A stretch of DNA of 64,000 nucleotides. Source: an uncultured Gammaproteobacteria bacterium (GTDB lineage Bacteria; Patescibacteriota; Patescibacteriia; Magasanikbacterales; GWA2-37-8). Positions within the stretch are counted from its first letter, which is position 1; every line of letters begins with the position of its first letter. The notes beneath the pieces were generated by a model. The model worked only from the letters and a program-made list of their open reading frames with translations. It was not told the DNA's origin and searched no databases. This document shows, one piece after another, positions 1 through 64,000 of the stretch. Location of the stretch: contig CAYXJO010000002.1 of the NCBI GenBank assembly GCA_964465205.1, positions 26,350-90,349 on the forward strand. The letters are read 5' to 3'. Made by a program: the position numbers and the translations under genes.

Positions 1-27
1 GGTCGAAGGTGATTCTGGTTTGGGTAT

Positions 28-294
28 TTATTCCATTCTGTCGCAGATGCCGTTGTTATTTGTGTCGATGAAGTTTGCGCCTTTCTGGCCGCAATTGCAA
101 GCCCCTTTGCCTGCTTTGGCGGCACAGCCGGCATTGCCACAATTTTTGGCTTGGCCACAACCGCAGGTGCTATTTTTTGTGATTTCGGTCGATACTGGGG
201 CAGAGGTGTTCGCGGCTTGAGCCAAACTGACGCCTAGTACCGCGACTATGATAGCGGCGGTGATACCGCCCAGGAAATATAAATTTTTAAGCAT
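28..294 (-). CDS. Small secreted Cys/Gly-rich protein (88 aa): N-terminal signal/TM segment followed by a CGCG...NCGNAGC...GACNCG cysteine cluster
   Basis: ORF with a hydrophobic N-terminus (LYFLGGITAAIIVAVLGVSLAQA) and 9 Cys in 45 residues. Last gene of the ECF-sigma operon on the minus strand. No family recognised. Confidence 0.45.
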   Translation of the reverse strand: MLKNLYFLGGITAAIIVAVLGVSLAQAANTSAPVSTEITKNSTCGCGQAKNCGNAGCAAKAGKGACNCGQKGANFIDTNNNGICDRME

Positions 295-364
295 AATATA
301 TTAAATAATGATTTGTGCGCACATGTTCGACCTTGCTATCTAGTATTACGTAATTTGATACAAA

Positions 365-1102
365 TTATTTCAGACGACAATGTTGGGTGCATGACTCGCC
401 GCGATGTTGCATGCAACCGGCACAGCCGCACCAAGGTCTGATGTTGTCGGCGCGGAAGATTTTGCTGTTGTTTAATTCACCCAAGATTTTGATGTCGGCG
501 CCCAAGTTCAAAAATCCTCGGCCGGTAGTAGAGCTAGTGTCTATCTGCCATTTACGCCCCAATAAATCTTCTATAATTATTTGATTGGTGTCTGCCGATA
601 TGATTTCACCGGCCAATAAGCCCCGCTCTGGGTGTGTCCAAATTGCGCGATTTTGGGCTATACGATTGTAATTATCAATGTTATGAGCAAATACTTCTTC
701 GATGTTGTTGCCGATACCTAGATTATAAAATATGGTACCCAAACCGAAAGTTATTACGATGTATACTATGGCTACTATTATTATAGAATAGCGATAGCCT
801 TTTTTGGTATGTCGAAAAAAATAATATCCTAGGATAATTGATGCTCCGAGCAGTATGAACCAGAAATACGGTAATATCAATAAGGCAAATAACGCGCGAT
901 TGTCGCTGAAGCGTGTATATATATCCCAATCTTGATTGGCCAAGACAAAGATAATTACTGCCGCACCCAAAGAGCCGATAATCAAAGCCGTAATCGCTAA
1001 TGTCCATATTCCAATCCGTTTAGCAATTACTGATACTTTTCTGTTTGGGTGGATGTTATTAGTTTCTATTTTGTCCAGTATTTTATTGCTTAAATTCGTC
1101 AT
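365..1102 (-). CDS. Polytopic membrane protein with a C-terminal Cys cluster (CGCAGCMQHRGESCTQHC); putative sensor or anti-sigma partner of the upstream ECF sigma
   Basis: 3-4 predicted TM helices. Start overlaps the sigma-factor stop by 20 nt (translational coupling). Shares a CGC-x-GC motif with the downstream small peptide. Lacks a canonical N-terminal zinc anti-sigma domain. Confidence 0.5.
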   Translation of the reverse strand: MTNLSNKILDKIETNNIHPNRKVSVIAKRIGIWTLAITALIIGSLGAAVIIFVLANQDWDIYTRFSDNRALFALLILPYFWFILLGASIILGYYFFRHTKKGYRYSIIIVAIVYIVITFGLGTIFYNLGIGNNIEEVFAHNIDNYNRIAQNRAIWTHPERGLLAGEIISADTNQIIIEDLLGRKWQIDTSSTTGRGFLNLGADIKILGELNNSKIFRADNIRPWCGCAGCMQHRGESCTQHCRLK

Positions 1103-1661
1103 ATTTTTCTAAAATAATTTTTAGTTTTTTCTTCGCGCGCGATATCAGGGTGCCAACCGTACTGGTAGGGTAGTGCAATATGTCAGAAATTTCTTCGTAA
1201 GTTTTTTCTTCTAGGAAAAATAATTCTAGCGCTTCCTGATATTTTGCGTCCAATTGTTTGAGTCCATATCTAATTTTTTCATAAGTGATTTTTTTGTCCA
1301 GTTCAGTTGGCAGATCGGTCGAACTAACAATTCTTTCAAAAAGAGTGTTATTTTCATCATCAAATATCATTTGTGGTCTAGATTTGGTTTTGCGAAAATG
1401 ATCAAAAGTTTGGTTGCGCACAATGCGGTATGCCCAAGACGAAAATTTTAAAGACGAATCAAATTCGGAAAGATTTTGATAGATTTTTATGAACGCTTCT
1501 TGTAGTATGTCCTTGGCGTCTTCTTTGCTTGCTCCGGATATTCGATAAATATATGTTGAAAATTTATCTTCATAACGTTCGATCATTGTGCCAAAATTAC
1601 GACTGTCCGATAGAGACAGCGCTACTAGTTCCGCATCTGTTTGCCCATGATTAGTTGGCAT
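1083..1661 (-). CDS. ECF-type RNA polymerase sigma-70 family factor
   Basis: Region 2 (ISGASKEDAKDILQEAFIKIY...FSSWAYRIVRNQTFDHFRK) and region 4 HTH (YQEALELFFLEEKTYEEISDILHYPTSTVGTLISRAKKKLK). Size is 192 aa. Confidence 0.8.
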   Translation of the reverse strand: MPTNHGQTDAELVALSLSDSRNFGTMIERYEDKFSTYIYRISGASKEDAKDILQEAFIKIYQNLSEFDSSLKFSSWAYRIVRNQTFDHFRKTKSRPQMIFDDENNTLFERIVSSTDLPTELDKKITYEKIRYGLKQLDAKYQEALELFFLEEKTYEEISDILHYPTSTVGTLISRAKKKLKIILEKYDEFKQ

Positions 1662-1729
1662 ACATATATAATACGAATTTTAATATGATTTTATTGCACT
1701 GGCAAGTACCTGCGCTCATATAATAAAAA

Positions 1730-1752
1730 TCGCTTTTAGTTAGCGATTTTTA
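1730..1752 (-). terminator. Hairpin aatcgct/agcgatt flanked by A-run and T-run (bidirectional terminator downstream of recA)
   Basis: Inverted repeat with flanking poly-A/poly-T, read directly from the sequence. Confidence 0.45.
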
Positions 1753-1772
1753 TTATTGTATTAGTCGATGAT

Positions 1773-2840
1773 TTATTCCTCTTCCGGTGGCGGAACATCG
1801 TCTTCTGTTGCGGCCGATTCTTCCTCGGGATTTTCGCCTTTTTCGGCTGCCGCGATGGTCTCTTTGCGGATGGCGGCCATGAGTTTGGGATTCTGTTTGA
1901 GGAAAGCTTTGGTAGCTTCGCGTCCAGTGCCTAATTTTTCGCCCGCAAAACTGTAAGTGTTGCCTTTTTTGTCGACGATTTTATAGAGCACGCCCGTATC
2001 CAGCAAGTCACCGGCGAGGGAAATACCCTCGTTATACATAATATCAAATTCGGTGGTGCGGAATGGCGGCGCGACTTTATTTTTTACAATTTTAACTTTT
2101 ACGCGATTGCCGATAATTTTATCGCCCATTTTAATTTGCGCGGCGCGGCGGACTTCGACGCGGATAGAAGAGTAGAATTTCAGTGCCATACCGCCGGTGG
2201 TGGTTTCGGGGTTGCCGAAGAACACGCCGATTTTCATGCGGGTCTGGTTGATGAAAATGAGAACTGTTTTGGATTTGGAAATAATGGCGGTGAGTTTGCG
2301 TAATGCTTGTGACATGAGACGCGCTTGAAGCCCCATATGAGAATCACCCATATCACCTTCGATTTCGGCTTTGGGCACAAGAGCGGCTACCGAATCTACT
2401 ACAATTACGTCCACGGCATTGCTGCGGACAAGAGTCTCTACGATGTCGAGAGCTTGTTCACCGGTGTCTGGTTGAGATATCAATAATTCGTCTACTTTTA
2501 CGCCTATCTTTTTGGCGTAGTCAGGATCAAGCGCGTGTTCGGCGTCCACAAATGCGGCGATGCCGCCCAATTTTTGTACTTCGGCGACAATATGTTGAGC
2601 CAAAGTGGTCTTGCCAGATGCCTCCGGTCCATATACTTCAATCACGCGACCGCGCGGTACGCCACCCACGCCCAAAGCAATATCCAAAGACAAACATCCG
2701 GTAGGAACGGACTCTACTTGCATGCGATGTCCTTCGCCAAATGTCATAATGGCGCCATCGCCAAATTTTTCTTTAATTTGCTCAATAGCTGATTCTGCAG
2801 CTTTGAGCTTCTGTTTTACCTCCTCGGATTGTTTGGCCAT
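1773..2840 (-). CDS. recA: Recombinase RecA
   Basis: [32 protein letters not shown]...Walker [15 protein letters not shown]1/L2 loops and acidic C-tail. The tracked ORF (1773..3059) extends upstream, but homology begins at the ATG at 2838-2840. TTGCCA-N17-TATAAT lies upstream on the minus strand. Confidence 0.93.
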
Positions 2841-2924
2841 AGAAGTGTATATAAATAGTTTTTTAAGCAGGGGTATTATAATGAAAGGGTAAAAAAATGG
2901 CAATAGGGTTTTTGAAATAAAAAA

Positions 2925-2945
2925 GCGCCCCGGGCGCAGATCAGT
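2925..2945 (-). terminator. GC hairpin (gcgccc/gggcgc) followed by a T-run on the minus strand; terminator of the 2992..3504 gene
   Basis: aaaaaagcgccccgggcgc on plus strand = hairpin + UUUUUU on minus. Confidence 0.5.
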
Positions 2946-2991
2946 GTGGTGGTGCACTGCTGCGCGCCGGAGCGAGATAGGGTGTTCCTCC

Positions 2992-3504
2992 TTAGGTTTC
3001 ATGTTGAGCCTCCTGTTCATAGGCCACGGGATAGGTGGCGCCGGAAAACTTGACGCCAATTATCTGGGCTTTGGGGAGATTTTTGGAGATGGCTTGCGCC
3101 ACCCGCCAAATGTGAAACATTTGGCATGAGTGCAACAAGACCACTAAGGTGTCGTACTCTACCCACTCATCCATCGAGAGAATTGACGTGATGAGGGGTT
3201 GATTCAGAGACCTTGACGGAATGTTGGGCAATGGGGAATCAATACGATCTATTCTGGCATCCCCCATTTTTTTCATTCCCGCCGCCTCACACAGGATGTC
3301 CGCCAGTAGCGCAAGGTTCATTGTGTGTGTTTTGGCCAGTACGACCAGTCGCAAATCATGGGTATCGACCCATTTCAATCGCGGTACCAGTCGTTTCAGT
3401 CTAGGGACAATCCCTAGCCAAAAGACACAAACGAATAGCGCCAACACCGCCAGCTTGATAGTGGCGTAGGCGGACATCGTTCGAGTCACAATTTTTGTGA
3501 CCAT
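2992..3504 (-). CDS. Hypothetical single-TM membrane protein in a locally GC-elevated cassette
   Basis: ORF with own SD (aaggaggtga) and own terminator. N-terminal TM segment ([16 protein letters not shown]). GC visibly higher than neighbours. No family recognised. Confidence 0.4.
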
Positions 3505-3706
3505 GACAGTCACCTCCTTTGCTCTCGCCGCGGGCGAGTACGTGGGTTGCTGAGATTGAAAGAGCCGATTTGGTATTAAAAAACCACCAACCAGAAGCCC
3601 AATTGACCCATCATCGTACTGTGCCTGTTTTTACGGTTGGCGGTACGACGGTAAGAATTGTGATTCCAATTCGTGGTTTTACCCCGGCAGCCTATGCCCC
3701 GGAAAT

Positions 3707-4405
3707 CTAGTTATTTGGTGTAATATCGAGTTGAGAATCCAACCATTTCGCCACTACGTGGCGAGTGATGGTGGTAGTTTTGCCATGTTTTTTTGCAGAA
3801 GCAATTATAATTGAATTTACTCCATTTGTCAAGTCGATATTGGTAGAAAATTGGCCTTGTTCGTTTGCCATCACTGCTTGGCCGTTGATATTTATCTTAC
3901 ATTCTTTGTCGGTTTCTCCCTGGACGAGCACACGCATGTTGCTGGTAATAAAGCCTTCAAGCGGCGTGTACACAATTAGTTTGGGTGGCTCGATGATGCC
4001 TTTGATTTGCCACACCAAATACCCAACAAATAATAAAATCAGCACCACCACCGTAATGTTGCGTGCGATGAATGAAAATGACATGAACGGGAAGAATTTG
4101 ATATGTCGATGGGGATGGGTGTTTTTGATATCACCTAGACCGTCTTCGCGCGTGAATTGATAGATTACAGTCTTTGGATTCAGACCAACCGCTCGGGCGT
4201 ATTCGCGTAAATAGGCGATGCGATAAACATTCGCTTTGGGAAGTTGGTCGAATGCGCAATTTTCAATTGCCTCCAAATATTTTTGGGGGATATGAGTTTT
4301 GGTTTCCAATTCCGCTAGGCTCAAACCTAAATCCTCGCGAGTTTTTTTTAAACGCGTACAGACTCGGACGGGGGGATCGAGTTTTTTTTGGCAGAAGACT
4401 GACAT
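3707..4405 (-). CDS. RodZ-like cytoskeleton protein: N-terminal XRE-type HTH, single TM, C-terminal extracytoplasmic domain
   Basis: HTH LGLSLAELETKTHIPQKYLEAIE, followed by the AYLREYARAVGL motif, TM ITVVVLILLFVGYLVW and a ~90-aa C-domain. Lies next to ftsK. Confidence 0.6.
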   Translation of the reverse strand: MSVFCQKKLDPPVRVCTRLKKTREDLGLSLAELETKTHIPQKYLEAIENCAFDQLPKANVYRIAYLREYARAVGLNPKTVIYQFTREDGLGDIKNTHPHRHIKFFPFMSFSFIARNITVVVLILLFVGYLVWQIKGIIEPPKLIVYTPLEGFITSNMRVLVQGETDKECKININGQAVMANEQGQFSTNIDLTNGVNSIIIASAKKHGKTTTITRHVVAKWLDSQLDITPNN

Positions 4406-4413
4406 GTTGCAAA

Positions 4414-6744
4414 TTATTGATGATCGGATTCTGACTCTGCGTTAGTGTTTGGTTCATCCAAAATTGTGCCGCCAGCATCCATAGTCTGTTCGTCGTCGGG
4501 TATTTCGGCTTCGGGTGAGGGCATGAGATGGTCGGTAAATACTTCGCGCGGTTTGGCACCATCCGCTGGTCCTACGATACCAGCTTCCTCCAGTTCGTCA
4601 AGTACACGTGCGGCGCGAGCGTATCCTAATTTAAGACGGCGTTGCAACAGTGACGCGCTGGCTTTGCCAGATTCGATGACAATGCGTTTGGCTTCTTCGA
4701 ACATTGGGTCTTGGTCGTCGCTGGGACCACCAAATAGATTCATGGTTCCGCCGGCGGATTGTTTGGAAACAATGCTTTCGTTATAAGCCGGCGGTTCGTC
4801 GCCGCGAATTGCTTCTACCACGTGCTTCATTTCTTCTTCGGAAACAAATGCACCTTGGATACGTTTGGGTTTGGATAATTCGGCAGTGAGGAATAACATG
4901 TCACCACGACCCAAAAGTTTCTCGGCGCCCGGACAATCCAAAATAGTACGCGAATCAATAAGTGAAGCAACTGAAAACGCTATGCGCGCCGGAATGTTGG
5001 CTTTCATGAGACCGGTGATGACTTCCACGCTCGGACGTTGGGTGGCCACAATCAGGTGGATACCAACCGCGCGGGCCATCTGGGCGATACGAATGATGCC
5101 GGCTTCTACTTCGGCGCCAGCTAGAGCCATCAGGTCAGCGAGTTCGTCTACCACAAATACGATATAGGGTAATTTTTCTTCCGCGGTTTTATTGTATGAG
5201 CCAATATCGCGTTTGCCGGCTTTGGCCAAAACATCGAAGCGACGTTCCATTTCGCCAATTGTCCATTTGAGTGCGTTGACGGTTTTGGCGGCATCGGTGA
5301 TAACCGGTGTGAGTAGGTGGGGAATGCCATTGTATAGTGTGAGTTCGACACGTTTGGGATCGACCATGATAAAGCGTAGGGTCTCTGGTGAATTTTGAAA
5401 TAATAAACTTAAAATAATAGTGTTGACACAAACAGTTTTGCCAGATCCAGTCGCGCCGGCGATAAGCAGATGGGGCATGCGCGGCAGATCGGCGAACCAA
5501 ACTTTGCCGGCGACATCTTTGCCCAGGGCCACCATCATGCCGTGGTTGCGATTTTTGAATTCTGGTGTTTCGAGTAGTTCGCGCAAAGTGACCATGGCTA
5601 CTTTTTGGTTGGGCACCTCAATGCCGACAAGTGATTGCCCGGGAATCGGTGCTTCGATACGAATCGGATGAGCGGCCAGTCGGAGAGCCAAATCATTTGA
5701 CAAAGTGGTGATACGAGTAAGCTTTACATTTTTGGCCGGCTTCATTGAGTATTGGGTAATAGTTGGTCCGACACGCACCTCACCCATGTCCACTTCAATG
5801 CCAAAATTCTGGAAAGTGTCCTTGATTGTTTCGGCGTTGGCTTTGATGTCGCCCGAAGTGGGTTTGCTTTTGGTGCTGAATAACAAATCAAGTGACGGCA
5901 ATTTGAAATTGGTATAATCCGGACGTTCGACTGCGATTTCCTCGGTTTCCGGTGTTTTTTCTTCGGTCGGCGCTTCTTCGGCTTTTTTGGCCAGAGCGCG
6001 TTGTGAGAACAGACGTTTTTCAGTTTCTTCCTCAGTTTCTTCTTCGGCTGCTTCCTCGTATTCTTCATCATCTTCTTCCGCTTGATCATCATCGGTTTGA
6101 ACAGGTGATTTTTCGTACGCGCCTTTGATACTGAATTTAACTTTTTCTTTGTTTTCCTTTTTGAAAAGAGCAAAGAACTCCACAATATTTCTGCCGCACC
6201 AACCGAGCATCAAGAAGAATTTTTTATTTAGCTCTACCAACTGTGCTAGCGATGTATTGAATAGGAATATAACTGATACCAGTAGTAAACAAATAAGAAT
6301 TAACGCGCCGGCTAGTACACTGACATACTTGGCAAGTGGCCACGCCAATGCCACACCGGCAAACCCACCACCATAACCCTGTGTGGCCACATCAATCATG
6401 TGATCGACCGGGGTGCGTAGATGCATGAGCCCGTTGAAAGATAGAAAAAATAAAATTGCGCCAATAAGATGAGTGGGTTTGTAGCGATACTCCATGTCTT
6501 TGATCATGAGAGTGGCGATGACAATGAGAATAATAGGGAAGACATAGCGCACTTGACCAAAGATGATAGCGAGTAGTGAATCGATAAATTCACCCGCGAC
6601 ACCGGCCATGCGAAAAAAACTAAGAGCGGATAGTCCGGCGACTAGAAATAACAAAATTGCCAGCAAACCTTTATTGATTTCTGGATCTAGATTAAGACTA
6701 GGTGGCGCGCTGCGGCGTGAATACTGGTAATAGCGACGAGACAT
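4414..6744 (-). CDS. ftsK: DNA translocase FtsK/SpoIIIE
   Basis: N-terminal 4-TM domain, acidic linker, motor with Walker A GATGSGKTVCVN, and C-terminal gamma winged helix (LLQRRLKLGYARAARVLDELE). Start set at MSRRYY (6744) because a TATAAT sits just upstream on the minus strand; an alternative start at 6771 is possible. Confidence 0.9.
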   Translation of the reverse strand: MSRRYYQYSRRSAPPSLNLDPEINKGLLAILLFLVAGLSALSFFRMAGVAGEFIDSLLAIIFGQVRYVFPIILIVIATLMIKDMEYRYKPTHLIGAILFFLSFNGLMHLRTPVDHMIDVATQGYGGGFAGVALAWPLAKYVSVLAGALILICLLLVSVIFLFNTSLAQLVELNKKFFLMLGWCGRNIVEFFALFKKENKEKVKFSIKGAYEKSPVQTDDDQAEEDDEEYEEAAEEETEEETEKRLFSQRALAKKAEEAPTEEKTPETEEIAVERPDYTNFKLPSLDLLFSTKSKPTSGDIKANAETIKDTFQNFGIEVDMGEVRVGPTITQYSMKPAKNVKLTRITTLSNDLALRLAAHPIRIEAPIPGQSLVGIEVPNQKVAMVTLRELLETPEFKNRNHGMMVALGKDVAGKVWFADLPRMPHLLIAGATGSGKTVCVNTIILSLLFQNSPETLRFIMVDPKRVELTLYNGIPHLLTPVITDAAKTVNALKWTIGEMERRFDVLAKAGKRDIGSYNKTAEEKLPYIVFVVDELADLMALAGAEVEAGIIRIAQMARAVGIHLIVATQRPSVEVITGLMKANIPARIAFSVASLIDSRTILDCPGAEKLLGRGDMLFLTAELSKPKRIQGAFVSEEEMKHVVEAIRGDEPPAYNESIVSKQSAGGTMNLFGGPSDDQDPMFEEAKRIVIESGKASASLLQRRLKLGYARAARVLDELEEAGIVGPADGAKPREVFTDHLMPSPEAEIPDDEQTMDAGGTILDEPNTNAESESDHQ

Positions 6745-7077
6745 AATTTGTATGTGAGTATTATACCACAAGCCAGTTTTTTGTTACAGAAAAATATGTG
6801 GATAAACAAAAAATTCTCCCCATCGCGCTGCGAAAGGAGTTGCATGTTTTAGCTTACGAGTCGAAGATGAAAACGTCCTCGATAGCCCGAAGGTTAAAGA
6901 GGGAGAGAGATTGTTTTTAAATTCGATTCGGTTGAGACATCAACTCCACCGCAGCGCATTGGAGAGAAGAATGTTGCACTTTTTAGGTGCAACCAGGTGC
7001 GCATTTATCCTCATAGTATAAATTGTTGTATATGTTTGTCAAGAAAGTTGCTTGGGGATAATTTTTGAGTAATAAAA

Positions 7078-7130
7078 AAGCCCCGAGCACGCTAGCGTTT
7101 TGTGCTATTGTGCTGCGGGGCGAGGGTGGT
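7078..7130 (-). terminator. Rho-independent terminator (GCCCCGCAGCAC...GTGCTCGGGGC + UUUUU on minus strand)
   Basis: Long GC stem with T-run directly 3' of the 7146..7823 gene. Confidence 0.6.
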
Positions 7131-7145
7131 AGAGCGTTTGGCGCT

Positions 7146-7823
7146 CTATTGTTTGTAGAAACGTTTCACCTTGTCGCGGTCGTCTTTGCGACGCATCCAC
7201 CAGTACCATGTCTGGTAAGTGGGCGCGACGATCAGAGCGGTGATGGGTACGAGCGCGACCAGTAGCCCAATCACGACCATGTGTTGGGCGAAGATCGTGG
7301 GCTCGTTGGCGAGGTAGGAGGCCAAGTAAGCGAAGCCGATCGAGATGGCGACGCCCATGATGTAGTCCATCGGGATCCGCCAGATCCAAATAGACTTGTT
7401 GTGCCACCAGATGAAACTTTTGTGGAAGTTCGAAATCCCGTAGTGCGGATTCAAAACGAACCACAGAAAGTCCCAGTAGGGACAGACCACGAAATAGGCC
7501 GCGAGGGCCAAGGCTTCGTTGGTCAGGGTCCATGGGATGCCGGCAACCAGCTGCTCTTCGTGTCCGACGTTCATTATAAATGGCATGACGAACGGCAGGT
7601 GGAAGATGAAAAGCGGCAAGCAGAACATGAATGTGTGATACCCCGTGAGGGGTTTGCCGCTCATGATCGCGCCGTACAGCCGTGCCGCGGGTCCGGTGGT
7701 GCGGTACCAGGTGGGCGCGTTGTCGGCCCACCCGAACTTCCCTTCGGACTCCACTTCGACTGCGGCCATGACGACCGCGAGACCATACCAGAACAGGGCT
7801 TGTGTGAGCATTGTGTCCTCCAT
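7146..7823 (-). CDS. Hypothetical Trp/aromatic-rich polytopic membrane protein in a ~58% GC islet
   Basis: 225-aa ORF with multiple hydrophobic helices and WYWW/IWIWRIP motifs. The islet 7080-7830 is strongly GC-rich relative to ~40-45% flanks. Overlapping ORFs in other frames are judged artefacts of the high GC. Start could also be the second Met (MLTQ). Confidence 0.45.
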   Translation of the reverse strand: MEDTMLTQALFWYGLAVVMAAVEVESEGKFGWADNAPTWYRTTGPAARLYGAIMSGKPLTGYHTFMFCLPLFIFHLPFVMPFIMNVGHEEQLVAGIPWTLTNEALALAAYFVVCPYWDFLWFVLNPHYGISNFHKSFIWWHNKSIWIWRIPMDYIMGVAISIGFAYLASYLANEPTIFAQHMVVIGLLVALVPITALIVAPTYQTWYWWMRRKDDRDKVKRFYKQ

Positions 7824-8034
7824 TTCAGCTCAAGTTAGTGTGCTAACATTACAGCCGCGACTTTTAAATATAGCACATTTTGGCACTTTTGTCAATGGTT
7901 TATACAATATATTGATTCTAAAAGTCGTCTGCTGTGGATAACTTGTGTACGACCGGATTGGTATGAAATTTATTTTGGCTAAAATAAGCCAAAAAGGTAA
8001 AAAAACTTGACAAACACTTATCCCCATGTTCAAT

Positions 8035-8063
8035 TTGACAAAACATCAAATATATAGTAATAT
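8035..8063 (+). promoter_or_regulatory. Sigma70-like promoter TTGACA-N17-TAATAT about 390 nt upstream of rpoB
   Basis: Exact -35 and near-consensus -10 with 17-nt spacer, read from the sequence. Confidence 0.4.
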
Positions 8064-8330
8064 GAAGCTACTTTGAAAACTTCTTACCCAAGTTTTTACC
8101 AAATTAGGCTAATATTAGCCAAGACGTGCGGCAAATCGCCCAAGTGTCTTCTAGCTGCATGCAAGGTACGTAAAAATTATTTCATGTCAACCTTGCTTTT
8201 TTTCGCTAAATTATAATAAAAATTGATTTCCACTTTCCAAAAAGCGGAAATTTTTTGTTGTCAGCTTTTTAAAAATTCAGGAAATTTTTTATCAAGTTTT
8301 AAAATTGATAATTAGATATTTTTAGCGAGG

Positions 8331-8399
8331 ATAGTAGATATGTATTTTACGTGCCCTTCGACCGTAGGGAGCTTGGGCACTAAAATACATATCTACTAT
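8331..8399 (+). promoter_or_regulatory. Long near-perfect inverted repeat (25-bp arms, 18-nt loop) in the rpoB 5' leader; candidate RNase III processing or attenuator hairpin
   Basis: atagtagatatgtattttacgtgccc ... gggcactaaaatacatatctactat, located 57 nt upstream of the rpoB ATG. Confidence 0.45.
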
Positions 8400-8455
8400 C
8401 CAAGTGAAATAATTAGTTATTAATTTTAAAAATAAAAATAAATAAAAAATTTCCT

Positions 8456-11400
8456 ATGCCCGTATTCAAACGTCAGCCGCTCAAAACACAAGAGCGCCAA
8501 TATTTTACCAAGAATCTCAACGCCATGGCGTTGCCGAACTTGGTAGAGATCCAGCGCAATTCGTATGATTGGTTTTTGAAATTCGGCGTCAAAGAATTAT
8601 TTGACGAAGTTTCTCCAATCACGGATTTCTCTGGCCGCGATTTGGAACTGTATTTGGAAGATTATTATTTGGATGAACCGCGTTTCGACGAGGTGACTTG
8701 TCGTACTCGTAATATTACTTTCGAAGCACCTCTGCGCATTACCGCTCGTCTGCTCAACAAACGCACCAATGCCAGCAAATCCCAAGAAATTTATTTGGGC
8801 GATGTGCCGATGATGACCAATCGTGGTACCTTTATTGTGAACGGTATCGAACGTGTGGTGGTATCCCAGCTTATTCGTAGCGCCGGTGCTTTTTTTACTG
8901 CCGAGACTGTCCGCGGTCGCCGTTTCTATGGCGCCAAAATTATTCCGAATCGCGGTGCTTGGCTTGAAATCGAAACCGACCAAAGCAATGTAATGTGGGT
9001 GAAGGTTGATCGCAAACGCAAGGTGGCGGTGACATCTTTGCTGCGCGCTTTTGGTATGCAAACCGATGAAGAGTTGCGCGCCGCCGTAGCCGATGTGAAT
9101 AAACATCCGACCATTGATTACATGGAGGCTACCATCAAAAAAGATGTGGCCCATAATATGGATGAAGGTTTGATTGAAGTTTACAAACGCATTCGTCCGG
9201 GCGATCTGGCAACAGCCGATAACGCCAAATCACTTATCTATGCGATGTTCTTCAATTTTGATCGCTATGATTTGGGCAAAGTCGGTGTTTACAAATTCAA
9301 TACCAAATTTGATCTTAATTATTCTGACGAAGATTACGACAAAAAAGATAATCGAGTTTTGTCTTTGGAGAAATTATTGTTGGTGGTAAAAGAAGTGATT
9401 CGTCTCAATGTGACTCAAGAAGAAGCCGATGATGTGGATCATCTTGGCAACCGCCGCGTGCGCGCGGTGGGTGAGCTAGTACAGAATCGTTTTCGTGTCG
9501 GTTTGGCTCGTATGGAACGTATCGTCAAAGACCGCATGAGCACCTATGCTATCGAGGAATTGAATCCGAATAAATTGGTGAATGCGCGTCCGGTGACCAG
9601 TGCGATTCGTGAGTTTTTCATGAGTTCGCAGATGTCACAGTTCATGGATCAAACCAACCCGTTGTCTGAACTCGAACACAAACGTCGTCTCTCGGCCTTG
9701 GGCCCAGGCGGTTTGTCTCGTGATCGTGCTGGCTTCGAAGTGCGCGATGTGCATACTACCCACTATGGTCGCATTTGTCCGATTGCCACTCCAGAAGGTC
9801 CGAACATTGGTTTGGTAAACCATTTGTCTAGTTTTGCCCGCATCAATGAATTTGGTTTTATTGAAACTCCTTATCGTAAAATTCTCAAAGAAGTAGAAAA
9901 CAAAGCCGAGCTCACCGAAGGCGAAATTTTGCGTGGTGATATTGAAGGTATAAAGGATGGTACTTTGATTACCAAAGAAGTCGCCGCCAAACTTGCCAAA
10001 GCCAAATTACAAAAAATTCCGGTGCGTCCACGCATGACTTCCGAAATTATTTATCTCAACTCTTTCCGCGAAGAAAAAGTGATCACTGCCGCCGCGACTG
10101 TAAAGACCGACGACAAAGGTTATTTCTTGGACGAGGCGGTACCGGCCCGTTTGCATGGCAACCCGGGCGTAGCCACTGTGGATCAGTTGGATTATATCGA
10201 TGTGGCCTCTTCACAAGTAGTTAGTGTGGCCACTTCCTGTATTCCATTTTTGGAACATGATGACGCCACCCGCGCTCTCATGGGCACCAACATGCAGCGC
10301 CAGGCAGTACCTTGTATCCACCCCGAGCCACCGCTCGTCGGCACTGGTGTGGAACGCGAAGCGGCCAATTATACCGGCCAACAAGTGATGGCCGATGAAG
10401 ATGGTGAAATTACTGAAGTGGATGGCGCTCATATAGTACTCACTTCCAAAAAAGGAAATAAATATACTTATAATTTAAATAAATTTGTTCGCTCCAATGC
10501 CTCCACTTGTATCAATCAACAGATTTTGGTGCAATTGGGAGATAAAGTAAAAAAAGGCCAGGCTTTGTCCACCGGCCCGTGCGTGGCTAATGGTGAAGTT
10601 TCGGTTGGTCAGAATGTTTTGGTGGCCTATATGGCTTGGGACGGCTTCAACTATGAAGACGCGGTGATCGTTTCCGAACGTGTGGTCCAAAAAGATCGCT
10701 ATACTTCTATTCACATCGAAGACTACACCACTGATGTACGAAACCAAGTTGGGTCCGGAAGTGGTGACCGGCGACATCCCAAATGTCAGTGAAGAAAAAT
10801 TGAAAAATCTCGACAGCGAAGGCATCGTCCGTATTGGTGCCGAAGTAAAATCCGGCGACATCTTGGTGGGTAAAATTACTCCCAAAGGTGAAACCGAATT
10901 ATCCGCCGAAGAAAGATTGCTCCGTGCCATCTTTGGTGAAAAAGCGCGCGACGTCCGCGATTCATCTTTGTATTTGGAACACGGCGAACACGGCAAAGTA
11001 ATTGGTATTCAAATCTTCTCTGCCGAAAATGGCGACAAACTCGAACCGGGTATCATCAAGCAGGTTCAGGTCAAAGTAGCTGATATGCGCAAAATTCAAG
11101 TCGGCGACAAGATGGCCGGCCGTCATGGTAACAAAGGTGTAATTTCGCGCGTAGTACCAGCCGAAGACATGCCGTTTTTGGAAGACGGTACTCCGATCGA
11201 CATTATTTTGTCACCGCTCGGCGTTATTTCTCGTATGAACCTGGGGCAGCTGCTCGAGACTCATTTGGGTCTGGCCGCCAACGCCCTTGGCTACAAAGTA
11301 GCCACTCCGGTGCTCAATGGTATCAATGAAGAACAAATTCGTGCCGAGCTCGAAAAAGCTGGATTGCCGGTAGATGGCCAAATGCAATTATACGATGGTC

Positions 11401-11867
11401 GCACCGGTGAAGCTTTTGATACCAAGACTACAGTTGGCTACAATTACATGCTCAAACTCAACCACATGGTGGAAGATAAAATCCATCAACGTTCTATCGG
11501 TCCGTACAGTCTTATCACTCAACAACCGCTTGGTGGTAAAGCGCAGTTTGGTGGCCAGCGTTTTGGTGAAATGGAAGTTTGGGCCATCGAGGCTTATGGT
11601 GCCGCTCATACTTTGCAGGAAATTTTGACTATTAAATCCGACGATGTGCCTGGTCGCTCCAAAGCCTACGAAGCAATCATCAAGGGCGAGCAAATCAGTC
11701 GCGTCAATTTACCGGAATCATTTAATGTATTAGTGCGAGAGCTCAAAGGTTTGGGTCTGGATGTGGAGCTGCTCAAACGTAGCGAATCGGGCGAGTATGT
11801 CCTGGCGAGTACTCTAGCCGAACAACAAAAGGTCGAAGCCGGAGAAAATACGGAAGAACAGAAATAA
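8456..11867 (+). CDS. rpoB: RNA polymerase beta subunit RpoB, interrupted by an apparent +1 frameshift near 10739-10742 (ORFs 8456..10792 and 10680..11867)
   Basis: Both ORFs show RpoB homology. Frame 1 gives ...[10 protein letters not shown] then junk to a stop. Frame 2 resumes [19 protein letters not shown]..., the conserved continuation. One extra base at the cgaaacc site (or 2 nt missing) explains the split. Confidence 0.85.
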
Positions 11868-11895
11868 TTAATCACTAATCATTAATTATAAATAT

Positions 11896-14800
11896 ATGAA
11901 TCGCGATACTCTTCACTCTCTCGACTTCGATGCCATTCGTTTACGTGTTGCCTCTCCTGAGGCGATTCGTGCTTGGTCTTTTGGCGAAGTGGACAAACCG
12001 GAAACTATTAACTACCGCACTCAGAAACCGGAAAAAGGTGGTTTGTTTGCCGAAGAAATTTTTGGTCCGACCAAAGACTGGGAATGTTACTGCGGAAAAT
12101 ACAAAAAAATTCGTTACAAAGGAATCGTCTGCGACAAGTGCGGCGTGGAAGTAACCACTTCGCTCGTTCGTCGCGAACGCATGGGTCATATTGAGCTCGC
12201 CGCTCCGGTCACTCATATTTGGTTCTTGCGCTCCGTGCCTTCCAAGATCGGTTTGGTATTGGATTTATCCGTACAGGCTTTGGAGAAAGTAATTTATTTC
12301 GCTTCTTTTGTAATCACACATGTGGATGAGGCCGGCCGGAAACAAACTGTCGAACTGTTGCGTCAAGAATATAAATCCAAACGTAAACAAATTGACAAAG
12401 AATTTGAAACCAAAGTAAAAGAATTGAATGACGGTAAAGCTTCCGCCGAAGCGCTTGAACTGGCCCAACAAGATGCCGATCGTAAACGCGCTGCACTCGA
12501 CGAAGATTTCCAACAAGCCGACAAGGAGCTCAAAGAATTGCAAGTCATGAAAATTGTTTCCGAAAATAAATATCAGGAGCTGTCTTTGCGCTACGGCCAT
12601 CTGTTCGAAGCCGGCATCGGCGCCGAAGCGGTGCGCGGACTTCTCGAACGCGTGAATATTGACGAAACCATCAAGAAATTAATCGAGGAACAGGCCAATG
12701 CCAAGGGTTCCAAGTTGGAACGTATTATCCGCCGCAAGAAATTACTCAAGAGTTTGGCGAAAAATGACATTCGTCCGGAATGGATGATTATGAAAAATAT
12801 TCCGGTGATTCCACCGGATCTGCGCCCGATGGTCGCGCTCGATGGCGGTCGTTTTGCTACTTCCGATCTCAACGATTTGTATCGTCGTGTTATCAACCGC
12901 AACAACCGTTTGGCGCGTTTGCTTGAACTCGATGCTCCGGAAGTTATTTGTCGCAATGAAAAACGCATGTTGCAAGAAGCGGTGGATGCGCTTATCGATA
13001 ATAACGCGCGCCACAGCAAGACAGTGCTTGCCGCTACCGGTCAAAAGCGCCAATTGCGCTCACTCGCGGATATTCTCAAAGGTAAACAAGGCCGTTTCCG
13101 TCAGAATTTGCTTGGCAAACGCGTAGACTACTCCGGTCGTAGTGTGATTGTGGTGGGTCCGACCCTCAATATTGATGAGTGCGGTTTGCCCAAACGCATG
13201 GCGCTCGAACTTTTCAAACCGTTTATCATGGCCGAAATCATCAAACGCGAACTTGCTCACAATGTGCGCAGTGCCAGTCGTTATATTGAAGCCGAACATG
13301 ATGAAGTGTGGGATATCCTAGAAGAGCTCACCAAAAATACCCGCGTGTTACTCAACCGCGCTCCGACTTTGCATCGTTTGGGTATTCAGGCTTTTCACCC
13401 CCGTCTTGTAGAAGGTAAAGCTATCCAGCTTCATCCGCTTACTTGTACTGCTTTCAACGCCGACTTCGATGGTGATCAGATGGCTGTGCATTTACCACTT
13501 ACTGCCGAGGCGCGTTGGGAAGCAGACAATCTCATGGCTTCCGAAAAGAACTTGCTCAAACCAGCTACCGGTCAACCAGTGATTACTCCGAACCAAGATA
13601 TCGTACTCGGTGCCTATTATCTTACTCGTTATCACAGCTCTGATACTGCCGAAGTAAAGAAATTTTATTCCTGCGAACAAGAAGCCAAATTAGCCTATAA
13701 AAGCCGCGTGATTGGTTTGCATGAACGTATCAAAGTGCGTTTCACCAACATGGATAAATTCCCGGAAGGCACTTCGCATTTGGTAGAAACTTCGGTAGGT
13801 CGTTTGATTTTCAACGAAGTGATCCCGAGCAAACTACCATATTACAATGAACCGATTACCAAGAAAAAATTAGGTCAAATCATTTCATTGCATTTGGAAA
13901 TGTACGGCCAACAGGACACCGCATTTTTTGCCGATGCTCTCAAAAATTTGTGCTTCAAATATATTACCAAATCCGGTTACTCCATTGGCGCCGGTATGTT
14001 TGGCAGAATTGGCGACAAAGCCGATATCTTGGCCGAAGGTGATGTGTCGGTGCGTGAAACCGAACAACAATATCAAGAAGGTTTGCTTACTCAAAGTGAA
14101 CGCCATTCCAAGATTTTGGAAATTTGGACTGATGTAAAAGATCGAGTAGTCGCCAAAAGTCAGGACACGCTCAATAAAGACACCTCTGTATTCGCCATGA
14201 TTGATTCTGGTGCGCGTGGTACTTTGGGACAGCTTGGCCAGATGGTCGGTATGAAAGGTCTCGTAGTGTCTCCGTCCGGTGACATTATCGAGTTGCCAGT
14301 AAAAGGCAACTTCAAAGAAGGTTTTGACGTGATTGAATATTTCATTTCTTCGCACGGTACCCGTAAGGGTCTTTCGGACACCGCCTTGCGTACTGCGAAC
14401 GCCGGTTACCTTACTCGTCGTTTGGTGGATGTGTCGCAAGATGTGGTAGTACTTGAAGAAGATTGTGGTGATGATATTGGTGAAGTGTTTACCATTGCTC
14501 AATCCAAAGAAATGGGTGAAAAATTGGCCGATCGTGTCTGGGGTCGTTATGTGATGGCCGATGTAAAAATTGGTAACAAGGTTTTGCTCAAAGCCGGTGA
14601 TGTGATTGACGAGAAGATCGCCCGTTCTATCGAAGAAAACAAAGTGGATAATATTCATGTACGTTCGGTTTTGCAATGTCGTCTGCCCAAAGGCGTGTGC
14701 CGCAAGTGTTATGGTTTTGATTTGGCACACAACAAACCGGCCGAATATGGTGCCGCAGTCGGTATTATCGCCGCCCAATCCATCGGTGAGCCGGGTACGC

Positions 14801-15768
14801 AGCTTACTTTGCGCACCTTCCATGCCGGCGGTGTCGTCGGTGGTGATATTACCCAAGGTTTGCCACGCGTAGAAGAGCTATTCGAATGCCGCGCTCCCAA
14901 ACATCAGGCGGTTTTGGCCGATGTAGAAGGTAAAGTAGAAATCGAAGATGCTGATGGCAAAATCGTGACTTCGCCGACCGGCAAGAAAATCTTCGAAGGC
15001 CGCAGAGGACAAAAAATTGTCCGCGTACACTTCGAAGGCATGGATGAAATGAAAACCAAATTGAAATCCGAAGACGAAGTGATGGTAAAAAATGGCGATA
15101 ATGTTATCAAAGACACTGTGCTTATCGTACGCGGCGCTTCGGGTGAAGAAGTAATTGCCAAATACGATGGCCAAGTGAAAATTGAGAAAAATAATTTCAC
15201 TTTGTCTTATGTTGGTCCGAAAGTGCGCGAATATATTATACCGCTCGGTTATAAATTGTATGTAAAGAGCGGTGAAGAGGTGAAAAAAGGCGACCAGATG
15301 ACTGATGGTTCTATTCACTTGCAAGAATTATTTGAACTCAAGGGGCGCGCTGCGGTACAACGTTATATTTTGCAAGAAGTACAGAATATTTATTCTTCTC
15401 AAGGTCAGAAAGTAAACGATAAACACGTAGAACTTCTCATTAAACAGATGTTTAGTCGTGTGTACGTAGAAGATGCCGGCGACACCGATTTGTTGCCGGG
15501 TGAAGTGGTAGAACGCGCTCAAGTTGACTACGCTAATCGTTTGGCGAAAAAAGAAGGTGGCAAATTAGCCACCGTGCGTGAATTGCTACTTGGTATTTCT
15601 CGTGTCGCTTTGTCCACCCAGAGTTTCTTATCAGCCGCTTCGTTCCAAGAGACTGCCAAGGTTTTGATCAACACTGCCATCACTGGTAAGATTGATTACC
15701 TCGAAGGTCTCAAAGAAAACGTGATTATCGGCAGATTGATTCCAGCTGGTACCGGGTTTAAACAATAA
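11896..15768 (+). CDS. rpoC: RNA polymerase beta' subunit RpoC
   Basis: 1290 aa with zinc finger CYCGKYKKIRYKGIVCDKCG, the NADFDGD catalytic motif, and trigger loop/bridge helix regions. Confidence 0.97.
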   Translation: MNRDTLHSLDFDAIRLRVASPEAIRAWSFGEVDKPETINYRTQKPEKGGLFAEEIFGPTKDWECYCGKYKKIRYKGIVCDKCGVEVTTSLVRRERMGHIELAAPVTHIWFLRSVPSKIGLVLDLSVQALEKVIYFASFVITHVDEAGRKQTVELLRQEYKSKRKQIDKEFETKVKELNDGKASAEALELAQQDADRKRAALDEDFQQADKELKELQVMKIVSENKYQELSLRYGHLFEAGIGAEAVRGLLERVNIDETIKKLIEEQANAKGSKLERIIRRKKLLKSLAKNDIRPEWMIMKNIPVIPPDLRPMVALDGGRFATSDLNDLYRRVINRNNRLARLLELDAPEVICRNEKRMLQEAVDALIDNNARHSKTVLAATGQKRQLRSLADILKGKQGRFRQNLLGKRVDYSGRSVIVVGPTLNIDECGLPKRMALELFKPFIMAEIIKRELAHNVRSASRYIEAEHDEVWDILEELTKNTRVLLNRAPTLHRLGIQAFHPRLVEGKAIQLHPLTCTAFNADFDGDQMAVHLPLTAEARWEADNLMASEKNLLKPATGQPVITPNQDIVLGAYYLTRYHSSDTAEVKKFYSCEQEAKLAYKSRVIGLHERIKVRFTNMDKFPEGTSHLVETSVGRLIFNEVIPSKLPYYNEPITKKKLGQIISLHLEMYGQQDTAFFADALKNLCFKYITKSGYSIGAGMFGRIGDKADILAEGDVSVRETEQQYQEGLLTQSERHSKILEIWTDVKDRVVAKSQDTLNKDTSVFAMIDSGARGTLGQLGQMVGMKGLVVSPSGDIIELPVKGNFKEGFDVIEYFISSHGTRKGLSDTALRTANAGYLTRRLVDVSQDVVVLEEDCGDDIGEVFTIAQSKEMGEKLADRVWGRYVMADVKIGNKVLLKAGDVIDEKIARSIEENKVDNIHVRSVLQCRLPKGVCRKCYGFDLAHNKPAEYGAAVGIIAAQSIGEPGTQLTLRTFHAGGVVGGDITQGLPRVEELFECRAPKHQAVLADVEGKVEIEDADGKIVTSPTGKKIFEGRRGQKIVRVHFEGMDEMKTKLKSEDEVMVKNGDNVIKDTVLIVRGASGEEVIAKYDGQVKIEKNNFTLSYVGPKVREYIIPLGYKLYVKSGEEVKKGDQMTDGSIHLQELFELKGRAAVQRYILQEVQNIYSSQGQKVNDKHVELLIKQMFSRVYVEDAGDTDLLPGEVVERAQVDYANRLAKKEGGKLATVRELLLGISRVALSTQSFLSAASFQETAKVLINTAITGKIDYLEGLKENVIIGRLIPAGTGFKQ

Positions 15769-15906
15769 GTGATTAAAAAACCGGCCTAGTAGTATAATAA
15801 TTTTCTGGCGGCCAGACTTGCCCTATCGGGCTACGCCCCGCGTGGCGGGGTGCGATGGCCGCTGGCGAAAATTATTATCTACTTCGGTCGGTTTTTTGTT
15901 AGCATA

Positions 15907-15932
15907 AAAAATCCGCACCTTACGGCGCGGAG
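15907..15932 (-). terminator. Hairpin tccgcgcc..ggtgcgga + U-run on minus strand, downstream of the 15961..16347 gene
   Basis: Inverted repeat with one mismatch followed by TTTTTT on the minus strand. Confidence 0.4.
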
Positions 15933-15960
15933 AGTGGTTCAGTACTTGATCTTGCAAGTT

Positions 15961-16347
15961 TTATTTGCCAAAGAACATGTCTTGGCTCTCTTTAATAAAT
16001 TCATAAAACTTTGTCTGGAGCTCGATGAAGACCGGGTTGGAGAACTGTTCGTCAGTCGGTATCGATTCGGCTTCGATTACCGCCCAGACTGTTTTTTCCA
16101 ACAATTCGATGAACTTGGCTTGGGTCTGTTCATCGAATTGACCCGGTTCGATATCGAATTGGTAGAATACATCCTCGCCCATGTGAATTACGAAACGGTC
16201 GAGGAAGCCGCGTTTTTGTAAAGCTTCATTGGCAATGGCGTCGTATTCTTCCTGGGTGAGCTGAGTGGGTACTTTTGTGACAAAGAACTTAAACGCGTAA
16301 TGGTATTCGAAATGATTGTCCTGGAATTGGATTGCTAGAAATGGCAT
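15961..16347 (-). CDS. Hypothetical acidic protein (128 aa)
   Basis: ORF with SD (aagggag) 8 nt upstream. No family recognised. Confidence 0.55.
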   Translation of the reverse strand: MPFLAIQFQDNHFEYHYAFKFFVTKVPTQLTQEEYDAIANEALQKRGFLDRFVIHMGEDVFYQFDIEPGQFDEQTQAKFIELLEKTVWAVIEAESIPTDEQFSNPVFIELQTKFYEFIKESQDMFFGK

Positions 16348-16440
16348 GGGCGTTCTCCCTTCTCTTCAGTAACACTTTTTTTGTTTAGAAGCTTCTGCGC
16401 ACTTACTAACGTGCAGGTAGTTTGGCATGAATAATCAATC

Positions 16441-16469
16441 TTGTCAAGGTTTTGTCCATCTGGTATAAT
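16441..16469 (+). promoter_or_regulatory. Promoter TTGTCA-N17-TATAAT for yebC-ruvC
   Basis: Read from the sequence. Leader contains ctaaaataagccaaa, which is also found upstream of rpoB. Confidence 0.5.
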
Positions 16470-16499
16470 TATTTTGTCTAAAATAAGCCAAATAAACGT

Positions 16500-17231
16500 A
16501 TGTCTGGTCACAGTAAATGGCACAATATCCAAGCCCGAAAAGGCAAACAGGATGCGGCCAAAAGTAATGTTTTTTCTAAATACGCCAAACAAATTATGGT
16601 TGTGGCGCGCGCGGGTGGGGGAGATCCAACTGCGAATTTTTCGTTGCGTCTGCTAATCGACAAATCCAAAGCTGCTGGTATGCCCAAAGATAATATCGAA
16701 CGTGCAATCAAACGCGGTACCGGCGAATCAAATGATGGCGTGCAAATGGAAGAGGCCTTGTACGAAGCGTTCGGACCGGGTGGTACCGCTATACTCATCA
16801 AATCAATTACCGACAACAAAAATCGCGCGAGTTCGGAGATTAAACATATTATCAGCACTCACGGTGGTAATATGGGTGGTGCGGGAAGTGTGCAGTGGAT
16901 GTTTGGCCAGTGGGGGGTGATAGTATTTGCCAAAAATAAAATTGCCGAAAAGAATTTGAACGAAGAAGATTTGCAAATGCAATTGATTGAAGCGGGCGCG
17001 GAGGATATTATTGTTGATGAGGAAATTGAAATCAAAACCAAAGTAGAAAATTTACAAAAAGTTTTATTGAAATTAAAAGAATTTGGCATGGAACCAGATG
17101 AGTCTGGTATTGGGTGGGTCGCTAAAGATAAGGTGGTAGTAGATGACTCCGCTCAAAATAAATTGGAATCAATATTTTCCGCTTTTGAAGACAACGACGA
17201 CGTAGATGACTATTGGACTAATGCCGAATAA
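16500..17231 (+). CDS. YebC/PmpR (TACO1) family transcriptional regulatory protein
   Basis: MSGHSKWHNIQARKGKQDAAKSNVFSKYAKQI... is the DUF28 signature. Conserved yebC-ruvC gene pair. Confidence 0.9.
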   Translation: MSGHSKWHNIQARKGKQDAAKSNVFSKYAKQIMVVARAGGGDPTANFSLRLLIDKSKAAGMPKDNIERAIKRGTGESNDGVQMEEALYEAFGPGGTAILIKSITDNKNRASSEIKHIISTHGGNMGGAGSVQWMFGQWGVIVFAKNKIAEKNLNEEDLQMQLIEAGAEDIIVDEEIEIKTKVENLQKVLLKLKEFGMEPDESGIGWVAKDKVVVDDSAQNKLESIFSAFEDNDDVDDYWTNAE

Positions 17232-17233
17232 CT

Positions 17234-17749
17234 ATGTCAAAATCAGAAATCGTCTTGGGCATTGATCCTGGCTTCGGTCGGGTAGGATACGGGCTGGTCG
17301 AGCGCGGCGGACGCAATGATTGGCATGCGCTTGATTGGGGTTGTATCGAAACTTCTCCCAAAAAAGAATTTGTGGAACGCCTGCAAGAAATTTGTGATGC
17401 GGTCACTGCGCTCATAAAAAAATATCAACCGGAGATTATCGCCGTCGAAGAATTATTTTTTTTCAAAAATGTTACTACGGCTATTCAGGTTGGCCAAGCG
17501 CGTGGTGTGATACTGCTCGCCGGGGTCCAGGCTGGTCTGAAAATTTGTGAATTCACTCCCCTACAAGTCAAACAATCGCTCACCGGCTATGGTCGGGCGG
17601 AAAAAGCCCAGATGCAAAAGATGGTAGCCATGCTTTTGGGTATAAAGGGTAAAATTAAATCCGACGATGCCGCCGACGCCCTAGCGATTGCTCTGGCGGC
17701 TGGTCAGACAGCCCGTTTTGAGCGACGTGTAGCCAAATCTTGTCGCTAG
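17234..17749 (+). CDS. ruvC: Holliday junction resolvase RuvC
   Basis: LGIDPGFGRVGYGLVE N-terminus and catalytic acidic residues. Size is 171 aa. Confidence 0.9.
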   Translation: MSKSEIVLGIDPGFGRVGYGLVERGGRNDWHALDWGCIETSPKKEFVERLQEICDAVTALIKKYQPEIIAVEELFFFKNVTTAIQVGQARGVILLAGVQAGLKICEFTPLQVKQSLTGYGRAEKAQMQKMVAMLLGIKGKIKSDDAADALAIALAAGQTARFERRVAKSCR

Positions 17750-17777
17750 GTAAAAACAATTAAGTTATCCACACCGG

Positions 17778-17808
17778 CCACGCTTAGTGGCCGGTGTTTT
17801 TTATGGTA
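17778..17808 (+). terminator. Rho-independent terminator after ruvC (acaccggccac..gtggccggtgt + TTTTTT)
   Basis: Perfect 11-bp stem with T-run. Confidence 0.6.
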
Positions 17809-17830
17809 TAATAAAACCGGTCTAATTCTA

Positions 17831-17848
17831 TATATTGATATCAATATA
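17831..17848 (+). promoter_or_regulatory. 18-bp perfect palindrome TATATTGATATCAATATA overlapping the promoter/leader of the XRE gene; candidate autoregulatory operator
   Basis: Perfect dyad read from the sequence, just downstream of an extended -10 (tggtataat). Confidence 0.45.
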
Positions 17849-17868
17849 TTGATAGAATAAATCAGCCT

Positions 17869-18081
17869 ATGAACCCTGGCGGAGGACAGCTGGGAGCCAA
17901 TATAAAACGAATCCGACTCGAGAAAGGAATCTCGCAAGAAGCTTTGGCACGCAAGGCTGATTTAAAGTTGTCGAATTTGGCAAAGGTCGAAGGTGGATTT
18001 AATAGCAATCCCACGTTGCAGACACTGACCGCGATCGCGAATGTTTTGACCGGCGGCAGTATTGATCGATTGCTAAAATAG
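17869..18081 (+). CDS. XRE-family helix-turn-helix transcriptional regulator (70 aa)
   Basis: IKRIRLEKGISQEALARKADLKLSNLAKVEGG is a classic HTH_3. Its stop lies 2 nt before the giant-gene ATG. Confidence 0.75.
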   Translation: MNPGGGQLGANIKRIRLEKGISQEALARKADLKLSNLAKVEGGFNSNPTLQTLTAIANVLTGGSIDRLLK

Positions 18082-18083
18082 AT

Positions 18084-21000
18084 ATGCCTAATTCTTTGTC
18101 ACAATTCGGCAAGAAAATTTTCCAAACCACCCTCGGAGTAGTTTTGACATTGTCCGCGCTGGTGGGAATTGGGGAGTGGGTTGCGCATGCCGCCACACCG
18201 CCGCTCATGATTACTTATCAAGGAAAAGTTTTGGTGAGTGGTGCGCCCGCAACTACTTCGCTCAACATGTCTTTTGTAATTTATAATTCTGTAAGTGGTG
18301 GTACCGCTCTGTATTCCGCATCCGGCACTTTGTCCACTCCGCTAGAAGTGAATGTCACTCCTTCGAATGGTTTGTTCTCGGTGAATTTGGGTGACACTAC
18401 CGCCGCTCCGATTACTAATGTTTTGGATCCAGATATATTCAAAAATAATACTAATCTATTTTTACAAGTGACCATCAATGGTCAGACGTTGTCACCGCGC
18501 AAACGTATTACTGCTTCACCGTATGCGTTCAATGCTTTGTATGCGGCGACATCTACATATGCCGAAAACGCTGGCACCTCCACTTACGCGAGTACGGCTG
18601 GATCTGCCAATACCGCCAACACATCCAACTATGCGAATAACGCCGGTACTTCGACTTATGCCACTAATGCCGCTTCGGCGTTAACTGCAGTGACCTCAAC
18701 CTATGCGGATCTAGCTGGCAATTCTAATTTGTTTGCCGGCCTCTCGACTTCTTCGTTCCTCATGCCGGGCAATGATGCCAGTATTACGGGGGTGTGGAGT
18801 TTCCTTAGCGATTTGACTATTAGCAGTACGTCTATTGGCCAAGCTAATATTACTAATCTCCGTGTGATTGGCAATAGTTATGGTCTGCAACTGGCGGATA
18901 TTAATGGCAGCAGTACATTAATTTACAATACTGGCACCTATGCCGATCCGGCTTGGCTCACATCTTTGGCGGCTAGCAAAATAGTAGGTACGGTTGGTAG
19001 TGCTTTGATAGCAAATACGTCAACCTATTCGTATAACGCGGGCACGTCCACTTATGCATATTTTGCCGGCACCTCTACTTATGCAAATATCGCCGGTTCC
19101 GCTTTGACCGCTGTTACCGCTACCTATGCACTCAATGCCAGCACCTCGAACTATGCCAATAATTCCGGCAAGCTCGAAGGGTATGGAGCCAATGATTTCT
19201 TGGCCAGCTCTACTATGGCATTGGGTGTTACAGGTTATATGGCGTATTATCCAGCAGATGGTCGTAATATTGCCGCTACCAATACTATATATATATCTGG
19301 TGGTAGAATCGGTTTAGGCACCACTGCTTTGGATGCTTCGCTTGCAAAAGTCACAATTGGTGGTGATATATTTGCTCAGAATACTAGTGGCGCCCAGTTA
19401 CGCTGGAACTCACAAGGTTTGCTGCTGCGTAGCCCGACCGGTACGTTGCCGCGTTTGGATCTGCGTAATGATAATAATGAATTTGATTTCCGCATTCAAT
19501 TAGCTGGCACCAAAGGATTAGAGTTATTCTCTGGTCCGAGCTCGACTAATCAGGTGAGTAGATTGAAGATTGATGATAATGGTTTGGTTGGCATTAATAA
19601 CTCTTCGCCGAATTATACTTTGGATGTTGATGGTGATATTAATCTCACCGGAGCTTTGCGTGTTAATAATATTGATTACAGTTCTTACTTTATTGATGGT
19701 GTGGGTAGTAATGGGCAAGTATGGACTTCAGACGGTAGTGGTCGAGGATATTGGTATACTTTGCCTAGTGCTAGCCAGGCCTCTGGCGTGGGTACTTCTA
19801 CCGCGAATTTGTTTGCTGTGTACAACGGTGCTAGCACAGTGACCGGAACCAATGAGTTATATTTGGATGGGAGTTATATCGGAGTGGGTACTACGACGCC
19901 GCATTATAAATTGGATGTGTCTGGTGATCTTAACATTTCCGGTGCGGTTCGAATTGGTGGTGCTGATTACAGCCAATACTTCATTAATGCCACCGGCACT
20001 CTTGGGCAGTTCTGGTCATCGAATGGTACTGGCAATAGTCGTGGTTCGTGGGTTAATTCTCCGGTGAATTCCGGCTTGATCGGGCAGATCGCCTATTATG
20101 CCGCTGGTGGCGGAACAGTTAGCGGTACTAGTACTATATATGTATATAATGGCAAAATTGGTATTGGTGGGAATACCAATCCTAACTATGCCTTGGATGT
20201 ATCCGGCGCTATTAATAGTACCGGTGGTTATTTGATCAATGGCGTGAATTACAGCCAATACTTTATTGATTCGGCCGGCAGTGCCGGGCAAGTTTGGGTG
20301 TCTAGTGGTACTGGTCGCGGTTATTGGTATACCTTACCTTCTGGTAGTGGTTATGGAGTTGGTACTAGTACTGTTGGGTATATGGCAGTGTATAGTAGTG
20401 ACAATGTTGTCACGGGCACTGGTGCGATGATGGTGAGCGGTACAGCGATTTTGATTAGCACCAGTGGTATTTATAGTGCCAGTGGCAATCCGGCGGCTCT
20501 TACTATTGGTGGTGCTTTGTATGCGGACACGTTGTATGCCAGTGGCAATGGTATCTTTATGGACAATAACAAAATTATTGGTATTGATTCCGGTATATTA
20601 AATGTGTATGGAGCAAACAATCAATCGATGCAATTACAAACTTATGGATCCGGTAATTTGAGTTTGGTGAGTAATAGCACTGGGCAGATGTTGCTACAAA
20701 CCGGTAGTGGATTGATGCGATTATTTAGCAATACCGGCGGTATATCGGTGAGCACCACGAATTCCGCGATCACAGTGGCAGTGGGCGGAAACAACGCGCT
20801 TACATTGCGTGCGTTACAAGGAAGTATTACTATTAGTGCTCCGACTATTACAGTGTCCGGTACTATTTCGGGAGCAGCAACCTGGCATGGTAATACCATT
20901 GCCGTGGGTTATGGCGGAACGGGCGCGACTACATTTGCGAGCAATGGTTTGTTGGTGGGGCATGGCACTAGTGCAGTTGGTACTATTACAGTGCCAACCA

Positions 21001-24000
21001 CCACGTCGTTCTTGTATTGGAATGGCGCTAGCTATGATTGGACGCCGATTGAACAATTGAGTACCCTCACTGGTTCAGTAAATTCTTCGACTCAGGGATA
21101 TGTCGCATATTATGATTCCAGCGGCAATAATTTATCTGGCACGTCTACTGTATTTATCCAAAACGGTAGAGTTGGAATTGGTACTGTTTCGCCTACCGGC
21201 ACATTAGAAGTCTCGGCCAATAGTTTGAATACTGTTGGACATTTGGTAGTAAATAGAGGTAATAATGGTGGTCTTGGTGGACAACTCACCTTACGTAATA
21301 ATAGTGCTGGTGGTAGTGGAACGTCGGCGGCATTGGCATTTGAATTAGACGGCACTACAGCGTTTGGTAGTGATGGCAGTGATCAGGCTAATGCGCAAAT
21401 CCGTGCTCAAGTGACTGGTGCTTCGGATAAATCTACCGCCATAATATTTGATACTTGGAATGGCAGCACTAGCGCTGAGCGAATGCGTATTAATGCGAAT
21501 GGCAATGTGGGTATTGGCACTACGGGTGGTGTCTATGCGCTCACTGTGAATGGGGATCTTAATTTGACTACTTCTACGGCCGGAGCCAGTAGTACTTTGC
21601 GTATTAATGGTGTTGATGTTGGTCAATATTTTATCAATGGTGCTGGTGTAAGTGGACAGGTGTGGGCATCGCTTGGGTCTGGTCGTGGTTATTGGGCCGA
21701 TATCTCCAGTTTACCGATTGCCGGTGCGGTGGGTACTTCTACTGCCGGCAATATTGCCTGGTATGATACCACCGGCGCCAATGTGACCGGTACGGCGAAT
21801 ATATTTATCGACCCAGCGACTGGATATTTTGGTGTGAATAATACGGCACCGGCGACACGCATGCAGATCAAGGGTGCGGATAACAAAGATAGCGGTCCGA
21901 TATTAAGTTTGGTTGGCAATGCACCCAATCAATTTGAGGGTGGACGCATTAGGTTCCTAGAAGATCAATCGCAAGGATATTTGGGTGCATATATCCAATA
22001 CAATGCCAGCGGAGATGTTTTGAACATTGGCGTGCATGCCGCGGCCGACTCGGCCACATCTTCTGATACCAATGCAATTAGCGTATTGCGATCCAATGGT
22101 TATGTAGGTATTGGCAATTCTAATCCAACTTATAAATTTGATGTGAGCGGAGATGTGAATATTGGTGGCGCGGGTGTATTGCGTCTGGGTGGTACGAATT
22201 ATAGTCAGTATTTTATTTCATCTGCCGGTGTGTACGGGCAAGTGTGGACATCAGATGGGTCAGGTGCTGGCTGGTGGTCGGATCCAAGTATCATTGAAAG
22301 CGATCCGATATTTATGGCGGCCTCGTCTAGCTTCTCTCGTACTACCCACAACCATGCCGGTGTATATGAACCCGCCTTCTCGGTGCTTACTATCGGCAAA
22401 GGTGGTACCGGCACATCTACCATATCATCCAATGTGGGTTCACTATTATATAGCAATGGCACGAGTTATCAATTTACTAATGCCGCTACCGCTAACTATG
22501 TACTCATGTCTCAAGGTGGTGTACCGACGTGGGTGACGACTTCGACGCTTGGGATTGTGGTTGGCGCTGGATCGGGTACGATAAATTCCGGTACCGCCGG
22601 TCAAGTGGCGTATTATGCTACCAACGGCACGGCAGTGAGTGGTACATCCAGTTTATTTATTGCTACGAATGGTTACGTTGGAGTGGGGACGAGCACTCCG
22701 CCATCAACCCTTACTGTGAGTGGAACATTGAATGTGTTGGTAGGAGGCGCTACATATACCATGTCTAATTCTAGCAATATAGCAGGGTGGTTTAATGTAA
22801 TGAACAGCACATTAAATGATTATGCTACTGTTTCCATGTTCCATCATCAGGTAAATAGTACACCTGCGAATGGCTTTGGCACAAAAATTGGTTTAGCTGG
22901 TACAGGTTATGATGGTGTGCAAGATTATACTATGGGGCAAATTGGTGCTGTCTGGCAGAGTGCCTCTAATTATTATGGGCAACTACAATTTTTTACTAGA
23001 AATGGAGTTGACTTTACTGGCACCAATAGCCATATACCAAAAATGGTCATCAGTGGGTACAGTGGCAATGTGGGTATTGGTACCACAACTCCAGATTATA
23101 AGTTGACTACGGCGGTTAGCGCCGATTATGATGGTATTGTTTTGAAGGATACTGTGAATAAATTACTTTTTGCCGTAGTCAAGGAGGGCAACGCTGGTTA
23201 CTTTAATTTATATGATAATGGTGTAAAGAAGATCATGTTGCATCCTGCGGCTAACAGCTATTACAATGGCAGTGGTAATTTTGGTATTGGTACCACTACT
23301 CCTGGCGCTTTGTTAGATATTGGCGGTGGTGTTGTAAATACTAGTATTAGTAATGCCCGGTTATTAATTACAGCTAATGCCGATGAAGCCAGTGGTGTGC
23401 AAATGTACAATTCTTCTGCTGGCACTGCTGCTGATTTCCGATTTAGTGTTATAAATAACAATCAAAATGAATATTTAGCTTTTGCTACTCCAGGCGATGG
23501 CAATACTGCGTCACTATTTGGATTGACCAGAAGTACTGCCAACTATATATTCAACAATGCGTTTGGCGCGGGGGTGTCCAGGCACTTAGCTATCGGTACA
23601 GTGAGAAATGGTGATCTCGTTTTTGCGGCCAGTAGCACAGAGAGAATGAGGATAGCTAATACCGGCTATATCGGTATCGGGACTACCACACCCAATTCTT
23701 TACTTAGTTTGTACGGAGGCGCGAATGATACACGTATAAAAATGAATTTTGTTCCGACAGGTAATATGTATAATGGGTTGGAGTTACAAAAGAACGGCAT
23801 ATTTAAAGGCGGAATATTCTATTCTAATACTAGAGACGTTCTGGAATTGTGGGGTAGTCAGGCTAGAATGTTATCAGTCAGTTCAACAAATATTTCGTTA
23901 CTAGGGTCTGGAGTGGAAAGATTAACAGTAAATAGCAGTGGCAATGTTGGTGTTGGTACAACTACACCTACTTATCAATTGGATGTAATAGCTTCTTCTA

Positions 24001-27000
24001 CTGCGAATCCGTTACGTATTGGGTCAACCGTAACTAGCAGTATTTTGGTAGTAAATAGCAGTGGCCATGTTGGTATTGGTACTTCTTCCCCACGGTATCA
24101 ATTACACATTGTTAATTCTGCGCCGCGCGAACAGGCGGTTTATTATCAAAATCTTCATAATAGTTACAGAAGCATGATTGTGGCAGATGCGTCCACCGAT
24201 GGATTGGGGGCCAATGGGTCTAGAATAGATTTTCGTGCTCACCCCACCGGATATAGTGAGACGTTATTTGGCACAACTATGGCAGGCAAATCTGCACTCA
24301 TATCCATATCCACTAATGGACTTATTGTTGGGGAATATAATGATCAGCCGGTTATTTTTGGCACTAACAATAAAGAGAGAATGAGGATTGCTAATACCGG
24401 CAATGTCGGTATTAGTACCACCTCCCCCAACTATCCTCTCACCGTAAACGGCGATATTAACATCACCAGCTCTACCGGTGGCATTCCAGCTTTACGTATC
24501 AACGGCACTGATATGAGTCAGTACTTCATTACCTCTGCTGGCACTGCTGGACAGATATGGCAATCTGACGGCACTGGTGCGGGAGAGTGGGTGAATACTT
24601 CTACACTAGGTATTGTCGGCGGCGGTATTACTTCCGAGTCTGATCCGATCTTCATGGCCGCCTCTTCTAGCTTTGCTTCTTCTACTCACAACCACGATGG
24701 TACCTACGAACCTGCCTTCTCTATTCTTACTATCATCAAAGGTGGTACCGGCACCTCTACTATCTCATCCAATGTTGGTTCGTTACTATATAGTGATGGT
24801 AGTGCCTACCAATTCACCAATGCCTCTACCGATAACTACGTACTCATGTCTCAAGGTGGTGTACCGACGTGGGTGACGACTTCGACGCTGGGTTTGGTGG
24901 CTGGGATTGGTTCGGGCACAGTTAATATTGGCACTGCTGGCCAGATCGCCTACTATGCCACCGATGGTGCTGCTGTGAGTGGCACATCTAGTTTGTTTGT
25001 AGCTGCGAATGGGTATGTGGGTATCGGTACTACTACACCTCGTTATTCTGTTGACGCGGGCACTGGTACTATCAGTGCTCTACGATTCCGTGTAGATAGT
25101 AAAGCTATGGCCTATTGGGATACGGCTGCTCCTAATTTACCGTCTGCTTATCCCAGTGGCACTTTAGTACTTGGGTTTGCCGGTACTGTTGGCAGTGCAG
25201 CATTTCCGAGCAGGTTAAATGCATATTCTACTTCCTATTTAGAAACGTATTACAATTCCGGCAATCCATATTTTGCGTTTATTGGTGGTAATGTGGGTGT
25301 AGGTACTACTTCTCCGTCCGCATCTCTATCTGTTATTGCTGCCACATCCACCGGTAGTATTTTCCAAGTCGGCACCACTACAGCGCAAAATATTTTAACA
25401 GTATTGGCGAATGGCCATGTTGGTATAGGTAGCTCTACCCCGAACTCTCCTTTGGTTTTGCAATATTCCAAATCAGGTTTTGGGCTCACCATTGCCAATT
25501 CGTTAGCGACAAATTATTCTTTGATGAGATTTTTGGGGACTGGGCGTTCTTACACTATTGGCGTTGGTAACGCCAGTGAGACTAGTTATGGTCTGGCCAA
25601 TAAGTGGTTTGTGTTTGATGCTACAAGTAATACAGCGCGCATGGTGGTTGATTCTGTTGGCAATATTGGTATTGGCACTACCACCCCAGATGCATCTTTG
25701 TCTATTTACACCACAACGGGTGCTGCTGGGATCATTTTGTCAGACTTTAATTCAAGTGAAGGTGGTGCATTAAGTATATATGATGGTGCCACTAGCGGAT
25801 TTTTGCCTACCATTAAAGGGCAATCAAATGGGGTTGGTGGGTATGGTGTGGCACTCTATGGCGTTATTCCACCAGCAAATGATGTAGTGAATGTCGGTGG
25901 TGGTGGAGTATTAATTAGAGCCCTTAGATCAGATAATACTGTTCTACAAAATGCCAATGTACTTAGTGTCAATAACTACACCACCAATTTGATGACTGTA
26001 ATGGCGAATGGTTATGTTGGTATTGGTACTACCACACCCGGATCCTTGTTGGATATTTATGGTAATAGTACCAATGCAGTTATGCGTATTTTGAGTGGAA
26101 ATACAAGCAATTATTCTTATATCACGATGGGTAGGGCTTCAGTCGAAATGTCTATGGGTGTAGCGGCTGCCGCGGATAATGGATTAGTGGGTACTGTAGC
26201 TGGTGATGTTTGGTTGAAGAATGTAAATACTGCCAATAAATTGTCTATAGGTATTGGGTCTGGCGCGCCTGCAATTACAGTGGCCAGTAGTAGCTATATA
26301 GGTATTGGCACTACCACTCCCAATTATCGCTTCACAATTGCGGGTACGTTTACCGGCAACGATCGTACAGCTATTAATTTAGCAAATTACAGTACCAATA
26401 GCGACGCTGCCATATCTATTAGATTCCAGTCCGGCACTTCTACTGGTTTTATAGGAGCGTATGATGCAGCTTATGCTTCTTTGCCGGGTTTAGGGAATAC
26501 TTTTGGTGTCAATGCTGTGGGTAACGCTACTACTTCATTATTCTTGATGTCTGGTAGCGCTTCTGGTGTGATGCGTTTTTATACTGGTGGTAATAACGAA
26601 AGAATGCGAATTGATTCTGCTGGCAATGTCGGTATTGGCACCACTACGCCAGCTTATAAATTCCAAGTGTATATTGACGCTAGTAACGAAGGTCATGTTA
26701 GCGCTACTGGTGATTGGGCGCGTACGTCCGATTCGCGGCTCAAGAAAAATGTTAATACGCTTACAAGTGCCTTGCAGATTATTGGCGCGTTACGTCCGAT
26801 ATCTTATGATCCGATTACCGGATCAAATACCGCGTCCGGTACCAGTTTGGGCTTCCTGGCTCAAGAAGTGGAGCCGCTTGTGCCGCAAGCCGTAGACACT
26901 AATTCAATAACAGGATACAAGTCAGTAGCTTATGGTCAGTTTATTCCGATCTTAACTGCCGCCATCAAAGAACAGCAAGCACAAATTGATGCGCTTACCA

Positions 27001-27215
27001 TTGGCTTGGCGAATAAGTCCACTTCGACATTGTCTGAGTTGACTCTCAACAGTAGTATCACCGGATTTACCAATAAAATTGATTTCAAAAATCATGTGAG
27101 TTTTGATGCAGATACGGTTGGTCGTGCCAGCATTTTGTCTGGCGCCACTAGCACCCGAGTGATATTTACCAAACCGTATGATGAGTTGCCAGTGATTACC
27201 GTTACGGCTATATGA
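18084..27215 (+). CDS. Giant (3043 aa) secreted, repeat-rich, tail-fibre-like surface protein with C-terminal intramolecular-chaperone auto-processing (Peptidase S74-like) domain
   Basis: N-terminal signal/anchor (TLGVVLTLSALVGIGEWVAHA). About 2700 aa rich in G/T/S/N with at least 6 copies of a ~60-aa module (GIGTTTPxYKLDVSGDxN...YSQYFIxxAGxxGQVWxSDGSGxGYW). C-terminus SDSRLKKNVNTLTSALQIIGALRPISYD...GFLAQEVEPLVPQAV...YGQFIPILTAAIKEQQAQIDAL matches the tailspike/endosialidase chaperone domain. Confidence 0.8.
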   Translation: MPNSLSQFGKKIFQTTLGVVLTLSALVGIGEWVAHAATPPLMITYQGKVLVSGAPATTSLNMSFVIYNSVSGGTALYSASGTLSTPLEVNVTPSNGLFSVNLGDTTAAPITNVLDPDIFKNNTNLFLQVTINGQTLSPRKRITASPYAFNALYAATSTYAENAGTSTYASTAGSANTANTSNYANNAGTSTYATNAASALTAVTSTYADLAGNSNLFAGLSTSSFLMPGNDASITGVWSFLSDLTISSTSIGQANITNLRVIGNSYGLQLADINGSSTLIYNTGTYADPAWLTSLAASKIVGTVGSALIANTSTYSYNAGTSTYAYFAGTSTYANIAGSALTAVTATYALNASTSNYANNSGKLEGYGANDFLASSTMALGVTGYMAYYPADGRNIAATNTIYISGGRIGLGTTALDASLAKVTIGGDIFAQNTSGAQLRWNSQGLLLRSPTGTLPRLDLRNDNNEFDFRIQLAGTKGLELFSGPSSTNQVSRLKIDDNGLVGINNSSPNYTLDVDGDINLTGALRVNNIDYSSYFIDGVGSNGQVWTSDGSGRGYWYTLPSASQASGVGTSTANLFAVYNGASTVTGTNELYLDGSYIGVGTTTPHYKLDVSGDLNISGAVRIGGADYSQYFINATGTLGQFWSSNGTGNSRGSWVNSPVNSGLIGQIAYYAAGGGTVSGTSTIYVYNGKIGIGGNTNPNYALDVSGAINSTGGYLINGVNYSQYFIDSAGSAGQVWVSSGTGRGYWYTLPSGSGYGVGTSTVGYMAVYSSDNVVTGTGAMMVSGTAILISTSGIYSASGNPAALTIGGALYADTLYASGNGIFMDNNKIIGIDSGILNVYGANNQSMQLQTYGSGNLSLVSNSTGQMLLQTGSGLMRLFSNTGGISVSTTNSAITVAVGGNNALTLRALQGSITISAPTITVSGTISGAATWHGNTIAVGYGGTGATTFASNGLLVGHGTSAVGTITVPTTTSFLYWNGASYDWTPIEQLSTLTGSVNSSTQGYVAYYDSSGNNLSGTSTVFIQNGRVGIGTVSPTGTLEVSANSLNTVGHLVVNRGNNGGLGGQLTLRNNSAGGSGTSAALAFELDGTTAFGSDGSDQANAQIRAQVTGASDKSTAIIFDTWNGSTSAERMRINANGNVGIGTTGGVYALTVNGDLNLTTSTAGASSTLRINGVDVGQYFINGAGVSGQVWASLGSGRGYWADISSLPIAGAVGTSTAGNIAWYDTTGANVTGTANIFIDPATGYFGVNNTAPATRMQIKGADNKDSGPILSLVGNAPNQFEGGRIRFLEDQSQGYLGAYIQYNASGDVLNIGVHAAADSATSSDTNAISVLRSNGYVGIGNSNPTYKFDVSGDVNIGGAGVLRLGGTNYSQYFISSAGVYGQVWTSDGSGAGWWSDPSIIESDPIFMAASSSFSRTTHNHAGVYEPAFSVLTIGKGGTGTSTISSNVGSLLYSNGTSYQFTNAATANYVLMSQGGVPTWVTTSTLGIVVGAGSGTINSGTAGQVAYYATNGTAVSGTSSLFIATNGYVGVGTSTPPSTLTVSGTLNVLVGGATYTMSNSSNIAGWFNVMNSTLNDYATVSMFHHQVNSTPANGFGTKIGLAGTGYDGVQDYTMGQIGAVWQSASNYYGQLQFFTRNGVDFTGTNSHIPKMVISGYSGNVGIGTTTPDYKLTTAVSADYDGIVLKDTVNKLLFAVVKEGNAGYFNLYDNGVKKIMLHPAANSYYNGSGNFGIGTTTPGALLDIGGGVVNTSISNARLLITANADEASGVQMYNSSAGTAADFRFSVINNNQNEYLAFATPGDGNTASLFGLTRSTANYIFNNAFGAGVSRHLAIGTVRNGDLVFAASSTERMRIANTGYIGIGTTTPNSLLSLYGGANDTRIKMNFVPTGNMYNGLELQKNGIFKGGIFYSNTRDVLELWGSQARMLSVSSTNISLLGSGVERLTVNSSGNVGVGTTTPTYQLDVIASSTANPLRIGSTVTSSILVVNSSGHVGIGTSSPRYQLHIVNSAPREQAVYYQNLHNSYRSMIVADASTDGLGANGSRIDFRAHPTGYSETLFGTTMAGKSALISISTNGLIVGEYNDQPVIFGTNNKERMRIANTGNVGISTTSPNYPLTVNGDINITSSTGGIPALRINGTDMSQYFITSAGTAGQIWQSDGTGAGEWVNTSTLGIVGGGITSESDPIFMAASSSFASSTHNHDGTYEPAFSILTIIKGGTGTSTISSNVGSLLYSDGSAYQFTNASTDNYVLMSQGGVPTWVTTSTLGLVAGIGSGTVNIGTAGQIAYYATDGAAVSGTSSLFVAANGYVGIGTTTPRYSVDAGTGTISALRFRVDSKAMAYWDTAAPNLPSAYPSGTLVLGFAGTVGSAAFPSRLNAYSTSYLETYYNSGNPYFAFIGGNVGVGTTSPSASLSVIAATSTGSIFQVGTTTAQNILTVLANGHVGIGSSTPNSPLVLQYSKSGFGLTIANSLATNYSLMRFLGTGRSYTIGVGNASETSYGLANKWFVFDATSNTARMVVDSVGNIGIGTTTPDASLSIYTTTGAAGIILSDFNSSEGGALSIYDGATSGFLPTIKGQSNGVGGYGVALYGVIPPANDVVNVGGGGVLIRALRSDNTVLQNANVLSVNNYTTNLMTVMANGYVGIGTTTPGSLLDIYGNSTNAVMRILSGNTSNYSYITMGRASVEMSMGVAAAADNGLVGTVAGDVWLKNVNTANKLSIGIGSGAPAITVASSSYIGIGTTTPNYRFTIAGTFTGNDRTAINLANYSTNSDAAISIRFQSGTSTGFIGAYDAAYASLPGLGNTFGVNAVGNATTSLFLMSGSASGVMRFYTGGNNERMRIDSAGNVGIGTTTPAYKFQVYIDASNEGHVSATGDWARTSDSRLKKNVNTLTSALQIIGALRPISYDPITGSNTASGTSLGFLAQEVEPLVPQAVDTNSITGYKSVAYGQFIPILTAAIKEQQAQIDALTIGLANKSTSTLSELTLNSSITGFTNKIDFKNHVSFDADTVGRASILSGATSTRVIFTKPYDELPVITVTAI
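22290..22700 (+). repeat. Intragenic duplicated segment (copy A) of the giant gene, ~80-85% identical to 24640..25050 with a 49-nt identical core
   Basis: tactcatgtctcaaggtggtgtaccgacgtgggtgacgacttcgacgct is present at 22498-22546 and 24838-24886. Flanking protein sequence ESDPIFMAASSSF..THNH..YEPAFS..GGTGTSTISSNVGSLLYS is repeated. Confidence 0.7.
24640..25050 (+). repeat. Intragenic duplicated segment (copy B) of the giant gene
   Basis: See copy A. Confidence 0.7.
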
Positions 27216-27224
27216 TTAAATGAT

Positions 27225-27713
27225 ATGTACTATGGTGTAGATGATGCGAATGCGGACGGATTCTCGGTTGTGATGAGTAAGCCAATTGAGCGCAATGTAT
27301 CGTTTAACTGGCATGCGTTCGGGTCCAACGATCCAAAATCGCACAATAGCGATGGTACGATTACTAGTATTAGTATGTTGCCAGATGGCACCATGGCTAT
27401 AACTAGTTCCACCGTCGATGATACTAGTGGCGACACGCCAGTGGATAATAGTTCTAGTGCAACATCGGACACAGATACAACTTCTTATATCGATAGTGGT
27501 GCTACTTCATCCACCGAAAGCATGCCTCCAGTAGACACACCATCAAGTACCGAACCCACTCCGGCGGTTGATGTGCCGGCTCCACCAGCAGATGTGCCTA
27601 CACCACCAGCGGATACTTCCACGCCTCCTGCAGACACATCTGCTCCACCGGCCGATACTCCTCCCGCCGACACATCGCCAGTGGATACCTCACCCCCTAG
27701 CGAAACTCCATAA
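27225..27713 (+). CDS. In-frame downstream ORF (162 aa): completes a lectin-like beta-sandwich begun in the giant protein, then a Pro/Thr/Ala/Asp-rich low-complexity tail (PPADTS repeats). Likely a readthrough, pseudo- or mis-called C-terminal extension rather than an independent gene.
   Basis: Same frame as 18084..27215, separated only by TGA plus 9 nt without stops. No SD. Domain motif continues across the stop (..VIFTKPYDELPVITVTAI*LNDMYYGVDDANADGFSVVMSKPIERNVSFNWHAFG). Confidence 0.4.
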   Translation: MYYGVDDANADGFSVVMSKPIERNVSFNWHAFGSNDPKSHNSDGTITSISMLPDGTMAITSSTVDDTSGDTPVDNSSSATSDTDTTSYIDSGATSSTESMPPVDTPSSTEPTPAVDVPAPPADVPTPPADTSTPPADTSAPPADTPPADTSPVDTSPPSETP

Positions 27714-27721
27714 TTAAAAAT

Positions 27722-28183
27722 ATGAACAAAAAATTCATTCTAGTATTACCAGATATACGCAGTGCTCACAATGTGGGAGCAATGTTTCGCACTGCCGACG
27801 GTGCTGGTGTGAATAAGATATATTTATGCGGATATACAGCTCAACCACCTCATCCGCAGTTGGACAAAGTTTCGCTAGGGGCGGAGACTTGGATGCCGTG
27901 GGAATATGTGCGCCAGGCCGGCAGATTATTGAAACGACTACATGCCGAAGGGTACCACATCGCGGCGTTGGAACAAACAAAAAATAGTGTTAATATAAGT
28001 AAATGGACACCAAAATTGCCGCTGGTACTAGTAGTAGGCAATGAAAAAACCGGCGTTACTAAAAGTTTATTGAAGTATTGCGATACGGCGGTCGAACTCC
28101 CCATGCACGGCCGAAAAAATAGTTTAAACGTGAGTGTCGCCGCCGGCATTGCAATGTATCACATTTCTAATTTTAAAAAGTAA
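27722..28183 (+). CDS. SpoU/TrmH-family (SPOUT) RNA 2'-O-methyltransferase
   Basis: LVLPDIRSAHNVGAMFRTADGAG...LVLVVGNEKTGV...SLNVSVAAGIAMY motifs. Confidence 0.8.
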   Translation: MNKKFILVLPDIRSAHNVGAMFRTADGAGVNKIYLCGYTAQPPHPQLDKVSLGAETWMPWEYVRQAGRLLKRLHAEGYHIAALEQTKNSVNISKWTPKLPLVLVVGNEKTGVTKSLLKYCDTAVELPMHGRKNSLNVSVAAGIAMYHISNFKK

Positions 28184-28209
28184 TTTTTATTCTTTTCAAT
28201 CTAAAAATA

Positions 28210-28937
28210 TGAAATCAACAGTTGCCATTTTTAGACATTTGTATAATCGATTGCCACCGCTTTTTCCCGCTGAGACGGCGAATAAGATGAAGCATGCACT
28301 CGAGCATTTGGAGTCTGACCCCTCGATTACTTTGCATGAAGTGGAAAAAACCATGATTATTTTTGGCTATGAAATTTGGCCGTGGAATCAGGCATATCGA
28401 GAATTCTTGAGTTTGGCCGAAGGTAAAGTGGGCGAGCATTTTCTATTACCAAAATTATCGAAAAAGTTACAAGCCAAATATCAAGAATTCAAATTGAGCG
28501 GCGGGTCTTTACGTGATTTACACAGTGGCCGACCGGCGGATTATTTTGGCATTGATGAGCGCAACGAACTGTGTGTGGCACTAGTAAATACCCAGAAAGA
28601 ACTGCGTGATTTTGTAACCAGAGAAGTGGTGGGTCTAGATAAAAGTAAGTATTTACAGCGAGTAGATACATTTAGGAATGTGCTCGGTGCTATTAAAAAA
28701 CAACTGAACGAGATGCGAATATTGGCCGATCGGGAACAGGATCACCCGATCTTGGCCAATGAGATTCGTGAGCGAGTGAAAATGTTTGAGCAAGGTCTAT
28801 GTCTGCTTGCGCCAGAATTGGATTACGAAGCCGTATGTCAATCGGTTGATCATTTTACTGGACGCAAGTTGGACCTCAATTGGATGAGGGGCACACATTT
28901 GCCAGCAGATGTAGATTTTTTTGGTGATAAAATTTAA
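28210..28937 (+). CDS. Hypothetical helical protein (242 aa)
   Basis: ORF. Start chosen at MKSTV (28210) to avoid overlap with the preceding gene. No family recognised. Confidence 0.45.
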
Positions 28938-28957
28938 TTTTTTGACTCGTATATAAT

Positions 28958-29473
28958 ATGAAAAAAGTTGCTATAATTATCGCGAGTCATGGTTATCAGC
29001 CTGTGGAGTATGGTGCGCCCAAACACATACTTGAAGCTGCCGGGTTGACAGTGGTCACAATTAGCGATGAGCCGGGCGAGGCCGAAGCGGCCTATGACGG
29101 CAGTCGTACCAAAGTGGATGTGGTTTTGACACAAGTACAAGTAGGTGATTACGACGGTGTGTTTTTGGTGGGTGGTCCGGGCGCGCCTAGACATTTAGAA
29201 AATGAGAACGTTTATAAAATCATGCGCGAAGTGGCGACTAGCGGTAAACCGTGGGGAGCCATTTGCTATTCTACCCGCGTATTAGCACATGCTGGAATTT
29301 TGAAGGACAGAAAAGTCACCGGTTGGGACGGAGATGGGGAGTTAGAAGGAATTTTAATACGCGCGGGGGCTGAATATGTACGCGAACCGGTTTGGGTGGA
29401 TAGGGATTTGATTACTGCTGTCGGGCCGAAGTTTGCCGAGGCTTGGGGGAAAGAGATTTTGAAGAAGTTGTGA
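28958..29473 (+). CDS. DJ-1/PfpI family protein (class I glutamine amidotransferase-like fold)
   Basis: VAIIIASHGYQPVEY...GVFLVGGPGA...GKPWGAICYS with nucleophile-elbow Cys. Confidence 0.85.
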   Translation: MKKVAIIIASHGYQPVEYGAPKHILEAAGLTVVTISDEPGEAEAAYDGSRTKVDVVLTQVQVGDYDGVFLVGGPGAPRHLENENVYKIMREVATSGKPWGAICYSTRVLAHAGILKDRKVTGWDGDGELEGILIRAGAEYVREPVWVDRDLITAVGPKFAEAWGKEILKKL

Positions 29474-29492
29474 TCTGTTTTTTAATATCAAA

Positions 29493-30476
29493 CTACACTA
29501 GCTCTGGTTGGGTTTTGTTAAATTTTTTTATCATTTTTTCTACACCTTTTTTATCAAGTAACCCATTTTGGGCACCAAATTGTTGAATTACGCCGCAGCT
29601 ATTGGCGATGCCCCACTGCAAAGCAGTGGATAAATCGTGTTTCATAGCGCGTGCCGCCAAGTAACCCGATGAGAAAGCATCGCCGGCGCCGGTTTTGGCG
29701 ATTACTTCGACCGGGTAGCTATCGAGATGCCAGACATTTTCTTTGTCTCCTACCCAAGCGCCATTGCCACCATCGGTAATGGCGACTTCTTTGGCGCCCA
29801 TGTTTAATAATTTATGAATTAGAGCACGAACTGTTTTTTCTTTTTTTAATGTTGTATTGGCGATTAGTTCCGCTTCTTGTAAATTGATGACTAGCAAATC
29901 GATATGAGATAAAAATTCGCGTACATTTTCCAAGGTGTTTTTCAATTGATAAGAACCGGGATTCATGGCTACGCGTACGGACGGGTGTTTGGTGATCCAA
30001 GTTAATAAATTATTTTGGAGTGTTTCAAAACCTTCGCTTAAACCAGAATAGTAAATCCAATCACATTCTGGCATTTGTTTTGGCCAAGCATATTTACGTT
30101 TGGCATGATAAGAAAGAATTGTGCGTTCGCCTTTGAAATTGAGTACCACCGAATAGCGAGTTTTGGTTTTGGGATCAAAATATATCATGTCGGTGTTAAC
30201 CCCAAATTTTTGTAATTCACTACTTACCAATTCGCCGTTGGCATCACTGCCAATTGTAGTAATTATGGCAGTGGTTAGCCCGAGTTTGGCGGTGCCGCAA
30301 GCAACATTCGCCGCATTGCCGCCTAGATTTTGGAAGCTATCGGTAATGGGCACTTTACTGGCATAGTCTAAACATAGATGACAATGGTCTTGGTTGATGT
30401 CGCAATTTACGGTTGCAGCATCAATTTTTAGGTGAGTGTCAATCAGTGCGTCACCGATGGTGATAATTTTAAACAT
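29493..30476 (-). CDS. PfkB-family carbohydrate kinase (ribokinase/fructokinase-like)
   Basis: C-terminal TGAGDAFSSGYLAA signature and N-terminal GG motif region (NLGGNAANVA). Confidence 0.85.
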   Translation of the reverse strand: MFKIITIGDALIDTHLKIDAATVNCDINQDHCHLCLDYASKVPITDSFQNLGGNAANVACGTAKLGLTTAIITTIGSDANGELVSSELQKFGVNTDMIYFDPKTKTRYSVVLNFKGERTILSYHAKRKYAWPKQMPECDWIYYSGLSEGFETLQNNLLTWITKHPSVRVAMNPGSYQLKNTLENVREFLSHIDLLVINLQEAELIANTTLKKEKTVRALIHKLLNMGAKEVAITDGGNGAWVGDKENVWHLDSYPVEVIAKTGAGDAFSSGYLAARAMKHDLSTALQWGIANSCGVIQQFGAQNGLLDKKGVEKMIKKFNKTQPELV

Positions 30477-30493
30477 AGTTTGTTAGTTGTTAG

Positions 30494-30591
30494 ATAGCCT
30501 GCGGAATTTCTTTTGAGCGGGTTATGCCGCCGCAGTGGCATCCTCGAGCCCTCGCGGGCGAGAAAAGCGAAAAAGATTTTCCGCAGGCTAT
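30494..30591. repeat. Structured ~100-nt repeat element, copy 1: outer inverted repeat, conserved 17-nt left arm, copy-specific inner hairpin, conserved ~38-nt right arm
   Basis: atagcctgcggaa-TTTCTTTTGAGCGGGTT-atgccgccgcagtggcat-CCTCGAGCCCTCGCGGGCGAGAAAAGCGAAAAAGATTTT-ccgcaggctat. See copy 2 at 36866..36969. Confidence 0.6.
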
Positions 30592-30594
30592 ATA

Positions 30595-30909
30595 TTACAA
30601 TTCTGGATGTTTGTATTTTTCCACCATTTCGGTGCTGTGCAAATGTCGACCACTTATGATTTCTATTAATTCAATGAGGCTGGCCACTGCCACACCACCC
30701 ATCGCTACCATAAATATTTTGTTACCAATCCAGATGGCATACGTCATCAGGCACACCGCGCCTATCGCGAGTACCGCATCTTGTTTTTTTTCCGCCTCCA
30801 AAAAAATCGCGTAAATCATCATGATGGCTCCTAGACTAGCCAAAATATTGAATATAATTTCCGGCCAGGTCCAAGGCAGGTTGGGGAAGTATGAAAAAAT
30901 TGTATCCAT
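30595..30909 (-). CDS. Small 3-TM membrane protein, LAB_N-like (lipid-A-biosynthesis N-terminal domain family), paralog 1
   Basis: 104 aa. Pattern ..Q....G..CL..Y.I.....I...A.SL.E is shared with the adjacent 73-aa ORF. Confidence 0.45.
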   Translation of the reverse strand: MDTIFSYFPNLPWTWPEIIFNILASLGAIMMIYAIFLEAEKKQDAVLAIGAVCLMTYAIWIGNKIFMVAMGGVAVASLIELIEIISGRHLHSTEMVEKYKHPEL

Positions 30910-30924
30910 ATTATACTGGTTAAA

Positions 30925-31146
30925 TTATTTTTTTGTTTTAATTTTGTATATTTCCCACAAACTTGCGGCCGTGAAGATGATCTGTAGCGGAATAAAAATC
31001 GGATCGCGCAGATAAATACTATAAGCGAGTAAACATAATCCACCGGCAGCAAAAATCCAATCTTGGTTTGTTTCTTTTTTGGCGTAAATGCCCCAGGTAA
31101 TTAACAACACGCCGACTACTCCGAAAATTTTAGCAATTATAGGCAT
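30925..31146 (-). CDS. Small membrane protein, LAB_N-like, paralog 2
   Basis: YAKKETNQDWIFAAGGLCLLAYSIYLRDPIF resembles the LAB_N motif. Tandem with paralog 1. Confidence 0.45.
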   Translation of the reverse strand: MPIIAKIFGVVGVLLITWGIYAKKETNQDWIFAAGGLCLLAYSIYLRDPIFIPLQIIFTAASLWEIYKIKTKK

Positions 31147-31149
31147 AAT

Positions 31150-32094
31150 TTATTCTGTCCACCGATTGATATATTCAATTACTGCGAGTGCGGCCGTGAC
31201 ACCCTGTCCGGCGGCAATAGCAATTTGTTTGTAGGGGATATTAGTGACATCACCGGCGGCATAAATACCGGGCACATTAGTGCGACATTTGGCGTCCACC
31301 ACGATTTGTCCGACTTTATCTTTTTCTACCGGTACAAAATCTGAATTAGGCGTCATGCCGGCATGCACCATGATGCCGTTCACTTCAATTGTTTGTTCTT
31401 TGCCCTCGGCGTCCTTGTATTTTAGTGCGTTCGCCATTTTGTCGCCTACTATTTCTGTGGTTTGAGCGCCGTAAATTATTTCTACATTAGGTTGTTGTTT
31501 CACCTTTTCAATCAGTACATCTTCGCCTTTGGGGAAACCGCCTTTGTTTTCTGGCGTGTTAGTGTATTTAGAGATGAGGTAAACTTTTTTGGCGATATTG
31601 TTCATCATCAGTGCGGATTCGAGGGCGGCGTTGCCAGATCCAACTGTCGCCGTGATTTTGTTTTTAAAAAGTGGTCCATCGCATACCGTGCAATAAGTGA
31701 CGCCCTTGCGATCAAATTCTTTTTCACCGGGCACGCCCAGCTTGCGCGGGTGAATGCCGGTAGCGATAATTATGGCCTTGGTTTCAAAGCATTGTTCGGT
31801 ACCAGTAGCGTTTTGGGCACAAATGATCCAGTGATTTTTTTCTGGTTTTAGTTTGGTCGCGCGCCAACCTTGTTCGATTTCCACTCCGTATGATTTCACA
31901 TGTTCGGCAAAATTTTGTGCCAAAGTGAAACCTTGCACATCAATGATGCCCGGCCAATTGTTTACCGTGCCGGACAGAGCCACTTCGCCCCCAATATTAT
32001 CGGTAATTATTTTGAAGTTTAGTTTGCGACGCGCGCTGTACACGGCCGCACTGCATCCGGCCGCCGATGCCCCCAAAATTACGAGATCGAGCAT
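31150..32094 (-). CDS. trxB: Thioredoxin-disulfide reductase
   Basis: FAD GXGXXG (LGASAAGCSAAVY), redox-active CTVCDG and NADPH-binding motif. Size is 314 aa. Confidence 0.9.
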   Translation of the reverse strand: MLDLVILGASAAGCSAAVYSARRKLNFKIITDNIGGEVALSGTVNNWPGIIDVQGFTLAQNFAEHVKSYGVEIEQGWRATKLKPEKNHWIICAQNATGTEQCFETKAIIIATGIHPRKLGVPGEKEFDRKGVTYCTVCDGPLFKNKITATVGSGNAALESALMMNNIAKKVYLISKYTNTPENKGGFPKGEDVLIEKVKQQPNVEIIYGAQTTEIVGDKMANALKYKDAEGKEQTIEVNGIMVHAGMTPNSDFVPVEKDKVGQIVVDAKCRTNVPGIYAAGDVTNIPYKQIAIAAGQGVTAALAVIEYINRWTE

Positions 32095-32098
32095 AACT

Positions 32099-32734
32099 TT
32101 ACGAATTTAATTTGTTTAGTAAATTTTGATAAGCGATTTTTGTGTCTGCCGCACCCGTGATGGCGCTACCTACGCAGAAAGCATCTACGCCCCAGGATTT
32201 TATCTCGGCAATATTACCGGGTTTTACCGCGCCGTCCACCGCTATGGTTAGGCGCTCTGACGTTTGGCGACAACTAATAATTTTTTCTTTAATCTCAGGC
32301 AAAAATTCGCCACCCTGACGTCCGGGGTGAACGGTCATGAACAGCACTTCATCTATTTTATCATAAAAAGGCACGACCGTCGAGAGTGATGTTTCGGGGT
32401 TCACCGCAATGCCCACTTGCGCACAAATTCCACGAATTTTGGCGATAACTATATTTGGGTCGTCTTTGGATTCGACGTGAAAGATAATACGTTGAACATT
32501 TTTTATTCCAGACCATTTTTCCAGTTCGACTAGTGGATGTTCCACCATTAGGTGCAGTTCCCAATTGACATTTAAATTTAAGTTATTAATATTTTCAATT
32601 TCGTCAAAAGATTTGTTGTCTACAAATTGGCCGTCCATTACGTCGATTTGTATTAATTTAAAAGTCTCTTGCAGGCGTTGTGCTTGGGCGGCAAATTCGT
32701 CAAATGTCAATGCCAAAATAGTAGGTATAATCAT
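32099..32734 (-). CDS. rpe: Ribulose-phosphate 3-epimerase
   Basis: MIIPTILALTFDEF...IQIDVMDGQFV...HLMVEHP...MTVHPGRQGGEF. Start taken at MIIPT (32734), which abuts the rpiB stop. Confidence 0.85.
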   Translation of the reverse strand: MIIPTILALTFDEFAAQAQRLQETFKLIQIDVMDGQFVDNKSFDEIENINNLNLNVNWELHLMVEHPLVELEKWSGIKNVQRIIFHVESKDDPNIVIAKIRGICAQVGIAVNPETSLSTVVPFYDKIDEVLFMTVHPGRQGGEFLPEIKEKIISCRQTSERLTIAVDGAVKPGNIAEIKSWGVDAFCVGSAITGAADTKIAYQNLLNKLNS

Positions 32735-32741
32735 AATTTTT

Positions 32742-33185
32742 CTACCCTTCCAGTTCAGTGATTTTTTGATTACGTCGCACCAGACGTGGGTGGCCATCAA
32801 ACGGTGTTTCAAGAAATTTTTTTACAATTGCTGCGGCGTGCTCTTCGGTTAGGTATTTACTGGCTAAACATAAAATATTGGCATCATTGTGTTTGCGTCC
32901 CAATTCCGCACTTTCGATACTATATCCAGAAATAGCCCGGACGCCCTTGAATTTATTGGCCGTGATACACATTGAATGTCCGGTCCAGCAGATCAAAATA
33001 CCACGCTCATCCGGATTATTAGAGATTTTTTCTGCGACAGCCGTAGCAAAATCACTGGCGTCATCTTCGGGGTTGTGGGTAAAGGCGCCTAGATCTTCGT
33101 ATTCTACTTCTAATTGAGTGTGCAAATAGGTATTGAGATACTTTTTGAGCTGAAAACCACGGTGGTCAGCGGCGATATATAACAT
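32742..33185 (-). CDS. rpiB: Ribose-5-phosphate isomerase B (RpiB/LacAB family)
   Basis: MLYIAADHRGFQLK...GILICWTGHSMCITANK...ANILCL motifs. Size is 147 aa. Confidence 0.9.
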   Translation of the reverse strand: MLYIAADHRGFQLKKYLNTYLHTQLEVEYEDLGAFTHNPEDDASDFATAVAEKISNNPDERGILICWTGHSMCITANKFKGVRAISGYSIESAELGRKHNDANILCLASKYLTEEHAAAIVKKFLETPFDGHPRLVRRNQKITELEG

Positions 33186-33244
33186 AGTTGGTAAAATTAA
33201 ATATATGTTAATTATATCGCGCTGAGCTCTATTTTACAAGTTGT

Positions 33245-33272
33245 TTGACAGTTTTTGTTTTTCAGGTATAAT
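33245..33272 (+). promoter_or_regulatory. Promoter TTGACA-N16-TATAAT for the 33327 gene
   Basis: Read from the sequence. Confidence 0.4.
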
Positions 33273-33326
33273 TGTGACCGGTATTTTTTTGGTGTTATAC
33301 CTAAACCAAAACCAAGGAGGTACGCT

Positions 33327-33668
33327 ATGGAGCTGTTGTCGGGATTGGGTGCTTTGAAGGACTTTTTACGCCGTACCAAACGTCGTAAAGGGTCACTGCA
33401 TGTGTCTATCAAGGAGGCGAACCAGCAAAGCTTTCTATCTGGCAAGGTGACCAAAGACGGCATTAAATTGACCGAAACTGCTGTTGAGCTTACCTACCAC
33501 GATGGCAAGGCCAAGAATCCACACGTGACTTATATCGGCGAACACGCATCCAGTTCTGGTGCGAATCGCGATTCGGCCGAGTGGAGTCGCAAGTCGGCCT
33601 CTGGTTGGGTACAGGGCAAGGTGACCTTTGTGCCCGACAAACGAGCGGTGAAAAAGCCCAAAAAATGA
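33327..33668 (+). CDS. Hypothetical basic protein (113 aa)
   Basis: Strong SD aaggaggt 6 nt before the ATG. Followed by a clean terminator. No family recognised. Confidence 0.5.
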   Translation: MELLSGLGALKDFLRRTKRRKGSLHVSIKEANQQSFLSGKVTKDGIKLTETAVELTYHDGKAKNPHVTYIGEHASSSGANRDSAEWSRKSASGWVQGKVTFVPDKRAVKKPKK

Positions 33669-33689
33669 AGCGTTTCTGCTTCCAACCAA

Positions 33690-33716
33690 CACCCGGCCGT
33701 CTGGCCGGGCTTTTTT
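33690..33716 (+). terminator. Rho-independent terminator cccggccgtctggccggg + TTTTTT
   Basis: Perfect stem with T-run. Confidence 0.65.
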
Positions 33717-33730
33717 ATTCATACGCGTGG

Positions 33731-33926
33731 TTGACAGAATAGTAATTGAATGGTAATTTGTATATACAGCACTTGACCCGTTATCAGCGGGGAGCCGAAA
33801 GAAGAAATTCGCTTTTTGGCGAATATTAGACCTTTCCGGGGTGGCCCGTTATCGCCGCAATTAAGTAAAAGCACAAGATGGTACCGCCCTACACGGGCTC
33901 TTGGCACACAAAAAGTGTGTTTTTTT
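33731..33926 (+). promoter_or_regulatory. Candidate T-box leader (tRNA-Ile-responsive) upstream of ileS: promoter, AUC specifier candidates, T-box antiterminator-like element AAGA-UGGUACC-GCCC..GGGC-UCUU, then hairpin + U7
   Basis: TTGACA at 33731. Canonical 7-nt bulge UGGUACC at 33879-33885, with UGGU complementary to the ACCA end of tRNA-Ile. Flanking helices aaga/ucuu and gccc/gggc. cacac/gtgtg + TTTTTTT at 33904-33926. Located in front of ileS. Confidence 0.4.
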
Positions 33927-33941
33927 ATTATAAATCTAAGT

Positions 33942-36857
33942 ATGTATAATTCCAATGAAAACGAGCTTGAAATACTTAAATATTGGGACGACCATCAATG
34001 TTTTGAAAAATCGGTAAATGAACGACCGGAAAACAAGCCGTATCTTTTTTATGACGGTCCGCCATTCGCCACTGGATTGCCGCATTATGGTCACATTGTT
34101 GCGTCTTTGGAAAAAGATGTAGTACCACGTTATTTTACTATGCGCGGTTTTCGTGTAGAGCGTAAATGGGGGTGGGACTGTCACGGTTTGCCGATTGAAA
34201 ATATTATTGAAAAAGATCTCAACTTGACCAGTAAAAAAGATATCGAAAATTATGGCATAGATAAATTTAACGAAGCGTGTCGTGCCACTGTGTTGAAGTA
34301 TGCGTCTGAATGGAAAAAGACTATCAAACGTATGGGGAGGTGGGTGGATATGGAGCATGATTACAAGACCATGGATATTGATTATATGGAAAGCGTATGG
34401 TGGGTATTTCGTCAGCTTTGGGACAAAAACTTGCTCTACAAAGGTCACAAAGCCATGCATATTTGTCCACGTTGCGTAACACCGCTTTCCAATTTTGAGG
34501 TGACTCAAGGATATAAAGATGTCAAAGATATTTCGGTAACGGTGAAATTCAAATTAAAAAATGTTAAAGAAAAATTGAATCTGACTGACGAAGTTTATGT
34601 TTTGGCTTGGACTACCACCCCATGGACCTTGCCAGGTAATGTACTCTTGGCTGTCGGTAGGGGCATGGATTATGCAGCGGTAGCAATTGAGGGAGAGTCC
34701 GGTGTATATTTATTGGCACACGAAAGACTCGAAGCGGTATTAAAAAATAAAAATTATAAAATTATAGAGAATTTTAGTGGTGATCAGTTGATTGGCTTAG
34801 ATTATGAGCCCCTGTTTTCATATTTTGCCGATACCGCCAAAGCTTTTCGGGTGGTAGATGGCACTGCCTTTGTTACCACAGTAGATGGCACTGGCGTGGT
34901 TCATATTGCGCCGGCATTTGGAGAAGAAGACTATCAAGTGGGTAAACGTGAAGGCTTGCCGCTCGTCCAACATGTGGGTATGGATGGTCGTTTTGTAGAA
35001 GAGGTGCTGGATTTTGCCGGTCAGGAGGTAAAACCAACCGAACAGCCAACAGCTACTGATGTAGAGGTTATCAAATGGCTTGATGCTAATAATAAATTGT
35101 TTAGCAAAGAGGGGTTTATTCATAGCTATCCACATTGTTGGCGCTGTGATGCACCGCTTTTGAATTATGCGACTAATTGTTGGTTTGTAAAAGTGACCGA
35201 GATGAAAGAAGAACTGTTAGCCAATAATCAAAAAATTAATTGGGTACCGGAGCATATCAAAGATGGCCGTTTTGGCCAGTGGCTCGAAGGTGCGCGTGAT
35301 TGGGCAATATCACGTAATCGTTTTTGGGGCACACCGCTACCGGTGTGGGAGAGCGCAGATGGAGATGTTATTTGTGTAGGTAGTGTGCAAGAGTTGGAAG
35401 AATTGACTGGTGCCAAAGTGACCGATCTTCACAAACACAAAATTGATAATTTAGAAATTAATAAAAATGGCAAAGTGTACCGCCGTATTCCGGAAGTATT
35501 GGACTGCTGGTTTGAATCAGGAAGTATGCCGTATGGTCAAATGCACTATCCGTTTGAAAATAAAACCAAATTTGAAGCCAGCTTCCCGGCAGATTTCATT
35601 GCCGAAGCGCAGGATCAAACTCGTGGTTGGTTTTATACTTTGCACGTATTGGCCACTGCTCTAACTCGTGCTCCCCATTCGTCAATTCCAGTGGACACTA
35701 GCACCGCCGCTTTCAAAAATGTAATTGTACACGGTATTGTGTTGGCCGAAGATGGCAAGAAAATGTCCAAACGTCTCAAAAACTATCCAGAACCGGATAT
35801 TATCTTGGAGAAGTATGGGGCTGATGCTATGAGGTATTATCTCATAAGCTCGCCAGTGCTAGACGGAGAGAATCTCAATTTTTCCGAAGCGAATGTGCGT
35901 GAAGTTTACACCAAACTTATTAACACTCTTTGGAATGTTGTTGAGTTTTACAAAATGTATGCTGGAGATAAAAACAGTGCCGAAGTTACCAGCGAACATG
36001 TGCTCGACAAATGGATTTTGGCCAAGTTGAAAGAGTTGATCAAAGATGTTTCTGCTGGATTTGAGAGCTACCAACTCACTCGCGCCTCGCGTCCAATTTT
36101 GGATTTTGTTACCGAGTTATCGCAATGGTATGTGCGTCGCAGTCGTGATCGTTTCAAGGGTGATGACACGCAAGACAAAGCGGCGGCCGTAGCTACTCTA
36201 CGCGAAGTGTTATTAACATTATCCAAAGTGATGGCCCCATTTACTCCATTTATGGCTGAAAAAATTTATCAAGAAATGGGTGGCACGAGCGAAAGCGTGC
36301 ATTTGGAAATGTGGCCAGAAATCGCGACGTATGAAGAACACGTGCTTACTGATATGGTACGTGCTCGTAAAATTGTCGAGCTTGGTTTGGCGGCGCGCGC
36401 TGAGCAGGGGATTAAAATTCGTCAACCACTACAGCATGTTTATTATCAGGCGGAAAAACTATCCCCAGGTTTAGAGGATGTTATTGCCGACGAGCTTAAT
36501 GTAAAGCATGTTGTGCATACTACGGAAGTTACAGAGCAAGCGAACCGTGTAATCAAGGAAGACGCTATTTTGAAAGTTGGTTTGGATGTTGTTGTATCCG
36601 AAGAATTAAAAAAAGAAGGTTTGGCTCGCGAAATTGTGCGCACTATTAATCAGATGCGTAAAAATGCGAAACTAACTGTCAATGATGTAGTGAGTGTAGT
36701 TTATGAAACCGAAGACGAGTTGCTCGCCTCGGTGTTTGTGGAATACAGTGCGGAAATATCCAAGAGTGTGTTGGCCAAAGAAATAAAATCTGGCAAAGTT
36801 TCAGGTGAAGCTGTGGAACTCGATGGTCGCACTGTAAAAATCGAAGTAAAAAAATAA
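33942..36857 (+). CDS. ileS: Isoleucine--tRNA ligase (long, type-2-like form)
   Basis: HIGH-like GLPHYGHIVAS and KMSKRLKNYPEP motifs, with editing domain. Homology begins at MYNSNENELEILKYW (33942); the tracked ORF starts earlier at 33816. Confidence 0.95.
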   Translation: MYNSNENELEILKYWDDHQCFEKSVNERPENKPYLFYDGPPFATGLPHYGHIVASLEKDVVPRYFTMRGFRVERKWGWDCHGLPIENIIEKDLNLTSKKDIENYGIDKFNEACRATVLKYASEWKKTIKRMGRWVDMEHDYKTMDIDYMESVWWVFRQLWDKNLLYKGHKAMHICPRCVTPLSNFEVTQGYKDVKDISVTVKFKLKNVKEKLNLTDEVYVLAWTTTPWTLPGNVLLAVGRGMDYAAVAIEGESGVYLLAHERLEAVLKNKNYKIIENFSGDQLIGLDYEPLFSYFADTAKAFRVVDGTAFVTTVDGTGVVHIAPAFGEEDYQVGKREGLPLVQHVGMDGRFVEEVLDFAGQEVKPTEQPTATDVEVIKWLDANNKLFSKEGFIHSYPHCWRCDAPLLNYATNCWFVKVTEMKEELLANNQKINWVPEHIKDGRFGQWLEGARDWAISRNRFWGTPLPVWESADGDVICVGSVQELEELTGAKVTDLHKHKIDNLEINKNGKVYRRIPEVLDCWFESGSMPYGQMHYPFENKTKFEASFPADFIAEAQDQTRGWFYTLHVLATALTRAPHSSIPVDTSTAAFKNVIVHGIVLAEDGKKMSKRLKNYPEPDIILEKYGADAMRYYLISSPVLDGENLNFSEANVREVYTKLINTLWNVVEFYKMYAGDKNSAEVTSEHVLDKWILAKLKELIKDVSAGFESYQLTRASRPILDFVTELSQWYVRRSRDRFKGDDTQDKAAAVATLREVLLTLSKVMAPFTPFMAEKIYQEMGGTSESVHLEMWPEIATYEEHVLTDMVRARKIVELGLAARAEQGIKIRQPLQHVYYQAEKLSPGLEDVIADELNVKHVVHTTEVTEQANRVIKEDAILKVGLDVVVSEELKKEGLAREIVRTINQMRKNAKLTVNDVVSVVYETEDELLASVFVEYSAEISKSVLAKEIKSGKVSGEAVELDGRTVKIEVKK

Positions 36858-36865
36858 AGGCAAAA

Positions 36866-36969
36866 TTAAAAAGGCCGGATACAATTTCTTTTGAGCGGGT
36901 TTGGACCCACAGGTCCACCTCGAGCCCTCGCGGGAGAGAAAAGCGAAAAAGATTTTGTATCCGGCCTTT
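36866..36969. repeat. Structured repeat element, copy 2; also acts as a bidirectional terminator between ileS and the convergent 36981 gene
   Basis: aaaaaggccggatacaa-TTTCTTTTGAGCGGGTT-tggacccacaggtccac-CTCGAGCCCTCGCGGGAGAGAAAAGCGAAAAAGATTTT-ttgtatccggcctttt. Core nearly identical to copy 1; outer and inner stems differ but remain self-complementary. Confidence 0.6.
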
Positions 36970-36980
36970 TGTTAAATACT

Positions 36981-38354
36981 TTATTTCGGCAGCATCTTCT
37001 TGAAACTAGCCAACTCCGCATGATAAATCTTCGTCATCTTATTATTAAACTCTTCTGGCAAAGTTTCAGCATCTTTAGTAGTGGTAAAATGTTTGACATA
37101 TTCCGACCACGGATGCAGGTGTTTGAGTTTATTGCGGGTAAACAGTTTCGCATAAAGCGATTGGTAATTTTTTTTGTGCAACGCGTAGAAAGAAAAATCC
37201 AATTCGTGTGCCGACCCAGTAGCGAATTCTGTTCCAAAGTAATGGTCAAACATGTGGGGAGTACGTAGTAGATTTTTTTGGTAGCCTATTTTTGCCGGGT
37301 CTACATCAGCTACTGCAGCAAACAGGAACATGCGTGCGCATTTGTAACATTTGTGGCACCACTGCGACCCTTTTGGCAACGGAAGTTCCGCGCTACATGA
37401 AAATTGGTACTTGCCATATTCTGGGTAGCGATGATGCAAGATGTAGAAAATATTTATTTCATCTAATGGTTGAAATGTACTACGTACCCCGCATTGGTTA
37501 TTGGTGAGTAGGCGTACAATATTATTTTGATTGTCGGTGTTTTCTGGTGTCTGGTCACACGACAGCCATTCTTTCCAACCGTTGTTCCATTCGTATTCGT
37601 TGTTGGAATATTCACTGCCAAATAAAATGTATTTGGCGCCGTGTTTTAGAGCAAACGGTACCATCATTATGGCCAACACGGTAGTTTGTGTGCCCCAGCC
37701 TAGTTCGGTACGCGCAATACCAAAAGCTTTGCCGTAGCGGAATAATCCGGTGTCGTTTTGGAGAAAATAATATTTGAGGCCGAATTCTTTACTAAATTCT
37801 TTTAGTTTTTTCAATTTGTATGCCTGTTCATATGGTTGGGAAGGCTCCTGGCAGTATACCAAAATTGGTTCTATACCAACTTCGCGACAAAGAGCGACAG
37901 TGGTCAGGCTTTCTTTGCCAAAGGTAAATGGCACAATCGCCACTGGCTTTTTATTTTTTATAGTTTTGATTTCTTTTGGATCGGGGAAGGTAGAGTGCCC
38001 GCCCGGTTTGTAGACGGTTTCTAAATTATAGAATTGTTGTAAATAATGGAGTGTCGGTTTGTTATCGCCGGTCGCACAGTTTATTAAGTCTTGAATTTGA
38101 TTTTTGTATAATAGATTCTCTGTAATGGGCGGGTTGGTGTTATATATTACTTTTTTCTTTTTTAAAGCCAACGGCACCACTTGAGTGGTGGCGTAAGTGA
38201 GATTCTCCAGCAAAGTTTGCTTTACGGAATTGGGAATACCACGCCAGACTTCTGTAGGGTATTCAATATCGTAATGTTTTTTTTGAATATCAATACGGAC
38301 GCCGCGATTGGTCACATGGGCATCTATATATAAGACGTTTTTGTCAGAAGACAT
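36981..38354 (-). CDS. QueC-like / PP-loop-like adenine nucleotide alpha-hydrolase superfamily protein with C-terminal C-x12-C-x2-C-x2-C zinc motif and N-terminal extension (457 aa)
   Basis: Degenerate PP-loop VAIVPFTFGKESLTTVAL and Cys cluster CSAELPLPKGSQWCHKCYKC resembling the QueC zinc site. Start overlaps the stop of the upstream ATP-grasp gene. Confidence 0.45.
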   Translation of the reverse strand: MSSDKNVLYIDAHVTNRGVRIDIQKKHYDIEYPTEVWRGIPNSVKQTLLENLTYATTQVVPLALKKKKVIYNTNPPITENLLYKNQIQDLINCATGDNKPTLHYLQQFYNLETVYKPGGHSTFPDPKEIKTIKNKKPVAIVPFTFGKESLTTVALCREVGIEPILVYCQEPSQPYEQAYKLKKLKEFSKEFGLKYYFLQNDTGLFRYGKAFGIARTELGWGTQTTVLAIMMVPFALKHGAKYILFGSEYSNNEYEWNNGWKEWLSCDQTPENTDNQNNIVRLLTNNQCGVRSTFQPLDEINIFYILHHRYPEYGKYQFSCSAELPLPKGSQWCHKCYKCARMFLFAAVADVDPAKIGYQKNLLRTPHMFDHYFGTEFATGSAHELDFSFYALHKKNYQSLYAKLFTRNKLKHLHPWSEYVKHFTTTKDAETLPEEFNNKMTKIYHAELASFKKMLPK

Positions 38355-38356
38355 AA

Positions 38357-40768
38357 TTATTTAAGTGAGTATTTACTTTTGTTGTTTTTGTAACGAGTAA
38401 TTGCCAGCCAAATGATTTCTTCCACCAAGTCGGCATATTCCATGTTAATGATTTTTGCCGATGACACAAAATTACTATCAAAATCAATAGATGGGTGTGG
38501 GTTAATTTCGATTACAAATGGATTGCCTTCTTTGTCCACGCGAAATTCTACCCGGCCGTAGTCTTTGCAACCCATGATGCGATAGGTATCTAGAGCCACT
38601 TCGGTAATTAATGATTCTAGATTTTTTGAAATATTTTTGGGCGGACGTTGAATAGTAACATTGTTGTAATTATAATTTTGATTTTCTGTCCATTTCATTT
38701 CATAAGGGAAAAATGGCCAATTGCCCGCCGGCATTTTGTCAAAAATGTAGCGCGATAGCGGCAATACACGCAGATCTTGGTCTGTATTGCCCAGTATGCA
38801 AACATCGTATTCCTCACCTTCAATGAATTCTTCTACTAGCGCTGGACCGCCGTATTGATCGAATATTTCCTTTATTTGGTTGCGTAGTTGTTCTTGGTTT
38901 ACTACTATCGATTTGGCGGTAATGCCATTGCTGCCATCTTGGCTAGCTGGTTTGACAATTAGAGGGAAACGCAGATCCTCATCTATTTCTTCATCTGGCG
39001 TGGTAGCGTAATCCCATTTTGGTATTGGTATTTCGTGAAATTCAAGTATTTTTTTCATTTTTATTTTATCCAGACACATGCCCAGAGTCGAGTAGTTGGA
39101 TCCGGTAAATGGTATTTGCAGTATTTCAAGCATGGCCGCCATATGAGGTTCGTAGGTGCTAGAGCTGTTTAACATGTCGCATAGGTTGAACACCACGTCA
39201 ACGTCACTTTCGCGTAGTTGGTTAAAAGCTTTGATATGATCGGAGAAGTCGTAGTAAGATATTTTGTAGCCGCGTTGTTGCAGCATGGCGCCAAATTGCT
39301 GGATTTCTTCGGCACTGTATTGATCCGGGTCCAGATTGTTATCCATACCTTCGACCGCGATACCAATATGTAGTGAGCGTTTATTCTCGGCTGTTACGCG
39401 TTTTACTTTTTCCAAACGTGCGGCTTTGAGTAGAGCTTTTTTGTTTAATACCGCCGCGGACAGGCGAGTTTTGCGCGAAGTTTTACCAAGGGAAGATTGT
39501 TGATCAAATTTAGCCACTTTGTATTTAATGTAGTTCAAAGCGTCACGCAGATTATCTTGCGCATCTAGAAAATTTTCTCCTGATACTGTAAGCCACCCCA
39601 AACTGTCGTATCCTTCTGGCGGCAATAATACCGGCTCACCCACGTCTTTATATAAATGTATTTCTTCAAAATATTTTTTACGTCGTAATTCGTCATCAAC
39701 ATTTAATTCCACCAATAATCCCGACGATTCAGGGTGGAGGTCCCAGCCTACAATATACTTTTTTGGTCGATCGGGTTTACGAATTTTAATATATTGTCCA
39801 GTGGCGATTTTTACTGCGTTTTCGATTAGGTCCAGGTCCCAAGAAGCGCGATTGTATGAGTAAACGTAATCTCCGCCCATACGCAAATTGAGTTCGATTG
39901 GCACTGGGCCTTGCGGGGTAGATTTGGCTTCATAATGCACTAGACAGTTTTCGATGCCGAATTTTTCCAGGGTCTCTTCCGCCATGTCAATCAGAGCCTC
40001 TTGATTGTGTTCGGGTAGGGTCGAGGGGATAGATTGCCCTTTGTCGAGAAAGAATTGATCCCAAGTTTTATTGAAGTTATCGGATATGGTGTAGAACTTT
40101 ACTTTACCATTTTGTAATACCACATCAATATCCACTTCGTCTCCATCTAGAAATTCTTCAACAAAAATATCCAATCCATCAGACAGGGCAGATTCGGTTT
40201 CAGAAGATATGTTTTTCTTTATGTAATTGTAAGTATTAGTTAGTTCTTCTTTGTTTTCCACACGCACCACATAGGCACTGCTGGCGCCATAAGCCGGTTT
40301 AATTACCAGTGGGAAATTAAAACTACTAGCGATCATTTCTAAATCTTCGCTATTTTTAGCCATTTTGTGGCGGGGAGCGCGAATGCCGTGCTTTTCGCAC
40401 AGCTCGCGGAATAGATATTTATTACGAACTTGTTTGGCAACATTATATGGTACGCCAATAAAATTAAATCGGTCTGTTATTTTGGAAGTAAGTAGTACGT
40501 CATCTTCCCAAAAGGTGAGCGCACCGTCAATTTTTTTGTTTTGATCATTTTTAATATAGGCATCAACCGCCTTGATAGCTTCGCTATGGTTGTAAGTGTC
40601 GGCGATAATCCACTCGTCAATATATGGTTGCGCCCAATTTTTTTCTTTGTTGAGTACAATAATATACAGACCCAATTTTTTTAGGCGCTGTAGTATGAAT
40701 TTCTTTTTTGGGGAGCCGGTGTTAACCAGCAAAATTACCTTCCCGTTAAGTTCGGAGTTGTTTTCCAT
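38357..40768 (-). CDS. Tandem ATP-grasp domain ligase (803 aa; two Ddl/RimK-like ATP-grasp modules)
   Basis: Module 1 FPLVIKPAYGASSAYVVRV...FVEEFLDGDEVDIDVV. Module 2 RFPLIVKPASQDGSNGITAK...LVEEFIEGEEYDVCILG...GRVEFRVDKEGNPFVIEINPHPS. Confidence 0.75.
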   Translation of the reverse strand: MENNSELNGKVILLVNTGSPKKKFILQRLKKLGLYIIVLNKEKNWAQPYIDEWIIADTYNHSEAIKAVDAYIKNDQNKKIDGALTFWEDDVLLTSKITDRFNFIGVPYNVAKQVRNKYLFRELCEKHGIRAPRHKMAKNSEDLEMIASSFNFPLVIKPAYGASSAYVVRVENKEELTNTYNYIKKNISSETESALSDGLDIFVEEFLDGDEVDIDVVLQNGKVKFYTISDNFNKTWDQFFLDKGQSIPSTLPEHNQEALIDMAEETLEKFGIENCLVHYEAKSTPQGPVPIELNLRMGGDYVYSYNRASWDLDLIENAVKIATGQYIKIRKPDRPKKYIVGWDLHPESSGLLVELNVDDELRRKKYFEEIHLYKDVGEPVLLPPEGYDSLGWLTVSGENFLDAQDNLRDALNYIKYKVAKFDQQSSLGKTSRKTRLSAAVLNKKALLKAARLEKVKRVTAENKRSLHIGIAVEGMDNNLDPDQYSAEEIQQFGAMLQQRGYKISYYDFSDHIKAFNQLRESDVDVVFNLCDMLNSSSTYEPHMAAMLEILQIPFTGSNYSTLGMCLDKIKMKKILEFHEIPIPKWDYATTPDEEIDEDLRFPLIVKPASQDGSNGITAKSIVVNQEQLRNQIKEIFDQYGGPALVEEFIEGEEYDVCILGNTDQDLRVLPLSRYIFDKMPAGNWPFFPYEMKWTENQNYNYNNVTIQRPPKNISKNLESLITEVALDTYRIMGCKDYGRVEFRVDKEGNPFVIEINPHPSIDFDSNFVSSAKIINMEYADLVEEIIWLAITRYKNNKSKYSLK

Positions 40769-40880
40769 GTGTAATCGTGTCTATGAGAATATTATAATAG
40801 ATGAATTTATTTGTCAACAATTTTTTGAGCAAAATTGACAGTTCGTAAGTGGTCTAGTAAGATTAAGGAGATAAATTTTT

Positions 40881-41765
40881 ATGGAGATCAAAATCGAGAC
40901 TGACAAAAAACGTTGCGAAGAAATTTGGCGGGCATTATCGCCCCAGTTTTATTTGTATGATGACTGGGATTTTAGAAAATTATTTGCCGATGCGTACGGA
41001 TTTCCGCTCTATTTTATAGTTGGCTACGAACAAGATATGCCTGTGGCTTTGTTGCCCCTCGAGTTTGATACCGAGAAACGTTATTATGAATATTGGGGCG
41101 GTTTTTTTATGGAATTTAATCGGGTATTTGTACGCCCCGGTGCAAATGTAGATATCCAACTTCTTTATGATGCCGTGCCCAAACCCATGAAGCTAGTTTG
41201 CGCCGAATCTAGCGAAAATAAAGTAAATGGTTTTGTGGTAGATGGCTTTACTTATACTCTGGATATTCAAAATATGCAGGGCGTGGAAGACTATTTGTTG
41301 CGTGAATTTTCTGCCAAACGTCGCAAGAACATTCGCAATACTGTAGATAAAGCGTTGGTGTCCGGATTAGTAACCGGCAAAGGTGATTGGCGTGATCTGA
41401 GCAAATTATTCCAATACAATATTGATCGGTTTGCAGATGAATCTTCTTTTCATGATCAACACGAACAAGAAATTTTTAAACAATTTGCTTCTCTATCGCT
41501 ACCTTGGGAGATTGTCGTGCTGCGGCACGGCGAAGAAGTGGTAGCGGTATCCATTGGGTGCCTGTATAAAGATCGTTATCAGTATTTGGCGGTCGGGTCT
41601 GACTTTGCTCGTGCTTCTGGCGCGGGGACGGTGTTGTGGCTTGAACATGTAACTCGCGCCATCCAATATGGTGCCAAATTTATCGATGCCGGCAGCCATG
41701 ATTGTGGCTGGAAAGAGCTTTGGCATCTTACCAAAATACCCTTGTTTGACAGGGTGATATTGTAA
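40881..41765 (+). CDS. FemAB/CelD-type GNAT-fold protein (Acetyltransf_6 / BioF2-like family)
   Basis: 294 aa. C-terminal FIDAGSHDCGWKELW motif is typical of the CelD/FemAB-like GNAT family. Divergently oriented from the ATP-grasp operon. Confidence 0.55.
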   Translation: MEIKIETDKKRCEEIWRALSPQFYLYDDWDFRKLFADAYGFPLYFIVGYEQDMPVALLPLEFDTEKRYYEYWGGFFMEFNRVFVRPGANVDIQLLYDAVPKPMKLVCAESSENKVNGFVVDGFTYTLDIQNMQGVEDYLLREFSAKRRKNIRNTVDKALVSGLVTGKGDWRDLSKLFQYNIDRFADESSFHDQHEQEIFKQFASLSLPWEIVVLRHGEEVVAVSIGCLYKDRYQYLAVGSDFARASGAGTVLWLEHVTRAIQYGAKFIDAGSHDCGWKELWHLTKIPLFDRVIL

Positions 41766-41851
41766 TTTTGGGGTTTGACTTTTGGTGTTGTAGGTATTAC
41801 GATAGAATAATCCAATTGATTAAATTAGAGGTATTATTTGTTGGTTAAATT

Positions 41852-43687
41852 ATGATTAAATTTGCTGAAGGTTTTCGGGTTGATGCAGCCAATCGTCTGA
41901 GAGTAGATAATGTTAAGGAATTGCCAAATTTTATTTTGGCCGGTCGTGATATCCGCGCGGCGTTGCGTGAAAAAACACGCGAGGTCGGGTTACCGGATTT
42001 ACCGCACAGCATACATAGTGCGGAGGATTTTTCTGTTCAGGCGCGTGAACAGGTGGGGCGCTATTGGGTAGAAACCGTAGGTGAACAAGCGGCTAGACAG
42101 GCGACAGAGTGGGCCGGTGAGATTGGTGATGAAGATGAGTACCAGGAGTTAAAATCAAATTTGGTTGACCCTGCGAAATTAGAAGAATGTTTGCAAAGTC
42201 GCAAATTAGCTGCGTTTGAACAATTACGTGTTGTAAATCCAGATGCTTGGAAAACATTATTAATTTATTCTCACGAACGACAGCTAGCATCGGTTGAACT
42301 CGCGCGTCATTGGATAAAAACAGCCGATGACGAATATTTACAACCAACTGGTCTAAGTAAAAAAGAATGGACAGTGTTCTTGTATTTCGCCGGTATTTTA
42401 GGCAAATACTTTGATCAAGCTTATATCAAACAGATGGAGATGGCGGATCTAGACGGAGGTTCTGAAGAGAGTGAGTTATCTGAATTATCGGGCGGAGAAT
42501 CTTTGTATGATTTTGAAGTAGGGGATACTAAAGAAGTAAAAACCTATAAAGAAATGTTCACTTTGGAATGGCCGAAAATAGTAGATCGTATGAATTTTTT
42601 GGCGGATAAAGTCGAGCAAATGGTAAAAAGTAACGACTTGCCAGCAGATAAATATGCAAATTTAGCTGGTTTTATTCGTCAGGCAGCAGAAGCTTATGGT
42701 TCAGAAGACAAAGATCCCGCTGTACTGGATAAAATATGGCAGAATTTATATGAGGCTGGTACTGAACTAATCAAAGATGGTTGCCCAATAGTATTTGTGC
42801 CACAAGGAAGTGCCGAAGTGACAGGCGACGCCGGTAAGGTGGATGTAGAAATGCGTTTAGCTCTCCACACAAATAAAGAGAAAGAGTTGGAATATCAGTT
42901 TGATGGTGTGCATCACAATGCTCAAATGATGGTGAATGAGCGCATTAACTATTTGAATGATAAAAATTTTAAAGTTCCGGATGTGGTTTTGAGTGTCCAG
43001 CCGTTTGCTTTTGGTCCAAATTTACATGCTGTCACTGAAGGTGAAGCGGGCGAAAAGTTTATGCTGGTGAATGTTGACGCCGTCAAAGAGGCGGCGGGTA
43101 GACAATACAAAATATTACAAAAAGTTTTTTCTGTAGACGATATTGATACCAATAAATTTGAACGAGCAGTATTAAGCGATACTGTGAATCACGAATTATC
43201 ACATAATATAATGAGCACTGACGATAAGGCAGTGAAAAAGAGAATTGGTTATAGCAGTAATGTCGGAATTTTAGATGAGATAAAAGCTGACACATTGGGG
43301 ATCGGATTGTCTGTGAATACAACCAGTGATGAAGAGGGTGATAGATATGTATTATTATCCAAAATTAGCACTGTACTGACGTCAACCATAGGCAAAACTG
43401 GTATTATGGAGCGAGATCCGCATTATTTTGCTGGAGCCGCAATAATTGCTGAGCTACTGGATCAAGGAATAATTGTACAGCGAGAAAAACAATTTGTCAT
43501 TACAGATGTTCGTAAAGGTTTGTCTGTCCTTGCCGATTTGGGTAATACTGTTTTACAAACTATGTATTGTAATGAACAAGCCACACCCAAAGACACTGCT
43601 AAATATATCAGTGGATTAAAGAAAAAAATAAAAAATTCCGGTTTTAATAATTTTAAAAATTTAATTGATTTAGAATATGTTAGTTAA
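41852..43687 (+). CDS. Hypothetical 611-aa protein with HExxH motif (VNHELSHN); possible zinc-dependent hydrolase
   Basis: ORF. Single HELSH motif. No other recognisable domain. Confidence 0.45.
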   Translation: MIKFAEGFRVDAANRLRVDNVKELPNFILAGRDIRAALREKTREVGLPDLPHSIHSAEDFSVQAREQVGRYWVETVGEQAARQATEWAGEIGDEDEYQELKSNLVDPAKLEECLQSRKLAAFEQLRVVNPDAWKTLLIYSHERQLASVELARHWIKTADDEYLQPTGLSKKEWTVFLYFAGILGKYFDQAYIKQMEMADLDGGSEESELSELSGGESLYDFEVGDTKEVKTYKEMFTLEWPKIVDRMNFLADKVEQMVKSNDLPADKYANLAGFIRQAAEAYGSEDKDPAVLDKIWQNLYEAGTELIKDGCPIVFVPQGSAEVTGDAGKVDVEMRLALHTNKEKELEYQFDGVHHNAQMMVNERINYLNDKNFKVPDVVLSVQPFAFGPNLHAVTEGEAGEKFMLVNVDAVKEAAGRQYKILQKVFSVDDIDTNKFERAVLSDTVNHELSHNIMSTDDKAVKKRIGYSSNVGILDEIKADTLGIGLSVNTTSDEEGDRYVLLSKISTVLTSTIGKTGIMERDPHYFAGAAIIAELLDQGIIVQREKQFVITDVRKGLSVLADLGNTVLQTMYCNEQATPKDTAKYISGLKKKIKNSGFNNFKNLIDLEYVS

Positions 43688-44639
43688 ACAAATATTTGCA
43701 TTGGGATTAAAGTTGGGTATGGCTGCCGATCCGCGCGGTACCAAAGGTGTAAGCTCGTATTTAGCAAATGTAAAAAAAGAATTTGATAATTTGAAGCCTA
43801 AGGATAAACCGTATTTTGATGAGGAGCGCCTAAACAACCCCTATGTGGACAGTCGAGTGCATGTGGATGATGGTAAGACCGAAGTTAAACGTGTTTTGAC
43901 TGGTATTGATATTGGCGATGGCGAAATAATGCTGGCGTCACAGTTGGGCGAGCGCAATAAAAAAATTGACTTGGTGATTGCACACCATCCCATTGGTCGG
44001 GGTTTGGCCGATTTGCATGGAGTGATGGATATGACGGTAACTGTTTGGGAAAAAATGGGCGTGCCGGTGCATGTCGCCGAAAAAATTATGGAAGAGCGCG
44101 TGCGCGAGGTGGGGCGTGGCGTACATCCAGCCAATCATTATCGCCTCATCAACATGGCCGAACTTCTCAAAGTAAATTTGATCAATACCCATACCATTAC
44201 GGATAATTTGGTGAATAATTTTTTGCAAGAATTTCTAACGAAGCGCGCACCCCACACGATTGGTGATTTGGTAGATTGTCTGCTCGAAATTCCGGAATAT
44301 AGTGAAGCCAAAAAACGCGGCGCTGGTCCCAGTTTGTTTGCTGGCAGCCCCAAACACCGTGTGGGTAAATGGCTACTCGAAATGACCGGTGGCACCAATC
44401 CGAGTGATAAAGTGTATAAAGAGCTCTCTAATTACGGCATTTCCACTATTATCGGCATGCACATGAAAGATGGCGCGCGCGATATTGCCAATGAACATCA
44501 TATGAATGTGGTAATTGCCGGGCATATGGCTTCGGATTCGCTCGGCATGAATTTATTTTTGGACGAGCTCGAGAAAAAAGGTATTGAGATTGTGCCGTGC
44601 AGCGGTCTTATTCGTGTGAATAGAAATAAGAAAAAATAA
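43677..44639 (+). CDS. Nif3-family (YqfO/YbgI, DUF34) dinuclear-metal-centre protein
   Basis: DLVIAHHP and VIAGHMASDSLG motifs. Overlaps the preceding gene by 11 nt. Confidence 0.7.
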   Translation: MLVKQIFALGLKLGMAADPRGTKGVSSYLANVKKEFDNLKPKDKPYFDEERLNNPYVDSRVHVDDGKTEVKRVLTGIDIGDGEIMLASQLGERNKKIDLVIAHHPIGRGLADLHGVMDMTVTVWEKMGVPVHVAEKIMEERVREVGRGVHPANHYRLINMAELLKVNLINTHTITDNLVNNFLQEFLTKRAPHTIGDLVDCLLEIPEYSEAKKRGAGPSLFAGSPKHRVGKWLLEMTGGTNPSDKVYKELSNYGISTIIGMHMKDGARDIANEHHMNVVIAGHMASDSLGMNLFLDELEKKGIEIVPCSGLIRVNRNKKK

Positions 44640-44643
44640 TTTT

Positions 44644-44823
44644 ATGCCTATAGAGTTTATTTTGTTGACATTAGTGGCGAGTGGGCTGATGATTATGATT
44701 GTCAGATTATTATTGATATTTACCAAAAGACACAATTTCAAAAAATTTTTAATATGGGGGGTTTTGGTATGGGTTTTATTTATTATGGCTTTATTTTTGG
44801 TTGGATCAAAAATACATTTTTGA
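44644..44823 (+). CDS. Possible small 2-TM membrane protein (59 aa) wedged between the Nif3 gene and ruvA
   Basis: ORF below the track cutoff: MPIEFILLTLVASGLMIMIVRLLLIFTKRHNFKKFLIWGVLVWVLFIMALFLVGSKIHF. Starts 4 nt after the Nif3 stop and ends 1 nt before the ruvA ATG. Confidence 0.3.
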   Translation: MPIEFILLTLVASGLMIMIVRLLLIFTKRHNFKKFLIWGVLVWVLFIMALFLVGSKIHF

Positions 44824-44824
44824 T

Positions 44825-45391
44825 ATGATTAGTATTATAAAGGGTTTTGTTTTACAGAATTCTGGTACAGAAATTATAGTGATGACTTCGTCAGGTGTTG
44901 GTTATAATATTTTTGTCAGTCCGGCGCGTAGCGATGTGTGGAAGGTGGGGGCTGAGGCAGAAATTTTGACCTGTCATATTGTGCGCGAAGACAGCCAAGA
45001 GTTATTTGGGTTTGGCAATGAGACCGAAAGAGAGTTGTTCAATAAATTATTATCCGTGTCCGGGATTGGTCCCAAAAGCGCTCTGCGTCTGATGTCGCTC
45101 GGAACGGTAGAGGAGATCGGTGCAGCCATCAATCGTGGGGACTTGGTGTATTTGACCAAAGTGAGCGGTATTGGCAGTAAAACAGCCGAGAGGATTGTGG
45201 TGGAATTACGTGGGAAGATCGGCAAAAATGTAGAAATCATTGAAGGGGGAGATGTACTGGGCGATGTGGTGGAGGGTTTGATGGCTCTCGGCTATTCTGC
45301 ATCCGAGGCGCGAGCGGTTGTGAAGCCGCTTAATTCTGCTGGTAAAACCAGCGAGCAATTACTCAAAGAAGCGTTACAAAAAATGAAATAA
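44825..45391 (+). CDS. ruvA: Holliday junction branch-migration protein RuvA
   Basis: MISIIKGFV..., two HhH motifs (LLSVSGIGPKSALRLMS, LTKVSGIGSKTAERIVVEL) and C-terminal domain III. Confidence 0.9.
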   Translation: MISIIKGFVLQNSGTEIIVMTSSGVGYNIFVSPARSDVWKVGAEAEILTCHIVREDSQELFGFGNETERELFNKLLSVSGIGPKSALRLMSLGTVEEIGAAINRGDLVYLTKVSGIGSKTAERIVVELRGKIGKNVEIIEGGDVLGDVVEGLMALGYSASEARAVVKPLNSAGKTSEQLLKEALQKMK

Positions 45392-45534
45392 CAAGGAGGC
45401 AAAGATGCACATTTTTTTGGCCCTCTTGGCGGGGGTATCGTTTGTGGGAGGTTTGTGGTCTGGTTACAAATTGTTCCGACTTTTTTGTCGGACACGTTCG
45501 GGGCTAAAATAGCCCCTCTTTTATTTTGGTAAAT

Positions 45535-46482
45535 TTATATTGTTTTCCCCAGTAGCCAAAGAATAATCGCTTTTTGAATATGTTTGCGATTTTCCGCTTG
45601 GTCAAAAATGATGGAATTTTTATGATCAATGGCGTCGCGGGTGATCTCATAGCCGATATGGCAGGGCATGCAGTGCATGATTTTGCATTGGGGCGCGTAG
45701 TTATGAATCAATGCAGTATTCAATTGGAACGGCATAAAAGTGGATTTGCGACGTTGATATTCAGATTCGAATTCCGGCACTACTTTGCCGTCTTTGAAAA
45801 ATTCCATATCCATCCAAGTGTCTGTGTGGACGTAATCGCTGTTGGTCATTGCCTCTTTCAGGTCAGTGGTATAAGTGACCATACCAGTGTCATTAGCCAT
45901 TTTGTTTAATGCTTCGTCCACACTGGGGCCGTTGGCTTCGGGTGCGGCTATGGCCACTTTGATGCCCAACTTCGCGCAGGCTAGTTTTAGGGTATTTGAA
46001 ACGTTGTTTTCAATTCCGAGCCAGGTAATTTTTTTCACATTTTCCAACCCTCCGGAATGTTCAGACATGGTAAGAATATCCCCGAGCGCTTGGCAAGGGT
46101 GGTATTTTTCACTACAAGCGTCGATAACCGGTATTTGGCTATAAGACGCCGCTTGTTCGACATCAGCCGCCTTGAGAGCGCGCATCATGAGTACATCGCC
46201 GAAACGCATCACCGCGCGAATTTCGTCGCCAAAATCCGTGAGAGCGAATTGAGTGTTGCGCGCATCCAAATAAATTCCGTGGCCGCCCAGCTCTGTCATA
46301 CCGGCTTCAAATGACAATCTGGTGCGGGTTGAAGTTTTTTGGAACAACATGATTAGGGTTTGGTTTGGCAGTATGTCCACTGTCTCGCCGGCTTTGTATT
46401 TGGCTTTTAACCTTTGGGCAATTCCCAAAATTTCTAAAATATCTTCTCGACTTTGTTCTTTGAGCGATATAAGGTGACGCAT
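45535..46482 (-). CDS. Ornithine carbamoyltransferase family protein (STRTR...HPxQxLxD...HCxP)
   Basis: [32 protein letters not shown] and IMHCMPCH match the OTC pattern (HCLP-type rather than the HPLP of ATCase). Confidence 0.75.
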   Translation of the reverse strand: MRHLISLKEQSREDILEILGIAQRLKAKYKAGETVDILPNQTLIMLFQKTSTRTRLSFEAGMTELGGHGIYLDARNTQFALTDFGDEIRAVMRFGDVLMMRALKAADVEQAASYSQIPVIDACSEKYHPCQALGDILTMSEHSGGLENVKKITWLGIENNVSNTLKLACAKLGIKVAIAAPEANGPSVDEALNKMANDTGMVTYTTDLKEAMTNSDYVHTDTWMDMEFFKDGKVVPEFESEYQRRKSTFMPFQLNTALIHNYAPQCKIMHCMPCHIGYEITRDAIDHKNSIIFDQAENRKHIQKAIILWLLGKTI

Positions 46483-46485
46483 AAA

Positions 46486-46959
46486 TTAGATTTTATAATC
46501 TTTAATTTCATCTTGCGAATAGGTGCGTTCGCAATAATGACATTTTAATTGTACCATTTTTTCGGCCTGTACGTGAAATATGGTATTCATGGGTTCGTGA
46601 TTAGTAATGCATTTGATATTGGGACACACAATCAACTGTTCAATTGTATCTGGAATTTCCGCTTGAAATTTTTTGTATATTTCAAAGTTGCGAATAATGT
46701 TTATGGTGGCTTCGGGCGCGAGAATCGCTACGCGAGATATTTCCTCTGGGGTTAACTCGCGATTTTCCACTTTGATCAAGTCTTTAAATTTTAATTTTTT
46801 ACTGGGAAAATTTAATCCCACACTGACAATGTGGTTGTCGCTGGCCAAATTGAGGATGCGAATTATTTTGAGTGCTTGTCCGGCGGCGATGTGGTCAATA
46901 GCCGTACCGTCTTTGATGGCAAATACCTTGAACGCGCGTAGATTGTTTTGCGGTTTCAT
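46486..46959 (-). CDS. pyrI: Aspartate carbamoyltransferase regulatory subunit PyrI
   Basis: Zinc domain CPNIKCITNHEP...CHYCERTY. Size is 157 aa, immediately downstream of pyrB. Confidence 0.85.
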   Translation of the reverse strand: MKPQNNLRAFKVFAIKDGTAIDHIAAGQALKIIRILNLASDNHIVSVGLNFPSKKLKFKDLIKVENRELTPEEISRVAILAPEATINIIRNFEIYKKFQAEIPDTIEQLIVCPNIKCITNHEPMNTIFHVQAEKMVQLKCHYCERTYSQDEIKDYKI

Positions 46960-46976
46960 ATTGAGTGAGTAATTAA

Positions 46977-47903
46977 TTATGATAATTTACTAAGTACCAG
47001 TGCCAGTATTGCTTGTCGGACGAATAGGCCATTCTCGGCTTGTTCAAAATAATAGGCGTGTTTGGTTTTGTCCACGTCCGTTGATATTTCGTTTACCCGT
47101 GGCAGGGGATGAAGTATCCTCAAATTAGGCTTGGCATCACCGAGCATGTTTGTGTTTAGCACAAAGGCGTTTTTTACCCGTTCGTAATCCATCGGATCGG
47201 CAAAACGCTCTCCTTGGATGCGGGTCATGTATAGGATATCCACTTTGTTGATTACTTCTTCAATTTTTTTATGTAAAGAAAATTTAATTTTTTTAGATTT
47301 TAGTTCACTGCAGATGTGGCTAGGCATTTGCAGTACTTCGGGTGCTACCAGATATAAAGTAGTGTTAAAATGAGTGAGGGCTTGAGCAAGCGAATGCACA
47401 GTGCGACCGTATTTGAGGTCACCTACTAGCGCGATTTTGAGGCCGGTCAATTTTTTTTGTGTTTCCAAAATTGTAAATAGGTCTAAAAGGGTTTGAGTGG
47501 GGTGTTGGTTGGCGCCATCGCCGCCGTTGATGATTGGTTTATTAGTAGCTTCGGCCGCGCGGCGAGCCGCCCCCTCAATGGGGTGGCGCATGGCTATAAC
47601 ATCTACGTATTGGCCAATTATTTTGACCGCATCATATAATGATTCGCCTTTTTTGGCACTAGTGACAGCGGGATCGGCAAATCCAATCACTCGGCCGCCT
47701 AGCCGTTGCATGGCAGTCTCGAACGATAGGCGGGTGCGCGTGCTTGGTTCGAAGAAGCACGACCCCATCACTTGGCCGTCTAATAGTTTCGGCTGGTTTT
47801 TTTTCTTCAATTCACCAGCGACTTTCAAGATGTGTAGTATCTCTTCTTTGGATAGTTCCGGGATCGAGATAATGTCCCGTCCGAATAGCATTGGTTTGGG
47901 CAT
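46977..47903 (-). CDS. pyrB: Aspartate carbamoyltransferase catalytic subunit PyrB
   Basis: [26 protein letters not shown] and ILHPLPR motifs. Start taken at [13 protein letters not shown] (47903); the upstream in-frame extension overlaps the attenuator. Confidence 0.9.
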
Positions 47904-47991
47904 ATGTAAAAAAATACCGCCTCGGGGGCGGTGACTAAAAAAATAAACAAATAGAGTCTTGGTGGTCTTGGAGAAAAATGGCATTAATCAT
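47904..47991 (-). promoter_or_regulatory. pyrBI-type transcription attenuator: 18-codon leader ORF ([18 protein letters not shown]), U-rich pause tract, GC hairpin ccgcccccgaggcgg, U7, then the pyrB start
   Basis: Leader ORF 47935..47991. Hairpin 47917..47931. A-run 47908-47914 on plus strand = U7 on the mRNA. Leader stop codon abuts the hairpin. Confidence 0.5.
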
Positions 47992-48079
47992 ATCTAATAA
48001 TAAAGTATAACAGACAGAGTGTGACGGCACAAGTAATACTTATCCACAGTATTTTAAATGATAATTTTGCAACATTTAA

Positions 48080-48110
48080 TCACTAAAACCGCGCCTCGGA
48101 GCGCGGTCAT
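48080..48110 (-). terminator. Bidirectional terminator hairpin accgcgcctcggagcgcggt + T-run downstream of gatB
   Basis: Read from the sequence. Confidence 0.55.
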
Positions 48111-48113
48111 TTT

Positions 48114-49664
48114 TTATTTTAGTTTTTCTCTTAATAGTTTTTCGGCTATTACCGGGTCAGCGCTTCCTTCTGTGGCTTTCATTACCATACCTTTTAGAAA
48201 TTGTAAGATTGGCTCTTTGCCAGCTCGAAATTGAGCTGCTTGCGCTGGATAGTTCTTAACAACTTCATCAATAACTCCTCCCAGAGCATTCTCGTCGCTC
48301 ACCATGCCATAACCTTTTTCTTCCATGATGTGAGTTGGGTCCATATCTACTCCCGATTCCAGCATCTCGATAAGAATTTTTTGGGCATTGGTAGAATTTA
48401 CTCGATTGGTAAAAACTAACGCCATCAATTCGCCAAAATTTTCCGGTTTAATTTTTAGTATTCGAATATCTATAGCGCGTTCGGCCATGGCACCCATGAG
48501 TTTGGATGTTATCCAACCACCAGCCAGTTTGGCCAATTGTGTTCTTTTGGCCGCAATAATATTATTTGCATCCGATGCTGTTTCAGGCAGATCCTCGATC
48601 CATTCATACAGATCACTCATTGCGCCCTCGGTAAATTCCACCCAATATTTATTGGCGGATAACAAGTAGGCGTCGGCATAAGAAAAACCATACTCTTCGT
48701 GTAGACGTTTTCTGGTTTGTGCTGGTAATTCGGGCAGGCTAATTTCGCCGGCGATTTTTATCGGGTTAAACGGAGGAATATCTGGCTCGGGGAAATAGCG
48801 ATAGTCGGCCGAAGTTTCTTTTTCGCGTTGCATTACTGTCTCGCCTTTGGCATCATCCCAACCACGAGTTTGTTGTTTCCAAGTTTCGCCTTTGGCGAGC
48901 ATTTCGGTCTGACGTTTGATTTCGTATTCAATCGCTTTTTCTACTGCACGGAATGAGTTGATGTTTTTGACTTCTACTTTGGGATTTAATTTATAATTTC
49001 CAGCCGGGCGAATCATGCCATTGGCGACATCGTACTTGCCTTCTTCTTGTAATGAAATATTTACCTCACAACGCATGTGGCCTTTTTCCATATCAGCATC
49101 GCTGGCTTCGAGTGCGCGAAAGATCATCTGTAATTCTTGGCAATATGCTTTGGCTTCTGCCGCACTTTGGATATCTGGTTCAGATACAATCTCGACCAGT
49201 GGCACGCCGGCGCGATTGAAATCCACCAAGGTTTCGCCAGTAGTGCCGTGCAATAATTTGGCGGTATCTTCTTCCAAATGTACACGCGTAATACCGATCG
49301 GCGCATTTTCGCGGTGATTTTTTCCGGTCAAAAATTGCAATTCAATATTGCCATGTTCGCCAATTGGCTGGTCATACTGTGAAATTTGATAGGCCTTGGG
49401 CAAATCCGGATAAAAATAATGTTTACGATCAAATTTGCTTTCGGAATTTATTTTACAACCCAAAGCCGTGGCAATTTTTACCGTCCATTCTATGGCGGTT
49501 TTATTGGGTACGGGGAGAGTGCCTGGTTGGGCCGTGCAAATAGGGCAGATGTTGGTGTTGGGCGAACCGCGATCGGGATCGTTTGGGCACGCACAAAACA
49601 TCTTGGACTTAGTTTTTAGTTCCACATGTATTTCCATGCCGACAATTGGGATTAGTTTTGACAT
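48114..49664 (-). CDS. gatB: Aspartyl/glutamyl-tRNA(Asn/Gln) amidotransferase subunit B
   Basis: MSKLIPIVGMEIHVELKT...CPNDPD...ICPICTAQPGTLP, and C-terminal GatB/YqeY domain. Confidence 0.95.
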   Translation of the reverse strand: MSKLIPIVGMEIHVELKTKSKMFCACPNDPDRGSPNTNICPICTAQPGTLPVPNKTAIEWTVKIATALGCKINSESKFDRKHYFYPDLPKAYQISQYDQPIGEHGNIELQFLTGKNHRENAPIGITRVHLEEDTAKLLHGTTGETLVDFNRAGVPLVEIVSEPDIQSAAEAKAYCQELQMIFRALEASDADMEKGHMRCEVNISLQEEGKYDVANGMIRPAGNYKLNPKVEVKNINSFRAVEKAIEYEIKRQTEMLAKGETWKQQTRGWDDAKGETVMQREKETSADYRYFPEPDIPPFNPIKIAGEISLPELPAQTRKRLHEEYGFSYADAYLLSANKYWVEFTEGAMSDLYEWIEDLPETASDANNIIAAKRTQLAKLAGGWITSKLMGAMAERAIDIRILKIKPENFGELMALVFTNRVNSTNAQKILIEMLESGVDMDPTHIMEEKGYGMVSDENALGGVIDEVVKNYPAQAAQFRAGKEPILQFLKGMVMKATEGSADPVIAEKLLREKLK

Positions 49665-49748
49665 ATTGACAAAATAGTATCTTTACAGTAGTTTTAATAT
49701 TATAAGATGTTGGTTTAAACAGAAACAGGAGTACTTCACAACGAGGAG

Positions 49749-50024
49749 GTGATTATGGTGGAGTCAAATCAGGATGTGTTTGAATTGCCCAGCGAGAACC
49801 AATGGGCATATAAAATTGCAATTTGGGCGGGACAGAATATTGTGACTCGTGTCATCATAGTCCCAATTTTGGTCATATTGGCCATCTACAACTATGGGCT
49901 ACCCATCATTTTCTTGGTCGAATCGATCCAAGAGCAGCGGTGGGGCAAGGCCTTAGCTTGGTTTGTGACCAACATTGTTCTTTACGGTATTCCGATGTGG
50001 GCGTTCTTTCATTATGTGTTGTGA
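49749..50024 (+). CDS. Small 2-TM membrane protein (91 aa) encoded antisense within the gatA-gatB gap
   Basis: Strong SD gaggagg 7 nt before the ATG. Hydrophobic helices. Confidence 0.45.
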   Translation: MIMVESNQDVFELPSENQWAYKIAIWAGQNIVTRVIIVPILVILAIYNYGLPIIFLVESIQEQRWGKALAWFVTNIVLYGIPMWAFFHYVL

Positions 50025-50088
50025 ATGCTCATTTACGGAAACAGCCGGACAAATCATTTGCCCCTTGGTAACTCTTGGGGCGTTTTTA

Positions 50089-51519
50089 TTAAATCTGACT
50101 CGCTAAATTCAAAACTTCACTTTCGTGTAATCGCGGCCCGATAATCTGTGCGCCCACCGGCAATCCCGCGGCAGTCATCCCGGCCGGAATCGATATTGCC
50201 GGCAATCCCGCCACAGCAGCTGGGGATACAAATACATCCGCCAGGTACATGGCCAATACGTCATCCTTTTTTTCGCCAACTCCAAATGCTGGGAATGGTG
50301 ATGTTGGCGTGATCAACAAATCCACTTCTTTAAATATTTTTTCAAAATCACGAATAATTAAGGTGCGCACTTTTTGGGCTTTGCGGTAGTAGGCATCATA
50401 ATATCCGGCAGAGAGCGCGTAAGTGCCCACCATAATGCGACGCTTTACTTCTTCGGGGAACCCAGCCGCGCGGGATTTGGCATAAATATCGTATAAATTG
50501 TCGGCCTGTGCACGCACTCCATAGCGTATGCCATCAAGACGGCCCATATTGGAACTATCTTCGCTGGGCACCACAATGTAATACACTGGTATGGCGTATT
50601 TGGTATAGGGGAGTGAAACAGGAACAATTTTATGGCCGGCAGTTTTTAGAGCATTTATTTTTTCTTCTACAATTTTTTTTGTTTCCGCGTCCATGCCGTC
50701 TAGTTCAAAATATTCTTGGGGCACACCAACAGTAAATTTTTTCTTTTTGGAAATTTGTTTGGTGTAATCCGGCACTTCATCTGGTACAGTGGTGGCATCG
50801 TGTGCGTCTATTCCGGCCATAACCGAAAGTACCAGTGCACAATCGGCCACAGTTTTGGTGATTGGTCCAACTGTATCGAGTGATGATGCCATCGGCATGA
50901 TGCCGTAGCGTGAATTGCGTCCGTATGAGGGGCGTAGCCCGACCGCACCGCAAAAAGCGGCTGGTTGGCGAATGGAACCGCCAGTATCTTCGGCGATTGA
51001 AAACAAACACATGTGTGCCGCTACCGACGCTGCCGATCCACCAGATGACCCGCCAGCTACTTTGGATTCATCGTGGGGATTGCGCACGGGGCCATACATG
51101 CTGTTCTCATTGCTGGCACCATGACCAAATGCGTCGCAGTTGGTTTTGCCAATCAAAACTCCACCGGCAGCACGGATTTTACCGATCACCGTGGCCTCGT
51201 ATGGTGCAATATAATTATCCAAAATTTTGGCTGATGCGGTAGAGCGAATATCTACCGTGCAGATTGCGTCTTTTACCGAAAAGGGGATGCCGGTGAGCGG
51301 TCCGCCTTTACCGGCGGCAATAATGGTATCGGCTTCGGCCGCTTCGGCCAGTGCAGTTTCTTCGCATACAGTAATAAACGCATTGATCGTTTTGTTTTTT
51401 TCTTTTATCACATCCAAACAAGCGCGCGTCAAATCAACGGCTGTAAATTGTTTGTTTTTCAACCCTTCGGCCGCTTCAGCAATTGTGAATTCGTTTAATT
51501 TTTTGTCCATATTATTCAA
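50089..51519 (-). CDS. gatA: Glutamyl-tRNA(Gln) amidotransferase subunit A (amidase family)
   Basis: Amidase signature GGSSGGSAASVAA and Ser-cisSer-Lys triad context. Size is 476 aa. Confidence 0.95.
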   Translation of the reverse strand: MNNMDKKLNEFTIAEAAEGLKNKQFTAVDLTRACLDVIKEKNKTINAFITVCEETALAEAAEADTIIAAGKGGPLTGIPFSVKDAICTVDIRSTASAKILDNYIAPYEATVIGKIRAAGGVLIGKTNCDAFGHGASNENSMYGPVRNPHDESKVAGGSSGGSAASVAAHMCLFSIAEDTGGSIRQPAAFCGAVGLRPSYGRNSRYGIMPMASSLDTVGPITKTVADCALVLSVMAGIDAHDATTVPDEVPDYTKQISKKKKFTVGVPQEYFELDGMDAETKKIVEEKINALKTAGHKIVPVSLPYTKYAIPVYYIVVPSEDSSNMGRLDGIRYGVRAQADNLYDIYAKSRAAGFPEEVKRRIMVGTYALSAGYYDAYYRKAQKVRTLIIRDFEKIFKEVDLLITPTSPFPAFGVGEKKDDVLAMYLADVFVSPAAVAGLPAISIPAGMTAAGLPVGAQIIGPRLHESEVLNLASQI

Positions 51520-51805
51520 AAACAGCTTTTACTTTCAAAATTTTGTCTAATTTTTCCGGGAAGGCGACGATAATTTTCGCGCGCATTTCTGGCGAGCAAG
51601 GTTCGGCCACATCCGCGCGTACCACATTTTCGAGTCCAGTTACTTGGCAAGTTTCTGGCACACCCTCGGTGTCCACTTCGTTTAGCTGTTCAATATAATC
51701 CAAAACAGCCGTTAGTTGCTCGGCATACATCCCTTTGTCTTTTTCCGACAATTCCAATCGGGCCAATTTGGCGATTTCTTCAATTTTTTGGGGGGTTAAC
51801 TTCAT
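51512..51805 (-). CDS. gatC: Glutamyl-tRNA(Gln) amidotransferase subunit C
   Basis: IEEIAKLARLELSEKDKGMYAEQLTAVLDYIEQL. Overlaps the gatA start. Confidence 0.85.
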   Translation of the reverse strand: MKLTPQKIEEIAKLARLELSEKDKGMYAEQLTAVLDYIEQLNEVDTEGVPETCQVTGLENVVRADVAEPCSPEMRAKIIVAFPEKLDKILKVKAVFE

Positions 51806-51838
51806 ATTTAATTTAGCAGCTGTATTATATCGAAATGC

Positions 51839-52513
51839 CTATTTTTGCGCAAGTTTTAGACGATTTAGGAAGCTGCGACCCACCGTTATACCAACTACAG
51901 TACCTACGATTGCTCCGGCTACAAAATCCGAAAACCAGTGGATGTTGGTGGATATTCCAGTACCAATATATAGTGCGTATAGCGGAGCCAAAAATCTAAT
52001 TATTTTATTTTTGGGGTATAGTGTTAATAAAGCGATCGCCATGGCGAACGCCACAGTAGTGTGCGATGATGGCCAGCCCCAAAATATTCCGCCACGCATG
52101 AAACCAAATTGAAATACATGGCTAATGTCGGTAGTGCCGCCGATTTGGTGAAAAGGTGGCGGTACCCGGCCGGTGAAAGTTTTATAAAATGCCGACACAA
52201 ACCATCCTAGTGCCGCTGCTTGCCCCAAAGCGTAAGCGGTGTTTTTGATTTGTAAATTTTTTAAAAGTTTGCCAAAAATTAACACGATAAACGGTGTGAG
52301 TATTGGTAATAATCCACCCACTATCGCCGCTGGGAAAAGTATGGCTTGCAACGTGTTCGATCGGGTGTGGGTAAAATAAAACCAATCAAATCCACTAACT
52401 ACAATGGTATAAGTGATAATAATGGTTAAAATATGCCAAAAAAATATTTTGCCACGGAAACAACGGATTAAATTTTTTGGTAGTTCAAAGAAAAATCCTG
52501 ACATAACTAACAA
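51839..52513 (-). CDS. PAP2-family (type 2 phosphatidic acid phosphatase-like) membrane phosphatase
   Basis: KxxxxxxRP-like region, PSGH (WPSSHTTVAFAMA) and SRxxxxxHxxxD-like motifs. Multiple TM helices. Confidence 0.8.
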   Translation of the reverse strand: MLVMSGFFFELPKNLIRCFRGKIFFWHILTIIITYTIVVSGFDWFYFTHTRSNTLQAILFPAAIVGGLLPILTPFIVLIFGKLLKNLQIKNTAYALGQAAALGWFVSAFYKTFTGRVPPPFHQIGGTTDISHVFQFGFMRGGIFWGWPSSHTTVAFAMAIALLTLYPKNKIIRFLAPLYALYIGTGISTNIHWFSDFVAGAIVGTVVGITVGRSFLNRLKLAQK

Positions 52514-52563
52514 TTTTATCCAAACCCCGGTTTTGTGCCGGGGTTTGGATAAAACATTATATA

Positions 52564-53112
52564 TTATAATTGTGGTTGTTCAGCGTCCATTTGGCTGGAT
52601 GTTGGAGGTTGGTTTTGGCCTGGCGCCGGCGGCATTGGCTTCGGTGGTTTTTGCGCTCGAACTTCCTCTCGTTGTTTTTTTAGTTCTTCTTTTTTCAGCT
52701 TCAACGCTTCTTGTTTTTGTTTTAGAAATTCCTGTTTCTTTTTCAGCTGTTCTTTGTAAGTTGACAATAAATTTGCTTTAGTGGTTTTGGTGATTTTACG
52801 TATCGCATCCATTTTGGCCTTATATTCATCGCGAATGGCTTTGATTTTTTCGTTCATTTCTTTAATCAAAGCATTAATTTGTTTTTGGTTTTCTTTATTG
52901 ATGATGTTTAGTTCTTTGTTGTAATTCAAAACCGTTCCGGGTGGCGTCGGAGTGGGCGAGGTCATGATTGTTGGGGTGGGTGTTTCGCTGTTTAGTAAAG
53001 TAGGCTCTGTCACAGTGGTCGTGGTAGAATCTTCTTCTTGAGCCTGCGCCGTCACCACGCCGACTGTTAACGCTCCAACCAATATTAATATTGATAAATA
53101 GTATTTCTTCAT
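52564..53112 (-). CDS. Secreted protein: signal peptide, Pro/Thr-rich linker and K/E-rich coiled coil (182 aa)
   Basis: MKKYYLSILILVGALTVGVVTAQA signal. PTPTPP tracts. Heptad-like KEQLKKKQEFLKQKQEALKLKKEELKK. Confidence 0.55.
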   Translation of the reverse strand: MKKYYLSILILVGALTVGVVTAQAQEEDSTTTTVTEPTLLNSETPTPTIMTSPTPTPPGTVLNYNKELNIINKENQKQINALIKEMNEKIKAIRDEYKAKMDAIRKITKTTKANLLSTYKEQLKKKQEFLKQKQEALKLKKEELKKQREEVRAQKPPKPMPPAPGQNQPPTSSQMDAEQPQL

Positions 53113-53208
53113 ATTTTTAATGTTTAATTTGATATTTTTTTCGACATTTAATCACTGTTTAGGATGACGGTATTTTAGCATACTTTGCCAAAATTATAAA
53201 TTATCAAA

Positions 53209-53235
53209 TTTTGCTCCGGGGGCAGGGGTCGAACC
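53209..53235. repeat. 27-nt direct repeat of the tRNA-Asn 3' end (T-loop through discriminator + 4 nt); att-like left boundary of an inserted islet
   Basis: ttttgctccgggggcaggggtcgaacc is identical to 56167..56193. Sequence diverges exactly at the T-stem 5' strand, so no full tRNA is present here. Confidence 0.6.
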
Positions 53236-53458
53236 GACGACTAATTGGTCATACTTATCCAAAGTTTTTGATAAGAGGTGGGTTATATCATTTCCCGAAT
53301 TGATTAGGAGCAGGGTGTTTCGGTTGATATTTTTTCAACCTATTCTCTGTTGAGGTGGTCTTCATATTTTATATTCTCAGAAAATTAAATTGGAAAGAAT
53401 TTATTTTATATGGCATAATTAATACGATAAAAAGATTATTGCAAAATTAGATATTAGT

Positions 53459-54436
53459 ATGAGAACACATATTAAAAAAGTAGTTATATTACCCGGTGAT
53501 GGCATAGGGCAAGAAGTGGTTCCGATAGCTGTCCGTGCGTTAGAAATAATCATAAGAGAAAAAGAGCTGCCAATTGAACTACAGTGGGGTGAAGTCGGAG
53601 AGATTGCCTACCAACACACAGGTCAATATTTTCCTGAATTATCGAAAAAAATATGTGATACTGCTGACGCAATTCTTTTTGGAGCTGTAACTAATAAACC
53701 TCTTTTAGAATTGAGGAAAAGGTATGGTTTGTTTGCAAATATTAGACCTGTTGTGGGAAACAAAGTCGATTTGGTAATTTTTAGAGAACTTACTGGGGGG
53801 ATTTATTTTGGTAAATGTGGAACTAAAACAGTTAGAGGAGTTAAAAAAGGATATCACACAATGGAATATAGCTTACAAGAAATTAAACGAATTGCTAGGT
53901 TGAGTTTTCAATATGCGACTGAGCATAACAAAAAATTAAGTTCATTAGATAAAGATAATGCTTTGCCCTTTTTAAAATGGAGAAAAACAGTAACTCAAGT
54001 TGCCCGGGAGTTTCCCAAAGTAAAATATCAGCATATGTATATAGATAATGCTTTGGCACAGGTGTATAGGGACCCAAAACAATTTCAAGTTGTATTATGT
54101 TCTAATCTTTTTGGTGATCTTTTTAGTGATTTAGCCGCCGAAATTTCTGGGGGATTAAGCACCGCTGCGTCTATTAGTTTGAATGATAAAGGGTTTATAC
54201 TTTGTGAGCCGGTTCATGGTACGGCCCCAGACATAGTTGGTAAGAATATTGCAGATCCCACGGGTGCTTTACGTTCAGTCCAGTTAATGTTAAGTTATTT
54301 CGGATATAAAAATGAAGGACAAATTTTGGAGAAGGCAATCAGCATCACTTTAAGGCAAATTGATAAAAAAATACAGAAATTTTTGACGAAAGATTATGAA
54401 AATAAATTGGTATCTAATATTAAAAAAATAATATGA
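53459..54436 (+). CDS. Isocitrate/3-isopropylmalate dehydrogenase family enzyme (LeuB-like, short form)
   Basis: VILPGDGIGQEVV and NLFGDLFSDLAAEISGGL signatures. AT-rich relative to the rest of the window. Confidence 0.8.
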   Translation: MRTHIKKVVILPGDGIGQEVVPIAVRALEIIIREKELPIELQWGEVGEIAYQHTGQYFPELSKKICDTADAILFGAVTNKPLLELRKRYGLFANIRPVVGNKVDLVIFRELTGGIYFGKCGTKTVRGVKKGYHTMEYSLQEIKRIARLSFQYATEHNKKLSSLDKDNALPFLKWRKTVTQVAREFPKVKYQHMYIDNALAQVYRDPKQFQVVLCSNLFGDLFSDLAAEISGGLSTAASISLNDKGFILCEPVHGTAPDIVGKNIADPTGALRSVQLMLSYFGYKNEGQILEKAISITLRQIDKKIQKFLTKDYENKLVSNIKKII

Positions 54437-56112
54437 AGTTAACAATGATATTAAAAGATAATATTAATACCGATGACATAATTCCTGCGAAATTTTGTTC
54501 TTCTTATGATCCTAATGAGTTAAAAAAACATGTTTTTGAGTATTTATTAAAGAAAAGTGATTTGAAGGGCGTGAAAATTATTCGTGCTGGTGAGAATTTT
54601 GGCTGCGGCAGCAGTAGGGAACATGCAGCGATAGCTCTTAAAGCATTCGGGATAAAAAAGATTATTGCAAAATCATTTTCTGATATTTTCTACAGAAATG
54701 CAATAAATATCGGACTGGAAGTAAGGCAAATATTTGAGAAGAAGACTCCTCTGCTAATTAATAAAATAATTAAAGCCGGAGGATTGTCTAATTTCAACAA
54801 AAAAGAAAATGAATTTTTTAAAAAGGAGAAAAAACAAACCAGAAAAAGGACGATTGTTGAAAAAATTATTCTAAATGCTTGTGGCGGAAAAGGTGTTAAA
54901 GCCGGACAAGTTGTCTTTGCTAGACCGGGTTTGGTTATGAGTCATGATGCTGTTGCTCCAAATGCAATTGATTTGTTTTATGAGCTCTATGGGCGGGGTG
55001 CTAAGATAAAATATCCTGGCAGATTTGTTTTTGTGGGCGATCATTTTATCCAAGCGAACGACATCCGGAGAGATCCAGGCCCTATTAGGCTGTACCAGAA
55101 GATGGTTGGCTTTGCTAAGCAACAGAACATTAAAGTTTACAAAAAAGTAAAAAACAATGAAGCGACTGGAATTTGTCATATTCTTTTGCCAGAGAAAGGG
55201 CACATCTTGCCAGGGCAATTTGTGGTGGGGACGGATAGTCACTCCTCGACTTATGGTGCATTAGGTGTCTTTTCTAGAGCGATAGGCACTACTGATTTGG
55301 TAAACCTTCTCAAAACAGGAGAAGTGTGGCTGGAAGTTCCCGAAACGATAAAAATAACAATTAACGGAAAATTAAAAAAAGGAGTTACAGCAAAAGATGT
55401 AATATTATTTGTGATTAAAGACTTGGGAAAAAACGCACAGGGCAAGGTGCTTGAATTCTATGGGGATGTAATTAAGGATTTAGATATTGACGAAAGATTT
55501 GTGTTGGCGAACATGTCTATTGAAGCGGGCGCGATGTGTGGAATTGTGCCTGTTGATAAAAAGACAATTGAATATTTGAAGAAAAAAACAAAAAAGAAAT
55601 TTGTTAAAGTTTTTGCTGACAAAGAAGCAAAATATATTTTTGAAAAAAAATACAATTTATCTTCATTGAGTCAGCAAGTTGCAAAGCCGTATTCTCCTGT
55701 AAATACAGTAACTAGGGATAGCTTGAAAAAGATAAAAATTAATAATGCATATATAGGTAGTTGCACAGGTGGCAAGTTGAACGACTTGAGAATGGCCGCT
55801 GAAGCACTAAAAGACAAAAAGATCAACGCCGAAGTAAAATTATATGTTGTTCCTGCGACCCAAGAAATAAAAAAACAAGCAGCCTTTTTAGGATATCTGG
55901 ATATTTTTAAGAAGGCCGGTGCAGTAATCTTGCCATCAGGGTGTGGTGCTTGCATTAATGCTGGTAGAGGAGTTTTGCAAAATAATGAAATCGGTATTTT
56001 TGCCACAAATCGTAATTTTATCGGTAGAAATGGACATCCTGATTCAAAAGTATATTTAGCCTCTCCCGTTGTGGTGGCAGAATCAGCAATCAGCGGATAT
56101 ATAGGAAATTAG
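54433..56112 (+). CDS. Aconitase-family dehydratase: fused LeuD-like swivel domain (N-terminal) + LeuC-like catalytic domain
   Basis: N-terminal NINTDDIIPAKF...GENFGCGSSREHA (LeuD). Then GTDSHSSTYGALG, GSCTGGKLNDL and PSGCGACINAG (three Fe-S Cys ligands, LeuC). Start overlaps the leuB-like stop. Confidence 0.8.
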   Translation: MKLTMILKDNINTDDIIPAKFCSSYDPNELKKHVFEYLLKKSDLKGVKIIRAGENFGCGSSREHAAIALKAFGIKKIIAKSFSDIFYRNAINIGLEVRQIFEKKTPLLINKIIKAGGLSNFNKKENEFFKKEKKQTRKRTIVEKIILNACGGKGVKAGQVVFARPGLVMSHDAVAPNAIDLFYELYGRGAKIKYPGRFVFVGDHFIQANDIRRDPGPIRLYQKMVGFAKQQNIKVYKKVKNNEATGICHILLPEKGHILPGQFVVGTDSHSSTYGALGVFSRAIGTTDLVNLLKTGEVWLEVPETIKITINGKLKKGVTAKDVILFVIKDLGKNAQGKVLEFYGDVIKDLDIDERFVLANMSIEAGAMCGIVPVDKKTIEYLKKKTKKKFVKVFADKEAKYIFEKKYNLSSLSQQVAKPYSPVNTVTRDSLKKIKINNAYIGSCTGGKLNDLRMAAEALKDKKINAEVKLYVVPATQEIKKQAAFLGYLDIFKKAGAVILPSGCGACINAGRGVLQNNEIGIFATNRNFIGRNGHPDSKVYLASPVVVAESAISGYIGN

Positions 56113-56171
56113 ATAATCAAAAAAGCAAAAAACAGTGCAATTTATTATTTATCACATTGTGTTTATTTTTG

Positions 56172-56243
56172 CTCCGGGGGCAGGGGTCGAACCTGCGATA
56201 TCCACGTTAACAGCGTGGCGTTGTACCACTCAACTACCCCGGA
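56172..56243 (-). tRNA. tRNA-Asn (anticodon GTT), CCA not encoded
   Basis: Manual cloverleaf: acceptor tccgggg/ccccgga, D-stem gttg/caac, anticodon stem ccacg/cgtgg with loop ctGTTaa, T-stem gcagg/cctgc, T-loop ttcgacc. Confidence 0.85.
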
Positions 56244-56408
56244 ATGAATCGGTCTAATTAAAAGACCCTCCATCGTGGGAGGGTCTTGTTATCTTTATTT
56301 TAACAAAACTTACCCACGTACTAGAGGGTTGTTATTATTGTTATTTTGGACGGAAAGTTTTGTCATATATTTTTATGCTATCACTTGTGTCAAAGACTGT
56401 CAAGTTTT

Positions 56409-57239
56409 TTATGATTTGTGTTCTGCCTCATGAAATAGCACAACCATGGCGGTTACAAAAAGTGGTGCTACCAATATGCTAATTATGATTGCCGCTAGGC
56501 TCAAAATTACATCTAATATTCCACCTATTTTAGTGCCAAGTTGCATCAACATTCCGGTAGCTACGGCACTTACTACCCAGACCAAAAACATTGGCGCCAC
56601 AAAACGCCATAGAATTCCCCACCAACGTCCGGCTACCAAAAGTTGGCTTTCTTTTATGGATTTGACAACCGGCGCTCCATAAATCGCGGTTTCCATCCAA
56701 GCGAACAAAAGACGTACGTAGTATCGCACCAAATGGATAAGAGAATAAAACGTCAGTAAAATGAATAATATTTTGATAGCCGGGGTGAAGTTTTCAATGC
56801 CGTCATTGTGTAGCAAAAGACTGGCGATAATATACAGAGCGCTGGTAGTCAGTAGCGGCCACAAAGCGTAAAGATTGGTCATAATGATTGTGCCCAATCC
56901 ACGCAATAATACTTTGGACGATTTTTTTAGTGTATTAATTACTGTGTCCGGTTTATTATTGCCATAAACAGTGCTGATTGTTTTTACAAATGCGAATTTA
57001 AACCATAATCCGGCCACACTTATGAGAAAAGAGAATAACACAACAAGCGCCGCGATTGACGCCGCTACACCTTTGTCGACGTATAAAGCGGCGAAAATTA
57101 ATGGGATGCTAACCAGATACATGACCAGTGTAATTAATGCGGGGACAAAACTCAACAAAATATATTTGACGTATGTGCCAAAGTTTTTTTTGTACAAAAA
57201 ATAGCTTCGGCTGATAATTTCTCCGGCCCCAATAAGCAT
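56409..57239 (-). CDS. Hypothetical polytopic membrane protein (276 aa)
   Basis: ORF with 6-7 hydrophobic helices. No family recognised. Confidence 0.5.
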   Translation of the reverse strand: MLIGAGEIISRSYFLYKKNFGTYVKYILLSFVPALITLVMYLVSIPLIFAALYVDKGVAASIAALVVLFSFLISVAGLWFKFAFVKTISTVYGNNKPDTVINTLKKSSKVLLRGLGTIIMTNLYALWPLLTTSALYIIASLLLHNDGIENFTPAIKILFILLTFYSLIHLVRYYVRLLFAWMETAIYGAPVVKSIKESQLLVAGRWWGILWRFVAPMFLVWVVSAVATGMLMQLGTKIGGILDVILSLAAIIISILVAPLFVTAMVVLFHEAEHKS

Positions 57240-57243
57240 ATGA

Positions 57244-57948
57244 TTATATGGTTAAAATCGATTTTAGAAGCGTTACAGCCTCTGCTTTCATTATATCAAT
57301 TTTTTGGTCGGTGGACAAGGTGATAATTTTAGTGCCGACATCAGTAAATAACTTTTGGAATTCAGGCGAGGCGAATTGTTTGGCGAATTTAGTTTGAAAT
57401 GCCAATTTTTCAAAGATTACATTGTCTTGTTTCTCGGTACGTTTAGCCAGACGTTCCATTACTGCTTCCGGACTCACTTGGGTGAGTAACAAATAGTCGG
57501 GGCGATGCTTTAGGGCGAGTTGATTGCCCGGCAAACTAGTCACCTGCTCCAGATTAAGTCCGGTTTGTATGGTTTGGTAAGTGAGTGACGTAGAAACTCC
57601 GCGATCCTGGATAACGCATTTTTCCTGCGCCAAAAGCGGAATGATTAATTTGGTGTACAGCACTAGACGGTCGAGCGAGTAGGCTTCGGCGATAGCCAAA
57701 GATGGGTAGGAGGTGCCGTTGCGGATTAGTTCTTCTCTAATCACTTTGCCAATACCGGTATAGGTAGGTTCGCAAGAGAAAATAAATTCATAGGCGCGCA
57801 GTTCGGATATGTCTGGCAAGTGTCCGGTGTCCAACATGTATTTTTTTAAATCAAAAACTGCATTACCAGATTCGGTAAGATGTTGTTTCCAGACATCGAT
57901 TATAGTGCCCTTGCCCGATCCGTCGATGCCGTCGATCATTATGAACAT
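57244..57948 (-). CDS. tmk: Thymidylate kinase (dTMP kinase)
   Basis: P-loop FIMIDGIDGSGKGT and DRGVSTSLTYQ (DRY..S..AYQ-like) motif. Adjacent to thyX. Confidence 0.75.
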   Translation of the reverse strand: MFIMIDGIDGSGKGTIIDVWKQHLTESGNAVFDLKKYMLDTGHLPDISELRAYEFIFSCEPTYTGIGKVIREELIRNGTSYPSLAIAEAYSLDRLVLYTKLIIPLLAQEKCVIQDRGVSTSLTYQTIQTGLNLEQVTSLPGNQLALKHRPDYLLLTQVSPEAVMERLAKRTEKQDNVIFEKLAFQTKFAKQFASPEFQKLFTDVGTKIITLSTDQKIDIMKAEAVTLLKSILTI

Positions 57949-57953
57949 AGTTT

Positions 57954-59414
57954 TTAACTATTAGGTTTTTTTGGCATGAAGTTGAACGCCGGATTGAACA
58001 TAGTAGATGCCCAGGAAGCCGAGCCTTCTTCCATATTGACGCGAATGTATTTGGCCAACAATGGCTGCACTTCGTTGAGTTTGTGCCACATGGCTTGGGC
58101 GATACGGCGATAAGAAATATGACCCTTGAGACCAGAACGCAAAGAAATGAAGTGATGTAATTCGCGTAGATTAGCAGTAATTAGCGTACGTTTGCGAAAT
58201 CCCAGCGGCACTACATACTGTGCTTCTACAGGGAATCTTACGTATATTTTTTGGTATAAAGCCGCGGCTTTTTCCATGGTGGCGCGATATTTTTCTTCCA
58301 ATCCAGCTTCTATTATTTCAGTTGGGGTCTCGAAACCGTGTATGATTGTTACGGCTTGGTTGGTCTGGGTGCACATGCGGTGACGTTGAACATCGCGAAA
58401 AGCGCCGTAATCCATAAGTACATCAAATGTATAATATACATGTTCGAGTTCACGCAGTGGAGCGTCAAATGAGGCGCGACGCGCAAGTGATTTTTCGATT
58501 ATTTTTTCTTTTTGTGATTGCTCCATTTTTTTCACTGTTTCCAGAATTTGGTTGTATGGCAATTGTGAAAAACGATATAGCAAACTAGCCACCAATTTAT
58601 TTTCGGCATCGTGATCATAATCCACCAAAGTGACCGGGCTCACCGGAGTGGGGTCGGCTGTGAGTGTGGTGTTGGCAAGTGTTTGTAACTCTGGCAAGGT
58701 TTCTTTGGTGTATTGATTTTCGTCGGCAAATTTGATGAGAGTGGGGACTATCTTGAGCGCCTCCTCTTTCATCGTGCGCCCAATATCTTGCATTTCGTCC
58801 AATGGGTGTGACAAAAATTTCACAATCGCATGTTCAAGTACGCGCGCGTTGGCAGTCATGCCTAAATTAGTGAGAGTAGCAGTGGGCAAAAGATAACGGT
58901 TGTTGTCACAAACGCGCGCTTTGATAGTGGCGGCGTAGGCCTTTTCCATTTCGTCTTCTTTGCGCGGGTATTTTTTGGATATAAATGCATGCATCGGTTC
59001 GTACATGGCCGTATAGGTGTCGTAAATTTCGTTCATGGTATTTTCAAACTCGCCAGCCAAATCGGATTGCATAATTTTTTCCGGTTTGAAATAACGATCG
59101 CGATCGAACACTTGGTAGCGAGTTGATTTTTCGGTATAAGATGCCAAGCGATTATCCTCGATGACTTTGGTGGCCAGAATAGAGACATTTTCTAACGCTA
59201 AGTGCAAAGTAGCGTGTTCGGCGACGCTACTGTGGCCATAGCCAACTACCCATTTCTCGTGAAAATCAGCCGATTTTTCATCAGTAAGTTCGGATGCGAT
59301 GTCGGCAAAAGATTCGGGGGAGCGAGAACATTTCGCGAATGCTACCGCCACTACTTCCGGTTTGAGATGGTCGAGTGAGTAAACAGATAACTTATTTTTG
59401 CTAGAAGTGTTCAT
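57954..59414 (-). CDS. thyX: Flavin-dependent thymidylate synthase ThyX, tandem-duplicated (pseudo-dimeric) 486-aa form
   Basis: Half 1: HSSVAEHATLHL...DNRLASYTEKSTRY (S-x-RY kept, RHR degenerated to DNR). Half 2: ELEHVYYTFDV...RDVQRHRMCTQTNQA (RHR kept, S-x-RY lost). Also LITANLRELHHFISLRS. Confidence 0.8.
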   Translation of the reverse strand: MNTSSKNKLSVYSLDHLKPEVVAVAFAKCSRSPESFADIASELTDEKSADFHEKWVVGYGHSSVAEHATLHLALENVSILATKVIEDNRLASYTEKSTRYQVFDRDRYFKPEKIMQSDLAGEFENTMNEIYDTYTAMYEPMHAFISKKYPRKEDEMEKAYAATIKARVCDNNRYLLPTATLTNLGMTANARVLEHAIVKFLSHPLDEMQDIGRTMKEEALKIVPTLIKFADENQYTKETLPELQTLANTTLTADPTPVSPVTLVDYDHDAENKLVASLLYRFSQLPYNQILETVKKMEQSQKEKIIEKSLARRASFDAPLRELEHVYYTFDVLMDYGAFRDVQRHRMCTQTNQAVTIIHGFETPTEIIEAGLEEKYRATMEKAAALYQKIYVRFPVEAQYVVPLGFRKRTLITANLRELHHFISLRSGLKGHISYRRIAQAMWHKLNEVQPLLAKYIRVNMEEGSASWASTMFNPAFNFMPKKPNS

Positions 59415-59427
59415 ATTTTTTTAGATA

Positions 59428-60924
59428 TTAAGCGGCTTTACTACGATCCGTTTGTTCAGTGTTGGATTCGTTAGCGATTATTTGGCGTAGAGCTTCTCCG
59501 GTCTGTAATTTGTATTGTTCTGTGCCCAGATCGTAATCCATTCTTCCTTCTGATCGCGCCCATTGTCGGCGTAGATCGTCCACTTGTTGTTTTACAATAT
59601 CGTTGTTGCCGGGTAATTGTTCATATATAGCATGCCAGACATATTTATTCTGATTTTCTTCAGGAGTATTGTAGGGGTTACCCATCTCAGCTTTTTTCTG
59701 GTCAAATAATTTTTTCAAACCATTGGTGTCATAATCAGATTGGGTGTAGTCGGCTTGAGTTTCTCGGGTAGTGGTAGAATTTGGCCCATCGACTGTGGTG
59801 ATCATCGGTGGCACTACCTCTAATTTTGGTTTGGCACTATCTCGATTGTCAGCTATGTCGTTATGAGCCTCTTCTTCGGTCATAGGGTGGCCGATCATGT
59901 TGCCGCCATAATTTTCTACCCGTGGCATACCAGAAGTTGTTTCGTCTTCATCTTCATCTAGATTTACTGCGTCTTTTGTTGTCGGAATAACCTCCAGATC
60001 TGTCAGAAACTCTTTTGGTACAGAAAATTCTTCCCCTTTTGAATTGACGAGGTTTATTTCTCCATTATTGGACATGCCGTTGAATGTGAGTATTTCTCCG
60101 CTAACAACATCTTTCAACTTATCTCCAATTTTAAACGGCATTGAAGTTTCTTTTTGAGCAACCGTCGGTTCGGTGTTGGAAATGCTTGTTTGCGCGACTG
60201 CTTCTGGTGTTGTTTTATTTTTGGCCACTGGTATATCCATTTCATCAATTGTTATGCCATCGTCTTCTAATGATTTTCCAATTTGTCTAGCGGCTTCTAT
60301 CCGAGCCAATTCTTCCATATTACCAGATGCCAAAGCGGCATCAGCCGCCGCATCATACGTAGCTGTTTTTTGCGCTTGGGCGAGCGATTCGACCTCGGCT
60401 TGTTTTTTATTGGCTTCAACACTAGCCATTTCCGCTTTTTGTTCGGCAATTGCTTCTTGTGTCATTTTTTGCCATTCTATTTCTTCGTCAGCACCCTCGA
60501 GGGCGGCATCAATGGGGTCGATGTCATCTTGAGCGTGGGCAAATAGAGCTTGTTCTTCTGCTTCCAGCTTGTCTATTTCCTCCATATTGATTTCTCCTTC
60601 TTCTGGATGATTTTTACTAATGGTTTTAGCCAGATCTCTGATGCGCTGGAATAACCCGCGTGTTTCTTTGCTAGTAGACTGTATAGCGCCCTTTACTTCC
60701 TGTACTGTTTCTTGGGCTAATTGTTCTGATACTTTTTTAGCATCTTTTTCTTGATCAGCCAGATACCGCTCCTTTTTTTGTAAATATTGACTAAAAGCCT
60801 CGACATCGCCCAACATACCTTTGAGATAGTCTTTAATACCTGGCTTTTGTGGTCGGCGTGCGTCCACTGCCTGTCCGGCGCGCAGTTGTTCCTCTTTGGA
60901 CATTTGCTCTGGTTGATTGGCCAT
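59428..60924 (-). CDS. Hypothetical acidic, low-complexity (E/A/K/D-rich) protein, 498 aa
   Basis: ORF with no signal peptide and no recognised domain. Confidence 0.5.
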   Translation of the reverse strand: MANQPEQMSKEEQLRAGQAVDARRPQKPGIKDYLKGMLGDVEAFSQYLQKKERYLADQEKDAKKVSEQLAQETVQEVKGAIQSTSKETRGLFQRIRDLAKTISKNHPEEGEINMEEIDKLEAEEQALFAHAQDDIDPIDAALEGADEEIEWQKMTQEAIAEQKAEMASVEANKKQAEVESLAQAQKTATYDAAADAALASGNMEELARIEAARQIGKSLEDDGITIDEMDIPVAKNKTTPEAVAQTSISNTEPTVAQKETSMPFKIGDKLKDVVSGEILTFNGMSNNGEINLVNSKGEEFSVPKEFLTDLEVIPTTKDAVNLDEDEDETTSGMPRVENYGGNMIGHPMTEEEAHNDIADNRDSAKPKLEVVPPMITTVDGPNSTTTRETQADYTQSDYDTNGLKKLFDQKKAEMGNPYNTPEENQNKYVWHAIYEQLPGNNDIVKQQVDDLRRQWARSEGRMDYDLGTEQYKLQTGEALRQIIANESNTEQTDRSKAA

Positions 60925-60931
60925 ATATTTA

Positions 60932-61102
60932 ATAATTATAATTCATTAATTTTTTGACGTAGCATGTCTGCCTGCTTACCTTCGGCGTTTTTGATGGCGG
61001 CTTCCAGGGTTTTTTTTGCTTTAAGTCGCAGTGCTTCTTCTTTTTTTAAAAAGTCAGTCAGTATTTTGCCAGCGTTGAGCAACGCTTGTTTTGTTTTGAT
61101 GG
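60932..61102 (-). CDS. Possible small helical protein (~56 aa) between dut and the acidic-protein gene
   Basis: ORF below the track cutoff (MKDPIKTKQALLNAGKILTDFLKKEEALRLKAKKTLEAAIKNAEGKQADMLRQKINEL), tightly packed on the same strand. Confidence 0.25.
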
Positions 61103-61132
61103 GATCTTTCATAAAATATTTTTTAGATAAAA

Positions 61133-61564
61133 TTATTTGCCCGTACTACCGAACCCTCCGCGGTTAGAGCCAGAGATTTCGTCGACCTCTTCCCAATCAG
61201 CAATATCGACACGTATAAATAATCCTTGAGCAATACGTTCGCCGCGAGCCACTACTACTGGTTGGTCGGTAAAATTATAGACCATAATTTTTAGTTCATC
61301 TTCCGGTCCGCAGTAATCCTGATCGATTATCCCGACCGCGTTGGGCATTGTTAGGCCTTTTTTACGCGGAGTAGAGGAGCGAGCGATAATGGCAAGCATA
61401 TATCCGGGTGGAGTTTGTATTATCAGACCAGTGGGTATCAATGCTATTTCTTTTGGTTGGATAGTAGTATCGACGTTGGCCGCCAAGTCGAAACCAACCG
61501 AACCGCCGGTATGATATTGTGGTAGCGGTAATGTTTTGTCGATGCGTTTTATTTTAATTTTCAT
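61133..61564 (-). CDS. dut: dUTP diphosphatase
   Basis: Motifs AIIARSS and GIIDQDY, and C-terminal GGFGSTG. Start taken at MKIKIKRID (61564); the tracked ORF starts upstream at 61639. Confidence 0.85.
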   Translation of the reverse strand: MKIKIKRIDKTLPLPQYHTGGSVGFDLAANVDTTIQPKEIALIPTGLIIQTPPGYMLAIIARSSTPRKKGLTMPNAVGIIDQDYCGPEDELKIMVYNFTDQPVVVARGERIAQGLFIRVDIADWEEVDEISGSNRGGFGSTGK

Positions 61565-61964
61565 AATATTTTGGTATTTGGTAGAATCCTTTTTCCGGAA
61601 TGATGTGGCGCACGCCACCACGTGGATTCTGTACGTCACCGTTATAGCGTGGTATTAGGTGTAGATGAAAGTGGTGAATAGTACGCCCGGCCGCCTCACC
61701 CTCGTTTATTCCGATATTGTAGCCATCAGGGTGAAATTCAGCGTCGATTTTTTCTTTGGTCAGTTTGATTGTATTATGTAGCTCCAGAATCATTTTTTCA
61801 TCCAGATCAAAAAATGATTCAATATGTTTCTTCGGGCTAATCTCACAGTGTCCGGGCGAAACAGGGAAATCGTCGTAATGTACGATATAATAATCGGTTT
61901 CAAACATTATTTTATGTCCTTCTTTGTGCGACCAGTCGCAGAAAAAACAATGTTTGTCTGTCAT
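61554..61964 (-). CDS. HIT-family (histidine triad) hydrolase
   Basis: HIT motif HHFHLHLIPR. Size is 136 aa. Confidence 0.85.
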   Translation of the reverse strand: MTDKHCFFCDWSHKEGHKIMFETDYYIVHYDDFPVSPGHCEISPKKHIESFFDLDEKMILELHNTIKLTKEKIDAEFHPDGYNIGINEGEAAGRTIHHFHLHLIPRYNGDVQNPRGGVRHIIPEKGFYQIPKYYEN

Positions 61965-61967
61965 AGA

Positions 61968-62525
61968 TTAAGAATATTTTTCTACCAATTTATCGAGTTG
62001 TGCGTACAAATCATCCAGAGTGCCGTTGTTGTCGATTTGTTCAGTAGCTTGTTTGGCGATATCGGCGATTTGTAGTTCGGCTTCTTTTTGGTGATCAAGT
62101 TTGAACTGTTCAAAAGTTTTGGTGGTGTCATCGGCATTTTCGCCACGTTTGACGATGCGTTCATAGCGTTTTTCCATATCGGCAAAAATGTGCACCAACA
62201 CAAATCCGGGTACCTGTTTCAGAAATTCGACGTCGCCCGGTCGGCGTACGCCATCGATGCTTATGAGTACGGCACTGTCGCGTTTAGCATCCTCGGCCAT
62301 GGTTTTGGATAATGTTTCTTCGCCAAAGTGAGTACGAATGGCGGTGGACATAGTCTGGAGATTGTCGCGGGTAATATCCAAATATAGTCGACCACAAAGA
62401 TCGCGTAACATGGTGGAGAAGCGGTAAGTACTAGCGCCGTGGCGAGTTTTGAGATATTCATTGGCCGTGCCTTTGCCACTGGCAATTTGGCCGACGAAAC
62501 CAAATATGATTTTATTGGTTGGCAT
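61968..62525 (-). CDS. P-loop nucleoside/nucleotide kinase of unassigned specificity (CoaE / dNMP-kinase-like)
   Basis: Walker A IFGFVGQIASGKGT. Embedded in the nucleotide-metabolism cluster. Start taken at MPTNK (62525). Confidence 0.55.
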   Translation of the reverse strand: MPTNKIIFGFVGQIASGKGTANEYLKTRHGASTYRFSTMLRDLCGRLYLDITRDNLQTMSTAIRTHFGEETLSKTMAEDAKRDSAVLISIDGVRRPGDVEFLKQVPGFVLVHIFADMEKRYERIVKRGENADDTTKTFEQFKLDHQKEAELQIADIAKQATEQIDNNGTLDDLYAQLDKLVEKYS

Positions 62526-63003
62526 ATTGTTCGATACTGTCGTCGAAATAAACAAGTTCTATTCCAGCGTCATGAAATAATTTTTCTGTTTCCTCATAAA
62601 CATGATAGCGTTTGGCGAAAACAGCACGTTTTATTCCTACAGCTACTAATAACTTGGCGCAAGTAGGACAAGACGTATACTTTTCATAAATTGTAGCCCC
62701 GTCAAGTGCCACACCACGTTTAGCGGCTTGGCAAATAGCATTTTGCTCCATGTGAATAGTGCGCATGCAATGTTGTGATACTTTACCGTCTTCGTGGGTA
62801 ACGGTTTTTATTTGGTGGCCAACATCATCGCAATGTGGTTGTCCAGGAGGAGATCCAACATACCCAGTGACTAAAATTTGTTTATCTTTTACCACAACAC
62901 AACCGCCGCGACCACGGTCACAGGTAGATCGAGTAGCTACTGTTTTGGCTATTTCCATGAAATATTCATCCCAACTGGGACGTACGTACTTGGTTTCTGA
63001 CAT
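62512..63003 (-). CDS. dCMP deaminase (cytidine/deoxycytidylate deaminase family)
   Basis: Zinc motifs HAEQNAI and PCxxC (CPTCAKLL). Start taken at MSETKYVRPSWDEYFMEIA. Confidence 0.85.
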   Translation of the reverse strand: MSETKYVRPSWDEYFMEIAKTVATRSTCDRGRGGCVVVKDKQILVTGYVGSPPGQPHCDDVGHQIKTVTHEDGKVSQHCMRTIHMEQNAICQAAKRGVALDGATIYEKYTSCPTCAKLLVAVGIKRAVFAKRYHVYEETEKLFHDAGIELVYFDDSIEQYANQ

Positions 63004-63175
63004 ATTATTGATTGATAATGATAAATTTATAACAAGACGCAACCCTTGCAGTGGGTTTTTCTCTTTTCCAGTGTATCAAATCACCGATATTTTGCCAAGC
63101 TGTATTTTGCCACAGTTTTTCCCATTGTAAATTTATTTTTAAAAGGGTATAATATGGACATCTGACTATATTATT

Positions 63176-64000
63176 ATGTTGTATTTATCTCAAATTTTGA
63201 ATAATAGAGTAGAGGACAGTGCGGATCGTTATGTTGGCCGTCTCATGGATATTCTGGTGAAGTCAGAGCCAGGTACATATTCGCCGCTTATGTATTTGGT
63301 GGTGCGGCGCAAAAAAGAGGATTTTATTATTCCGTATAGTTTCGTAGAAAATTTGAGCAAAGCTGACGTTTCACTGAAAACTTTGTTTGAAAAGTTGGAA
63401 TATGCACAAATCGATCCCGAAGAATATACTTCGTTGAATCGCGATGTTATTGATCAGCAGATTGTGGACGTGGCAGGCGCGCGCGTGGTGCGTGTCAATG
63501 ACCTGTCTATTGGTATGCTAGAAAACAAGCATCATATTTTAGGTATTGATATTAGCGCCAAGGGCCTCCTACGGCGATTAGGCATAGCGCATTTTGATTT
63601 ATTTGGTTTGTTGAAGGTGAATTTATTGGATTGGCGTGTAGTACAACCAGTTAAAGGCGCTTTAAAGGTAGATCAGCTGTCCAAAGGGCTGCAGCGTTTG
63701 CATCCAGCTGATTTGGCTAATATTATCGAAGATTTGAGCATAAAACAAGGCGGTAAATTGGTAGATTCTTTAGACTCAAAAGAAGCGGCCAAAGTTATTG
63801 AAGAGCTTGATCCGCATTTGCAAAAAGTTTTGATCAAGCATCTTGGTCCGGAAAAGGCCTCAAAGATTATTGAAAAAATGTCGATTGATGAGATTGTGGA
63901 TTTAATGCAAATTTTACCTTATTATGAAGCAAAGGATTATTTGTCAAATTTGCAGCATGGTAAATTACGCACGATCGAGAATTTAATTGCTTATGAAGAA
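63176..64000 (+). CDS. mgtE: Magnesium transporter MgtE-like protein, N-terminal part (3' end outside window)
   Basis: ORF open to the window edge. PRC-barrel-like start followed by an MgtE_N-like helical region (LHPADLANIIEDL...KVIEELDPHLQKVLIKHL). Confidence 0.65.
   Translation, partial: MLYLSQILNNRVEDSADRYVGRLMDILVKSEPGTYSPLMYLVVRRKKEDFIIPYSFVENLSKADVSLKTLFEKLEYAQIDPEEYTSLNRDVIDQQIVDVAGARVVRVNDLSIGMLENKHHILGIDISAKGLLRRLGIAHFDLFGLLKVNLLDWRVVQPVKGALKVDQLSKGLQRLHPADLANIIEDLSIKQGGKLVDSLDSKEAAKVIEELDPHLQKVLIKHLGPEKASKIIEKMSIDEIVDLMQILPYYEAKDYLSNLQHGKLRTIENLIAYEE

What the first reader, a model, noticed from the sequence alone, without database searches (positions are those of the whole stretch)
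53209..56243. 2.9-kb AT-rich islet (leuB-like + fused leuD/leuC-like) bounded by a direct repeat of the tRNA-Asn 3' end
A 27-nt copy of the tRNA-Asn 3' end (53209-53235) is repeated exactly at the 3' end of the intact tRNA-Asn (56167-56193). This is the classic attL/attR signature of site-specific integration into a tRNA gene. The intervening DNA is markedly more AT-rich than the flanks. It carries only an IDH/IMDH-family dehydrogenase and an unusual single-chain LeuD-LeuC-type dehydratase; no leuA and no integrase are present. It looks like a decayed integrative islet delivering two consecutive steps of a 2-oxoacid chain-elongation pathway (leucine-like, homoaconitase-like or coenzyme-B-like) to an otherwise biosynthesis-poor genome.
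Basis: partly seen in the sequence, partly recalled or inferred. Interest (0 to 1): 0.6.

Follow-up and report, generated by a model that had tools for sequence, protein, structure and literature searches.

The report
Foreign two-enzyme islet at tRNA-Asn
A 2.9-kb piece of foreign DNA carrying two leucine-pathway-like enzymes sits at the end of a tRNA-Asn gene in an ultra-small (CPR) bacterium, its closest relative is in an archaeon, and although the case is tidy, this kind of gene acquisition is already known.

Summary
An exact 27-nt copy of the tRNA-Asn(GTT) 3' end (53209-53235) repeats at the intact tRNA (56167-56193). None is expected by chance. It brackets 2,931 bp of 34.8% GC in a 43.8% GC window.

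The host is a Candidatus Magasanikbacteria (CPR) bacterium. Nine relatives share the flanking gene order but lack the islet.

The islet holds two translationally coupled genes:
- a "mini" IPMDH-type dehydrogenase that lacks the 14-aa lid (as HphB does) and a 16-aa arm;
- a single-chain LeuD-LeuC [4Fe-4S] isomerase.

This fusion is not unusual. It is a large, mostly cyanobacterial family, which JGI labels homoaconitate hydratase or 3-benzylmalate isomerase.

The nearest relative of both genes (58% and 53% identity; 100/100 bootstrap for the isomerase) is the same gene pair in a low-GC archaeal contig. The next relative carries an upstream 2-alkylmalate synthase.

The 64-kb window contains no integrase and no synthase.

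Best reading: a horizontally acquired, integrase-less, att-flanked islet (CIME-like). It supplies the isomerase and dehydrogenase steps of a 2-oxoacid elongation or 2-alkylmalate salvage route for an uncharged side chain.

No empty site could be found, so the integration mechanism is inferred. This is a new member of known kinds and of moderate interest.

The parts
53209..53235 (-). Distal att-like repeat. A 27-nt fragment identical to the 3' end of tRNA-Asn plus 3-5 nt of trailer, taken to be the displaced original 3' end of the tRNA (attR-type junction).
   Evidence: Exact match to 56167-56193 with 0 expected by chance. Upstream of it the T-stem 5' half is not conserved (TCGTCGG against TCGCAGG), so this is a fragment and not a second tRNA.
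53236..53458 (+). Non-coding leader of the islet (223 nt), with a promoter-like site at 53390-53419 and a small hairpin at 53322-53340.
   Evidence: Consensus scan only. No Rfam family was found, so no T-box or riboswitch. tblastn found no remnant of a synthase gene here.
53459..54436 (+). Lid-less, arm-less "mini" IPMDH/HphB-like beta-decarboxylating dehydrogenase, 325 aa.
   Evidence: PF00180 at 7.9e-84. Best NCBIfam match is leuB, but below its cut-off (269 against 353 bits). Best PDB matches are IPMDHs. The 14-aa lid and the 16-aa arm are both missing, while R86, R96, R109, Y116, K165, D196, D220 and D224 are invariant. Model pLDDT is 87.3.
54433..56112 (+). Single-chain LeuD(N)-LeuC(C) aconitase-family [4Fe-4S] hydro-lyase/isomerase (HphCD-like), 559 aa. 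Its start overlaps the dehydrogenase stop (ATGA).
   Evidence: PF00694 at residues 46-95 and PF00330 at 157-555. It passes the NCBIfam subfamily cut-offs PRK00402 (455.8 against 385) and hacA_fam (424.5 against 385.7). Cys444, Cys504, Cys507 and the GSSRE motif are invariant. Model pLDDT is 87.6. The best whole-chain structural match is E. coli AcnB (TMq 0.82) and the best local match is M. jannaschii HacA.
56113..56166 (+). 54-nt trailer between the isomerase stop codon and the tRNA-proximal repeat.
   Evidence: Read directly from the sequence. It is too short to hold any gene remnant.
56167..56193 (-). tRNA-proximal att-like repeat (attL-type junction). It forms the functional 3' end of tRNA-Asn.
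56171..56243 (-). Intact tRNA-Asn(GTT), the target gene.
   Evidence: ARAGORN. Rfam RF00005 at 67.9 bits. It is orthologous to the tRNA-Asn of relative L008.

Best explanation
The segment 53236-56166 is a horizontally acquired two-gene metabolic cassette. It entered the chromosome of a Candidatus Magasanikbacteria (CPR) bacterium by Campbell-type recombination between a circular DNA and the 3' end of tRNA-Asn(GTT).

The incoming DNA supplied a 27-bp stretch identical to the tRNA end. This rebuilt the tRNA at the proximal junction and left the displaced original 3' end as the distal repeat. The element carries no recombinase of its own. It therefore behaves like a cis-mobilizable element (att sites kept, integration genes absent). 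It must have been inserted by an integrase acting in trans or, less likely, by RecA acting on the 27-bp identity.

The cargo is an operon of two translationally coupled enzymes. The fused LeuD-LeuC [4Fe-4S] hydro-lyase isomerises a 2-alkylmalate to the 3-alkylmalate through the alkylmaleate. The lid-less IPMDH/HphB-type dehydrogenase then oxidatively decarboxylates the 3-alkylmalate to a 2-oxoacid plus CO2 and NAD(P)H.

The side chain handled is probably uncharged (aliphatic or aromatic), not the carboxyalkyl chain of homocitrate or coenzyme-B intermediates.

The condensing synthase that normally starts the cycle is not in the islet, not in the 64-kb window, and not in the 16 kb around the archaeal sister cassette. 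The pair therefore either works with a synthase encoded elsewhere, or salvages externally supplied alkylmalates or alkylmaleates into 2-oxoacids.

Shown: the repeat, the composition, the gene identities, the intact catalytic residues, the archaeal sister relationship, and absence from the syntenic locus of relatives.

Inferred: the integration mechanism, the direction of transfer, the substrate, and the physiological role.
For: Repeat and geometry.

Composition: islet 34.8% GC against 43.8%, z = -4.6. The dehydrogenase has the lowest GC3 in the window.

Host identity and synteny: ThyX relatives are named Magasanikbacteria or Patescibacteria. Nine of them show ThyX-Tmk-membrane protein-GatB with no islet.

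Foreign origin: among 5.8 billion proteins the best non-self hit of the isomerase is 58% identical (P0002). The best hits of the dehydrogenase are 60% (P0122) and 53% (P0123). P0002 and P0123 are adjacent, in the same order and with the same 4-nt overlap, on contigs that also encode ribosomal protein L15e and an archaeal-type ThrRS editing domain. In a neighbour-joining tree of 120 fused proteins, window+P0002 has 100/100 bootstrap support, and adding P0003 also has 100/100.

The archaeal cassette has the GC of its own genome (29.5% against 29.2%). That fits a low-GC donor lineage.

The next relative (L084) has a 2-alkylmalate synthase directly upstream of the same two genes. The pair therefore derives from a complete elongation operon.

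A relative's tRNA-Asn (L008) carries a 17-nt copy of its own 3' end 93 nt downstream. This suggests the site is used recurrently for recombination in this clade.

Enzymes intact.

Substrate hints: the loop reads IIPAKFCSSYDP, against YLRT in HacB and YLVY in LeuD. The family-conserved Arg21 is Phe here. The IPMDH Leu-Leu motif is kept and the 14-aa lid is absent, as reported for HphB, which is promiscuous for the side chain.

CIME definition: PMC6323972. Genomic islands in Patescibacteria and CPR-DPANN gene exchange are already reported: PMC12455944.
Against: No integrase or other site-specific recombinase is present in the islet or anywhere in the 64-kb window.

No empty attB, attP or cognate element was found. 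The 24- and 27-mers are absent from IMG/VR and from JGI metagenome contigs. No close relative of the host is sampled: the best PAP2 hit is 65% identical and the flanking membrane protein has no hit.

The relatives that lack the islet also lack the tRNA-Asn, p182, PAP2 and gatCA at this position. The comparison shows a rearranged locus rather than a clean insertion.

Gene-level compositional deviation is moderate, and three host genes have a similar GC3.

The nearest homologues are only 53-60% identical. No donor is identified, and the transfer may be old or indirect.

Without a synthase, the pathway assignment is incomplete.
Confidence: 0.62

Rival explanations
1. The islet is the last unit of a larger or composite island that accreted at tRNA-Asn. 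The neighbouring p182 and PAP2 genes (51839-53112) would be older foreign cargo whose outer att site has decayed. The integrase was lost by deletion or lies outside the window.
For: GC stays low (37-40%) from about 52000 to 53200. The best homologues of PAP2 (up to 65% identity) sit on large genomes or carry non-CPR names such as Nitrospiraceae, Syntrophobacter and Dissulfurispiraceae. Relatives go straight from the membrane protein to gatB, so everything from tRNA-Asn to gatA is extra at this position.
Against: No third tRNA-Asn fragment was found, even at 9 mismatches in 30. The essential host genes gatC and gatA lie in the same extra stretch, so much of the difference is ordinary rearrangement. 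The 2.9-kb unit has two perfect repeats and no internal remnants.
Confidence: 0.15
2. Insertion used homologous recombination rather than an integrase. A circular or transformed DNA fragment happened to carry a tRNA-Asn 3' segment, for example because the donor's cassette lay next to its own tRNA. It recombined through the 27-bp identity using the host RecA/RuvABC system.
For: RecA, RuvA and RuvC are encoded in the window, and no integrase is. To my knowledge, 27 bp is about the minimal length for RecA-dependent exchange in E. coli. The archaeal sister cassette lies about 0.9 kb from a tRNA-Ile that shows a local duplication of its 3' end.
Against: Recombination on 27 bp is very inefficient. 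The repeat spans exactly the T-loop-to-3'-end segment that tyrosine integrases of tRNA-targeting elements typically use. The relative L008 shows a similar scar at the same tRNA.
Confidence: 0.12
3. The two genes are long-resident in this lineage, and the repeat is a by-product of local rearrangement (a partial tRNA duplication) unrelated to their arrival.
For: The locus is rearranged relative to all sampled relatives. Short duplications of tRNA 3' ends occur without cargo in L008 and L001. GC3 of the isomerase is within the host range.
Against: The repeat brackets exactly the two compositionally deviant, phylogenetically foreign genes, with 223 and 54 nt to spare. The sister is archaeal with 100/100 support.
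Confidence: 0.07
4. The structure is an assembly artefact. A fragment from another population was stitched into the contig at a shared 27-mer.
For: The source is a metagenome-assembled contig. P0001 is seen on one contig only. A probable frameshift in rpoB hints at imperfect sequence quality.
Against: Two independent chimeric joins at the same 27-mer would be needed. The foreign piece would itself have to carry the 27-mer at both ends, which is again an integrated islet. The distal junction has its own distinct flanking sequence.
Confidence: 0.04

Closest known systems
tRNA-gene-targeted genomic islands, specifically cis-mobilizable elements (CIMEs) as defined for ICE-derived elements (PMC6323972)
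   Same: The insert lies 3' of an intact tRNA gene. It is bracketed by a direct repeat of the tRNA 3' segment, has atypical composition, carries cargo genes only, and has no integration or transfer genes.
   Different: No cognate ICE, IME or phage with the same att core is known. At 2.9 kb the islet is very small. The host is a CPR bacterium and the cargo's sister is archaeal. Mobility is untested.
hphB / hphCD of the homophenylalanine-homotyrosine homologation pathway of Nostoc punctiforme PCC 73102 (described in bioRxiv 10.64898/2026.06.15.732371, PMC12961565, PMC6562525)
   Same: An IPMDH-like dehydrogenase without the 14-aa lid is paired with a single polypeptide that combines the LeuC and LeuD functions. 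JGI labels several family members "3-benzylmalate isomerase". The chemistry is the same.
   Different: Identity to cyanobacterial family members is only about 41-44% for the dehydrogenase and about 50% for the isomerase. The window dehydrogenase also lacks a 16-aa arm. The conserved loop Arg21 is Phe. No hphA-type synthase and no NRPS context are present. I could not compare with the characterised Nostoc sequences themselves, and their domain order is recalled from memory (Koketsu et al. 2013).
LeuCD + LeuB (leucine biosynthesis) and the methanogen enzymes HacAB + AksF (coenzyme B / homoaconitase)
   Same: Same folds, same Fe-S ligands, same catalytic residues. The best solved-structure matches are M. 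jannaschii HacA and LeuC, HacB and LeuD, and bacterial IPMDHs.
   Different: The subunits are fused in the order small then large. The small-subunit domain lacks about 35 central residues. The specificity loop is neither YLRT nor YLVY. All equivalog cut-offs are missed: leuB 269 against 353, LEU2 419 against 611, HacA_Meth 365 against 550, AksF 168-185 against 500-540.
Aconitase B (AcnB) domain arrangement
   Same: The swivel (domain 4, LeuD-like) domain precedes domains 1-3 in the chain. AcnB gives the best whole-chain structural superposition (TMq 0.82).
   Different: Sequence identity is 19%. There is no HEAT-like N-terminal domain. The protein is much smaller, and a different substrate is expected.
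Maleate hydratase (LeuCD-like) plus D-malate dehydrogenase (decarboxylating; LeuB-like), a synthase-independent two-enzyme route from an unsaturated dicarboxylate to pyruvate (from my own knowledge, not tested)
   Same: It is a two-gene, synthase-free combination of the same two enzyme families. HphB is reported to turn over D-malate and 3-methylmalate.
   Different: No sequence comparison with characterised maleate hydratases or DmlA was made here. This is a functional analogy only.

Membership tests
tRNA-targeted integrative genomic island (tyrosine-integrase type) | Direct repeat of the tRNA 3' segment bounding the insert, with an intact tRNA at one end and the same orientation | tested here: met
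   27 of 27 nt at 53209-53235 and 56167-56193. tRNA-Asn lies at 56171-56243 on the minus strand with the insert 3' of it.
tRNA-targeted integrative genomic island (tyrosine-integrase type) | Element-encoded integrase or recombinase | tested here: not met
   The islet holds only two ORFs, both metabolic. Pfam scans of the other window ORFs of at least 90 aa, except the two largest (11896-15768 and 18084-27215) and a few short ones, found only RecA, RuvA, RuvC and FtsK.
tRNA-targeted integrative genomic island (tyrosine-integrase type) | Atypical base composition and codon usage | tested here: met
   34.8% against 43.8% GC, z = -4.6, and highest tetranucleotide distance. GC3 is 0.255 and 0.311 against a host mean of 0.448.
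tRNA-targeted integrative genomic island (tyrosine-integrase type) | Unoccupied attB in related genomes | tested here: inconclusive
   Nine relatives lack the islet, but they also lack tRNA-Asn at this locus. No closer relative exists in the searched collections.
tRNA-targeted integrative genomic island (tyrosine-integrase type) | Excision to a circular form (attP) or strain-level presence/absence | not testable with these tools
   This needs the raw reads of the source metagenome.
Cis-mobilizable element (CIME) | Retains attL and attR but has no integration or transfer genes | tested here: met
   Both repeats are perfect and no such genes are present. Definition taken from PMC6323972.
Cis-mobilizable element (CIME) | A cognate integrase-bearing element with the same att specificity exists | tested here: inconclusive
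   The 27-mer is absent from IMG/VR and the 24-mer from JGI metagenomes. The rest of the genome could not be inspected.
Isocitrate/isopropylmalate dehydrogenase family (PF00180), IPMDH/HphB branch | Family fold and catalytic residues (substrate Arg triad, Tyr/Lys pair, metal Asp triad) | tested here: met
   PF00180 at 282 bits. R86, R96, R109, Y116, K165, D196, D220 and D224 are invariant in alignment A3. The model matches IPMDH structures at TMq 0.81-0.87.
Isocitrate/isopropylmalate dehydrogenase family (PF00180), IPMDH/HphB branch | LeuB equivalog score (TIGR00169) | tested here: not met
   269.3 bits against a cut-off of 353.2. All other equivalogs are also missed.
Isocitrate/isopropylmalate dehydrogenase family (PF00180), IPMDH/HphB branch | HphB hallmark: absence of the 14-aa active-site lid conserved in IPMDHs | tested here: met
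   There is a 14-column gap after GAV, shared with the cyanobacterial 338-346-aa proteins and absent from the canonical LeuBs in A3. The hallmark is described in bioRxiv 10.64898/2026.06.15.732371. The exact position of the lid was matched from the text only, because the figure is not held.
Fused LeuD-LeuC (HphCD-like) aconitase-superfamily hydro-lyase | Small-subunit domain followed by large-subunit domain in one chain | tested here: met
   PF00694 at residues 46-95 and PF00330 at 157-555. All 120 listed best homologues are 558-584 aa with the same order.
Fused LeuD-LeuC (HphCD-like) aconitase-superfamily hydro-lyase | Three Cys ligands of the [4Fe-4S] cluster and the catalytic Ser motif of the swivel domain | tested here: met
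   C444, C504, C507 and G57-C58-G59-S60-S61-R62-E63 are invariant in alignment A1.
Fused LeuD-LeuC (HphCD-like) aconitase-superfamily hydro-lyase | NCBIfam subfamily thresholds (PRK00402, hacA_fam) | tested here: met
   455.8 against 385 and 424.5 against 385.7 bits.
Fused LeuD-LeuC (HphCD-like) aconitase-superfamily hydro-lyase | Activity on 2- and 3-benzylmalate, or identity to the characterised N. punctiforme HphCD | not tested
Only JGI's labels on homologues link the family to this name.
Methanogen homoaconitase (HacAB) | Small-subunit specificity loop YLRT, with Arg recognising the distal carboxylate | tested here: not met
   The window has FCSS at the aligned positions. The equivalogs HacA_Meth and HacB_Meth are missed.
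Complete 2-oxoacid elongation module (synthase + isomerase + dehydrogenase) | LeuA/HphA/CimA/NifV-type (HMGL-like) condensing enzyme | tested here: not met
   tblastn of the L084 synthase against the whole window gave a best E-value of 0.36. Pfam scans found no HMGL-like domain. The synthase is present upstream of the same gene pair in L084. The rest of the genome could not be inspected.

The most novel reading that the evidence does not exclude
The synthase-less dehydrogenase + fused isomerase pair may be a self-sufficient, mobile salvage module. It would circulate between ultra-small symbionts of both domains (CPR bacteria and DPANN-like archaea) on integrase-less, tRNA-targeted mini-elements. 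It would let them turn pathway intermediates leaked by hosts or neighbours (2-alkylmalates such as 2-isopropylmalate or citramalate, or alkylmaleates) into 2-oxoacids, and hence into amino acids and NADH, without owning the committed first step.
Probability: 0.15. Interest if true: 0.7.

Novelty: new member of a known kind. Interest (0 to 1): 0.38.

Why it matters
CPR bacteria and DPANN archaea have minimal biosynthetic capacity, so each acquired metabolic gene says something about what they take from partners.

Here a compact cassette is caught with both insertion junctions intact. Its only close relative is in an archaeon, and in both organisms no initiating synthase is found nearby.

Suppose the pair works on imported intermediates. 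It would then be a concrete, testable example of "pathway-fragment" metabolism in symbionts, and of cross-domain gene sharing between the two ultra-small radiations.

The lid-less and arm-less dehydrogenase is also the smallest version of the IPMDH scaffold I encountered in these searches. It may interest enzyme engineers working on amino-acid homologation.

If the pair simply complements a synthase elsewhere in the genome, the finding is an ordinary genomic islet.

Tried and rejected
**Searches for an empty site or a cognate element**
- The flanking membrane protein (56409-57236) against JGI metagenome contigs found nothing.
- The 24-nt tRNA/att core against JGI metagenome contigs gave 0 hits.
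- The 27-mer against IMG/VR gave 0 hits.
- The fused protein against IMG/VR gave 0 hits.
- The whole islet by blastn against GenBank phages matched only unrelated tRNA-Asn genes.
- The fused protein by tblastn against plasmids matched only split leuC/leuD at 43% identity or less.
- The PAP2 neighbour against 5.8 billion proteins, to find a close relative of the host, gave a best hit of 65% identity, apparently non-CPR.
- Looking up P0001 to extend the contig failed because it is not indexed. The remaining roughly 66 kb of the 130-kb source contig and the rest of the genome could therefore not be checked for an integrase or a synthase.

**Regulatory RNA in the leader**
- The Rfam E-value scan found none.

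**A third, degenerate att copy that would show tandem accretion**
- None was found.

**Readings rejected**
- Isocitrate or homoisocitrate dehydrogenase. All such equivalogs score far below cut-off, and the Leu-Leu pocket is IPMDH-like.
- Homoaconitase. The loop lacks the Arg.
- Pseudogenes. Both ORFs are full length, catalytic residues are intact, the same deletions are shared by homologues only 53-60% identical, and the models are confident.
- The 37-nt duplication at tRNA-Ile in the archaeal contig as the boundary of the cassette there. The two copies are only 102 nt apart and lie upstream of the cassette.

Full report

Yes. The window has a single tRNA gene, tRNA-Asn(GTT), on the minus strand at 56171-56243 (ARAGORN). 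Rfam places it at 56172-56243 with 67.9 bits.

The 27-mer TTTTGCTCCGGGGGCAGGGGTCGAACC occurs exactly at 53209-53235 and 56167-56193 and nowhere else, even with three mismatches. No match appeared in 100 dinucleotide-preserving shuffles.

Read on the tRNA strand, the repeat is GGTTCGACCCCTGCCCCCGGAGCAAAA. It covers the T-loop, the 3' half of the T-stem, the 3' acceptor strand, the discriminator and a few trailer bases. Beyond it the two copies diverge (TCGCAGG in the tRNA, TCGTCGG in the distal copy). The distal copy is therefore a fragment and not a second gene.

The intact tRNA is at one end, the insert lies 3' of it, and the fragment is at the far end in the same orientation. This is the textbook product of a single crossover between a circular element and the 3' part of a tRNA gene.

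**2. Composition**

The 2,931 bp between the repeats are 34.8% GC, against 43.8% for the rest of the window. That is z = -4.6 against equal-length windows elsewhere. The same stretch has the largest tetranucleotide distance from the window.

The dehydrogenase gene has the lowest GC3 of 50 ORFs (0.255). The isomerase has 0.311, against a mean of 0.448 with sd 0.078.

The contrast is real but not extreme. GC is also lowish for about 1 kb on either side, and three ordinary genes have a comparable GC3.

**3. Host and locus**

Relatives of the neighbouring ThyX gene are MAGs named Candidatus Magasanikbacteria or Patescibacteria, at 69-81% identity. The window encodes GatCAB, RecA, RuvABC, FtsK and RpoB. 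The host is therefore a CPR bacterium.

Nine relatives share a conserved block: dUTPase-like gene, ThyX, Tmk, a membrane protein, GatB, RuvA and so on.

In the window, the membrane protein and GatB are separated by 6.7 kb that the relatives lack at this position. That stretch holds tRNA-Asn, the islet, a secreted coiled-coil protein (p182), a PAP2 phosphatase, and gatC-gatA.

The islet is therefore absent from the syntenic locus of all sampled relatives. However, the tRNA is absent there too, so this is not a clean empty-site comparison.

No closer relative could be found. The flanking membrane protein has no relative in JGI metagenome contigs. The att core is absent there and from IMG/VR. The best homologue of the PAP2 gene among 5.8 billion proteins is 65% identical.

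One relative (L008) offers indirect support. Its orthologous tRNA-Asn is followed, 93 nt downstream, by an exact 17-nt copy of its own 3' end. This looks like an att scar and suggests that the site is used repeatedly in this clade.

**4. The cargo**

There are two ORFs with a 4-nt ATGA overlap.

The first ORF (53459-54436, 325 aa) is a PF00180 beta-decarboxylating dehydrogenase.
- Its best family and structure matches are 3-isopropylmalate dehydrogenases.
- It misses every equivalog threshold (leuB 269 against 353 bits).
- In alignment A3 it lacks the 14 residues that follow the GAV motif in canonical LeuB. A 2026 preprint reports that HphB, the terminal enzyme of the cyanobacterial Phe/Tyr homologation pathway, lacks a conserved 14-aa active-site lid and is correspondingly promiscuous for the side chain.
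- It also lacks a further 16 residues, corresponding, from my knowledge of IPMDH structures, to the dimer arm. Only its two nearest homologues share this deletion.
- All substrate-, metal- and catalysis-related residues are invariant, and the IPMDH Leu-Leu motif is kept.
- The AlphaFold model is confident (pLDDT 87.3).

The second ORF (54433-56112, 559 aa) carries the LeuD-type swivel domain at its N-terminus and the LeuC-type domains after a Lys/Glu-rich linker.
- It passes the NCBIfam subfamily thresholds for the "aconitase/IPM dehydratase large subunit" and "homoaconitate hydratase" families, but no equivalog threshold.
- The three cluster cysteines and the GSSRE serine motif are invariant.
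- The model (pLDDT 87.6) superposes best over its whole length on E. coli aconitase B, which has the same permuted domain order (TMq 0.82). Locally it superposes best on M. jannaschii HacA and LeuC.
- The small-subunit specificity loop reads IIPAKFCSSYDP. M. jannaschii homoaconitase has YLRT at the aligned positions and the isopropylmalate isomerase has YLVY.
- The Arg that binds the distal carboxylate in HacB is therefore absent. An Arg conserved in the other 12 aligned family members is Phe here.

Together these features point to an uncharged side chain, aliphatic or aromatic. They argue against the homoaconitase and coenzyme-B options.

**5. The fusion is not unusual**

All 120 listed best homologues (at least 48% identity) are 558-584-aa single chains with the same architecture. 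Most are cyanobacterial: Stanieria, Nostoc, Pleurocapsa, Synechococcus PCC 7335. They are annotated "homoaconitate hydratase family protein" or, by JGI, "3-benzylmalate isomerase".

Their genomic contexts vary:
- stand-alone;
- next to an HMGL-like synthase, an adenylating enzyme and a radical-SAM enzyme;
- in L084, a complete operon of synthase (with an N-terminal methyltransferase domain), dehydrogenase and isomerase.

**6. Origin**

The closest non-self homologue of the isomerase is P0002 (58% identity). The closest homologues of the dehydrogenase are P0122 (60%) and P0123 (53%), after which identity drops to about 44%.

P0123 and P0002 are adjacent, in the same order and with the same 4-nt overlap. 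Their contigs are 29% GC and also encode ribosomal protein L15e and a ThrRS with the archaeal editing domain, so they come from an archaeon. "DPANN-like" is my inference from the low GC and the gene content.

In a neighbour-joining tree of the 120 fused proteins, window+P0002 is recovered in 100/100 bootstraps. Adding P0003 (the synthase-bearing operon) also gives 100/100.

In the archaeon the cassette has the same GC as the rest of the contig (29.5% against 29.2%). In the CPR host it is 9 points below. A low-GC lineage of that kind is therefore the more likely source, but at 58% identity no direct donor is identified.

Genomic islands in Patescibacteria and gene exchange between Patescibacteria and DPANN archaea have been reported before (PMC12455944). 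The phenomenon itself is not new.

**7. What is missing**

No integrase or other site-specific recombinase is present in the islet or in the 64-kb window. No HMGL-like synthase is present either (tblastn best E = 0.36). The archaeal contigs likewise show no synthase within 16 kb, but they do have a convergent MFS transporter abutting the cassette.

The 223-nt leader and the 54-nt trailer hold no gene remnants and no Rfam element.

The islet is thus a clean att-cargo-att unit. This matches the definition of a cis-mobilizable element: att sites retained, integration and transfer genes absent (PMC6323972). It does not look like a visibly decayed prophage or ICE.

**8. Most likely mechanism**

Shown: the repeat, the composition, the gene identities, the intact active sites, the archaeal sister relationship, and absence from the syntenic locus of relatives.

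Inferred:
- A circular DNA carrying the two genes and a 27-bp tRNA-Asn-like core recombined with the tRNA gene. An integrase supplied in trans is most likely. RecA-mediated exchange on 27 bp is a weaker alternative.
- The operon is transcribed from its own leader. A promoter-like site lies at 53390-53419.
- The fused isomerase converts a 2-alkylmalate to a 3-alkylmalate, and the lid-less dehydrogenase converts that to a 2-oxoacid, CO2 and NAD(P)H.

The pair could complete a cycle started by a synthase encoded elsewhere. Alternatively it could salvage external alkylmalates or alkylmaleates. Possible examples are 2-isopropylmalate to 2-oxoisocaproate, citramalate or citraconate to 2-oxobutyrate, and maleate or D-malate to pyruvate. 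HphB is reported to accept D-malate and 3-methylmalate. Which of these applies cannot be decided here.

**9. Rivals**

These are treated in the structured fields:
- a composite, accreted island that includes p182 and PAP2;
- RecA-mediated insertion;
- resident genes with an unrelated tRNA duplication;
- an assembly artefact.

None explains the exact bracketing of the two foreign genes as well as integration does. The first two are variants of the main explanation rather than contradictions of it.

**10. Verdict**

Its interpretation is essentially right, with corrections on the "unusual" fusion, the pathway type and the word "decayed".

The feature is a new member of known kinds: a tRNA-flanked, integrase-less genomic islet carrying an HphB/HphCD-like enzyme pair.

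What lifts it above routine is the cross-domain sister relationship, and the fact that the pair stands without a nearby synthase in both small-genome organisms that carry it (the CPR host and the archaeon). This makes a pathway-fragment salvage role worth testing.

Noticed in passing
window 8456-11867: rpoB is split into two overlapping ORFs in different frames (8456-10792 and 10680-11867). The frame changes around 10737-10745, between ...DVR and TKLGPE.... This is either a sequencing or assembly frameshift in an A-run or a genuine frameshift.
   Followed up: partly
window 45535-47984: Three genes lie between gatB and ruvA: pyrB-like (46977-47984), pyrI (46486-46959) and a second carbamoyltransferase (45535-46482). 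In at least five relatives gatB and ruvA are directly adjacent. This may be another acquired metabolic block.
   Followed up: partly
window 51839-53112: The PAP2 phosphatase gene just outside the distal repeat has its best homologues (55-65% identity) on large genomes or under non-CPR names (Nitrospiraceae, Syntrophobacter, Dissulfurispiraceae). It lies with p182 in 37-40% GC DNA that relatives lack at this locus. It may be older foreign cargo at the same hotspot.
   Followed up: partly
window 59428-60924: A 498-aa ORF with no Pfam match sits between the dUTPase-like gene and ThyX. Relatives have either nothing or an unrelated 1-2 kb gap there. Only L010 shows a weak partial hit.
   Followed up: no
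L008 4778-4794 and 4888-4904: In a related Magasanikbacterium, the last 17 nt of tRNA-Asn are repeated exactly 93 nt downstream of the tRNA with no cargo between them. This looks like an att scar.
   Followed up: partly
L001 3620-3656 and 3722-3758: In the archaeal contig, the last 10 nt of tRNA-Ile plus 27 nt of trailer are duplicated exactly, 102 nt apart. This lies about 0.8 kb upstream of the sister cassette and does not bracket it.
   Followed up: partly
L084 155-1897: The 2-alkylmalate synthase upstream of the related cassette carries an N-terminal SAM-methyltransferase domain in the same polypeptide (580 aa). I did not see this fusion described in the papers I read.
   Followed up: no
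window 57954-59414 and loci L024-L034: The double-domain ThyX (486 aa) of this CPR bacterium has 49-60% identical homologues on contigs labelled Aenigmatarchaeota or uncultured archaeon. This is another gene shared between CPR and DPANN-type genomes.
   Followed up: no
window 18084-27215: A single 3,043-aa ORF occupies 9.1 kb. It was not analysed.
   Followed up: no
window 52514-52554: A perfect 17-bp inverted repeat lies between the end of p182 and the start of PAP2. It is likely a bidirectional terminator.
   Followed up: no
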